This document shows, piece after piece, positions 1-64,000 of a DNA stretch of 64,000 bases. The DNA comes from Bugula neritina. Its lineage: Eukaryota > Animalia > Bryozoa. Under the pieces are notes generated by a model. That model was not told the DNA's origin and did not search any database. It worked only from the letters and a program-made list of their open reading frames with translations. The stretch lies in contig OZ037771.1 of NCBI GenBank assembly GCA_964035545.1, positions 11,970,480-12,034,479 of the forward strand. Direction: 5' to 3'. Within the stretch, counting starts at the first letter, position 1, and the number at the start of each line of letters is the position of its first letter. The position numbers and the translations under genes are program-made.

Positions 1-128
1 AAAGAGCTTCTAACAGTTTAAGTAGAAATTCAAGCATCTTGTGGGTTTAAAACCTGCAAATATAAATAACATATTTGGTTGTCTAAAAATACCACTATAT
101 ATAAATTAATTATAATATTAATTATAGA

Positions 129-132
<4 letters not shown>

Positions 133-199
<67 letters not shown>
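133..199. repeat. (TA)n microsatellite
   Basis: Pure TA run. Similar runs at about 1475-1553, 1675-1749, 4470-4608, 30880-30960, 58738-58800, 59221-59352, 60868-60958 and 63583-63682. Confidence 0.98.
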
Positions 200-202
<3 letters not shown>

Positions 203-207
203 CAATC

Positions 208-250
208 TGTGGACAGCAGCTGTTTCGGGGTTTGTCCCCTCATCAGCACA
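208..250 (-). ncRNA. Minimal type I hammerhead ribozyme
   Basis: Minus strand reads tgtg-CTGATGA-gggg-acaaa-cccc-GAAA-cagctgct-GTC-caca: full catalytic core, stems I, II and III, GUC cleavage triplet. Confidence 0.85.
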
Positions 251-1487
251 TATATATATATTATATAATGCTTTATTTAAAAGTACAGCATTTATAACTG
301 CACAGTTGAAACAAAAAGTTGTAGAAAAAGTGATACTAAATTACTCATTAAATAAACACATGTAATTTATCCAAGTTTACATCAATTTGTAATTATTTTA
401 AGCACTATTCAAAGACAATATATTAATAAAACCCCATTATATAATTAAATCTTACTTTTAAAATTTTAAAATTTAAAGACTATATGCATGTTTAACTTTG
501 TTATTAATTTGTTATTTACCATGGAAACATGAAGACAACTTAGCAGCTTCAACACTTTATTATAAATTAATGAATAATTAGGTAACGTATAGACTCACCT
601 CTGTATGGAGCTGAAAATGTGTATATTTTAGAAAGCTTCTACCTGTCTCAGGACTATGTGATTGCCTCTGCACAGCCAGTTGTAGTGGCTTGTGATTGAA
701 AACCTGATCGCTTTTATACTTAACTCTTATCTCACTTCAACCAATCAACATTGACGCACGACCTTGTTCGATTCTAAATTTAGTTTCTTGCTCCTCCAAC
801 AGGATCTTTGACTCAGATCAAGTTTTCCAAAAAAGTTTGCTCTTAGAATATGTAAAAACTTTATTTGCTGCTATTTCGTAGGTTTTATGTTATCCTGTGG
901 AACTGAATATGTATTTGCCAGTTCATGTTTGTATTAAACTATCTGCTATCATAACAATACAATACCTTTCATTACACAGTTTTATAAAGACAGGTGATGC
1001 ACAGAATATAAGAATCTGATATTTTGTTATGCAGTTTGATATCATTATATATAAACAAAGCAATTTGTATTGTATGTCATCCAAGCAACGCCTTGAGTAG
1101 TGGGATGGCTTGTCTAAGGTATATTTTCAGACGTACAATTTTTAGAAAGTGAACCCAATGCTTATGGAATTGATTTATGAAATAAACTGTTACACTGTTT
1201 ATAACAAAACTTGTACAAATATTTTTAGAAGCATGCATTTTGCATTTGCACTTGCAGGATTTTGTTAAGGTATTATAATAGTGAGTACTGCACTGTACAC
1301 ACTGCTAGTTGGCTGTGTCTTACATGGTCTATTCTAGCTCGACATCAACTCTGTGAATGAAATTGATTTATTAGTCGGAATTTGATGTAAAGGAGGGCAT
1401 AAATTGTGTCTGATAAGAGAAACAGGTCTTTCTAGCCTTGATGAATGACACCTTTTAAGAAAGAGAGAGGAAACTATATATATATTA

Positions 1488-1552
<65 letters not shown>

Positions 1553-1555
<3 letters not shown>

Positions 1556-1673
1556 TAATGAACGATAAAATTTGACTTAAAACACTTTATTACTACTAGT
1601 TTCATGTACATTGAATATGCACAGTCTTCAGATAAAATGTTCAGGTTTAGTATAACAAGAATAAAAACACATG

Positions 1674-1753
<80 letters not shown>

Positions 1754-2630
1754 GTTATAAAGCCAATGGATTAAAATTTATAGCTGGAGATTGAAAGATT
1801 AAAATGTCAAGTCACATTCTCTAGGAGGAGCTTTCTAGCGTGCCTGCATGTTGTTACAATCTCATTGCGGCTGTTAAGTGAGGATAGATGCGGCTTGCAA
1901 ACTATGAAGTACTTTTCTAGCAGGCACAGCTTGCAGAGTGGTGATTGCTTGTTGCATGGTTGCGCTCTGGCTAAAATCTTCCACTTTATCTCATAGGCTA
2001 TGTTGTTGGCTTTTAATTTCCATATATGTTTACTCAGCTCAGTGGAGTTTTGTCTATTGATGTTCTTGAAGCTGGCTGTGTGGTCATTGTACTGATACTT
2101 AAACTGGTTCTGGGTCAGTCCCACATATGTTTCTACCGCCGTGTTGTTGTTGTTTGTGACTGTCGCTTGATAAACGACAGCCTCAGTACAGCATTGGCCA
2201 CTCATTGAGCAATTACCTTTAATTTTGCAGTTGCAAGGCTTGGTGTGGCGTACATGTTCCTGTGAGTTCAATGCTTTCTTGTTGTGGCCATTTATAATAG
2301 CTGCTATATTGGGCATGCAGCTATATGACAGTTTTAATGTTTTGCTATTAAAAAATTTGTGTAGTTCATGCATGGTTTGGAGGGAACTCCTCGCTGATGA
2401 TTTTGAGGAATTCTTTGCCGATGTTATTAGTTACATTTTTACTAAAAAGAGGGTTGAACCATGTTGCCTTCTTTCTGCGATTTGGTTTATTTGTGACTTC
2501 TGTGGGTGTGTGAAAGTTTAGCTTATGATTGTATCCACTTTTAATGAGTGCTTGTTGATAGATTGCTGTATTGCTGTTGAATGTGGTGGAGCTGGATGAG
2601 ATGGATGAGAGTCGTCTATTTCCATAAGGC
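1553..2630 (-). mobile_element. 5'-truncated Penelope-like element (end of RT plus GIY-YIG endonuclease)
   Basis: ORF 1807-2373 has VVYQATV...YVGLT, STELSKHIW and CKLCLLEK. A frameshifted upstream part reads WFNPLFSKNV and is homologous to ORF 59584-60860. Confidence 0.9.
1590..1635 (-). ncRNA. Hammerhead ribozyme in Penelope-like 3' tail
   Basis: ttat-CTGAAGA-c-tgtgcat-attca-atgtaca-t-GAA-ACTAGT-A-gtaa: 7-bp stem II, palindromic stem III, GUA triplet. Confidence 0.7.
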
Positions 2631-3811
2631 AGATATAAGCAAGTTTATGATTTGATATTCTAGATTCTATAGTACTATATAGTTTTTTAGATATAACTAT
2701 TACCAAACCTTATTACAAATGTAGAAGCTTTTTACAAAAAGGTGTGATTGCCTGCTCTATATAGCCTCTATTTGCAGTCTTTAGTTTTAGAAATGCAGTT
2801 TTAGGAAATTGTATCAATGTAATTATTAAAGCATTGCATCGTAACATATTTATGATATTTTTCCTACTGGTACACCAGGTATATCATGATGTTCTTAATA
2901 TATTACCTTTTTATCAAATATTTCTGAGTTTCAAAGTTTAACTCTCAAGTGATAAAAGTTAGTCATAAATGTTTAGGAAAGTTCCAAGATTGTCTAGAGT
3001 ATTTTCCAACCCTCAGTCTGCAACGTCTTTTAGTATACAGCTACACCTGATAATGGAATTTTTGTTGTCATATCAAATTTTCTGGAAATGTTTTCAATTA
3101 TCGTAGGAGAAATTAATTTTCTACTATACTTTGTACTTTGTCAATGTGCCATCTTATCTGAGTACTACTATTTGCTCTCACAGCAACCTGTACTAATTTT
3201 ATCATTCAAAATCATCTAAAAGCAGTTTCACTCTATAGCCATTTAAAAGTGATTTCAATATCTTAAGTAGTTTTACGTGAGAGTTGAGACTGTAATATAA
3301 TATGCATAGAATTACTATGGCTAAATGGACACCACCTTGATGCTCTCATGCATATAACACTAAAAAACTCACCCAAGTTTATAGTCGCCATCCCTGTATA
3401 CATGGAAGTTCACCATTAGGTTTCCAAAGCATAAACCAAACTTGTGCAATTACCATAAAAGTAATTAAAAAAATGACTTAAATTATGCTGCAAATTTATA
3501 CATTATTCAATAGAATTTAGGTAAGGTTAAGTTTAGTTTTGTGTAGCTTCAAATTGCACTAGCTGGGCTTTGTTTCAAAGAGCATTTTTAAATGCGCATT
3601 AACAAAGCAACTATGTGTTATATTAAACAGTGGTAGTTATAGCTTTCAACTTTTCAAAAGATGTTATTTTTCCAAAGTAGAATCTTAAGAATGCTCAGTT
3701 AGAAAACTTCATTTCTACATTTGTAGAAATTTTTGTTGGATTTTACTAGATTGCGCTGCAATTGTAGATACTTTTATATGTTCATCAAACTCTTGCAAAG
3801 TCTAACTCGTT

Positions 3812-5290
<1,479 letters not shown>

Positions 5291-5899
5291 CCCAAACTAG
5301 TAGTAAGAGAAACTACTGCTAAAGCTGTCTCACTTTATCTGCACTGTTTCTATCAGCATCAAATTCACGGTACTCTTTTGTTATTCCATATTCAACATAT
5401 AATTTTCTTTGGAAAGTCTTTAGAATACATAGACTTTTAATTTGACTTTAACCGATCACATATCTGCATTATAGTTGATTTTACTAACCTTTTATATAGC
5501 TATCTGCTATTCACTTGCCGCAATGTGCAGCTATAAAAGTAGCCTAAGGTGTGACAACTACCAAATAGCATGTTGTGCACACAACTCTCAATAGGCTATT
5601 CATGCTTACATGCAATAATTTATCTGTTGTACAAGCAATTATATATGCTTTATAATATTAGTTAACAAGCTTATTCGCAAATTCCTTCTAATCTTTGTAC
5701 ATGTAAAACAAATATAAGTTATAGAAATAAGCTAAAGAGTTAATATAGTGCACCACATTTCAGGTTTTTTCTAGATGAAAAAAAATTTAAAAACATGTTT
5801 ATTTTTATGAAAATCTTTCATATACATAACATGCAGTAAGACTGAGATCTTAGAAACAATTTTAACTGTGTGAATGCTTTTGAATTATTAAAACCAATA

Positions 5900-6010
5900 A
5901 ATTTACCACCAAATTTAACTTTGGCATCTTTACTCTCACATAAATTGGGTTGAATTTAACCCAATTTATATAAAAGTAAATATGTCAAAGTTAAATTTGA
6001 CTGTAAATTT
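5900..6010. repeat. Imperfect inverted repeat (decayed MITE-like hairpin)
   Basis: caaatttaactttggcat...taaattgggtt pairs with aacccaattta...atgtcaaagttaaatttg. Confidence 0.6.
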
Positions 6011-6814
6011 TTAATTATCGAAACAAATTTTATAAATTTATCATGCACTTATATTTTTGAGCAGGCATTATATTAATATAGTGTAAATAAAAGTTTAAGG
6101 CTTGATGGGAAAACACAGCAGCTCTTTAGTTGAAAATAGTCATACTCTAACTGGTCATTAAAGTCCACTATTTATTACGTAGATGTATAATAACGGTTTA
6201 TTTTGAATTTAGATTTTGTTAAATATCTGCATTGAAGATGTGCATGCAGCATAGCCACTAAATAAAGAGAAAATAAGAAGCAATGTTAAATAAATTAAGA
6301 CAAAAGAATAGAAATATTTTTTTCAGCAATAGACAAGTTAAAACACATTTGCCTTTGGGTGGGACATAAAGCAATAAGTGATATATACTGGTCTAATTTA
6401 ATTGATTTGGTCATGTGATATATCAGAATTATGATACATGATTTTACACTTTTAAAGATTTTCATTGAACGATTTAGTTATTTTTTAGATAAGAAAGGGA
6501 CAAACAAGATTATTGTATTTTTTATAAATGGCAAAATATTAGATAAGGATTATTTAAATTTATATAAAATGAAGACATATTAAATATTATACTGCATATA
6601 CTAATATATGACAGAGATATAGCATGATTTTATAGTAGGTTATATGCTAATCTCTGTGATCATCACATCTCGGAGAACTCAAGGGAAAAAAATGCATGCA
6701 GTTGGTAGAAGAAGAAAAAGTGCCAGCGGTTAAAAAACATTTTTATAAACAATAAAACAATCAAAAAATCAAAATGTTTGTAAACAGCAAATTATAGATT
6801 GTAATAAGTTGAAT

Positions 6815-7010
6815 TATAGTCGCTATCCTTAATGTGAGAACCCCTGATGGAGAGCTTTTTTAACCAGCTAAGGACTTTTTTCATGTGGAACAGGAGCTAT
6901 TATATGATTGGGTGCTCTTCTTAACATTGCCATCAGTTTTTAAACTCAAACCCCAGACTTTGTGTATTATTAGGCTGCAGCACTCTACAACCGCTACATC
7001 ATGGCTGCTC
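6815..7010 (-). mobile_element. tRNA-derived SINE copy (decayed)
   Basis: Colinear similarity to 40241-40480 and 11058-11670 (ttatagtcgctat, tgtgagaa(a)cccctgatg, gctaaggactt, catggctgctc). Confidence 0.7.
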
Positions 7011-7144
7011 TTTAATATGATCATTCTGACAACAATCGAACATTACATTAGAGATTGTAGTAGGTAATAAAAAGTATTGGAAACATATATTTATTGTAGT
7101 TTGAAAATTGGTGTCTGGAGTGGGTTTAGTTGTTCACAGGCTGA

Positions 7145-10100
7145 TTAAAGTTTAGTTTCTTCACCAACACCAGAGTCTCTGACTGCATCTTTCAGGTTCA
7201 CCTGAGCACCAGGAGCCGGTTCTTCATAGGCGAAGGGTTTCAGATTTCTGACAAAGCCGATGTTGTCCAGCTCAATCTCCTGAAGAGCTTGCTGCAAGAC
7301 TATTGCCTGGTATATTGACTGCTCATTGGTATGCTTTCTAATGCTTTCTCCTATCAGCATCCCAATTGGATAGAGACGATCTGTTTTGACATCAATGACA
7401 CATACAATGCTGCCGCTATCACCTTTTATCAGTTTGCTACAATGATGCGATCATCATATAAATTTATTAGTATACACAAACTTAAGCGTGTTTGCAAAGT
7501 ATATGATTTAGAAATATGTTGACAGCAAACAAAGTGATCAAAGTTTCATTTTTTTGTTTCTGGTGATGTTGACAAACTTTAGAGTGCATAATCCTCATCA
7601 CTTTTTAGTGTCGTTTAATTTTTACTGCAACATTCTTGACAAAAAATTTTAATTTTATAGAAAAAAATTTTCAATCTATTCCAATCTCATCTAATTTTTT
7701 TACCAGAAATATTAAATAAATATAAATGATCTAATAAATGTGATATGCTGGGACTAGAATAATTATGTCTAACACTCACACGCCATGTTCTAAAACAAAC
7801 TGTATGTGGTGCAAAACCATTCTCTTTCCTTGATCAAAAGTCATGTCTTCCCTCCTCAAATCATCTTGTACCATGTGACCATCAGCACCTTTGACCTTAA
7901 CACAGACTCTGCGTCTACTCATCTGCTTCAAATCTTCAGTAGAGCAAGGAAAGATCATGCTTGCTTTTAAACCAGGCTTCGTTGATCCGTCACAAGCTGT
8001 ATTCATTTGTTCAAACAGCTTCAGGTTTTTAAGATCAATCAAGTGGCGGTATTGTATTGGGAACAAAACAATATCATTTAAAAAATTTTTACAATCATTT
8101 TCAGATGCTTTTTCATCTTTGTAATGACGATAAATTAACAGCGATGAGTTCATGAGTAGATCTATGCTTTTACTTGTTTGTTTTGCATCAATAGCATATC
8201 GCATTTTGCGAGTGGTTCCAGCGACAATATCTCTCATGTGTTCCAAAGCATCAGATGGCGCATCTGCTTTCAACAGCTCTTCACACTGACTTTCTTCAAG
8301 CACCAAGTGGGCAGGAGTCAATGCAAAGTGTCCCAAATATGGTGACTCTGTATCTTCAACATTTCCTGTTAGCACCAACTCACAAGTTGCAAATCCTGTT
8401 GTCTCTAACTTTGACATTCTAAACAGCTTTTTTATAACTTTGGCATTTGTTCCTGGATTTGACAGATGTTTGATGTGTGAGGACCCCTCCAGGCGCTGTG
8501 TTATTATTTTAAACTCTTGGTAATTTTGGTTGCTTTTGAGGATTGATCGAAGCAGATCTTGTAGGGTGTCAGATATTCCCTCCCCGACTACGAGCAATTC
8601 TTTATGATCATCGGGTGACGCGTAAAGCTCCAATGATGTCACGCCATCTTCGAGGCATTTGCTGAAATATTTAAAAAATAAATTATATACAGTCATGTTA
8701 CACAAGGTAAGTTATAATATTATTTAATTTTACTATCAATATTTATAGTATAAATACTGCTGCTTCTTGCTGATTCTTGGGTCATAAGTATCTCAAAATG
8801 AGTAATGATTTAAAATGAAACAAAAATATTATTTTTGCAGATAAATTTTGAAACCAGTTTTATATGATTTTACTTTGTCAATGGCCATTTGATTTTATGA
8901 TAAAAAATTTTGTTGTTTTATAATTTTTTATGTTTTTGTTTAATAAATTTTATACTGTAATGATTATTTAGTTGAATTTACATTAAAGTATAGCATCTTA
9001 AATATTTTTAAAAGATTTTTGATGCAACTGAGATTGGCACATATATACGATATATTGTGGTATTCTGTAGAGTTATTCTCCCATTATATATTATTTATCC
9101 CATTGTTTGTACGTCCGTAAATTACAATTATTCGCCCTTTATTTTCTTTTTATTTTTCGCTTTATTCATGTAAATTGGTCGCGATCGAAGTTCGGCTTGT
9201 CGGTCGACCAACTGACCTAATGTCGGTCACCCGGAACTCAAACATTCTGAACTTCAACCGACAATCGGTCGAAGTTTCTCAAACAGCCTTTTGTAACAGC
9301 ATAAAAGGGAGTGAATTGTAAGCTTGTAAGGCAAATTGAGACGGGAAAACATACTAGAAAAAACTACTTTATTACTAATAAATCGTATTTTACGCATATT
9401 ACAAAATACCCTCTTATCTTTTACTACTCACATGTGACGAGTTATGTTCTCTGCCTGATTGCATTCAAAAACCCACAAGTTACTACGATATTTGTTAGTT
9501 GAATCATATTACGAGCAGCTAAAAATTTCTTTATTACTGTCAATTTAGACTATTTAAACTTTGGAAATTACTTTCCCTTTATACACATATTTCACATAAT
9601 TTCCCTGTCATTTGTTATAATGAAATCATTGTGTTTGAAAATAGCATTTATACTAAAGTTAAACTTTAATATACAAAGATTTGTTCATGGTTTTTATGAC
9701 CATGACTTTATACATTAAATATAAAAATTTTGCTCAGAAACCTGATGTTTGCAAAAAGGACTTAACTTTCTTTATAAAATAAATCTTAATAATGGGTTAT
9801 AGAAGCAATACATTTTTGACACCATGTATAAGTGTCACTTCAAAGTTTAAAATACTCACAACAATATACAACACCAATTATAGTTAAGATTTGAAAGTTT
9901 CTAAAAACAGTAACTAAATGCAGTAACAAATTTATATTCAATTCAAGTTGTTAAACAAGGAAAGTTGAAACTATACTTACCTTTCTATTAGGGTAATCAA
10001 TTCACTTGGTATTCTTTCGATGTTTTCAGTTGCAGAAATGACTGACTTTAACAAATAAGTCTCTTCATTTACTTCCTTTTTGAAAAACATTCCATCATTG

Positions 10101-12782
10101 TGTCGAAATGCTACAGAACAGAATTTTAAATCAAAAGGTGGGATTTGAAAAACCTGATGTTTAAATGGCATATTGCATTTAATTCTAGTAAAAGTGCTAT
10201 TCAATTTGATACGGTATGAGACACAACTTCACAAAATATGTTTTTATATAGTACACTTATGGCAAAAAGTATTTATATTTAGAATGTATAATTCATGACT
10301 TCAAAAGTAAATCAAGAAAACACACTATTCATAATGAGCCAAGTTGCTATACTATTATCACCCCATTACATAAGAATATTGCTTACTAAGAAAATTTCTA
10401 CAAAGATGACAGTTCCTTGAGTTTGGGTAAGATTAACAAATCCAGGAAGTCTTTGTCAGGAATGTCAAGCAGCTAAGAACGTCATTGGTAGGGTACTTAT
10501 ATAAATTTCTGGTACTTAAGTGTGTATATATCATATTACTCCGCATATAATGTAGAACATTGATGACTTATTAATATAAGTACCGCATCGTATATATCAA
10601 ACCAAGTTGCGCTTCAAGGTACAACATGCACGTAGCTGGTAGATGATACATTTACTTACACACTTAAAAATACAACTGTACCAATAAGAAAACTGGCTCC
10701 TAAGTTATGCTTACGGCAACCACTTACCAAATATTTCAACTAAAATAACCAGCTTTTCAAAATAAGGAATATCAAAAATATATCATTCTTTAAAGACAGT
10801 TTTGCTGATTTACATGATTTTGTACATTGTGAATGTCTTGTTAAGACTTTCTCACTGCTAAGCCTAGGGCCACACGGTGCGTATTTTTGCATGCGAAAAT
10901 TGAAATCACAAGTAGCAAAGGTGTCCACAGTGGACACCTTTGCTACTTGTGATTTCAATTTTTGCATGCGAAAATACGCGCCGTGTGGCCCTAGGCTAAT
11001 TGTTGACAATAATTGTTCAAATTTAGCATGCACCTATATGTATTTACATTAATTAAGGGAGCAGCCGTGGTCTAAAGGTTATATGATTATATAAAGTGTT
11101 TGCCTTATAGTGTAAGAGTTTTTAGTAATGCATTAAGTTATATCGAAAGGATACTTCTCACTCGGACAGTTACATGATGCAGCCAGCATCATGTCATTAG
11201 AATGGCACCACCATGTTGGCCAATGAGATGTGACTAACAATTAATTAGTAGGTGGAGCTACTAATGTGTAGTGGAAGCTAGTTAGGCAGCGCCGGCAGAG
11301 AGGACTTGATAATGCTAGTGTAAAGTTGTGTACTGATAGCTCTCTATTATGTAACAGTTTGTGTTAGTTGATATACATTTTATTCGGGTGTTATTAGCAG
11401 TAAATAAACTCTTATTAATTAGCAAACCTGGTGAAGTGGCTTTCAATAAATAAACCCATTGATTGCAGTGAAGCATAAATTCACAACAATAGTAAACATG
11501 CACAAAGTCATGCGTTCGAGCCTGACAAAGGCCATTGGTAATGTTAGGAAGCGCATTCCATCATAATTGTTCCTGTGCCCCATCTGAATAAGTCCTTAGC
11601 CCGCTTTAACAAAAACCATTTTCCCTCAGGGGTTTCTCACAGGGATAGCAACTATAAACTTGCGTTAGTTTTATGCATTCATATTATAGCACTATATTTA
11701 TATTATTTTAGCATTATTTATATTCTAACACTAGTCATACATTATACTACTATATTCATATTATAACACTATATGTTCATATTATAGCATTATTTATATT
11801 ATAAAACCAATCATCTTATATATAACACTATATTGCAACACTATTGATATAACACTTTTTATATTATATAGGTAACTATTCATATTTTATAATATATCAA
11901 CTTTTTCAACAGCTACTTGACAGGTAATAAACTTACCAACATCAATATCTTGTTCTTCTTCATCTTCTGCAGTAAGTTTTAGTTTATCATCGCTATATTC
12001 AATAGTTGAAAAACATATAAAATACACAATTTGATAGAATACGCAACCAAATATTATACACTGTAGTACAATATACAACGGATGATATGCACAGTTTAGT
12101 ATTTGTAACTAAGAACAAATACAATACTCAACAAATAGAATTGCATATTCAATGCAACACAATTAATCTGCACTAAAAATATATGTATTATGAATTATAT
12201 ATGTAGTATAATCTACAATAAACTGTAATATCATAATTCATAAAAAGCATACTATTAAACACTTTCAGTATAATAAAATCCTAATATGATACTGACTCAG
12301 GGAGTTGAGCCATAAATTTAGTGCTTGTAACTTTAGCTGCAATAAAAATTTCAATCAGCTGACTAATTTTCAGTACTTGACCTGCATACAAAATCAATCA
12401 TTTTACAAGAATTTAAATTATCATTTAAAGTTGTGTAAAATGTAAGCGGATAAATTCCTTAGTTTTATGTTTATGTAAGTTTAGATTAAGAAACTCAAAA
12501 ACAATGTGCCACATCAACACTTATAGCTTACCATTTCTTTGATTCACCACCTTTAGTGTGTTTGCTTGTTGCATTCAATTCAACTTCAGTGTCCAGATCG
12601 CAAACAACGTTTAATTCATTATTCGAACCAAACGCGCTGTCACAAATGCTTTTTTCCATGTCATTGTTCATTCTATCATCACTTGCCTCATCAGTATCAC
12701 TAAACTTTACACATCTAGCGCAATCATCAGCTTCCTTGTAGTTTTCTTTCTTTAGAATTGTAATATTTTTAGCCTCATCCAT
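7145..12782 (-). CDS. Divergent trypsin-like (PA clan) serine protease, paralogue 1; exons 12782-12532, 11992-11937, 10110-9981, 8661-7780, 7436-7145 (about 536 aa, 5' end uncertain)
   Basis: All introns are GT-AG with compatible phases; 1611 nt open frame. Motifs FALTPAHL (His), NDIVLF (Asp), KGDSGSIV (Ser) and IGMLIG. Homologous to the genes at 19229-29933 and 61006-63857. Confidence 0.75.
9056..9487 (+). mobile_element. Solo LTR (family of element 23062-28337) in intron of protease paralogue 1
   Basis: TGTGGTATT...CAAGTTACTACG is similar to the reverse complement of LTRs 23062-23475 and 27902-28337; ATAT duplication on both sides. Confidence 0.85.
10862..10996. mobile_element. PIF/Harbinger-type (Tourist-like) MITE
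   Basis: 135-bp near-perfect palindrome GCCTAGGGCCACACGG...CCGTGTGGCCCTAGGC flanked by TAA on both sides. Confidence 0.8.
11058..11670 (+). mobile_element. tRNA-derived SINE interrupted by a solo LTR
   Basis: Head gggagcagccgtggtctaaagg (A-box-like) and gttcgagcc (B-box-like) are separated by the insert; the body matches the reverse complement of 40241-40480. Confidence 0.75.
11111..11488 (+). mobile_element. Solo LTR nested in SINE
   Basis: TGTAAG...CACAACA ends, ATAG duplication both sides, AATAAA near the 3' end. Removing it rejoins the SINE head. Confidence 0.7.
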
Positions 12783-13777
12783 GGCAAAAAGTTAGAATAG
12801 TAAAAAAAAATTGTTTTTATAAAAATATATAATATTTTTAGTTAGCTGTAATTTTTAGCTGCTTGTGATCATTATGTAGGCACACCCTAGCTTCTTAAAA
12901 GTGTTAATTCAATTGATTCATGCAATATGTACAGTGATTTAGGCAAAATGCCATCAGGGAAGTAAATGAAATTAGCTTATATTCGTTTGTTGTTAGAAAC
13001 CTTTCAACTGTATATAATTTACCACAGTTAGGCAAACATAAAACTGTGTAGGGCAAAAAAACAATGTATTTGATATATCCTTAGTCTAATGCAAATAATG
13101 AGCTGCTTAAATAGCTAAACAATATAGTGTTTATATACGCAGTGATTGTTGTTTTCTTTTATTCAATTAAATAGAAAAAGTTTTCATTATAGCTATTAAG
13201 CTATCATTCTACTTAACTAGTTGAAAAGTAGAATACATGTTCTAAATTGCATATCTTGTGATTGGCATCACTAAATTCTATAAGGTCTAGGAAACCACAG
13301 CCGGGCCTCGAACTTACTCTTCAAACCTTTTAAAATATAAAGTTGAAACTTGTGGGGTCTGCCTGACACTTGCAACAGCAATTCAACCATGTTGTTTATT
13401 TTACCACATACATAAAGCAGTAGGGCTTTAGAAGGTTAAACAGCCAAAAAGTAGTATGATTTCTTTATTTTAAATATTGTTGGCTTTTAATTAGTTATAT
13501 TATGCATACTTGGTACTTCATAAGAATTTGAAGTTTCAGAGTCTATAGTTCAATATTCATTTACTAATTTATGCATTAAATCACTTTGTTAGACTGCTGT
13601 CTGTGCCCTCTGGTGTGAGAGGAATGCCACACACTTTATTTATTATTATCAATAGAAAGCATCTATTATTATTGCTGAATCGTTATTTTTGCTACAGCTT
13701 ACTACAAAATTCCGAATAAATAAATAATAATAATGTACAGTTTTTCTATAGATTTTTTGGATGATATTGTTGTAAAT

Positions 13778-14267
13778 TGTAAGTTTCACAGTATGTGGGT
13801 TATTGAGGCTATGTGCGATGCAGGTGCTGATGTGAACTATTCAAATCAATGGTCCAAGTGTAGCGAGTATAGATAAAATTTATTGCATGCGAATAATATA
13901 AGAGTGAGAAAACCGGCACAAGATGGAAAGAAACTAAATAATTTATTAGGCTTTAACTCAAGCTACTAAACTAAGACAGCTCTACTCCAAGGAAACGTGG
14001 GGCTGGCGTATGATTGCCTTTTTATATGCGCGCAGCTGTTGTAACACAAAGCGTGATTAGGTGATCATTAGCCAATACAATGAAAAGTAGTGTAGCGTAT
14101 CATTCTGATTTTCCATGTGACTACTGTAGCGTAGTAATGTGTAGCTTTAGAGTTGTGTAGAGCCTTCACCCCTCAACTGCCATTGCTGTTCATGTAGAAT
14201 ATCGTGAGCTGTCCTCATACGCGTAATGAGCTCATCCATGTATCCATAAGAAAGTTCGGGATCTCCA
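13778..14267 (-). mobile_element. Probable LTR abutting the decayed Gypsy element
   Basis: TG...CA ends, with TATAAAA and AATAAA in LTR-like order on the minus strand. No partner LTR or TSD found. Confidence 0.35.
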
Positions 14268-17200
14268 GTGTGCTGGAGGAGGGTACTTACGGAATGCTCG
14301 CATGATTTGCCGCAATACCAAGCCCTACTTTTACCCAGTAGCAGATTTCATAGAGAGTTGCTTAACATAGGATTGTTCTGCCCAACAACACCATTCCCTT
14401 GCAGATGGTATGGGGTAGTCCGGCTCTGGTTGACCTCCCATGCCTTATAGAGATTGCTCACCAGCTGCGACTGAAACTGGGCACCCTGATCAGTGTGCAT
14501 TTGTTCCAGCAAGCCAAGATAACAGAACAAGTTCTGATCGAGAGTCCTGGCCACCCTGAGGGCTGACGCGACAGGAGTAACCAGAGCACCAGCCCACCAC
14601 ATAAAGTGGTCAGTTTACACTAGTATCCAGTTATAACCTCTCTCAGGTGTGGGCATGGGGCCCACCAAATCTACGGCAATTATTTGCCACGGACAACCGG
14701 CATGAAGGCAGTGCCTTACCGCGGTCTCAGTGGAGTGGCCATGCTTGCTAGCTTGGCATACCTCAAACTTTCGCACTCGCAGTCGGACATCCGGGTCATC
14801 CCGGGCCAATACCCCCAAAGCTGAAGGCACTTAGCCCCCCCCGCCCAGCTCCAGCATAAGCTTGCTTATGAATGTCCCAGATTAGCTCCTAAGGAAGGGC
14901 AAACGGACAGACTACCCTCTCATGTTCCCGGTCATCCACAACGGTTGCTAACGCTATTGTTAACAACCCATCATCATTGAACATGATAAAGTCCCAATGG
15001 TCACAGAAATATTTGAACTCTGCACACTTGACCCTTTGTTCAGCCTCACTAGGTCGCCATCCTTCTTTCTTGGCTCGGACTAAGTTGGCTACCATACCCG
15101 GTAGCGTAGCTTGGAATTTGCAAAGTTCCTTGACATTCCAGAAAAGTGTAAGGTTTACATTAAGGTTGTTGACAGCGCTGGAGGAATTGGATCAGAGTTT
15201 GCCTTCTCAGCTATACGCACTCGCTTTTTCCATCTGTTTTTTACATTTGAGCGAGGGGGGTCTACCATTCCTAGACTCAATATTTAGGCATTGCTTACAC
15301 TACTCTCCAGGCCGCCGGCTCAATTCATTGGCATTACCGAGTTTTCTTTTGGATCGGTACTCTATTCGGTATGAACATTCAGGCAAAATCTCAAGCCGAC
15401 GAGCCACGTGGCTCGAAAATTTTTAGCCCGCTTGCACAACCATAGCAAGGAAGCATGATTCGTTTGCAGCCTGAACATCAGCTTATACAGATTTGGCCTG
15501 AAGCACTTCACTGACTTAAATGCGGCCAGGAGCTCTTGCCTGGTAGTACAGTAGTTCTTTTTAGGAGTCGACATAGTTTTACTGTAGTAGGCCACTACCA
15601 ACTCACGACCATCCTGGATCTGAGACAGCATAGCTCCTACATTGTGGTTACTAGCATCAGTGTCCAGAATGTACTTCTTCACCAGATCGGGGTAGACCAA
15701 GATGGGTACCTGCATCAGGCAATCCTTGAGGTGCTCAAATGCCTACTGATTTGCTCACTGCCAACAAGCCCCTTTTGCTGTCAGCCGCTTTAATGGCTGT
15801 GCAATCTCTATGAAGTTGAGTATGTACTGCCTGCAGTGCCTCACCAACCCAAGAAATGTCTGCAATTCAAGGAGGTCCAGAAGAACCACACACTCTCTTA
15901 CAGCTCATGTTTTCTCGGGATCGGTAGCTACTCAGTCCCGGTTAACTACATTGTCTAGGTACCTTACTTCTGGGTGCAACAACTCACACTTAAAGGACTT
16001 GAGCTTTAGACCAGCAGTTTCAAATCTCTCAAACACCTCCCTGAGTGAATTAAAATGTGTGTCAAAGTCAGGGGAAATGACAATGACATCATGGAGGTAG
16101 ATGAACAGTGTCTTCCAGTGTAACCCTCTGAAGACCTGCTCCATGAGTCGCTGAAACGTGGCAGCAGTGGATGTAAGTCTAAACGGTAACATCTTCTATT
16201 TCCAGAGCCCATCCTACATTATAAACGCTACCTTGTCTTGTGCATTAAGACTCAAAGGCACCTGCCGGTACCCGCTCAGCAAATATTGACGTACTGAATA
16301 ACTTGCTACCAGCTAAGACATCCAAGCCACTTATTGATTCTTGAAAGAAAGTAAGCGTGCTAGATGATCACGTTGTTCAGTTTGCAATAATTTATGCAAA
16401 ACCTCCAGATAGAGAGCTCTAAGCACCATGGGTTGGCTAAATCAGGTCTCAGCTCAGAAGATCTTGCACCTAACGGCTCACTTCTGTTTTTTTCCCAGGA
16501 CCTAGCTGGCGGTTCGGCTAGCAAATCGGCCCGTCTCACCACCATATCATGGTAATTGTGACTGAATACATCTTTGTACACAGAGAGTTATTGCACAACT
16601 ATCTGGATTTTCTTGTTATTCTCACAGCCATCACATGCATTCCCATACAAATATACCAAGTGTTTCGGTACCGGTCCTCTGCCGTTCGTAGGGAGTACTC
16701 CACGGGTTTTCTCTGCATTCTCCATGTTGAGCCCTATATCCTCTTCCTGCACAGAGTAAAACTTTCTCACTAACAAACCAGCCGGCAACTCCTCTCACTC
16801 CGTGAAAGGGTTATTGCACTGTGTCAGGAACTCTCTACATTCGACCAGTCAATTCAGACTGTTTGTGAGCTAGACGCACCAAGTGTCCCTTCGACCATTC
16901 TTAAGTCAAATTATTTTTTACAGTTCATTCTGCAGCAAACTGTAGCTCGAGGGCATCCAGGAATGTTGCAGGGCTGCACCACCTGCACTCCCCTACCAAG
17001 GGCCTGCCAAACTTATTAACACAAGCGAGCCCAAGCCCAGCCCACATCACAGACGACTTGTTAAAGTCAATGTGGCACTTGTGTCTTTTTGGTGATGACA
17101 TCTCTAATACGGCGTCCTCCTTCAGCTGACTGACGATGAAAGTCTCGCTGATTACCTGCTCACGGACTTATCCCGTCAGCTCAATCACGCCATAAAATGG

Positions 17201-17860
17201 AATGCACGACCTTTTCACAAATTTGCTGTGCTCTCCTTTGTATGGCTCCAGGTTAGCTCTGTCTTGTGCACTTAGCGTGTCAAAGAGATGCCTGCTCAAA
17301 AGATTGGTTGTACACCCAGTGTCCAACAGTAATGTTGCAGCTTTGCTGACAAGTTTGCATAGAGTTTGGGATGCACCCATGCTTTCCGATTGCGAAGGGT
17401 TTTCGAGGACTTGTGGGCAGTCAAGGGAAATCTCGATATTGCTCCCACTTCTCATACATTGTTTTCTCCTGCAATCTTTCAAAGCAATTTTTAAATGGCA
17501 AAGCCTGGGGTTTTGTCAAACCTTAAGGTCTGCTAACTTTCCTGGGTGCTTGCCACTTTGACAAAAAAAACTGTAGCCCCAGAGCATCCGGAAATGGTGC
17601 AGCGCTGCACTTTAAAAAAGGCGTCCTCCTCACCCTACTGGGTTTGGGCTTTGGCCTTGATCTCGGAGGTGTTAATCGAAACCCATGGTTGGCGGATTTT
17701 ACCTTGAGACATTGAGGCTTAACCATCTTTTCTCAGTGTGTAAACAGCTCTTGTGGAAGTGTCCTTTATTTCCACACTTCCCAACAGGCTGGGGGGCAAC
17801 CGCCAGCAGTACCTGACGGCGGCCGAACAAGCCGCTCGACTACCAGTTGTTGCCGCAGAC
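14268..17860 (-). mobile_element. Decayed Ty3/Gypsy internal region (Gag end with CCHC, protease, RT, RNase H, partial integrase)
   Basis: Fragmented ORFs with [24 protein letters not shown]...[22 protein letters not shown] and HTDQGAQF; many stops and frameshifts. Confidence 0.92.
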
Positions 17861-19228
17861 ACCTAATTATGTATATGTATTTTATAATAGCACTTTTTAC
17901 ATCTTTAATAATCAATTAAAGGCATAGCTACTTATAAATCCTACAAAAGTTGACAATGGGGAACACATCTATATAGTTGAAGATTTTGAAGCAAGACATA
18001 AGATTGAATAATCGATGATTGCTCTTCTATTGCAAACTTATTTTAGTTTTTGCAAAAAGTATATATATTGCTCTAGGAAATTAAATGTTTTATATTTTTA
18101 TAGAAAAAAAAATATTGTAGTATATCATGAATTATAATTAAGTGTGAATGCTGGTAAATGCTTTGATACACAACATATTAGCAACTGTAATGTGTATGAT
18201 ATTGCATCACCCGATTATTGCAAGCTGTTTTGTGAATACTGTAATTGTGCTGTTTTTCTGTACGCCATAAATAGCCTTTTTCTTTGTGGCTTTGGAAACA
18301 ACCAGTATGGTCATACTAATTGAATCTTTATAAAGCTATTTTATATATCATCAGTCTTGCAGATGTGTTTGGTGTGATTAGTTGTGTTTTCTAAATAAAG
18401 ATATATCATTGAACTTTACATACATGCAATACTATTACAGCTACCTAGTGTCAACATTTTAGAAAAAAAAATGCCATAAATTATGTCAAAATATTAGTTG
18501 CTTATACATAAAACGTTGGTGCCATAGTGCTGATGCTATGAAACTATTTATTTAATGGGAAAGTTAAAGAAAAACATCAACAATGTAGTTACTAATTTTT
18601 TTACTATTGCTTCATATGAATACGTAAATCCTGTGGATAGATTTTTGTTCCCAAACATCAAATGAAAAATCTTTTTATATAATGCAAAGCAATGGAAATG
18701 CAGGGTATATGTGAGATGTTATTATATTATACATATTGGAATGCTAAAATTTTAAGTACTATTAAAGCATGCATATAGCCATATATAAAATAGAATATAA
18801 ATAAAAATATTGTAGTAGTCTAACAATTTAAAACAGAAGGCAAAGTAGTTTTTGAATTAGAGCATGTTTGTAAAAAATAAATGTTGGCATTCATCACTAT
18901 ACAGCATTATTTCAGCTATGCACCAAAGTTAGCTTGCCGTTGAAAGAATACAACAAGTTTAAATAGTAGCTGCATGGCCAGCTATCTTTATCAAAGTTTG
19001 TATCTCAAGCTTAGGCTGTGCTAAAATGGTGAGTTGCGCACACCTCCAGCAGTTGAATGTCTTGGCAGTGCCTGGTAAAAATATGGAGAAATAGTGCTTG
19101 TAAGTAGAATCTTAAATTAATCACATTTTCAGTATTATAAATTTATATAATTAAAATTTGTTTAGCCAGGAACTAGCTGGTGAGGAGATATATCTACTCT
19201 TGTACATTCATAGGCGTTGCAAGCGCAG

Positions 19229-22200
19229 CTACTTTTTGTCAGAAAGGGATTGGCTACCAGAAAGACTTTCATCTGAAGCTTGACACTGTAGAGCTGAAGT
19301 AAAGGATGGTTGTCTGCGAGAAGTTGTATAAGGATTATGCCACCCACTTGCCTCTGCACCATTGTGGTCTGGTGGAAAAACATTTTGAAGGGATTCACTT
19401 TGTTCTTCTTGAATTGATGCATCTTCAGGATCGCAAACACTTCTAAACCTATTGTTATGACTGTGGGTAGTTGTGCGAAGGCCATCTTGCTGTCTACTCA
19501 TGGTGGACTGAGCATTTATATCATATGGTTCACTGTGTAGTCTCTTCAAGTGGCTGTGAGAATGAAAACCACTGCGATTCTGACCTTGGTAAAGCGTAAA
19601 TGCCGTATTACTTTCGTGGCATACAAGGTTTCGGTCACTAGCCGAATGAAATTCTATTTCACATGGAGTTAAAAGCTGCAAATTTTGAATACGATTGTTG
19701 TTTTCATATTCAATCTCATTCAGAGTCGAACTTAACACAACTGCTTGAAAAACTGCTGTGCCATTTCGATGGGTTCGGTGCAAATGCCCCACCAGCATTC
19801 CAAGGCGATAATGACATTGATTGTGAGCATCAATAACATATACAATAGTGCCACTATGCCCATTGATCAGAGGCCTAAAATAAAACACAAAATAAAACTA
19901 TTTACAGAACTATATGGTTTCACAATATATTACTATGCATAAATTTAAACTGTAAATAATGCAGTTTTTAAAAATATATTACTTTATATGTTTTTAGAGC
20001 TATTGGTTTCTCTTACCAGTCTTCCACAACAAACTGTATGTTATGTAGAAATTGTCTTCCAGTGTCAACACCCTTCTTCCGTTCTTCCTCTGAATGTTTC
20101 CATGATCCACCAAGAACCATATAGCCATACGCATGCCCGACTCTAACACGAACTTTTGCCATTGCCATGGCTGCTAAATGTTTTGGATCCTGAATTGGCA
20201 GGATTTCACCCATTATGCATTTGACTTTTGTTGGAGTGAAAATGTATGTCATTGCATTTTCAATTTCTGAAAGAGGAATTAATTTTTCTGAGTTGCGGAA
20301 AAGTTGACGCTGATTAAGTTCTAGTAATACAATATCATTCAGATACGACTTATAGTGATCAGGGGGAGCTTCTTCTGCTCTGTAATGACGATAAGCTAAG
20401 AGAGAAGTGAACTTTAACTCAAGCTTTTTGTTGGAGTTGAATTTCTCCATGGTAATTCGGGAATTGACCTGGTCTTTCATGCGTTTCAATGTCTCAGGTG
20501 TTACACTTTCTGCTAACAATTCTTTACATTCATTTTTCTCTAAAAGAAAGTGTGCTGGAACTACCGCAAAATAGCCAGTGTATGGATCGAGAGGGTCTGA
20601 CACTTTTCCTTCCATCACTAACTCACAAACAGCAGTGCTGCTCTGGAACTTATTCCCCATTTGGGTACACTTTTTGACGTTGAACTTATGTAGTGCGCCT
20701 CCAACAAGCTCATTAGTGTGCAACATTCCATCAATGTTTTCAGTAAATAATCTAAAATGTTTAAACTGTTTACTATGACTGATCTTTTTTTGAATGGCTT
20801 CCTGAACCTTACTATTTGCACCTTTACCAACAACCAGAACCTCTTTGTAGTCATCAGGTGATTGATAAACAAGAGGATATCTAACTTCATAGTCATGGCA
20901 AGTGCTACAATAAATGCACATTTATTTTTCTAAGTTTCAAAGCATAACTGACATGTATAAACGAAAGTTAGCTGGCCAACTACTATATTACATATCAATA
21001 AACTGAGAAGTAGTCGGATGATTTGAAAACAGACCAGTTAGCTCTCAACTTTGAATAAAGGCACCATGGAAAAACTAAAATTACAGTTAAAACTCATCTG
21101 CTCATTGGCTAAGCTTAAAAGCTTTTGATTTTAGATGTGAAGAAAACATGGTGAATAAAAAGATGAAACGCATCGAAAACTTACTTTGTTATCAGATCCA
21201 TCAACTTGTCTGGGATGATCCAATCATCAGGTGAATAATCAGGAGTCATTGCCTCTAAAGAGTAGGTCTGTCCATTGATGTCCAGCTGAAAGACAGGAAT
21301 TTCTTCTGGCTTGTCTGAACTACGACTCACTATATCATCATAATCTGGAGGTGGTGCTGGTTGAACTACAATTAGTTTAAATTTTTAATGATATTTTCAA
21401 CTGGTTGCCCTCACTACTACAACAGGCTTTTTTATTGGCATTTATTTGAAAAGTAAGTGAAATTTAACTTACCATTTGGTCAAAGGTAATAAATAAAAAT
21501 GGTTAAAATACTTTGCCAAAACTTCTATTTGCCGCATTTACTCTTACCTTTATTCTTGCTAGTGTATGCAGCAGGATCACTTAAATAATTCCTTTGCTCA
21601 ACATTGCTTCTAAAAGTGGAAATATTAAATATTCTGCATATTGAATCAAGTGACACAATCGGTAAAGGATTATAAAGACCAAACTCTAAAAGGGTCATAA
21701 GGTTTTTAAATAAAATATCAACTTGAATTGTAGATAAATGCTTTTTGGTAGATTTGACTATCAAATTACTGAAGAAAGGGGTTTAATGAACAATGAAACA
21801 TGCGTTCACACACACGCAAGCATATCATATGCATGTATGCGTGTATGCGTGTATGCGTGTATGCGTGTATGCGTGTCTGCGTGTATGCGTGTATGCGTGT
21901 ATGCGTGTATGCGTGTATGCGTGTATGCGTGTATGCGTGTATGCGTGTATGCGTGTATGCGTGTATGCGTGTATGCGTGTATGCGTGTATGCGTGTATGC
22001 GTGTATGCGTGTATGCGTGTATGCGTGTATGCGTGTATGCGTGTATGCGTGTATGCGTGTATGCGTGTATGCGTGTATGCGTGTATGCGTGTATGCGTGT
22101 ATGCGTGTATGCGTGTATGCATGTATGCATGTATGTACGTCTGTACGTACTTATGTGCATAGGTACGCACATATGTATGTACGTATGTATGTATGTACGT

Positions 22201-25200
22201 ATGTACATATGTATGTATGTACGTATGTATGTATGGCCAAATCTGTTATAAAGTCATATGTTCAGATGTGTTATGAATATACATAATATATAGATTGTCT
22301 TACTCTTGCCGAAATAACATTTCATCTTGTGAGAAGTTTTTATTTTTTCTTAATACTTCTCCTGGTCCATCTGTAAAACTTGACCATGTGGGTTGACCCA
22401 TTGAGAGGTATGGCGATTTTAGTTCTTCCAGTTCAACAGCTGGTGTACCTAGATCACATATTATGCATTAAATTTACAACTGCATACAAATGTCTGTGAC
22501 ATAGCAATAGTTTGCACAGTAAATTTCCAAACTCCCATAACTATGTCTAACATAAAACTAAAGACTCTACTAGCTATACAGCCAGTACCTAAGTCATCGG
22601 TTTGGTGTTGCAGAAACTGCAACATTTAGCCTGGGATGTTAAGTTCTGGTTTCAAGCTTAGGTTTGGAGTAAGAGGACAACAGGAGGACAACATCTCGCG
22701 CTAAATACTCAATATAGGTTTGATATTATTCATACAGTGAACTGTAATTTTACCCTCAAACTATAAGCCTAAGATAGCTAGTGGCTGATTATTTTTAGAA
22801 AACTGGCCTAACCAATTTTAGTAAAAGTTTCATGAAACACGTCTTTCTGACAGCTACTTACAATCTAATGAGTCCTACAAGTTAAAAACTTTGTTATGCT
22901 CTTAACACTTCACCTAATCAAATCTACTTCCACTATGCAGAAGTTAATGAATAGCAGATCTAGTCTTTGAAGTTGTTTTTAAAGATCAACAGCAGTTTAT
23001 TGTTTTTGTTCAAAGATGTTATTTCACATACATTAAACAATATATACAATAAGACATATAGTGTAGTAACTTGTGGCTTTTGAATGTAATCAGGCAGAGA
23101 ACATAACTCTTTGCAAGTAGTAAGAGATAAGAGAGTCTTGTTTATTGTGCGCCAAGTAAAATTTATTGATAAAAGTAGTTCCTTCTAGTGCGAGCTCCTG
23201 TCTTCAACTGACTGTGAGCCTGAAATAGGCTTCCTTTTATACTAACACAAAGGTCATTCTAGATCCTTTGACCAATAATCGGCCGAACTTCGAAATGTCG
23301 GGGTTTAGGGTGACCGCATTCAGAATGTCGGTTAGTTGACATGCTGAACTTCAGTCGAGGCCAATTTACAATGAGTAAGAAAAAATAAGATAAGATTATG
23401 GGGCAAAGGATCACGATTTAAACGTTGATAATTATGAAAAATGTGTAATAAGGGGGTAATTCTATAAATACCACACACACCCGTATCAGAAAGTACATTT
23501 TCTGATACAGCATAAAGCTAATGGTATCGAGAAAAACTGGTGCAAAGAAGGGTGGAAAAGTTGGTGGGTTGAGGAGTGAGATGTGGAGATCTGGAAGAAG
23601 TGCTGGTAAAACGGGGAGTGGTGTTAGAGGATCGGGGTTTGGGTGTTGGTACTGGAAGGTTGAGAGGTGGTGGTTAACGCCTGCAAGTTGGTACTGGCGG
23701 GTCTAGGTTTCTTTCGTGCAGAAGCAACAGGGGTCAGGCCCCGCGCAGTGTTATCGTCTACTCCAGCCAGCACGACCCGAAAGGGTTGGGTGGTTGTTGG
23801 CTGGCTGGCTGCCGTGGGTCCCTCATCATCTGTGTCTTCTCTCGCAGGCCGACACGCCGAAAACCTTTGGAGGAGCGTTGCCCGTTTACGAGGGTCCCTG
23901 ATGTGGGTCATGATGAGTTCCCGAAACTTGGGGAACGAGGCTTCGTCAACCACAAATGTCCTGCCTGTGTGTCAACAACCTATGCGCTGGTGGCGCAGCA
24001 CATATTTCGTTGATAGGAGTACTACCCACATGAGCAGAAAACATTTGCATAGTGTTGTGGGGCGTGTACCCTCAGTCGTCAAGCGTTGGATAATTTCTTC
24101 TCGCATTGGCGGCACTTGAGGTTACCAGCCTCACCACACGCTCTGTCAATCTTGAGGCGGGTGTCTACTGTGATCCAGTGTTGGCGGTTATAGCTAACAC
24201 TCTGAGCAGCTCCAGTGCCTTCCATCCTTGGTCTCCTTTGTCAATTTCTATTGCTCCGCGTTCCAGGATAACCTGCTCTTCCCTTGCAGGTAGTTGTACT
24301 TCTACGGGTTCTAGAGCAGGCTCCACTGGAGCGACGAGCACTTGCTCATCAGGCCTGGGTGAACCTTTCAGGCTGGTGGCAGCTGAACAAGGGTTCCTAG
24401 TGAAAAGGGAGTGGCGCTGATTTGCCTCGGCTTTATCTATGTCCATCAGATTATCTAGAACAGTAAATACAGGCTGTGACTGGCCAATCATAACACTCCC
24501 AAAACTCGGCAATTGCTTATACGGTGCTTTAACAACTGGAACTTCAGGTGAGTCTAAGAGAGCTGCCAACCGCAAGTCCCGGTCAAACAGGTAGTCAAGG
24601 AGACACTCGTTGCCGAAAGTTATCTGGAAATATTTAATTATAGTAATTTCAACTCGATTGATTAAAGAAAGTTTATTAAAAGTTAGACTGAACTCCGAAA
24701 ATAGAGGGTCTAGTCTTAGAGAAATACCTGACTGAACACGGTTGTCCGACATCTCGGGTAAAGTTATTCCCATTTTAAATTGCTAAGGAGTTGAAATTGT
24801 GCGTACATTTGTGACTTAAGTAAAAGCTGAAATGACCAAACCCCATATTGTCAAATTCTCATGCGATGACCCTTTGGTCACGTGTCTGGTCAGTTTCCCT
24901 GACAATTTTTGGTAGGACAACTTTCTACTTTGACCCTCCTCTGATTTTTGACATGTGTTTTCAACTCTCTCAGGGAAACTTGTCCATCTTTTGAGACGTC
25001 TGACCATGCGAGAGTCAGAGTGCATGCCTGTACCAGGTGTACCACTCCTAGATAGGAATGTATCTATGAGCCCACTGTGATAGTCGGCCAAACATTTCGG
25101 GGGCTTTATGCTTCATTTCTGTCTCCCTAAGTTGGCAGGCACTGATGTAGTTCTCCTCTGGCCGGCGGCACATCTCGTCGACGTTCCCGTGCCTTTTCCC

Positions 25201-28200
25201 AGCACGATGATCTATCTTATAGCAGAACTCATCAAAAATCTCTAGCCAACGGGCCACCTGACTCAAAGGTTCAGCATGTTTGCACAGCCACATCAGTTAT
25301 GCATGGTCGGTTCCTAACCTAAACGCTCTCCCATACAGATACGGTTGGCAGTGCTTAGTCGCATTGACTACTGCCTAGAGCTCCTTCTTGGTGGTGCAGT
25401 AGTTCTTCTCAGCAATCAAAAGAGTCTTACTGTAGTAAGCCACTACCACCTTTGTTCCACCCGAAACTTGGGACAGAACAGCTCCTACACTATGGTCGCT
25501 GGCATCAATGTCCAGGCAGACTCTTTGACCGAGTCAGAGTATGCCAAAATAGGCGCTTCCATCAGCCGATTTTTGACGTGGTCAAACGCCTGCTGCTCCT
25601 TTTGGGTCCACTGTCACTGGGTTTTCTTTGCAATTAGCTTATTCAAAGGCTTAGCCACTCTTGAAAACCCGGGTATGTTCTCTCTGTAGTTCCTCACCAG
25701 GCTCAAGAATGCCCGCAACCCAGGAAGATCTCGGGAGACAGCCCGCCCTCCACAGCCTGCACTTTCTCCTGGTCGGTAGCAACGTCATCACAGCCAATCA
25801 CATGGCCCAAGTACTTGACTTCCGGCTGTAAAAGTGTACACTTGGTGAGCTTCAACTTTAGTCCGGCAGCTCGAAGACGGTCAAAGATCTCCCACAGATG
25901 ACTGGCATGAGTCGCAAAGTCTGGGGAGATAACGATGACATCATCCAGGTAGATGAGCAAAGTCTTTCAGTGCAGGCCACTGAGGACCTGCTCTATGAGT
26001 TGTTGGGAAGTTGCCGGAGCAGATGTCAGTCTGAATAGTAATACTTTCCAGATCCAGAGCTCGTTGCAAGTGATGAATGACGGCTTGTTCTGAGCATCAG
26101 GACTGAGGGGCAGCTGCCAGTAACACTCAGCAGATTCGAAGTACAAAATACTTGCTTCCCGCGAGGGCATTCAGAGACTCATTTATCTGAGAAAGGGAGT
26201 AAGCATCCTGGATGGTAACACTATTGAGTTTGCGGTAGTCTATGCACAACTTCCAGTTACCATCCTTCTTCTTGACTTGAACTACTGAAGGGCTCCACGC
26301 ACCGTAGGCAGGCTCAATCAGATCTTGGTCGAGAAGATCGTGCACTTGCCTGCTTACCTCCTTCTCCGGGCCCAGTCGCCAAGTCAGCTGCTTGATGGGA
26401 GTGATTTCAACTGCTAAAGGTATCTCGTGGCAAACAAACTTGGCCAGCCTCAATTTCCTCATCTTTATAGCTGTAAACGTCACTGTAATCCATGAGTAGT
26501 CGAGCCAGTTCTTGGCGTTCAGCACTACTATTACAGTTCCGCAGGCTCCATCATATAGGTCAGCCATGTGTTCTGGTACCGCTCCTCAGCTGGCCTGGGG
26601 GAGAAAAGGGTTTCCTGTGTGTCCGCTACTGTCTTCAGTGCCGGTCCCACATATGTTTCTTGAATAGAGTGGTACTTCCCCAGAAAAGTGCCAGCCGACG
26701 GCATGTTAGGATACGCGAAAGGGTTAATGAACTGTACGAGAATTCTAGCAAATTTAGGCATCCCCTCCACCACTCCCAGTCCCGCTATCCTCTTGCAGTT
26801 AACCTTGCAGCATAGAATAGTCGTGGACCGTCCGGGTAGCATGCAGTTTTGTACTACCTGTACTCTGCCCACCAGGGGCCTACCAAACTTTTTATTGCAG
26901 ACAAGTTCCTTTCCGGCCACCCATAACACCGAGTTCTGAAAGTCCATGCTACACTGGTGTTTTTACAGGAATGGCATGCCCAAGATGGCGTCCTCCTTCA
27001 GATAGCTGGTGATAAAAAGTCTCGTGATTCACCAAAGCACCACACCCCTAGCAAGTAGGCTGCGTAGGCCTGGTAAGGTCGCCCCGAGAATCGGGCTTTG
27101 GTTATCAGTCTGTTGTTGTTGCATTTTCATTACTTCCAGTTGCAGGTTTTTCACCATGTCTAACAACATGGTGAACTGCGGGAGGTTGGTGCCGCGCTAG
27201 CAACGGGGTGACTTGAGCATTCTCCTTGCGTGTTTCCTCCCCTTGAATTGCGGTAAAATCTGCTCCATGGGGGGCGTCTTCTTGATAGTCGGACCATCCC
27301 ATGTCAGTGCTTCTTCTATGGTGGAAATCTTTGCTGCCAGGTAATAACGCTAGAGTCCGCTGTTTTTCACTGTTCTGAAGCAAGCCTCATAGACTAGGTG
27401 CTGTCGTTCTTGTGGATTGGTGCGGCTGTATGCTATTTGTGCCAGTTTCTCTATGGGATTAGCATGGTCCTGTAGGAGGTCTTTCGGTTTCTTCGGAGGC
27501 TCTGTAATCTGTCTTGAGCGTCCCGGACGGTTAAATATTGAACCTAGCCCAGAGTGCCTGAAAGATGTGGTTTACATCTGATCTGAGTGCATTTAGCTGG
27601 TCTGGTCAAGCAGGATTGCAGCTGTAAAAGTCGTACCAGTGCCGGCTACTCCGCGATGGTAGCCACATCCTCAAATTCTCTAATAAATTGTTCACCATTG
27701 CTGTTGCCTCCAAAAATCAAAGGCCAACAGCGGTACCTGTCATCATGTGGCGCCTGACTAGCTCCACCGACTTCTCAGATGGCTGTAACTAGGGTCTCCA
27801 TCGCGAGAGCCTCTCCTCTTTCTTCTATCTTAGTCATCTGGCTCTTTTCTCTATTTCTTGTAAGGCTGTATGATTATTCGTGATATCATCACTGCCACCA
27901 ATGTAGTAACTTGTGGGTTTTGAATGCAATCAGGCAGAGATTGTAACTCCTTGCAAGTAGTTAGAGATAAGAGAGTCCTTTCTATTGTTTGCAGAGTAAG
28001 ATTTATTGATAAAAGCAGTTCCTTCTAGTGTGAGCTCCTGTCTTCAACTGACTGTAAGCTTAAAATGGGCCTACTTTAACTAACACAAAGGCTATTCTAG
28101 AACCTTCACCCAATAGTCGGCTAAAGTTTGTAATGTCGGGGTTTGGGGTGGCCGAGATTCGGACTGTCGGAGACCGACATCGGAATGTTGGTTAGTTGAC

Positions 28201-29933
28201 AAGTTGAACTTCGGCTGAGACCGATTTACAATGAGTAAGCAAAAATGAAATAAAGTTAAGGAGGCAAAGAATCACGATATAAATGTAAATAATTATGGAA
28301 AATGTGTATTAGGGGAGTAACTTTATAAAACACCTCAATAGGTGTACGGCTGGAATGCTGCTGATACCAACAAAATATTGCTGTTGTGTTGCTACAAGTT
28401 CAGTTTGCTGAGACTGGAATAGGAGTAAACAATATATGTGACATATGAGTTGCGTATGTAACAGGTGAGCTGATTATGTGACAGATGAGCTGAGTATGTG
28501 ACAGGTGAGCTGAGCATGTGACAGGTGAGCTGAGCATGTGACAGGTGAGCTGAGCATGTGACAGATAAGCTGAGTATGTGACAGGTGAGCTGATTATGTG
28601 ACAGGTGAGCTGAGCATGTGACAAGTGAGCTGAGCATGTGACACGTAAGCTGAGCATGTGACAGGTAAGCTGAGCATGTGACAGGTGAGCTGAGCATGTG
28701 ACAGGTGAGCTGAGCATGTGACAGGAGAGCTGATGCAATAAAGCATGTAAGAGAAAGCATGTCTGGTACAAATGGCACAGATAAAACTGGCACAGATAAA
28801 ACTGTAACAGGTAAAAATGGCACAGGGAATAATGGCACAAATGGAAAAACAGGTATAAATAGTACATTTTCAGTATTGGGGTTTAGGTGAAAGGTTGGGA
28901 GTTTAGGATGTGAGGTTTAGGTATGGGAATGGGGGTTTTGGTTTGGGGTTGGGGTTTAAGAGTTGGGGTTTGGGGAAATTTAAAATCATGATGTGCCATT
29001 TTTACCTGCTTTTTTATTTGTGTCAGTTTTACAGTGCCATTTTTACGTGTGCTATTTTTACCAGTGTCAATTTCACCTAAAATCATAAAATAATGTAACA
29101 GCAATAAAAATAGACATTTCAAAAATATTATGTCTAATTTGCTGTTCCATTACATAGTTAGAACAGACACAATTTACATACGTATTTCTACACTGCCCTG
29201 AGCACGAAATGGTCGGAAAAGATTTGTCTGTTGGTGCTGCCCATCTTCTCTTTGACCTCTACTTGAGAGATCACCATGAGAATGCTCTTCACTGCTCGTA
29301 GCACCATCTTCTCCTTGACCTCTACTTGAGAGATCATCATGAGAATACTCATCACTGCTAGTAGCACCATCTTCATCTGTTTGTGTTTCAGTTTCCCCCT
29401 CAGCCTAAGCAGTAATAGAAGTAAGGAAAGGAGAGAAGGAGAAATTGCGTAGTGCTTAAGATAGATGTAGCAGCATCGAGCCATAAGCATGATTGGATCA
29501 AAATTGAATAACGTTAGTAGAATCGGTTAAAATAACATTGTGGTTCTGCAATATTTTACTGATTCAATCTTCCATAATGTAGTCACAATATTATATTAAC
29601 GTACTTTATACATTTGCTATCAGGTACTAGTATACTACTTCATGAATTCATGAATTTTAGACTTTCACATTATTGGAACTTATGACTGTGAATTTATGAT
29701 TAAATGAAATGCAAAACAAAGTATGCAAATTAGAAAATATGCTTATATCCTTTGTATATTAAAACACTTACTAGTTCATCAGAAGCCCTTAAAGTTGTCT
29801 GCTTTTTTCTTTCAGCCTTAGCTTTTCTACTGTATTTTTTGTAACTGAAGTACACCCTTCCTGATATCAAAATGACCGAAATTAATATAATAATAAGTGC
29901 TAATAACACTGATGCATTTACTATCAGCTCCAT
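19229..29933 (-). CDS. Membrane-anchored divergent trypsin-like serine protease, paralogue 2; exons 29933-29772, 29404-29182, 22448-22304, 21609-21548, 21365-21185, 20904-20017, 19874-19229 (about 768 aa)
   Basis: GT-AG introns with matching phases give 2307 nt open frame. N-terminal hydrophobic helix VLLALIIILISVILISG is followed by basic residues. Motifs FAVVPAHF, NDIVLLEL, NGHSGTIV and LGMLVG. The last five exons are conserved in paralogue 3; joining the first two exons is inferred from phase only. Confidence 0.72.
21835..22233. repeat. (GCGTGTAT)n 8-bp tandem repeat grading into (GTAT)n
   Basis: Directly visible; intronic; source of spurious YACMRVCV ORFs. Confidence 0.97.
23062..28337 (-). 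mobile_element. Decayed Gypsy LTR retrotransposon lacking integrase (LTRs 27902-28337 and 23062-23475)
   Basis: Two diverged LTRs, ATAG TSD on both sides, degenerate Leu PBS (tggtggcagtgatgat), gag/RT (YLDD)/RNase H fragments, then a jump at about 25095 to the pol tail and an ORF3 homologue. Confidence 0.9.
23624..24773 (-). pseudogene. Disrupted divergent ORF3 (zinc-finger protein) of Gypsy element
   Basis: Reading across stops and a frameshift gives CRQCEKKLSNA*RLRVHAPQHYANVFCSCG*YSYQR..YVLRHQR...FVVDEASFPKF, matching ORF 50984-52072. Confidence 0.8.
28455..28735. repeat. 20-bp minisatellite (TGTGACAGGTGAGCTGAGCA) about 14 copies
   Basis: Directly visible tandem units. Confidence 0.95.
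28765..29078. repeat. Foldback/MITE-like element with inverted arrays of short repeats
   Basis: Left arm of (GGTAAAAATGGCACA)-like units, GT-rich centre, right arm of (TGTGCCATTTTTACC)-like units. Confidence 0.6.
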
Positions 29934-30144
29934 TCCGTCGTTCAGTTAGCATAGGAGATGATGTTGTTGATAAGCCCAGCTGCTGCTAACACTTGCCTGT
30001 AGAAAAAATTACATAACTGATGGTGGTACAACAATGGTATCCCATATTCAGTGCACCATGACTTGCCAAAAACCATACTATAACAGTATAAAGCCACTGT
30101 AGTATTCAGTCAGTCTAGTTCCATTCAAGTGTTATATGGTTTCA

Positions 30145-30450
30145 GGTAGTGTCATACAGGTCTAGGTGGTGTCATATAGTGTTAGGTGGTGACAAATAGT
30201 GCCAGGTGGTGTCATATAGTGTCAAGTGGTGTCATACAGTGTCAGTTGATGTCATATGGTGTCAGGCAGTGTCATCTAATGTCAAGTTGTGTCATACAGT
30301 GTCATTATAAGATCAGGTAGTGCCATATAGTGTCAGGAGGTGTCATATAGTGTCAAGTGGTATCATGCAGTGACAAGTGGTGTTATATAGTGTCATGTGG
30401 TGACATGTATATGGTGTCAGGTGGTGTCATGGTCTCAGGTGGTATCAGGT
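30145..30450. repeat. Degenerate 20-bp minisatellite (GTGTCAGGTGGTGTCATATA)
   Basis: Visible 20-bp periodicity over about 15 units. Confidence 0.85.
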
Positions 30451-30880
30451 AGGGTCAGGTTGGGTAGCTACTAGACACAATTCTCAGTAAAATGGTGGTG
30501 GATTTGAGTGCCATTACATTCATGTAATCAGTGCATGGCGTACAGCCTTATCTATAACAAACACAGCTAAAAATAGCTATTATGTCATGTGAGCTTTAAC
30601 ATCCATTGCATAGAGTAGAACATGCCTTTGAAAAGCTCACCAATTAAACTTCCTTTACGAGGTAAGCCTGATAGTGAGGTGGATAAGAGCTCACCACACA
30701 CTAATAAGTGAATCAGCGCTGTAACCCTCAGTAGGATTGGTACTCTTACAGTTCTGGTAGAGCTGTCCTGCATGTAATACTGTAAATATAGCACATGCAT
30801 ATAACACCAGTAGCTGTGAATGGTGGTCACCTTTCACCGCCATGGTCCTGTGCGGGTGGCTGGACCAGTAGCTATGAATA

Positions 30881-30961
<81 letters not shown>

Positions 30962-31098
30962 CTTTTTACACTCAAAGATAACAGGCCTAGAATTTACTGA
31001 TACTGTTGCCATTGCTTGTCTCTACATTGCTGAACTAGTATAATGGCAAACTTTCAAACAAATTTTCCTTTAGCTACATTTATTTTCAACTTGGCCAC

Positions 31099-32066
31099 AC
31101 GGGGCACAATGGGCCACCTGACCATGGCAACCTGATCACTGTGATTAATTTGTTTACCCAAAAAGTTAGATGAAATGTTAACAAAATCTGTAGATATAGC
31201 GATTTCTGATTTTTTTGTAAAGTATCACAGACATATCAAGTTGAGACTACCAAACTACAAAGTGAAGAAGCTCCCCTAATAAGGCTATATACATATGGTG
31301 TGGTTATAGTATTGTCATTTTATGCATCATACAAAACATTCTGCTGTTGCTACTATTTGATAGTCACGATATCCATTATACATTATATGATTGAAAGAAT
31401 ATACAAGTAATTTTACTAAAATAAATTGTGATTTGCTCATTTCCTCCCCTCTCCCCCTTCCGCACTCCAGCCACAAACCTCAGCCATGCATCTTAGCTAC
31501 AGTTCATAAAAAACTCAAAATTTTGCAGCGTACATGTTACTAAACCTTTTTTGGTGAAATTTCCTGTGAAGTGGAAATAGAAGAAAACATTTTTAGTTCT
31601 AAACAGCAATGATAATGGCACCGTAGAGATGAGTTATGTGCATTTGAGTTTACTTCCCCCTGCTATCTGTGGTGGCACACACTGTACAGCTAAAACATCA
31701 TTTACGCCGTAAATCTGAAAAAGTATTTTTATTTACTTGTGTATATTACTTAAATAAATAAAGATCAAATGCGACTAAATCAGCAAAGTTTCAATATATT
31801 TGGTGTGTCCCAACCAGTGGCCCCTTGTACATTGTGCCCAGGTACCCCTGGTATCAGAGCACAACCGGCCAGTTTTTCGTCAAGAAAATTTCAAATTGTT
31901 CTGAAATATGTGAAAGAGATAGAAACAACAAACTGATACCTGTAATAGACAACTGGTGTAGCTTTTAGACTAGAGATGATTGAACTAGTAACTTGAAACA
32001 CAGACGAATGAGAGCAAGAAGTTCAAAATTCAGCCCATTGTGCCCCCCCCCCCTTTACCTCTGTAT
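31099..32066. mobile_element. Possible non-autonomous TIR DNA transposon remnant
   Basis: ggggcacaatgggc at about 31101 is inverted at about 32033-32046 (gcccattgtgcccc), with a partial internal copy near 31830. No coding sequence recognised. Confidence 0.4.
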
Positions 32067-33360
32067 ATATTATATACTATACTATAGGCTACTTGCAGGC
32101 CAGCTCTCCTGGTTCTAGAAGTATAGTGGATAGAGGCTCACTCCACATTGCTAAACAATAACTATCACTTTATCTCCTTTATTGAGTTTTGTTCTGCTTC
32201 TTGCTCAATTTGATTTTCAATCACAGAAAATTGAAACAAAACAAAAGAAAATTCTCTAAACTGAGGTGCATGACTCATTCCATCGAAATATATATTGAAA
32301 ACTAATGTACCAGATAACCAGTTAGTTATTAAAATAGTTAAGGCATGGAAACCTACTAACCTTTTCTCACTAGTGCCGACTATATTGAAGTGGCGAGACA
32401 GAGGAGCAGTGGAAATACAAGTGAGCCAAACTAACCAATTCAGCTGCTGCAAAGGTAAAAGTGAATATCCTAAATCTTATAACAGTTGCTTAATGGTGTT
32501 TGCATAGCCAGTAAATCATGGCCTTAAAAGACGTTTGAACACAATATCAGAAAGTTGGCTAAAGGTGAAAACTTGTGTATACTACTTTGTTCTACTATTA
32601 GCAGATAAATTTCATTATTGTTGTACCGATTAGATAGGATTTAGTTTGTGTTTGTATAACATAACCTAGTGTATCATAGCTTTGTATAAAATTTGAGGGT
32701 TAATATATTGGTTAATTTCGGCTTGACTACCAGGCTTTAGAACCAGAGAACATTCTAATATATAGTATCCGAGTGTTATGTTTTTCAGAATTAGGGTCGA
32801 TGTGTAACCAAGAGAGTCTAATTACTGCTAGAGAAACTTCACCAGGATAAGTCGAGTAGGTATCGTTATATTTTAGGTACAAGAATACATCATAAAATAT
32901 GATATAAAACAGTTAACAATTCACACGTCTATTTAATTTACTGCACTATCCTCAACTGGCTAGTAGCGCGAAGCTAACTACTGCTACTCAATATCAACTT
33001 AGCTAATTGGCTGAGTACATAGTTTTGGATCAATACGCGACCTTGCGTATTGTGCTGTTGGTAGCTCCACGAGCCACCACACCGCCCCCACCAGCAGAAA
33101 GCCCTCTTTCTGATATAAAAAATATAATTCACAAGTGACTAGGTACATCAGTGGACTAACGAGAGAAAGGATGTAAAATGTATATACAGGAACCAATCTA
33201 ATTAGATATATATGTATATAAGAAAAATATATGCACAATGAATTGACACTAGGTAATGAGTAAGTCTTATCTACATGGAGAGTACATGCCACAGTAACGG
33301 TAGGAAATGCCACAGAGAGGTAGTAGAGGAGTGGGATGGAAGTTAGAGAGGGAACTCATG

Positions 33361-34435
33361 TTAATCCTGGGCTGCTCGTTTCATACGTTTGATGGACTCC
33401 TGTAGCGACCGGAGCTCACTGGATGCGGCATGAATGCGGGGGCCAGTCTGTATACCTCTTGCTCCAGGTCGTTTGCCCTAGTCTCTACTTCTCGTAGGTT
33501 GTGGGCCAGAGGGGATGAGCGGGAGAAAGTCCGCTGTTGCCAGTGTCTTTTTCGTTCTGAGGATGGAAGTGGGGGAGGGAGTGTGTACGTCTTCGTGTCT
33601 ACCCTCTGTAGTACGACACGGGGGAGTGTATGCGGTTGACGTATAGGATTGAGAGGTGGGAATTAGATGATTTTGTAGGCTTATCCATGGGTTCAGAGAT
33701 GATGGGTCGAGGAGAGGGAAAGCCTTGCTCCAGGCGAAATAGCCGAGCTGGGTCGGTGATGAGAGGTCTGATAGCTTCGAGGAATGCGGAGTAAGATGAT
33801 TTATCCACGTCGTATACGTGTCCCTGAAAGCAATGCATGGTGCGTTGATGACGCAGTAGATAGTCTCGATTATAACTATATTCCCCGCAGGGGCAGAACG
33901 TTGTGATAAAATGCTGCGGCAAGTGGACTCTCAGTCTCCGATGGGTTGTAAACCGCTGTTGACATAGCCGGCACTCGCGGTTATTGTCATCTCCTCTATG
34001 TTTCTTAATTTCTGTCTCTGTGGCAGGGGCAGTCCAGTTAGAGGTTGCTTCTAGCTGGGGTGGCAGTTGTCTGGTTGTGAAAGTTGGTGGGGCCGGCTCT
34101 GGGTCCCACGCCATCTCTAGGAAAGGCATGCCCGGAGAGACGGGCGCGAGTGTGTCTACAAAAGTAAAATTATTGTTAGATCGCGGTGGATCTTTACAAC
34201 ATAATTCTAGCGACTGTCGACTGTTACTAGTCTGAGAGTCACAACTCTTAGAATGCACTCGAGAGACCAATAAATCATGTGTGAACTGACCAAGAACAGT
34301 GTCTAGCTCCAGGTCTAACAGACCGTCGGCCATTACAGTGTCCTCGTCGTCATTCACGTGAAACGTGGTCCCCAGTAATTCTGATTCAATCTGATGAATT
34401 AGCTCAGAATTTACTGGCATCGAGCCCGTTTCCAT
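33361..34435 (-). pseudogene. ORF3 zinc-finger/coiled-coil protein with two frameshifts
   Basis: ORF 33599-34435 (CRLC...[17 protein letters not shown]...LRHQR) continues in a shifted frame as LPRVVLQRVD...ERKR...NLREVETRANDLEQEVYRL to TAA at 33361. Confidence 0.85.
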
Positions 34436-34452
34436 GGATAGGAATACAAGAC

Positions 34453-37400
34453 TTATGCTGGCTTACCTGTGAACTCGGTATTAATGTCCATACTCAACGT
34501 TCTTGGTAAGGTTGGAGCTAATTGTGAAGTACGTCTGCCCTTGGTAATGTCAGCGTAAGAAAAGGCTGGGCATCGTTTCTGAGACACGAGGTCGGAACTA
34601 TTTGCTTTATGCGCTATAATTCCTCCCACTATTCCGCCCTCGCAAAAGTTGATATTTGCGTGGGGTTCACAACTCCAACATTCCCCCGTACGGTTTTCCC
34701 CTAGACTTTCATGCGTGCCGCTTTTAATGCAGTCACATACGAAGTCTTTTAAATATGGTGGGGGTTTCCTCGTACGCTGTCCCCGTTCTAGGGGGGGTGA
34801 CACGCTCGCTGGTTCATTAGAAGGGGCCTCGAATGGCATCTCTACTTCACCGTTAGCGGTCACTTCTTCTTGTTCTCCGGATGAAGCCCCTCCCTCCGTG
34901 GGGGTTTGCACTTCCGGAACCGGCTCGGTTTCTGGAAGTGATGGAATCAGACTTGGCGGCGGCGGACGCGCTTCTGTTGGCAAAAGCTGTCGCTCTTCTC
35001 TCACCAAGTCTTCCTCCCGCGGTATGACCACTTCATATTCAGGTCCATGCCGACGTCGCCCGCGTGTTGTTGTCTGCCTCCTGGGCTCCAACAATGGGGG
35101 GGAGGCTTCTCCCACCGCGTCGGGGCTAGCCCAATACGGCTTCAAGCGAGACTCATTCTGGATAGACACCTGTCCTGAGCGCTCGATCTTGTACGTATGG
35201 TTGGGCATAGCCTCAACGATCACGTAGGGTCCCACGAACTTAGGCTGTAACTTAGCCGCCTGTCCGCGACGCCTACGGTAATTGACCATCCACACCTTAT
35301 CTCCCGCTTGGTAGAGGGGTGGTTCCTCGGAATCTTCGTGTCGCACCTTCCACTGCTGTTTGCGCAGCATTTCGTGTGCGACCTTCATTCGTTCCACTAG
35401 TTCACTGGCATACTCGTGGACCGAGTTGTCTTGCTCTGGAACGTGGTAGGTAAGATGGTCAGGGACGCGGGTCTCTCTCCCGAGCATCAAGAAGTTTGGG
35501 GTCTCACCAGTACTGGTGTGTGGGATGCTACGGTATGCACGCATGACTTGCGGCAACACCGTGTCCCATTCCTTTTGGCTGCGTCCAAGGAGGAGACTCC
35601 GGAGCGCATCACCTAGCATCCGGTTGTTGCGCTCCACCACTCCATTACCTTGTGGGTGGTAGGGGGTGGTCCTGCTCTGATTTACTCCCCAGAGGCGGCA
35701 AAAGTCGCTCATCAGTTGAGACTGAAATTGAGCGCTTTGATCAGAGTGTATCTGTTCGAGGAGACCGAAATAGCAGAATACATGTTGGTCTAGTACCCTG
35801 GCCACTGTTGGGGCTGACGCGTCTGGGATGGCCAGAGCGTCCGCCCACCTTGTGAAGTGGTCGGTCAATACTAGGATCCAACTATTGCCTCTGGGTGTTT
35901 GGGGCATGGGTCCGACCAAGTCTACAGCGACTACTTGCCAGGGCCTTTCTGCATATAGCCTCCGCCGTCTCGCTTCACCAGGGAGACGGCCATGCTTACT
36001 GGCCTGGCAGATCTCACACTGTTTGACTCTGAGTCGGACGTCCCGCTCCATTTGTGGCCAATACCACCGGAGTTGTAATTTGGAGATCACTCTCTTGACC
36101 CCTGCTTGGCCCTGTTTGTGAGTGTTCCAAATCAGCTCACGGCGGATGGCAGTGGGACAGACCACCCTCTTCCTCTCCAGGTGTCTGCCGCTGGCAGCTA
36201 GAGAGATGGTCAGTAAACCATCCTGCCCGATCCGCAGCGAGTCCCAACGCTGACAGTATAGCCGGAACTCGGTGCATCCCTGTCGTATGCGTTCCTCGCT
36301 AGGTCGTCACCCTTCCCTTTTGGCCCGATATATGTCTGCCACTACCCCAGGCAGCTCTTCTTGGAGCTTCTTCAGCTCTCGGACATTATCGGCCAGTACA
36401 GGGTTGGCGCGGAGGTTTTGTACAACCTTCGGGGACTCGTCAACCTCCTGTCTGAGTTGACCCTGGTCCCAGTCAAAAGGTGCTCCGTGGTGAGCCAACG
36501 TCTCCAACTCACATCGCGGGGGACCTCCGTCCCTCCTCTCGATGTTGAGACACTGTTTGCAACCTCCATCAAGTCGGCGGCTCAAACCATCCGCATTGCT
36601 GTGTCTCTTGCCCGGCCGATGTTCGATCCGGTATGAGAATTCAGCTAGGATTTCGAGCCACCGGGCGACCTGACTGGAGGGCTCTGCTCTCTTGCACAAC
36701 CAGATCAGCGAGGCATGATCCGTACGCAGCCAGAACTTCCTGCCGTATAAGTATGGTCTGAAGTGCTTCACTGACTTGATTACTGCAAGCAGCTCCTTGC
36801 CTGTAGTGCAGTAATTTCGTTCAGCGGGTGAGAGAGACTTGCTATAGTAGGCTACTACTACCTCTCGGCCTTCCTGCACTTGAGACAGCACAGCGCCAAC
36901 ATTTTGGTCACTGGCGTCAGTGTCGAGGATGTACTCCAGAGTGGGGTCTGGGTAGGCCAAGATGGGCACCGTTAGCAAGCAGCCCTTGAGGCGGTCGAAC
37001 GCTCCTTGTTCGACTGGGGTCCACTGCCACGTCACTCCCTTTGCGGTAAGCCGGTTTAACGGCTGTGCTATGCCTGCAAAGTCTGGTATGTATTGCCTGT
37101 AATACCCTACCAGCCCCAAGAAAGCCCGAAGTCCGGTCAAGTATTGGGGGGTGACCCAGTCTTCTATCGCCCGTACCTTTTCGGGATCCGTTGCCACGTC
37201 GTTTCGACCGACAACGTGCCCTAGGTACTTGACCTCCGGCTGCAATAGAGCGCACTTGGAAGGTTTGAGCTTAAGACCGGCACCTCGGAGTCTCTCGAAG
37301 ACCTCCTGCAGACGACTGACATGCGTCTCGAAGTCTGGGGAGATCACGATGACATCATCGAGGTAGACCAGCAGTGTCTTCTAATGGAGCCCGCTAAGGA

Positions 37401-38900
37401 CTTGCTCCATCAGCCTCTGGAAGGTGGCTGGGGTGGAGGTTAACCCGAAAGGCAACACCTTCCACTTCCACAAACCGTCCCGTGTGATAAACGCCGCTTT
37501 CTCCTGGGCATCGGGACTCAGAGGAACTTGCCAGTAGCCACTCAGCAAGTCTAGCGTACTGAAGTACTTGCTGCCGGCTAGGGCATCTAATGACTCGTCA
37601 ATACGAGGGAGAGGGTAGGCGTCCTGTATGGTTACGCTATTGAGTTTGCGGTAATCCACACAGAACCGCCAACTGCCGTCTTTCTTCCGGACCAGTACGA
37701 CCGGCGAGCTCCACGCACTATGGGCGGGCTCTATGAGGCCGCGGTCCAGAAGATCCCGTACTTGTCGGCTAACCTCCTTCTCTTTTTCCGGCCCCAGCCT
37801 GCGTGTGGGTTGCCGGAAAGGGGGCCGTCCCTGCAGTCAGCGGTATTTCGTGTCTGACAACTCCAGTCAGTCCCACATCATGATCTCCGCTGCTGAACAC
37901 ATCACCGTAATCGCGTAGCAACTTCGCCATAGCTTGGCGTTCCTTGTTGCTCGCGCAGCCGCCACAGGCTGTTCCGTATAACTCCCGGAGATGTGTTGGA
38001 ACCGCCCCTCGCCCTTGAGTAGGGTGTCGAGGGGGTGCCTCCGTCGCGTCACCCAGCGACGGGCCCACGTCCTCTTCCTGGACGGAGTGGAACCAGCCCA
38101 GCATGGACCCAGCTGGAAGCTCGATGGGCTCGGTAAAGGGGTTGACACACTGCACTAAGATCTCCCCTCCCTCAGTTAGTCGGTTTAAACTACTGGCGAG
38201 TTGGATCCTTCCGTGCGCGCCTTCAACGACCCCGAGTCTTGCTATCCAGTTGCTGTTCACTCGGCGGTGGATAGTGGCTCTGGAGCGTCCGGGCACAGTG
38301 CAGTTTCGAACTACCTGAACACCGCCCACCAGAGGACGCCCAAACTTATCCACACAGGCGAGTTCTCGCCCGCCCATCAGCACTACCGACTTGCTAAAGT
38401 CTATGCGGCATTGGTGCTGCTTCAAGAAGGGCATTCCGAGGGTAGCATCTTCCTCCAGTTGGCTTATGACAAAGGTCTCCTTTACAGCCTGGTCTCGGAC
38501 ACGCCCAGGGAGCTCGATAATACCGTAGAAGGGGATACACGACCCGTCTGCTAGGGTGCCATGTTCTCCCGTATACGGTCTACTCTATCCCTGTCCCGGC
38601 GGGGCAGTGCCTCGAAGACTCTACGACTGAGAAGGTTGATAGTACAACCGGAGTCTAGCAGGAAGGTGACGGCGTTACCCGCCACCTTTCCGGGTACGAA
38701 ATAACCCTCTCCGTGTGGTTGTACTTTCACCCCCCCCGCATGTGTTGTCCTGGATGGGTAGGACGGCGGAGGTTTTACCCGTGGTTTACGGGGTTTCCGG
38801 CGGCGAGGCTGGTGCTGGCGGGGTTCGGAGCTCTCCACTAGGCCTTCTGGCTCTATTTCAGTGGCGGGCTCCTCTTCCCGAGGTAACCGGTGGAACCGGT
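34453..38900 (-). pseudogene. pol: Gypsy pol (protease, RT, RNase H, integrase) with stops and frameshifts
   Basis: [40 protein letters not shown] and PKFVGPY; premature stops at 37381 and 36307. Confidence 0.95.
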
Positions 38901-39028
38901 TAGCGAGTGGCAGGGAGAAGGTACTCAGCCGCTGTGCGGGTCTGCTAGTCCTGCGTGGTACCTGCCACTCGGGGGAGTGTACCGTCGTGTCCGTACGGAC
39001 AGGCGACGGCGTGTCCCACCATGCTCCT

Positions 39029-39895
39029 TCAGTTGCGGCCCGCGGGGAGGAAGGGCGTCCGCGGGCCGTGACAGTTTAACGCCCCCTGGTGTTGGGGTCG
39101 TCCTTGCTGTCCATGGTCTTGACCAGCACTACTCCAGCCCGGCCCCACAGGTGTTGGGGGCAACCGCAGGGCCTGACCGGGGCCAGCGCCGGCCAGAATC
39201 GTTACAAGCTGTCCCAGCATCTCTACCATACGGTCCACTTCGGCTTCCAGAGGGGGAGCTTCGGGGCCTGTCGTAGCTCTGGCAGCACTGACTCCAACTG
39301 CGGGTGGGTTCCATTGCGCTCGATGCATTTGGGTAGCCAACAGGTAAGCTTCTCCAGCCTTCAGGGCATCCTCTATCCTGGTTATCCCTTTAGCTCGTAG
39401 TTGATGGTGTAGGCCCAGGTCGTTTAGTGACTGGACAAAGGCGTCGTAGGTGTAACGCTCTTGGTGTTGTGCTGGTAGATCACCATACGCAATTTGTGCC
39501 AGCTTCTTCACCGTCGCGGCGTGTTCTTGCAGCGAGGTCCGCGGGGCGCGGCACAATCTCTGTAGCTTGGTCCTGGCGTCTATTGCGGAGATGCCAAAAT
39601 GGGCCCGCAACGCAGCCAATATCCCGTCTATGGTCATCCCTACTCCGTACGGCTTGGCTTGCTCCGTCAACGCTCTCCGCAATTGGATAAGGGCCACTCT
39701 GTGCGGCCATTGGGCAATATCCATTACTTTTCTAAACTCTTGTATAAACTGTTCGACATCTTCTGACCCAGTAAAGGTGGGGGCTTTCAAGCAATATCTA
39801 TAAGCTTTTTCTCCCACATGATTCACAGGATTAACATCATTTCTACGCTCACCTTCTACTGGGGGTGGTTGCATTCTAGCATTTTCAGTCTCCAT
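39029..39895 (-). CDS. gag: Gypsy Gag-like protein
   Basis: First ORF after PBS; PTFTGSEDVEQFIQEF is shared with ORF 45448-46272. Confidence 0.85.
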   Translation of the reverse strand: METENARMQPPPVEGERRNDVNPVNHVGEKAYRYCLKAPTFTGSEDVEQFIQEFRKVMDIAQWPHRVALIQLRRALTEQAKPYGVGMTIDGILAALRAHFGISAIDARTKLQRLCRAPRTSLQEHAATVKKLAQIAYGDLPAQHQERYTYDAFVQSLNDLGLHHQLRAKGITRIEDALKAGEAYLLATQMHRAQWNPPAVGVSAARATTGPEAPPLEAEVDRMVEMLGQLVTILAGAGPGQALRLPPTPVGPGWSSAGQDHGQQGRPQHQGALNCHGPRTPFLPAGRN

Positions 39896-39909
39896 CTTTG
39901 ATGTACACT

Positions 39910-39927
39910 ATCCCACCGCTGCCACCA
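39910..39927 (-). other. Primer binding site complementary to tRNA-Leu 3' end
   Basis: TGGTGGCAGCGGTGGGAT lies 1 nt after the LTR and complements the ...ATCCCACCGCTGCCA-CCA end of eukaryotic tRNA-Leu(AAG/UAG). Confidence 0.9.
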
Positions 39928-40240
39928 CTGTTATGTTTTTCAGAATTAGGGTCGATGTGTAACCAAGAGAGTCTAATTACTGCTAGAGAAACTTCACCAG
40001 GATAAGTCGAGTAGATATCGTTATATTTTAGGTACAAGAATACATCATAAAATATGATATAAAACAGTTAACAATTCACACGTCTATTTAATTTACTGCT
40101 CTATCCTCAACTGGCTAGTAGCGCGAAGCTAACTACTGCTACTCAATATCAACTTAGCTAATTGGCTAAGTACATAGTTCCGGGTCAATACGCGACCTTG
40201 CGTATTGTGCTGTTGGTAGCTCCACGAGCCACCACACGAG

Positions 40241-40480
40241 TATATCTTAAGTAATGGAATCAACTCACTCACGCAAGTTTATAGTCGCTATGTCCATGTG
40301 AGAAACCCCTGATGAAAAGGGTTTTGTTAAATCAGGCTAAGGACTTATTCATAAGAGGCATAGAAACAATTATGACTGGATGCTCTTTTTAACAACACCA
40401 ATGGTCTTTGTCCAGGCTTGAACCCATCACCTCGTGCTTGCTAGGCAAACACTCTAATCCCTAGAACATGGCTGCTCCCC
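40241..40480 (-). mobile_element. tRNA-derived SINE
   Basis: Minus strand head GGGAGCAGCCATGTTCTAGGGATTAGAG...GGGTTCAAGCC (A/B-box-like) followed by a body shared with 6815-7010, 11058-11670 and partly 3340-3395. Confidence 0.75.
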
Positions 40481-40760
40481 AACGTAGGTAATGTAACTGT
40501 TGGAGAATAAAGGCTTATAGATCTTGGTATCAGTATGGTGATGCTTCATAACCTAAACTCTTTCTGAGTTTAACATTCACAACTATCACTTTCAAATGCA
40601 ATAATCCTGAACATAGTCACGCTTTATTTTTACTATCTCTGCTTTCTCAGTTGCTTCTTGTTGAATCAACTAAGGATGTAGGTAATTGTTTCAATCAAGT
40701 GAGCAATTTTGTTAATAATAATATCATATATAGCATATACACCATGCTTCATAAGCACAC

Positions 40761-40843
40761 CAACTATGAGTCATCAGTCCAGTCACTATGAGTCATCAGC
40801 ACAACAACTATGAGTCATCAGTCCATTCACTATGAGTCATCAG
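40761..40843. repeat. Four-copy tandem repeat of about 22 bp (ACTATGAGTCATCAG core)
   Basis: Directly visible. Confidence 0.85.
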
Positions 40844-41397
40844 TATAGATCTTGAAAGGCACAAGTCTGAGCTGCAGGTTAAACAAGCTATGGATATAAT
40901 TTATTCAGATCTTAAATCAGATCTTAAAATATACAACTTTTAAATCACAATTTTTGGGACGTAATAATAATTTACAAAGGTTGAAAAAATAAATCACAAA
41001 AAGCAAAATATCTAAAGACACAGTAATATAACTTCAAAAGACACGATGATCCAAATAACATAAATATAGTTGGAATGTACATTGAACTATAACTGGATAA
41101 AACCTATGGAAAATTGAGTTCATTGGGAATGTAATGTATTTCCTAATAATATTTAAACAGGAATAACTTATGAAACATGTCAACATTGCAGGTCCTTCAC
41201 TGCATCAGATGATAACAAAATAAAAACAAACAATAAAATTATAACAACATTGTCTCAAAGTTAATATTGATTGAGCAAAAAGAGTATCAATGCTACAATC
41301 CAAGTTAATATATTATTCTCAAAATAACGTATTTAAGTCACCACATTTGAGTGATTGTCTTAGGGCAACTTGTTTGTGTCATTCATTTTGATTGGTT

Positions 41398-44300
41398 TCA
41401 AGAAATCCTATCTGTGTCAAGGTCAGAACTGCTTGAGCAAGTATCATATTCTCGATTCACCACACGGTGTGTGGTTATAAAAGGGTTGGCAAACTTCTTA
41501 GTAGTGTAAAGCACCTGGGAGAGATAAGAACAGACTATCAACAAAATAAACAATGAAATCACCAGGTAATTTAGCATACTGAGTAACAACATGTGCAGAC
41601 CACCTCGTAGCCACTACAATCAGCAAGGAGGTGTGTAGTTGCAGCAACAATTCTTTACTTCACCATACAGTATTCATTAAGAAATTAGGGGGGCGGAAAA
41701 CTTGCCATCCTGCCTTATCGGGTCTAAATTATTAAATTAGCGGAGTCAAGACTGAGAGGCAAGTCCTCTAGCAAAAAGAGAAATGCAGCTGATTGCTGGA
41801 AAATATTTGAAATAGCAAATATGAGGAAGATGTTAGTTATCAGCAATTTTCAACTTTAAAACTCCTAACAAAAAAAATTATAAAAAGATTATTATATCAC
41901 AATTCCTTAGCAAGCCTTAACTTCTGTACTCACACACAAGAGAGCTACAGTACCTGTACTCATACACAAGAGAGCTACAGTACCTGTACTCACACACAAG
42001 AGAGCTACAGTATCTGTACTCACACACAAGAGAGCTACAGTACCTGTACTCACACACAAGAGAGTTACAATATATGTACTCACACACAAAAGAGCTACAG
42101 TATCTGTACTTACACACAAGAGAGCTACAATATCTGTACTCATACACAAGGGAGCTACAGTATCTGTACTCACACACAAGAGAGCTACAGTACCTGTACT
42201 CACACACAAGAGAGTTACAATATATGTACTCACACACAAAAGAGATACAGTATCTGTACTTACACACAAGAGAGCTACAATATCTGTACTCATACACAAG
42301 GGAGCTACAGTATCTGTACTCACACACAAGAGAGCTACAGTACCTGTACTCACACACAAGAGAGTTACAATATATGTACTCACACACAAAAGAGATACAG
42401 TATCTGTACTCACACACAAGAGAGCTACATTATCTGTACTAATACACAAGAGAGCTACAATATATGTACTCACACACAAGAGAGCTACAATATCTGTACT
42501 CACACACAAGAGAGCTACAGTATATGTACTCATACACAAGAGAGCTACAGTATATGTACTCACACACAAGAGAGCTACAGTATATGTACTCACACACAAG
42601 AGAGCTACAACTGTGCCAATAGTGAAGCCAGCTAAGACGTCAGTTGGATGATGTTTATTGTCCATAACTCTGGAGAGACCACAGAACCAGGCCATACAGA
42701 TGAGGATAAACTGGATGACGTGTTTCACCAGGTAAGTGTAGTCAAAGCGTGGAACTCGCTGCTGTACATAACACTGCAGAAAATAAAAACAAGGAATCAA
42801 TTATAGTATTTTTATTCTGCACTGCACCGCGTGTTGTATGCTGTCTTTAGAATCTAGAACACTAGAACACCTACCAGGACATCTGCTGATAAATCTTAAA
42901 ATTAATAAGAAATTACAAAAGTATTTTAATTGATTGATTTATTGCATATCACAGATATAACAACATGTCGCAAAAAAAAGGTCAGGGTAAATAATGGCTA
43001 TAAAAGTAACAGGCAGAGAGATTTATTACTTTTATGGTGAGAAAACCAGAAGAAGATAACCCATCACAATCTTGTTCAATCGGCGGCACTTACTGAGAGA
43101 TAGGTGGCAGCAAAGGCAGCACCGGACGCATGTGCAGAAGGGAAAGACGTCCTCAGCTCATATTCCTCCATCTGATCAACAGCCAGACACGTGAAGTTGG
43201 TGATATACTGACCGTCAAAGCAGGACGACAACTCCACACTTGGCTGACACGCTTTCACGAAGTTAGGTCTCAGTTGACCAGAGCTGTACTTGGCTATGTC
43301 AGTAACAGCTGGAAATATTATCAGTATGAGTCATGGTAACAAAATGGCAGCTGCCTACTGTATCAGTTAGTAAAGATATGCTTTCTCAACACTAAACAGT
43401 TAAGTTTTCGATTATAAAAACTCCAACATGTATTAACATAGTCAATAGATTAGAAATACACATACAGCATATTATAATATCAGTAACAAGATTAGTGTTG
43501 GTTCAACAATGAAATAAAAGCCACAAAATACTAGAAAAACTTTGGACAAAAACTATTATTTGTCTAAATTTGGCTGCGAATGTATGTTAAAAGCAGTAGA
43601 CTTTGCATCAAATTGTGATGGTAATATGGTGAAGGAAATGAGAAAGGTTAAAAATAATACATGTATAATCGATTTCAGCTGAACATCTCACATGATAAGT
43701 CCGGCAAGGTTTGCTAGAATGTGCATAGGTTAGCAAATGGTTTCCTAACAAAATTGAAAGAAATTGAAATATGGCGGTTAAGATTAAGCTGACTCATAAA
43801 AGATTCACAATAAGCTTACACTGAGTGATTAAAGATCCAAATAACATCATGAAGTAGAAAGAGAAAATACTGTATAGGCAAGGATTTACAGAACAGCAGC
43901 AGACATCTTTATTAGGAATGACAACTCCCTGTCCCAGAGCTCTTCTGTATTGCAACACTTCAGTCACTATAAACTAGAACAAGTTAAGTTTATTAGTTAG
44001 CATTTGAGTAGAAAAGGTTCGAGATAGTAAGAGAAAAAGATTTGATATCAAAAAATATGTAACAAGCCTGACCAGCACTTACCAGCACGGCAGAGATGGT
44101 AAATGCTACGGCAGCTACAAGCCAACTTGGTAATGTAGTCTTCATATTAGGATACAGAATAGTTGGATCATTACAGAAAAAACCTCTTTTTGTTGGTGAA
44201 ACTTTCCCAATGTAAATCACAAGAGTTGGGGAAATCACTAAAAATTATTGTAAAATCATAATTCTATGATTAAACCATATGACTACTAGCCGACTCACTA

Positions 44301-47300
44301 AGAACTGCCCTTTTTTCATTGTCCCGCCCCCTTCCTCGTCACCTGCCCTGTATGCAAATTCTGATGCTACAAGAGGGTGCAGATATGGCAGCCCTAAACA
44401 TGCTCATAAGTAATAAAGTGACTTGATTAAAAAATCCTATCTTAAGCTACAATGTATTTGTTGTTAGCATAGACACTAATCTATAAAATATTTAGGTTAG
44501 CTTAGATTACAGTCGTTTACATTGATCTCAATACCGCCATTGCAATCATAAATGCTAATATTCATATTGGCAGTCATAGCCATAGTAGACATATGAAAGT
44601 ACTAATGCTATTATTGAAACTTTTCAACCACCCATGGCAACAATTAATAAGTTAGGTGCATGTTCTCTTAATAATGATACTTTCAATCGCAGAGTGAGCG
44701 TCACAAAATTCTTATACTCATATCCGTGTACTAAGTAAAATTATCAAGAGTTTTACTAATATTGATAAATTTTCATTACTACAGTAGAGATAACTATCAC
44801 TTAATGTCTGGCTATCCTATGATACTCTATGAGTCCACAATAAGTATGAAGTAAAAACACTACAAGTACAAGACTAAAACTGTAACTTATTCTTAGGGCG
44901 AGAGTCGATAGAAGTCGGTGTAATTAATTTCTTAGCAATACTAATACCAATAGTTACTAAAAGTAAAAGTAAATAAACTAGAAGTAGAACTAAAAAAAAT
45001 CTATCATTGAAAATAATTATATATTAATTTTAATTAATTAAACTAATTAATTAAAATTACCGTAGTATTACTATTAGTATCACTAACAGTAATAGTATCA
45101 AAAATAATATGGTGTAGTGAGGACGTAATACGCGCGTCCCCCAAACGCCTTCAGCCTATCGGAGTGCGTCACGTGATAACCCTCAGCGAGTAGTAGTTTA
45201 TCAGTAGAGAGAGCGTACTAACTAAGCGAAGATGTAATTTCTAATCTGTGTACGTGTTGTATCTTTCTATATAATTAGTAGCGAATAAACTTTGTAAACT
45301 CTTACTTAAATACTTTATTGATGTGAATAAATAGACTATAATTACAAGCTAGGAACCCACGCATAGTAATTGCACAAATTACTACAGTGGTGGCAGCGGT
45401 GGGATTTCTAGCTACTATATAAGGACAATGAGAAGTATTAGAACATCATGGACGAGAGTGTAACTTCAATGGAAGAAGGTGAGCGAAACATTATTATAGG
45501 CCCTCTCGGAGCTGGAGAGGAGGTATATAGGAACACATTGGAGGTTCCCGTGTTCACGGGCCTCGAGGACGTTGAACAGTTCGTCCAAGAGTTCCGTGAA
45601 GTTGCAGCCATTACAAGATGGCCGCCAAGAGTAACTTTTACGAAACTGCGGATGGCACTGACGGAAGAAGCCAAGCCGTACGGGTGGAAGCCTAGCGTAA
45701 ACGGGATCATTGCTACACTACGGGCCCGTTTTGGCATGCCCGTTGCCGTCGCCAAGTCCAGGCTGCGAGGATTACTCCGCAAGACATGTACACCGCTTCC
45801 TGACCACGCCACTCTGGTGCAGAGACTGGCACGGACCGCGTATAGCGATCTGCCAGAAACACACAGACGGCACTATACATTCGAAGCCTTTGTACAGTCC
45901 CTCAACTATTTAGACTTCCACCACCAGTTACAAGCCAAGGGAGTAACCACGATCGAGGCTGCAATCCAGGAGAACAAGGCCTACGCTGGAGCCGAGCGAC
46001 TCTATAAGATGGAAGAGGCCACTCCCCAGACCTCTAGGGAACCAGACCATCCGGTCCGCATAGCTGCCGCGACCATTAAACCCCCCATAGAGATGGAGAT
46101 AAGCCGCTTGATGACTAAATTGGGACAATTGGTGGCGACGATAACATACAACCACTCAAGGAAGAGTAAGAAGACGGCCGCAAAGCCCCCCAGACCTATG
46201 ATGCGACGCTGGGAAAGCGGCAACCAGGGGCACCGCCGCCCAAGCGGCCCACGATTCCAACGGCAGCAGTAGCCACAACCTCCCTGGAGACCTCCAAAGC
46301 TCCGCGGGCCCAAACCGAGAGGAAAACGGGGTGGATGTCGCCAGGAGCCCGTACGGGCCCAGCGGCACGCCCCCCATCAATGGCAAACACCCCGGCGAAC
46401 CAGCCAACCGGGTCGACCACGACACCCCTTCTCTCTGCCTCTCACCAACCGCTTCGGTCCGTTACCAGTAATGGAACAGACCAGCGAGGCCCCTCAGGGC
46501 ATCGGGGGGGATCAAAACACCTTCCCGCAAGGAAACTCTCACCGGCCCCGCAAACCGCGGAACAAACGGGCACAGCCCCGTTCGGCCGAGACCGAGCACG
46601 CTGGGGGAGTACGGGTACAACCCCACGGAGGCAGCTACTTCTTGCCAGGGAAGGTGGCCGGTAAAGCTGTCACCTTCCTGTTAGACTCCGGGTGTACCAC
46701 TAATCTCCTCAGCCGTCGGGTCTTCGACACCCTCCCTCTCAAGGAGAGGGGAGCCTTAGCTCCCTATACCGGGGAACCGGGCACCCTAGCTGACGGGTCA
46801 CGGATTCCTTTCTACGGTATCATAGAAGTGACTGGGCGCGTCCGCGACCAGGCCATTCAGGAAACCTTCGTCATCAGCCCACTGGAGGAAGATGCCATAC
46901 TGGGGATGCCGTTCTTGAAGAGACACGGGTGCCATATCGACTTTAGCAAGTCAGCCATGCTAATGGGCGGCAAAGAGCTCACCTGTGTCGACAAGTTCGG
47001 TCGTCCCCTAGCGGGAGGTGTGCAGGTAGTACGGAACTGTACTATACCCGGCCGCTCCTGGGCTACCGTTCACTGCAGAGTGAACAATAGCCAACTCTCG
47101 GGGTTAGGGGTTGTCGAAGGTGCGCACACTAGAATCCAACTCGCCAGCAGTCTTAACCGGCTGACTGACCGAGGAGAGATCTTGGTGCAGTGTGTCAACC
47201 CCTTCTCCGAAGCGGTACAATTACCGTCAGGATCCATGCTGGGTCGCTTCCACTCCATCCAGGAGGAGGATATAGGGCCGTCGCTGGGAGCTGCGACGGA

Positions 47301-50300
47301 AGGTCCCCAACAGAGCCCGTCAGTTAGGCGGGGGACCGTCCCACCACACGTCAAAGAGCTATACCAGGCAGCGTGTGACGGCTGCACGGGCAACGTGGAA
47401 CGCCAGACTATGGCTCAGTTGCTACGTGATTATAGCGACGTGTTCAGCAGTGGGGACCATGACGTCGGCCTGACCACGGCCGTCCGTCATGAGATACCGC
47501 TTGCTGCAGAGACTACCCCTATTCGACAGCCCACTAGGAGGCTGGGACCCGAAAAGGAAAAGGAGGTCAGCCAACAAGTCCGGGATCTTTTGGACCGCGG
47601 CCTCATCGAGCCAGCACATAGTGCGTGGAGTTCGCCGGTCGTTCTGGTCCGAAAGAAAGACGGCAATTGGCGGTTCTGTGTGGATTATCGCAAGCTCAAT
47701 AGCGTGACCATACAGGACGCCTACCCCTTACCCAGGATCGACGAATCTCTGGACGCCTTAGCCGGCAGCAAGTACTTCAGTACGCTAGACTTGTTGAGCG
47801 GCTATTGGCAGGTCCCCCTCAGCCCAGACGCCCAGGAGAAGGCGGCGTTCATCACGCGGGACGGCTTATGGAAGTGGAAGGTCCTTCCCTTCGGACTGAC
47901 TTTTGCCCCCGCCACGTTCCAGCGGCTCATGGAACAGGTCCTCAGTGGACTGCACTGGAAGACACTGCTAGTATACCTCGACGACGTCATCGTGATCTCC
48001 CCAGACTTTCAGACACACGTCAGCCGTCTGCGGGAGGTCTTCGATCGACTCCGAGGCGCCAATCTGAAGCTCAAACCCTCCAAGTGCGCTCTCTTGCAGC
48101 CAGAGGTGAAGTACCTGGGGCACGTCGTCGGCCGTCACGGTGTGGCGACGGATCCTGAAAAGGTACGAGCTATAGAAGATTGGGTAACCCCCAGGATTTG
48201 ACCGGACTACGGGCTTTCCTGGGGCTGGTAGGGTATTACAGGCAATACATACCAGACTTTGCGGGGGTAGCGCAGCCATTAAACCGGCTCACCGCAAAGG
48301 GGGTGACCTGGCAGTGGACTCCCGTCGAACAGAGAGCGTTCGACTGCCTCAAGGGCCGCCTGCTGGAGGCCCCTATCCTGGCCTATCCAGACCCTGCCCT
48401 GGAGTACATCCTCGATACTGACGCCAGTGACCAAAATGTTGGCGCTGTGCTGTCCCAGGTGCAGGAGGGCCGCGAAGTAGTCGTGGCCTACTACAGTAAG
48501 TCTCTCTCGCCCACTGAACGAAATTACTGCACTACCCGAAAGGAATTACTGGCAGTAATCAAGTCAGTGAAGCATTTCAGACCTTATCTATACGGCAGGA
48601 AGTTCCGCTTGCGGACCGACCACGCCTCCTTGATTTGGTTATGCAAGAGAGCAGAACGGTCCAGCCAAGTCGCCCGATGGCTCGAGGTCCTGGCCGAGTT
48701 CTCTTACCGGATCGAGCACCGACCCGGTAAGAAACACGGCAATGCTGATGGACTGAGCCGGCGACCGGACGAGGGGTGTAAACAGTGCCTCAACATCGAG
48801 AAGAGGGACGGAGGTCCTCCAAAACCCGAGTTGAGAGCACTGAACCACTCTGAAACGGAGTATGACTGGGACCAGGGTCAACTCCTACAGAAGGCCGCTA
48901 CGCCCCCGGGGGCTATCCAACGCCTCCGTGCCAATCCTGTTTTGGCTGATAACGTTAGGGAGCTACGAAGACTCTAGGAGGACCTCCCTGGAGTGGTAGC
49001 CGACGTATATCGTGCCAAAAAGGAGGGGCGACGACCCAGTGAAGAACAACTGCGACAGGGATGCACCGAGTTACGGTCGTACTGTCAACGTTGGGACTCC
49101 CTGCGGATCGGGCCAGATGGTCTGCTGACCATCACAGTGGCTGCTCACAACAACCAGTACGGCAGGAAGAGGGTGATCTGCCCAGCCGCCATACGCCGGG
49201 AGTTAGTATGGGACACCCACAAACAGGCCCACGCCGGGGTGAGCAGGGTGCTCTCCAAGTTACAACTCCGGTGGTACTGGCCCGGCATGGAGCGTGAGGT
49301 CTGGCGTAGAGTCAAACAATGCGAAATCTGCCAGGCCAGCAAGCATGGCCGTCTCCCTGGCGTAGCGGGACGGCGTAGGCTATATGCTGGGAGGCCGTGG
49401 CAGGTGGTAGCTATCGACCTAGTCGGACCCATGCCCGTCACCCCCAGAGGAAACAGTTGGATCCTAGTATTAACCGACCACTTTACGCGGTGGGCGGACG
49501 CCCTGGCTATTCCAGATGCGTCCGCCCCCACGGTGGCCAGGGTGCTAGACCAAAATGTATTCTGCTATCTTGGACTACCTGAGCAAATACATTCGGACCA
49601 GGGGGCTCAATTCCAGTCCCAACTGTTGAGCGACCTCTGCCGCCTCTGGGGAGTAAACCAAAGCCGGACCACCCCGTACCATCCTCAGGGCAACGGGGTG
49701 GTGGAACGCAACAACCGCATGTTGGGCGATACACTGCGCAGTCTGCTCCTCGGCCGGGGTCAGGAGGAGTGGGATACGGTACTGCCGCAAGTCATGCGGG
49801 CCTACCGTAGTACACCACACACCAGTACGGGGGAAACCCCTAACTTCCTGATGCTCGGTCGAGAGACGCGAGTGCCTGACCACCTCACATACCACATCCC
49901 AGAGCAGGACTATACCATCCACGAGTATGCCAGTAAATTGATAGAGGACCTGAGGGCCGCACACGAAATACTGCGGGCGAAGCAGTGGCAGGTACGGCGA
50001 GAGGACTCTCAGGAACCACCCCTCTATCAAACTGGGGACTGGGTGTGGATGGTCAACTACCGTAGGCGTCGAGGACAAGCGGCTAAGCTCCAGCCTAAGT
50101 TTGTGGGACCCTACGTAGTAGTTGAGGCTATGCCCAATCATACGTACAAGTTGGAGCGATCTGGACAGGTCTCTGTCCAGAACGAAGCCCGCTTGAAACC
50201 GTATTGGGCTAGCCCAGGAGCAGCAGGAGCAGCCCCCCCCCCCCCCCCCCCGTTGTTGGAGCCCAGGAGGCAGACAGTAACGCGCGGGCGGCAACGGCAT

Positions 50301-53193
50301 GAACCAGAATACGAAGTGGTTGTGCCGCGGGGAGAGGACTTGGTGAGGCAGGAGACGCCACTCCCACCAACGGAAGTGCGCCCACCGCCCCCAGTACCAA
50401 GTCTACCCCCACACCTTCCGGTTCCGCATCCGCGTTCGAAAGTGCAAAACCCCCCCGTGGGAGGGGCTCCATCTGGAGACAACAGCGGAGAGGGAAACAC
50501 CACCACCAACGGCGGGCCAGAAACACCACAGGTGGAGCAAAATAGCCCACCAGTGAGTACGCCGCCCCAACCAACAGCTACAACCCCCTCTCCAGCTGAT
50601 ACGTCACCTCCCCTGGAACGGGAACAGCGTACTAGACAACCCCCAGCATACCTTAAAGACTTCATATGTGACCGTGTTACAAACGGCAGTTATGAAAGTC
50701 TAGCTGGGCGCCGTACGGAAGGACTGGCAACAAAGCGTGGGAGTTGTGAACACCACGGAAATCTCAACTTTTGCGAAGGCGGAGTAGTAAACAAAACTAC
50801 TACGCCCGGGGCAAATAGTTCCAGCCGTGCGCAACAACCACGCTGCCCAGTCTTTTCGTACGCTGACGTTGTCAAGGGCAGACGCATTCAAACTCAATCC
50901 ACGGACATGCAAGCTTGAACGCTGAGTATGATTACAAATACCGGGTTCTCAGGTAAGCTTGCTCTGAGCTAACATTTCCACTCATGGAAACCAGTCTACC
51001 ATCAGTCAGTTCTGATTTAATCGCCTTGATTGAATCACAACTACTGGGGACTGAGTTCTACGTGAAAGGCGACGAGAACATAAAGATGGCCGACGATCTA
51101 CTAGATCTGGAGTTTGACACCATGTCTCTCTGTCAGTCTACACGACACGACTCAGTCCCTCGAGTGCTATCTGAAAAGATGTATGACTCCCAGACTAGTA
51201 ACAGTCGGTTGTCATCAGAATTATGGTGTAAAGATCACATTCGATCTAACAGTAATTCTGCTCTTTTAGATACCGCTCTCTCTCCTCTCTCTGGTGACAT
51301 GCCGTCACTAGAAATGGCTTGGAACGAGGAACCCGTTCCCACTACTCTTCCGGAGGCACTCTTACAGCAGTCATGCTGGGTTACACCAGATACAGAAACA
51401 CTGATACGAGAGCACAAAGGAGACGACCAATGCACCACCTGCCGTTTATGCCAGCTTCACTTCACTACTCCACGAAGACTTCGAGTTCACATTCCCCAAC
51501 ATTATTTCACCACCTTTTGTCCCTGTGGTGAATATAGTTACCACAGGGACTACATCCTCCATCACCAGCGAACTATGGGATGCCATGTTGGACACCTTTT
51601 CGAAGTCGACGAACCCTCCTTTCCACAATTCCTTAATCTCATCCGACCATTCATATCAGACCCAGCTCGCTATGAACGGCTGCGTCAGGAATTCCCCGCA
51701 CCCAGGACCATCACAAAAGGACTCTGCCCTAAACCACCCGAATACAGGAAACCACACGTACCCCGTCCCTCACCCCCCGCACGCACAGTGCCCCGCCCCG
51801 ACTCTATACCCAGAGTCATGTTACGACGCATCGATATACCACAGCGATGGCGTCCCTCTCCCCCCGTCTCCCCAAGGCCTTCTCGTAAACGGCGTTGGCC
51901 ATCTTCGTCCCCCAACCGACACTCTGCCCCTGCCCGGAATCTAGGCGAGGCAGAAGAGCGGATACGAGAATTAGAGAAGAAGGTGCAAAGACTGACACCG
52001 AGAATCTCCGCCGCCGCATCAGAACTCCGGGCCCTCTCTGCCTCTGTAGCCCGAATGAAAGGAAGCGCTTGAAGACGATATCCCCCAAACTCCCTACCCG
52101 TGATGGTACTGCAGGTGGTGCTCCATCCCGAACCCTTCTCACGCCGGTGCTCACAAACAATTACTCAGTGTGACAATATTATAGTAACCTACCAGTATAC
52201 AGCTCTACCTCTATAGACTATCCTCTTACAAGTGCCTCCCGCCGGTGTCATTGTGTATTTACTGTTATATATTTTTTTATATGTGTATGTTTTTCTTATT
52301 ACTGTACATAACCATGTTCTTTCTTTTATGTGCCACACGCTCTCAGTTTTTTTAGTTTTATAACGTTTTATGTCTGAATTAATTGTATCTGTGTTATCAG
52401 AAAGTAGGGCTTTCTGCTGGGGGGGACGGTGTAGTGAGGACGTAATACGCGCGTCCCCCAAACCCCTTCAGCCTATCAGAGTGCGTCAAGTGATAACCCT
52501 CAGCGAGTAGTAGTTTATCAGTAGAGAGAGCGTACTAACTAAGCGAAGATGTAATTTCTAATCTGTGTACGTGTTGTATCTTTCTATATAATTAGTAGCG
52601 AATAAACTTTGTAAACTCTTACTTAAATACTTTATTGATGTGGATAAATAGACTATAATTACAAGCTAGGAACCCACGCATAGTAATTGCACAAATTACT
52701 ACAATAGTTTTACTTCAAGTTAGTAATAATTGGTAGAACTAGATAAAAAATAACCAATAGGTATTACTATAACTATTAGTATTAGACTTAATATCACTAA
52801 TAATATTTTCATTACTATTACTATTACATTTACTATTAGTACTACTTTAGAGTTCAGTAACAACACAATTAATTTATATTAATTATTTAATGACATTATG
52901 ATTACTTGGTAATAAAATAAATAACAAGTTAAAAATCAAATAAATACAATAATGAATAATGTTATTAGTGTTATAATTCATAATTGAGAATCATAATAAA
53001 AAATTATAATCCTAGTGATATCAAATAAACAATCACTGATCAGTGATCAGTCTGAGTCTCACAACCAGAATCACGATCACAACGACAATCGCTCAATGAC
53101 AATGAGTATCAGTATGACGATGGTTGCTCGTAGCTTACCAAATAATATTACTAGGAAATCAACAAAAATCTGACGTGTTCTTTTTCTAGCCAT
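41398..53193 (-). CDS. PAP2-family phospholipid phosphatase (PLPP/wunen-like); exons 53193-53139, 44237-44083, 43973-43820, 43308-43094, 42773-42594, 41514-41398 (about 291 aa)
   Basis: GT-AG introns with compatible phases, 876 nt. [14 protein letters not shown]1 [10 protein letters not shown]2 SFPSAH, C3 [12 protein letters not shown] and multiple hydrophobic helices. Confidence 0.92.
41925..42610. repeat. 30-bp minisatellite (about 23 units) spanning an exon end and splice donor
   Basis: Minus-strand unit TGTAGCTCTCTTGTGT|GTGAGTACA(G/T)ATAC. Confidence 0.97.
45388..45405 (+). other. Primer binding site complementary to tRNA-Leu 3' end
   Basis: TGGTGGCAGCGGTGGGAT, identical to the PBS at 39910-39927. 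Confidence 0.9.
45448..46272 (+). CDS. gag: Gypsy Gag-like protein
   Basis: 274-aa ORF after the PBS, homologous to 39029-39895. Confidence 0.85.
   Translation: MDESVTSMEEGERNIIIGPLGAGEEVYRNTLEVPVFTGLEDVEQFVQEFREVAAITRWPPRVTFTKLRMALTEEAKPYGWKPSVNGIIATLRARFGMPVAVAKSRLRGLLRKTCTPLPDHATLVQRLARTAYSDLPETHRRHYTFEAFVQSLNYLDFHHQLQAKGVTTIEAAIQENKAYAGAERLYKMEEATPQTSREPDHPVRIAAATIKPPIEMEISRLMTKLGQLVATITYNHSRKSKKTAAKPPRPMMRRWESGNQGHRRPSGPRFQRQQ
46273..50918 (+). pseudogene. pol: Gypsy pol (protease, RT, RNase H, integrase) with one frameshift (about 48190) and one stop (48975)
   Basis: FLLDSGC, YLDD, ILDTDAS, HKQAH...CEIC zinc-binding motif, DDE core and GPY motif across ORFs 46471-48201, 48180-48977 and 48993-50918. 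Confidence 0.95.
50984..52072 (+). CDS. Retrotransposon ORF3: acidic N-terminus, two zinc-finger-like motifs, PxVxL motif, basic cluster, C-terminal coiled coil (362 aa)
   Basis: Intact ORF between pol and PPT with CRLC-x12-H-x3-H, CPC-x12-H-x5-[14 protein letters not shown] and [15 protein letters not shown]...[12 protein letters not shown]. Homologues at three other loci. Confidence 0.88.
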   Translation: METSLPSVSSDLIALIESQLLGTEFYVKGDENIKMADDLLDLEFDTMSLCQSTRHDSVPRVLSEKMYDSQTSNSRLSSELWCKDHIRSNSNSALLDTALSPLSGDMPSLEMAWNEEPVPTTLPEALLQQSCWVTPDTETLIREHKGDDQCTTCRLCQLHFTTPRRLRVHIPQHYFTTFCPCGEYSYHRDYILHHQRTMGCHVGHLFEVDEPSFPQFLNLIRPFISDPARYERLRQEFPAPRTITKGLCPKPPEYRKPHVPRPSPPARTVPRPDSIPRVMLRRIDIPQRWRPSPPVSPRPSRKRRWPSSSPNRHSAPARNLGEAEERIRELEKKVQRLTPRISAAASELRALSASVARMKGSA

Positions 53194-53631
53194 CAACTTC
53201 AAGATCACTAAAATGACAATAATTATTATTAAATTCAATGGTTTAAGAAAAACTTTGCATACGCTTATTAGTTATTGGTGTTCATCGTGAACCCAAACTC
53301 AGCTTGTTGAATTATTACTGTTTATTTAGCCTGCGATTGCTTTATCTCTTTTCGTTTGAGGAAAACATCAGCGTTTCTTCGGCTAAACACACCGAGTTTA
53401 TTAATTCTACAACAAATGCAAGCAGCTAAAATTCGAGTCCCTTTTCTACTCAAACTAATCTGCTATTCACCGGCTTTCCATGTACCGATCTTAGAGCGCT
53501 CTTAGCAAGATCGATCTATGGAAAGACGTCAAAGATCGATCTCACCCCTCATTCACACTTACCGTAACGTACGTCGTAACAGCAAAAATAAAATGGCGAC
53601 GCTGTTGCATTTTGTCAACGGGTGTTCACAC

Positions 53632-56329
53632 CATTGAACTATAATCCCCTGGAATGGCCAATGTAAATTTTAAATGTCCAAATATTTCAGCCATATTGAA
53701 GAATTCTTATTTTTGGACACCGCCTACTTTCTAATGTAAAAGTAATGGAAATTACTATACTTTGCAGTATTTATAAAACCTTTGGCATCACACCACACAA
53801 GTGAATAATTCCAAAATCTACTCTATTTTTATCTGCTGGTAATAAGGGTTGGCTATAACATAAAGAAATAAAGCTGGTAGTTATAAAAATATTCTTTTTT
53901 GAAACAACAAAAGCAAGTTGATATCAAGTAAAAACCTAGTATATAATATAACATCTACTTAAATTTAGCTGCTGGTAATAATTGTTGGCTATAAAATGGA
54001 GAAATGAGGCTAATTGTTATAAAAATATTTTACTTTGAAACAACAAAAGCAAGTAGATATCAATTAAAAACCTGATATATAATATAAGTAATATAAATAA
54101 AAACTAGAAATAAAAAGTCTATTGACTCTTAAAAAGAACATTTTCATTATTTCTCTGTTGACAGCTCACTTTATGTAAAACAAGTTTTTTATTTTAGACA
54201 AATTGTGTTAAAAAAATCTTAATATATTTCAACAATGAGGTTGAGTAACATAGAGTGGTGGTTCTCAATGTCAGTAGAAGTTGACTTGACAATTATTTAA
54301 ACTTAATTAATTATGGCTGTTAAAACTGTGTGAACTGGTAGATCTTCATTGCTGGAATTTTTACTCACATTCGTATTCTGTGGTGTAACTGGTTTCTAAA
54401 AAGAATTTTAAAAGTAACTTGCATAACAAATATAATTTTTGGACAACTTTGAAAGAATGCTAATTTTACACTATAGTTCAGAACTTAATAAAAGTCTAGA
54501 TAGAATAGAAACCAACTCTGCTAATGAGACAGCTCCTTCATGCAACCTTCCAGTTTGGCCAGTGGTTTCAATATGCTGAGGATAAAAATGTTCACTGCAC
54601 AGTTTTGCAGTTTCTGATAGTTCTTCTTAGCCCCTGGACACTTGCCACCATTCCTTACACATGCTGAAATCTTTTATTTTCATTTTGTTAGAGAATCTAA
54701 AATAAAAATATATGAATACTTAAAGCTAAAGCTAAGTAAATTTAGTATACAAACTATTAATTTTTGCTGCATATTATAATGTTTTTATAAAAAAGCTTTT
54801 GCTAAATCCTAATACTAGCCAACTTCTAGTACAATTTTGTGTAAGATCTACTTTGCCTTGGATCATTTATTTGTCAACAAAACTTAAGCCTTTGGCTATA
54901 TTTTATTATATACTTATATAGCGTTAGTGTTACAATTAGACTCTAATTCAAGTTGTAGTTCAATTTTATAGCTAAATCATCAAATTGAAATGACTAAAAG
55001 TATATGGGTAATGGCTATAAAAAGTTAGTCAATTTGAATTACAATAAATTAAGATTTAGATCATCATTATGACTCAAACTAAAAGTATAGTCATTGCCAT
55101 ATATTTATAAATCATCTTTACCATAATAATTGATACGGATACAATTACTAATAACTATTAGTATTAGTGTAAGTATTACTATTAGTGATAATATTAGTAG
55201 AAGTATTAGTATTACTCAAACTAACCTCAACCTGTGAAATGAAGTGTTTCTCTCTTTGTAGGTACATCAAGTATCCTTTAGCCCCGCCTACTTTCGCAAA
55301 ATCGAGTGGCATCGATAGCCCGAGTAAAATCTGGGGAGCATTCAGCGTAGAAAACCTGTTAAGACCTCTTCTTGCTTTGCTTATAACTTTTAGTGTAGTT
55401 TATGCAGAGAAAATTTGGAGACATCATTGTGTAGCAGAGCCTTATATTAAACTGATTTTATAATCACGAACCCCTTCAAATCCTCTGCTCCTTGTGGTAA
55501 GGAGTGTTAAAATATAGTAAAAATCCATGTTTTTCAATCGATAATTTAAGTTATAATTTGTGACAGATATGTAAAATGAATATATTGTAAAACCATCTCT
55601 AAAGGTTTTCCATCAATTGAAGTATTAATATGATGATATTATGCTTTAGCTATTTAGTTATAATGATTTAAGTCGAAGGCTATGCTCGAGACTTGTAGAT
55701 TTTTGAGATAGCCATTACGCTATTGTTGCTAAACGCATGAAAATAAGTGGGTTCGCTAAAGCATTCATGGCGTGAAGATTTAATTGCTCGGGTAACTGGT
55801 TGAACGTCATACATTTACAAGCTAATATCTGCACTTGTAGTTGATCTTGCCTGTTGAAAGTGCATTGAAGTTTACTCAAATTTTCTTGTCTACCGATCTA
55901 ACCTAAAATTAAACTGTAAAGCGTTACTTGAAAATTATCATTTGATGTACCTATCTCTTTGCTATCAACGCGATGAATTTGAGTAATTGAAGCAATTATA
56001 AGCAAAGCACTGTAATCCTGATGTTCTTTGGCTTTTGAAACTGCGTGATAAGTGTGTTCAGAAGTATCCATTGTTAGTAATGCTTACTATTAGTGACAAA
56101 CCACGACATTTGAAAATTTAACAATGGCGGCAAACTGGCTAAAATTAAAATACTTTTCGAAAAGAGGCTCCAGTTGACGTGAAAAAATGAACAGGTCACG
56201 TGATAAACTGCCCGAAAATCTTACTTCAAAGTGAAACTAACAATCCACCAATATGGCTGCTCTTTGGACGCGGGGTTACATTATAAAGCTACCGGATGTC
56301 CTTTCCAGGGTTATAGTTTCAGTTCAGTG
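53632..56329 (-). mobile_element. Non-autonomous P-element-like/THAP-bearing DNA transposon
   Basis: 8-bp TSD GTTCACAC on both sides, imperfect TIRs CATTGAACT.../...AGTTCAGTG, and a THAP remnant TSFHR|F...KEW...KLCSEHF...RLHEGAV (about 55260-55233 and 54697-54525). Confidence 0.75.
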
Positions 56330-57531
56330 GTTCACACATTGCCGTAAAAGTACAATGCATGACGTTGAGCTGTGACCAATCATAATAAAGGCAACTCTTG
56401 TCTGCGGTGATTTGAACGCCTTTGAATATTATTTACAAATTATTCGCAACATTCTTATCAAAAGATGTTATATAAATGCTATTTACTAAATAAACGCAAT
56501 CACATGAAAAGAATCTTTTTTTTAAATATATTCGTTTTTAAAATAATTGTGCAAACTAATTTAAATAATGAATATTTAAGCCGTCCAAATCATTTTTAAG
56601 TTTTTGGTTTGCTTGATTTTGTGATTAGGGAAAGCTAGATTTCTAACCCCTCATTCACACTTACCGTACCGTACGCCGTAACAGCAAATTTTAGCGATTT
56701 TTGTTACATCCGGGATAAATCGTACTCCGGTATACGTTGCGGCGCTGATCAAGCAGTGCTTGATTCAAAAAATCACGGCGGGCTCCTATTGGGTAGAGTT
56801 GATCTGGTACTAAAATTTAAAGAACATTTTCGGGGTCAGTCGATCTGAGCTGGTCCGTCTGTAGAGCTCGAACTCAGATCGCTCTCATGTCAATAAGACC
56901 ATAGAAAGACGCCAGATCGATCTGAGAAGTAGAAAAAGTCTGCGCGCTACAATGACGTTGTCTGCTAATAAAAATGATAACTTATTGATAATTACTAAGC
57001 AAAGCATTAAATAATTATGATTGCCACCTTTTCAGATGCTAAAACTTTGACTTTCAGTACAATGATTAAGAAAACTCAATCTCAATTATATGCAGTAAAA
57101 GGTAAAAAAATGGGAGGATTTAAATTGAATTTAAATGACTATCAAAACTTAGTTTCATTAGCTATTTTCTTTATAATTTTAAGCCTAACAATCCTGTAAT
57201 TTTATTAATAATCTGCAAGACAGCTATTAATTTTACATAAGCTGTCAAGCTAAAAAATTAAAATTAATTATTTTGAATTGGCCAAATTACCATACACTGA
57301 AAGCTTTGCTGCGTATAGTTTATAGCTGGGACTAAATTTCAGACTACGACCATCTTGTTTTCAACAGTAGTAGTTTCAATCACTAAAATAGGTGAACAAA
57401 TTATACTTTTAAAGTATCCTTCACTTAAGAGGAGGCAACTTCGCGAGATCGATCTGACGCTCTTATGGAAAAACGATCGATCTGAGCACATTTCTCGGAT
57501 CGGTACATGAATATCCCGTGAAGACTGTTTA

Positions 57532-57630
57532 CAGTCACCCTCAATTTGGTGCTGGTCATAGCGATGTTTCTGACATTAGCCAAAAGGTTAAAGTTCATCG
57601 CTATGACCAGCACCAAATTGAAGGTGGCTG
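57532..57630. mobile_element. Tc1/mariner-pogo-type MITE
   Basis: About 35-bp TIRs CAGTCACCCTCAATTTGGTGCTGGTCATAGCGATG flanked by TA on both sides. Confidence 0.75.
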
Positions 57631-58732
57631 TAATCAGTCTTTGTTGTCCAAACTTTAAACGTTCGAGAACGCACCCATTATTGCACTCAGCGACCACCGA
57701 TTTGGTGCTCCTTCAAGCGATTTTCTTTCACAAAGGGTAAATTGTTATTATAATTATTACTATCACGGCAAGTTAATAAGTTGGTGGAGACAACTTCCTT
57801 CAATTTATCATTACATATAAATTTTGGAAATCGGTACGCATCTTATTTATTACCATAAAATTTATTTTACTACCTTAAAATAGTATGATCATAAATCAGA
57901 ACTGTAGCAATTTGCATCATTCCATGCATCTGTTGAAAGCTCTATATTAAACCAAATAGAAAAAGAGTCAGCATATGTGCTACTGAATTATTATTATATT
58001 TATTATAAACTATTCTTGGTTATTTCACTCGCCTAACAAAGAGTGATTTGTTAGGTGTGACTGATGGTGTTTTGATAGAAGTGAAACAGGTAAAAGCCAA
58101 GCTATTTACAAGATTTTCTGGAGATGTGTTTGGAGACATTTTCACTACTCTATACCATGTGTTGCTGTGAGAGAAGTTCAAGATAAAGTTTTAATTGATA
58201 AGTTTCTAGTATTTAACCACAACCACCAAATAATGTTGTAATTTAGCGCAATGTGACTAAATAACTAAGTGTGAATTTTTTGGAACTAATGCTAGAATAT
58301 AACTCTTTGTTATTGAGTGACAGAAAATTGTGAATCGTTCCTCTGACAATAAATTGTATTTACAGTCCTTTACAATAACAAGATATAAACATAAGACAGT
58401 AATAAACAACAGAACTTTGCACATGGGCAATGCTTCTACCCGACTGTGTCAGTCAACAGAAAACACCTCTCTTATATAGCAATGCTTTGTTCCTATTGGT
58501 CCGTGCCACTTTCTGCAGCAGGATAGCTATTCCGTTGCAGAGAGAGATGCGAAATCCTTTGTGTAGTTTGTCAGTGCGCACGTGTGTTTATCATGTGTCT
58601 GAGTATAAAAAAAAATATAGATTAATGCAGTTTCAATATGTGTTTATGTTACAAGAAAAAATATATTATGGTGCATGATCTATTTTTAGGTGTTAACACT
58701 CTTGTTCAACGCTTATGGCATGATATCACAGT

Positions 58733-58800
<68 letters not shown>

Positions 58801-58802
<2 letters not shown>

Positions 58803-59220
58803 GTCATTTTACTTAATTTAGTACACACTGGATATCTTCAGTTTTTGGCTATTTTACACAATTTAGCTGGTAATGAACATGGTTTTTTGGCCACAACTAG
58901 TAAAACACCAATAAATACACCTAAATAATCAAAGTTCTTTTTAATTTTGCTTCATTTCCCATGTTTTTCCCTAATTATTCAGCTAGTTTTGGTTACGGAC
59001 CGTTACGTTTTTTCGTAACGGTCGCACATATAGAATATTAAGTGCATATGACAATGACCTGTGCTTTAATGTTGGGGAATCCCCTCCCAGCCTTTGCTGT
59101 TATGCGTAGTTAAAACCAGCACATAAAAATACCATGTATAGTGAATTTCAATTGATTTTGAGCAAACTTTAATGTTAGGTGATAAGTTGCTGGTGTGTAC
59201 TAAATGAAGTAAACTGACTC
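58801..59220. mobile_element. 420-bp TIR element inserted in (TA)n
   Basis: Left GGGTCATTTTACTTAATTTAGTACACAC versus right reverse complement GAGTCAGTTTACTTCATTTAGTACACAC. Confidence 0.75.
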
Positions 59221-59243
59221 ATATATATATATATATATATATA

Positions 59244-59331
<88 letters not shown>

Positions 59332-59352
59332 TATACATATATATACATATAT

Positions 59353-60861
59353 GTAGTTTCTATAATTAAAAATGAATCAAAAGAACTCAATATTTCGAAA
59401 AATAGAGTATTTATATTTGGTACTAATACAATTTTGGATAGAAAAATAAACTTAGATCTTCATTCTATTGACTACAATATTGTTTCACGTAGTGTGAGCT
59501 ACGATCATCAGGTCGTTGTGTGTACGCTTGAGTGATTTTGTTTTGAAATTAGTATTGTTAGTGTATTACTACGCTGAAATGTTTTACCTAGCGTCTGTTA
59601 AGTGCGCAAGTAAAAATTTGCGTTTATGTCTACACGTGGTGGAAAGCTCTTTTCGTTTGTTGAGGGAAGATAATTCCGGTTGTTTTAAAATTATATACTT
59701 CTCATAGTTGCATAAATTACATCTATTGGTTAGGTTTGAGTATGATTTGCAAATCTTTAAAATATTCCATTTTAAGCTGAATTTCGTTTTGTTGTCTTTT
59801 AAATTCCAGATGTGTCTGCTGAGTTGCGTGCTGTTAGCTTTATCTGCATGTAGGAAAGAGGCTTTGTGGTTATTGAATCTGGTTTTGAAGGTAGTCGAAC
59901 AGAGTCCTATGTATGAATGGCTGGAATTATTGTCATGTCTTGTTACAGTTGCTTGGTATATTACGTCTTTGTATAAGCATTTACCATTTAGTGGACAGTG
60001 GGAAGGTTGTTTGCAGTTACATTGTGTGTCATTTAGTTTAGTAGCGGTAGTAGGGGTGTGTGCGGTTTTAAGTTTGTGATGGTTCGAGCCATCAATAATA
60101 TTTTTCATGTTGGGCATGCATGAATAGCTAATTTTTATAGTTTTCCTATTGAAAATTTTACTTAGTTGGTTGGATGGTGGAAAGCATTTGTCGATGATTT
60201 GAAGAAATTTCTTCCCTATTTTGGTTTTTACTGTTGAACTAAAAGGTGGGTTGTACCACAATATGTTTCTATTTCTATTTCTATTATTGTTGCTGGATTT
60301 AGGTGTCGGGTTATATTTTAATTTATAGTCATATCCACTGTTTGATAGTGCTTCTTGGTATGGTTGTATGGTGGTTTTAAACTCTTCTTCATTGGAGGAT
60401 AGTGAGCTAAGTCTTCTATTTATATTTTCTGGTATGTTTTTCAATATTGCAGGTGGGTGGTCGCTTTGTTTGTGAACGTAGAGGATAGTGTTTCCAGGTT
60501 TTGTATAGGGTTTATAGGATTGGTTAGTCAAGTTGAATGTTACATCTAGAAAGTTTACAACTTTCTTTTTGGCTTCTATTGTGATTGAGAGATTAAATTT
60601 TCTAAAAAAGTTGCAAATTTGTTTTTTGTTCTGTTCTATGTGTCTAGGTGTTCCTTCGCAAACTATGAGTCCATCATCTCTATACAGGCCTAAATTACAT
60701 TCTATATTCATTTCAGTAGTTAATAGATTAAGCAAATATATTCCAATTAGTTGGCAGGTTTCGGCGCCGTCATAACTTCCCATAGTGACATCAAAATTAC
60801 TGTCGTGTTTTTGTGTCCATTGCTCACCATTGGAGATAAGAATGGACTTTTTAGAGTGTAA

Positions 60862-60867
<6 letters not shown>
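59353..60867 (-). mobile_element. 5'-truncated Penelope-like element (RT core plus GIY-YIG endonuclease) between two (TA)n tracts
   Basis: Open frame 60867-59584 with FDVTMGSYDGAE, LYRDDGL, VNFLDV, WYNPPF, VIYQATV...YIGL and CNLCNYEK. Confidence 0.95.
59470..59514 (-). ncRNA. Hammerhead ribozyme in Penelope-like 3' tail
   Basis: gac-CTGATGA-t-cgtag-ctcaca-ctacg-t-GAA-ACAATATTGT-A-gtc: core, stem II, palindromic stem III, GUA triplet, 3-bp stem I. Confidence 0.8.
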
Positions 60868-60951
<84 letters not shown>

Positions 60952-61005
60952 ATATATATTTACATATATGTCTAATAGTTCATTTACATTCATAGGCCCC
61001 ACAAA

Positions 61006-63580
61006 TTACTTTTTACCAGAGGGTGATTTACTGCCCAAAATACTTTCATCCGAAGCTTGACACTGTTGAGTTGAAGTGAGCGATGATTGATTCTGAGAGG
61101 GATTCAATCTATGAGCAGCAGCAACATTCATGTCCGGTGAAGTGAAAGATAAACTGAGTTCACCTTGTTCTTCATAAACTGATGCATCTTGAGGGTCATA
61201 AACACTTCTAGACCTGTTGTGATGACTCTGGGTAGTATTGCGGTGGCCATATCGCTGTCTAAAAGAAGTGGACTGAGCATTTACATCATAAGGTTCACTG
61301 TGTGGTCTTCTCAAGTGGCTGTGTTGTGGGTCTATTTCACCGGCACGAGAACTAATACTTGTTTGGTTTTGATGAAAACTGAATGCTGTATTACTTTCAT
61401 GGCGTAAAAGGTTTCGATTACCGGTGCAATGATGTTCATTTTCACATTGATTCAACAGTTGTAAATTTTGAACACAGTCCTTATTTTCATATGCAATCTC
61501 CTTAAGAGCCTGGCTTAACACAACTGCTTGAAAGACTGCTTTACCATTATGGTGGGTTCTGTGCATATGCCCCACCAGCATTCCAAGACGATAATGGCAT
61601 TGACTGTGAGCATCAATAACATAGACAATAGTGCCACTATGCCCATTGATCAGAGGCCTAAAATGAAATGCATAATAATAAGTTTATTTACAGATCCATA
61701 TAGTTTCAAAATATATAACTGTGTGTAAATTCAAACTGTAAATGCATCTTTTAAAAATAAACTACTGTTTATGCTTTTAGAGCTATTGGTTTCTCTTACC
61801 AGTCTTCCACCACAAACTGTATGTTATGTAGAAATTGTCTTCCAGTGTCAACACCCTTCTTTCGTTGTTCCTCTAAATGTTTCCATGATCCACCAAGAAC
61901 CATATAGCCATACGCATGCCCGACTCTAACACGAACTTTTGCCATTGCCATGGCTGCTAAATGTTTTGGATCCTGGATTGGCAGGATTTCACCCATTGAG
62001 CATTTTAATCCCGTTGGAGTGAAAATGTCTGTCATTGCATTTTCAATGTTTGAACGAGGAATTAAAGTTTCTGAGTCGAGGAGAAGTTGATGTGGATCAA
62101 GTTTTAATAATACAAGATCATTAAGGTATGACTTGTAGTGATCAGGAGGAGCTTCTTCTACCCTGTAATGGCGATAAGCCAAGAGAGAAGTAAACTTTAA
62201 CTCTAGTTTTTCAATGGAGTTGAACATCTCCATGAGAAGTGTCGATCTTTCAATTTTGGCATGGACCTTGTCTTTTATGCATTTCAATATTTCAGGTGTT
62301 ACACTTTCTGCTAACAGTTCTTCACATTCATAATTCTCTAAAAGAAAGTGTGCTGGTACTACTGCAAAATAGCCAGTATATGGATTGAGTGGATCTAACA
62401 CTTTTCCTTTCATCACTAACTCACAAACAGCAGTGCTGCTCTGGATATAATTTCTGACATTGAACTTATGTAGTGAGCCCCGGATAAGCTCATTACTGTG
62501 CAACATTCCTTCAATGTTTTCAGTAAATACTGTAAAAGAGTTAAAGTGACTCTGACTAACTGCTTTCCGAAGAATTTCTTGGACTTTGATAGTTGCACCT
62601 TTACCAACAACTAAAAGCTCTTTGCAGTCATCGGGTGATTGGTAAACAAGAGGATATCCAACTCCATAGTCATAGCAAATTCTACAATAAATACAAAATA
62701 TAATTGACATGTTAAAGCAAAGGTTTTCAGACTTACTACATTATCTATAAATTGACTGCAAACTGGTTGGATGATGTGAAAAACCTTTGCTGGTCAACTT
62801 TCAACTATAACCTGAGACCGCATTAAGAAGCTAAGGAAACCCCAAGCCATCTGCTCATTAGCTAGTTTTAAATGCCCACAAGAGCTTAGATATGAATGAT
62901 ACAATTGTGGGTAAAAAGTTGACATGCATCAATAATTTACTCAGTTATTAGATCCATCAACTTGTCTGGGATGATCCAGTCATAAGGTGAATAATCAGAA
63001 GTCATTGCCTCTAAGGAGTAGGTCTGCCCATTGATGTCCAGCTGAAAGATGGGATAATTATCAGGCTTGTCTGAACTAGAGCTCACTATATCATCATAAT
63101 CTGGGGGTGATGCTGGTTTCTCTACAATTAGTTTAAAATTTCATTGAATATAATTTTTTGACATTAAAAGGCTAACTTTCAGATATAGTTTGTCTCAAAC
63201 ATTCCGATATGCTGATAATGTGTTATAAAATTGAAAACTTGTTTGAGAAATAAATTAAACTCAAAAATGATATTTCATTTCAAAATAGTAAGTAAGTTGT
63301 AAAAAAGGTATCTGCCATAGTTTGTAATTGCTGCATTTATCCATACCTTTATTCTTATTATCGTATGCAGTAGGATGATCCAAAAAATTTCTTTGCTCAA
63401 TGTTACTCCTAAAATTACAGATACAAAAAAGTTTGAATAAATTGACACAACGGCTTTAGTATTTTAAGGACTAATTTCTGTAATGAAATAGCAGTTCACG
63501 GTCTAAGGGAAATAATTATTGCAATGGTTTTGGCCATCCAATTATTTAATAAATTGGTCCAATGAATAAAAAAATTGTTG

Positions 63581-63657
<77 letters not shown>

Positions 63658-63857
63658 TATATATATAGATATATATATATATAATTTACATATATACATA
63701 ATATACAGATTCTCTTACTCTTGTGAGATTAACATTTCATCTTGTGAAAGGTTACGGGACTTTGCTGAGACTTCTCCTGGTCCAGCTGACATTGATTGCT
63801 GTTCTCGCATTGAAAGATATGGATATTTTAATTCTTCGAGTTCATCACCCGGTGCAC
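61006..63857 (-). CDS. Trypsin-like serine protease paralogue 3 (5' end outside window); exons 63857-63719, 63408-63347, 63121-62941, 62681-61800, 61657-61006
   Basis: Same exon structure and phases as paralogue 2; FAVVPAHF, NDLVLLKL and NGHSGTIV motifs; no stops. Confidence 0.8.
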
Positions 63858-64000
63858 CTGCATTGCATATCATGCATTAAATCCCCAACTGCATAAAAAC
63901 ATGTGCATGTATGATGTAGTTATAATTGTGTACAAGGAAATGCTAGATCAATGGTTCTGTGCAACATAAATGTGCATGCTGTTTTGATTTAGAATATTTC

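Follow-up and report, generated by a model that had tools for sequence, protein, structure and literature searches.

Regulators encoded by the element itself characterize complex retroviruses, and in elements related to those described here the position between pol and the 3′ LTR holds the envelope gene. Gypsy-type elements of bdelloid rotifers carry sense ORFs at this position (ORF3s), which are of env, GDSL esterase, DEDDy exonuclease, transmembrane (TM) or coiled-coil types according to the sections of PMC5408684 that treat them; ORF3s of LTR elements are, in the same sections, typically expressed from spliced messages. Plant Tat/Retand/Grande elements also have accessory ORFs between pol and the 3′ LTR, some of which encode a nuclear protein with a possibly regulatory role, the nuclear ones being antisense and plant-specific in the relevant part of PMC7264820. 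Foamy virus Tas works on cis-acting response elements to activate the LTR and also uses an internal promoter, as set out in the passages on Tas in PMC12789967. VANC, an accessory protein of the plant VANDAL DNA transposons, favors expression of its own family by demethylation through tandem motifs, and a 2019 review (PMC6719617) counts, in the corresponding section, no more than three cases of anti-silencing by a transposon-encoded factor, each of them in plants.

The locus described here lies in a 64,000-nucleotide stretch of the bryozoan Bugula neritina genome (referred to as the window; GenBank assembly GCA_964035545.1, contig OZ037771.1, positions 11,970,480 to 12,034,479, forward strand). 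This AT-rich 64-kb window contains several Gypsy LTR elements, with the following features in window coordinates.

45113–52703, plus strand: element A, in the order LTR, primer-binding site (PBS), gag, pol, ORF3, hairpin with polypurine tract (PPT), LTR
45113–45386, plus strand: 5′ LTR of A (TG...CA), 98.6% identical to the 3′ LTR over 276 bp
45387–45405, plus strand: PBS of A, 18 bases identical between A and B
45448–46272, plus strand: gag-position ORF of A, 43% identical to that of B over 266 aa
46273–50918, plus strand: pol of A (protease, RT, RNase H, integrase), in three pieces in this copy
52395–52429, plus strand: conserved hairpin and PPT of A, 89% identical between A and B
52430–52703, plus strand: 3′ LTR of A, paired with the 5′ LTR
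32775–40236, minus strand: element B, with an LTR pair (39929/32774) 98.1% identical and a perfect 4-bp target duplication
23062–28329, minus strand: element C, with an LTR pair at 27902/23062
about 4836–4870, plus strand: PPT of remnant D, the 3′ remnant of an element, followed by an LTR

Element A is a Ty3/Gypsy LTR retrotransposon by its paired LTRs (45111/52428), its PBS, which probably matches tRNA-Leu, its PPT, a short target duplication (a 4-bp repeat flanking the LTRs with one mismatch) and a Ty3/Gypsy order of pol domains, with RVT_1, RT_RNaseH, rve and Integrase_H2C2 all above the Pfam cut-off. The gag-position ORF gives no Pfam match at cut-off. The pol of this copy is damaged by a frame break near 48160–48200 and a stop at 48975–48977. 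Element C, whose LTRs are 78.8% identical, is an older copy and has no integrase match in the 320-bp gap between RNase H and ORF3; its RT pieces are 57–66% identical to those of A. A hairpin beside the PPT folds in all four copies while the LTRs diverge, and no blastn match joins the LTRs of different elements. A fifth pol fragment in the window (17356–14153) has no ORF3 match, but this fragment ends inside the integrase.

All ORF3 copies in the window sit upstream of the conserved hairpin, PPT and LTR.

50984–52072, plus strand: ORF3 of A, open over 362 aa, between pol and the PPT
33361–34435, minus strand: ORF3 of B, N-terminus and finger domain open, with two frame breaks, both after the domain
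23624–24773, minus strand: ORF3 of C, its fingers interrupted by stops and frame breaks
3812–4428, plus strand: ORF3 of D, second finger followed by a C-terminal part with a frame break

A prior sequence-only reading of the window had reported an extra ORF between pol and the PPT in four elements with different LTRs. Searches by tblastn with ORF3 of A recovered the copies at these places: B at 34435–33370 on the minus strand (55% identity over 264 columns, E = 7e-89), D at 3827–4407 on the plus strand (E = 5e-26) and C at 24177–23587 on the minus strand (E = 4e-14). The same reading had called the ORF3 of A intact and the others disrupted, which is accurate for A as regards ORF3 alone, its pol being broken, and too severe for B, whose finger domain is whole. 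Its conserved block needs a similar adjustment: C-x2-C-x12-H-x3-H and C-x-C-x12-H are present, whereas VD..SF occurs only in A and C and reads SY in B and TF in D. Remnant D does keep only the second finger, as had been claimed.

ORF3 of A lies in a different frame from pol and has its own ATG. In 2000 shuffles of its bases the longest stop-free run was 288 codons and the median 100, compared with the 362 observed. Between A and B (256 codons) pN was 0.277 and pS 0.708, giving a dN/dS of 0.16 (bootstrap range 0.08–0.26, from the resamples in which dS was defined, 417 of 500; dS is near saturation), a ratio that is not near 1 and that agrees with the conservation noted in the sequence-only reading. 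The finger core alone shows a pN of 0.23 against a pS of 0.82 in the same pair, and A against D a pN of 0.33 against a pS of 0.90. Control values of dN/dS were 0.28 for gag, 0.03 for RT, 0.11 for RNase H and 0.18 for integrase; since ORF3 is at least as constrained as gag, it behaves as a gene of the Gypsy lineage. A chance ORF is ruled out by the shuffles together with the purifying selection. ORF3 is a conserved accessory third gene of this Gypsy lineage, under purifying selection.

This gene is not env, in agreement with the sequence-only reading. The highest 19-residue hydropathy in ORF3 of A is 0.93, so that the protein lacks a hydrophobic membrane segment and the combination of signal peptide and TM anchor expected of an envelope protein; a hydrophobic stretch above 1.6 was seen in only one of 63 relatives with long flanks, many of them close. 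No viral fusion protein appeared among the Pfam, PDB-sequence and fold-search matches, absence from such lists not amounting to exclusion.

The ORF3 protein of A is divided into four regions.

51002–51130, plus strand: predicted acidic activation region, residues about 7–49, with five tiles passing a published rule
51347–51718, plus strand: two-finger zinc domain, residues 122–245, from AlphaFold and an alignment of 53 members
51719–51943, plus strand: Pro/Arg-rich basic stretch with an NLS-like RKRR, net charge +15, 27% Pro
51944–52069, plus strand: C-terminal heptad repeat, a predicted coiled coil by sequence periodicity

The zinc domain has a core of about 95 aa with seven Cys/His residues (C153, C156, H169, H173, C179, C181 and H194) that are invariant in all 53 diverse members, which are 24–60% identical to A; W132 and V208 are nearly invariant in the same set. 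A further Cys or His occurs in the loop after H194 in 47 of 48 parsed members, and the eighth ligand is probably C200. Finger 1 has the canonical spacing C-x2-C-x12-H-x3-H, the longer interval being 11–13 residues in 53/53, whereas finger 2 is C-x-C-x12-H with an eighth ligand that is not fixed. The linker between the fingers is five residues long in 52/53 and is not of the canonical TGEKP type. The finger-1 helix is basic across the members (K/R at position 164 in 47, at 165 in 39 and at 167 in 33 of 53), and the S-R-D of the finger-2 helix is retained in 33, 43 and 38 of 53, respectively. The domain of A stays below the cut-off of every Pfam family, zf-C2H2 scoring 14.6 bits (E = 0.056) against a gathering cut-off of 27.

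AlphaFold with a deep alignment, a check that the sequence-only reading had proposed, folded residues 122–245 confidently (pLDDT 96.4, pTM 0.87, five models in agreement); a first model, built on a shallow alignment, had been poor (pLDDT 64.5). In the predicted fold there are two finger helices with a linker that forms a strand, to which F-E-V-D adds a further strand, and helices on the flanks. Foldseek with the poor first model, viral library included, found nothing, and with the good model gave no PDB match at E ≤ 0.001; none of 48,161 chains reached Z ≥ 5 when VIA-align was run with the good model. Kaiso gave the best VIA-align match (Z 3.6, rmsd 2.7 Å over 57 residues), and nine of the ten best were C2H2 arrays titled as DNA complexes (Kaiso, ZNF524, ZBTB20, SALL4, CTCF, ZBTB38, ZBTB7A and HIC2; rmsd 2.3–3.8 Å over 50–57 residues), which cover the two fingers only and whose geometry, that of familiar finger pairs, AlphaFold may favor. 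Within the limits of a predicted model, these matches show C2H2 ancestry, consistent with the profile matches to finger proteins, and demonstrate neither a function nor a new fold. An ESM Atlas search gave weak C2H2 leads.

The domain is thus predicted to be a compact pair of C2H2-type fingers that only weakly resembles DNA-binding finger pairs. Its likeness to classical C2H2 arrays (Kaiso/ZBTB33, ZBTB20, SALL4, CTCF) consists of the finger-1 spacing and a superposition at 2.3–2.7 Å rmsd over about 50 residues. Unlike them, it stays below the Pfam cut-off and has a five-residue, strand-forming linker, a C-x-C finger 2, a conserved W-x4-T helix before the fingers and a Y/F-E-V-D strand and helices after them, the extra strand and helices forming one compact domain with the fingers. 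The odd linker, the C-x-C finger 2 and the extra strands and helices packed on the fingers mean that DNA binding is not assured.

A single-sequence search found 70 close relatives at 49–99% identity in JGI, ENA and Logan records; 23 of them start with an ME-[T/M/I/D]-type N-terminus, the ORF's own ATG being conserved. A core-profile search of 1.84 billion 50%-identity representatives gave 307 matches at E ≤ 0.001, 89 of them at 1e-10. The 150 best of the 307 were examined, and at least two proved to be ordinary multi-finger proteins and were excluded at the alignment step. The full seven-ligand motif was present in 174 of 251 proteins. Scans of metagenome, viral and prokaryote contigs yielded no confirmed relative. 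Three proteins in two clusters have the domain fused in frame to a Gypsy protease, 39–47% identical to the protease region of A, and carry neither RT nor integrase; in the relative P0072 an integrase-tail motif lies upstream, in frame with the domain. Four of the 28 clusters looked up name an organism, in each case a bryozoan with annotated genes (Bugula neritina KAF6040922/3; Watersipora subatra XP_067940963/4 and XP_067944745), and these entries may be domesticated genes or else unmasked element ORFs. Quick trees built from about 125 columns, in which many forks stay open, place the window lineage as sister to the two-domain protein of Watersipora (SH-aLRT 96 in one tree, 36 in the other) and the protease fusions in the other main branch; a one-clade test gave a p-AU of 0.0009, which is indicative only, the group having been named after the first tree was viewed. 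Since both main branches contain retroelement-linked members, the association of the domain with retroelements looks old, as judged from the minority of matches with visible genomic context.

Residues 1–120 of ORF3 of A have a net charge of −13, and among the 63 relatives with long flanks the N-terminal side is acidic in 55 and the C-terminal side basic in 48. The revised activation rule of PMC10550315 (eq. 3) was applied in tiles, of which 5 pass in A, 25 in B and none in three gag/pol control pieces; across 21 diverse relatives the N-terminal side is positive in 14 and the C-terminal side in 2, while shuffled N-terminal sides averaged 4.9 positives with a maximum of 11 over 100 shuffles. A stricter four-residue variant of the rule leaves A with no tile, so that A fails it, and passes 11 of the 21 relatives. 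The authors' own estimates put the precision of the rule on human transcription factors at 0.2–0.7 in the section of PMC10550315 concerned. The basic motif is found in 20 of the 28 close relatives that contain this part of the basic stretch. Matches of this Pro/Arg-rich stretch to CENP-A were dropped, their E values being at least 0.096. For 14 of the 21 diverse relatives the heptad score over the last 80 residues has a shuffle p of at most 0.1; a homodimer prediction for residues 312–362 scored 0.03, which speaks neither for nor against self-association. This order of parts, from the acidic region through fingers and basic stretch to the heptad tail, is the predicted layout of a transcription activator.

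Two candidate splice signals are conserved between A and B.

45474–45485, plus strand: candidate splice donor 1 (AAG|GTGAG); the intron would start at 45479, in phase 1 of gag
50917–50958, plus strand: 42-bp stretch that follows the stop codon of pol in A and is conserved, with CAG|GTAAGC at its end, candidate donor 2 or acceptor (50952/50953)

Donor 1 is identical at 12 of 12 bases in a region whose adjoining stretch is 19% identical, and the 42-bp stretch is 81% identical, with 40% in the next 25 bp; no variant is listed at 50950–50958 among 17 contigs. Contigs of one run (X1) cover all 30 bins, a result that is not independent, since this run may be the source of the window itself. Only two sites in A and in B match the donor consensus at 8 of 9 positions, and they are homologous: one early in gag (45479 in A, 39852 in B) and one just before ORF3 (50953 in A, 34466 in B). 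Both of these donors and a CAG at ORF3 codon 7/8 are in phase 1 in A and B, and the CAG preceding 50953 could be an acceptor instead. A splice route to ORF3, drawn from two elements, is tentative because the ORF's own ATG is conserved and needs no codon-8 acceptor, pol of A stops before donor 2, and other exact runs of 9–24 bases exist between A and B.

We see about an even chance that ORF3 is a putative element-encoded transactivator that acts like foamy-virus Tas, no homology to it having been seen. A subgenomic RNA, spliced from the donor early in gag to an acceptor close to where ORF3 begins, would serve as its message; the protein would then move into the nucleus by way of its predicted NLS and self-associate through the predicted coiled coil. 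The basic helices of the predicted finger pair would bind DNA within the LTR of the element or close to it, and the predicted acidic region would recruit co-activators, with positive feedback on element transcription as the outcome. A search for shared LTR sites found one 6-mer in common among the four LTRs and no 7-mer; retention of the finger-2 S-R-D while LTRs diverge beyond alignment argues against a simple code of one protein for one LTR site. The sequence-only reading had likened ORF3 to a nuclear chromatin regulator. What stands is a conserved gene whose predicted layout resembles that of a nuclear regulator; the chromatin wording does not, as Pfam found no chromatin-reader or chromatin-enzyme domain in ORF3 and its parts are arranged as in a transcription factor. 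Among the three roles then offered, transactivation fits best and anti-silencing ranks lower, while integration targeting has indirect hints only.

Anti-silencing, in which ORF3 would bind element DNA or a host silencing protein and remove or block repressive marks in the manner of VANC, overlaps with transactivation in its outcome, more element RNA, but differs in mechanism, and we regard it as unlikely. It would suit the accessory position of ORF3 and its pace of change, the protein diverging about tenfold faster than RT (dN 0.35 against 0.03); the fixed S-R-D surface of finger 2 could meet a conserved host partner, and plants offer a precedent in the relevant section of PMC6719617. The missing reader or enzyme domain speaks against it, as do acidic-hydrophobic clusters that better suit activation, the fact that positive selection on ORF3 was not seen, and the finding that none of 14 arrays listed at a score of at least 150 is a tandem motif array inside the elements.

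An RNA-binding, post-transcriptional regulator of the Rev/Rec kind would bind a structure in element RNA, for example the 3′ hairpin, and control splicing, export or packaging. The Arg-rich stretch and heptad tail, the retention of the hairpin in four of four copies and the conserved splice-like motifs are all compatible with such a role, and C2H2 fingers are able to bind RNA. This account is nonetheless distinctly improbable: it leaves the acidic, activation-like N-terminus unexplained, the best fold matches are DNA-bound finger pairs, and the hairpin, lying next to the PPT, may have its role in reverse transcription.

Chromoviruses make their chromodomain as an extension of Pol, and ORF3 might similarly be an integration-targeting tether, joined to Pol by removal of a 53-nt intron from donor 2 to ORF3 codon 8. 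With phase 1 at donor 2 as well as at the codon-7/8 CAG, the join would be in frame, and the integrase-tail motif of P0072 and the protease fusions point the same way. Against this, pol of A stops at 50918, before donor 2 (the deepest contig there differs at 1 of 151 bases), the ORF3 ATG is conserved, the protease fusions lack RT and integrase, and a competing AG lies within the short intron in A. Pfam found no chromodomain in the integrase ORFs or in ORF3, as a chromovirus-type tether would have, and we judge this reading decidedly improbable. That ORF3 is a captured host zinc-finger gene of no benefit to the element, or that host genes are merely similar to it, is highly improbable and for the window lineage largely refuted already: all four organism-named clusters are annotated bryozoan genes and genomic context is visible for few distant matches, but ORF3 is under purifying selection between elements, is retained in four elements with unalignable LTRs, and has retroelement-linked relatives in both main branches.

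The transactivator reading would make ORF3 a direct candidate for the means by which animal Gypsy elements promote their own expression in the face of host silencing. A wider proposal, which we hold as possible and somewhat doubtful, is that an old, widespread, env-less group of animal Gypsy elements encodes a sequence-specific activator with an undescribed two-finger domain, expressed from spliced RNA, and that the domain has been domesticated and duplicated as bryozoan host genes. The two fingers constitute an apparently new zinc-finger domain family that is missing from Pfam and represented by hypothetical proteins in present genome annotations. The sequence-only reading likewise recognized no described family, and no description of ORF3 was found in the full-text literature, in the portions of text covered; Repbase, Dfam, GyDB and subscription journals lie outside this scope, and a Repbase entry may exist. 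Keyword checks of four surveys, two on annelid LTR elements, one on env in metazoans and one based on GyDB, showed no such ORF.

Compared with the described systems, the Bugula gene is an accessory ORF3 whose two-finger domain is widespread and apparently undescribed and whose layout is activator-like. Like the bdelloid ORF3s, it is a sense ORF that follows pol and precedes the 3′ LTR in animal Gypsy-type elements; it differs from the types listed in those sections of PMC5408684 in having no TM segment and no enzyme match. Pfam found no SGNH or DEDDy domain in 45 aligned members, and the word ‘zinc’ does not occur in the main text of that paper. The Tat/Retand/Grande ORFs have the same location, but the nuclear ones are antisense and from plants whereas the Bugula ORF3 is sense and from an animal, and ‘zinc’ is likewise absent from that review (PMC7264820). 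VANC resembles it as a transposon-encoded accessory protein that favors its own family's expression, and belongs to plant DNA transposons that demethylate through tandem motifs (PMC6719617, relevant section); no array of this kind was found inside the ORF3 elements among those listed, and no homology between VANC and ORF3 was seen. Tas gave no match by PDB sequence or by fold, the viral fold search having used the poor first model only. Tas and the other complex-retrovirus transactivators come from enveloped retroviruses, whereas the ORF3 elements have no env; what they would have in common, by the passages of PMC12789967 concerned, is a gene for a regulator located 3′ in the element. If the transactivator reading is true, ORF3-bearing Gypsy elements would be ‘complex’ in the retroviral sense.

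Synonymous divergence between A and B, two Gypsy LTR retrotransposons carrying ORF3 (the extra gene between pol and the polypurine tract, PPT), is ∼0.9 in pol, compared with 1.8 for gag and 2.2 for ORF3, and GC3 is 0.66–0.71 in the pol block versus 0.48. The pol block may have recombined, or its higher GC3 may account for the lower value. The LTRs and 3′ UTRs of A, B, a third such element (C), and a 3′ remnant (D) have diverged, yet a hairpin, TATCAGAAA...TTTCTG, is retained immediately 5′ of the PPT in all four:

52395-52429, hairpin and PPT, element A
33115-33083, hairpin and PPT, element B
23507-23470, hairpin and PPT, element C
4836-4870, hairpin and PPT, remnant D

Among database relatives of the two-finger zinc domain encoded by ORF3, P0190, P0231, and P0206 each join a Gypsy protease to the finger domain within one ORF, with no match to reverse transcriptase (RT) or integrase; they are possibly non-autonomous elements retaining the predicted regulator. 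The domain is tandemly duplicated in three cases, P0089/P0243, P0251, and P0108, two of which correspond to gene annotations from bryozoans: XP_067940963/4 in Watersipora and KAF6040923, which adjoins KAF6040922, in Bugula.

The window holds further repeats, the minisatellites lying outside the elements:

17356-14153, minus strand, fifth pol fragment of Gypsy type, lacking both LTRs and an ORF3 match
9135-9495, solo LTR, ∼70% like that of element C
21828-22135, 8-bp minisatellite
28436-28733, 20-bp minisatellite
30129-30460, 20/40-bp minisatellite
41923-42609, 30-bp minisatellite

Two other groups of sequences are present:

62740-61006, minus strand, two-part ORF, first paralogue
20921-19229, minus strand, two-part ORF, second paralogue
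8711-7238, minus strand, two-part ORF, third paralogue
61005-59584, minus strand, candidate Penelope-like fragment
2560-1807, minus strand, candidate Penelope-like fragment

The three paralogues (33–75% identity) share PAHFLL, NDxVLL, and NGHSG motifs, and the two fragments are 45% identical. Pfam scans of four pieces of the former and of a 473-residue frame of the latter gave no matches at the cut-off. From motif likeness we take the paralogues to resemble a divergent trypsin-type His-Asp-Ser protease family; the fragments presumably resemble the RT end and GIY-YIG-type endonuclease of a Penelope-like element.
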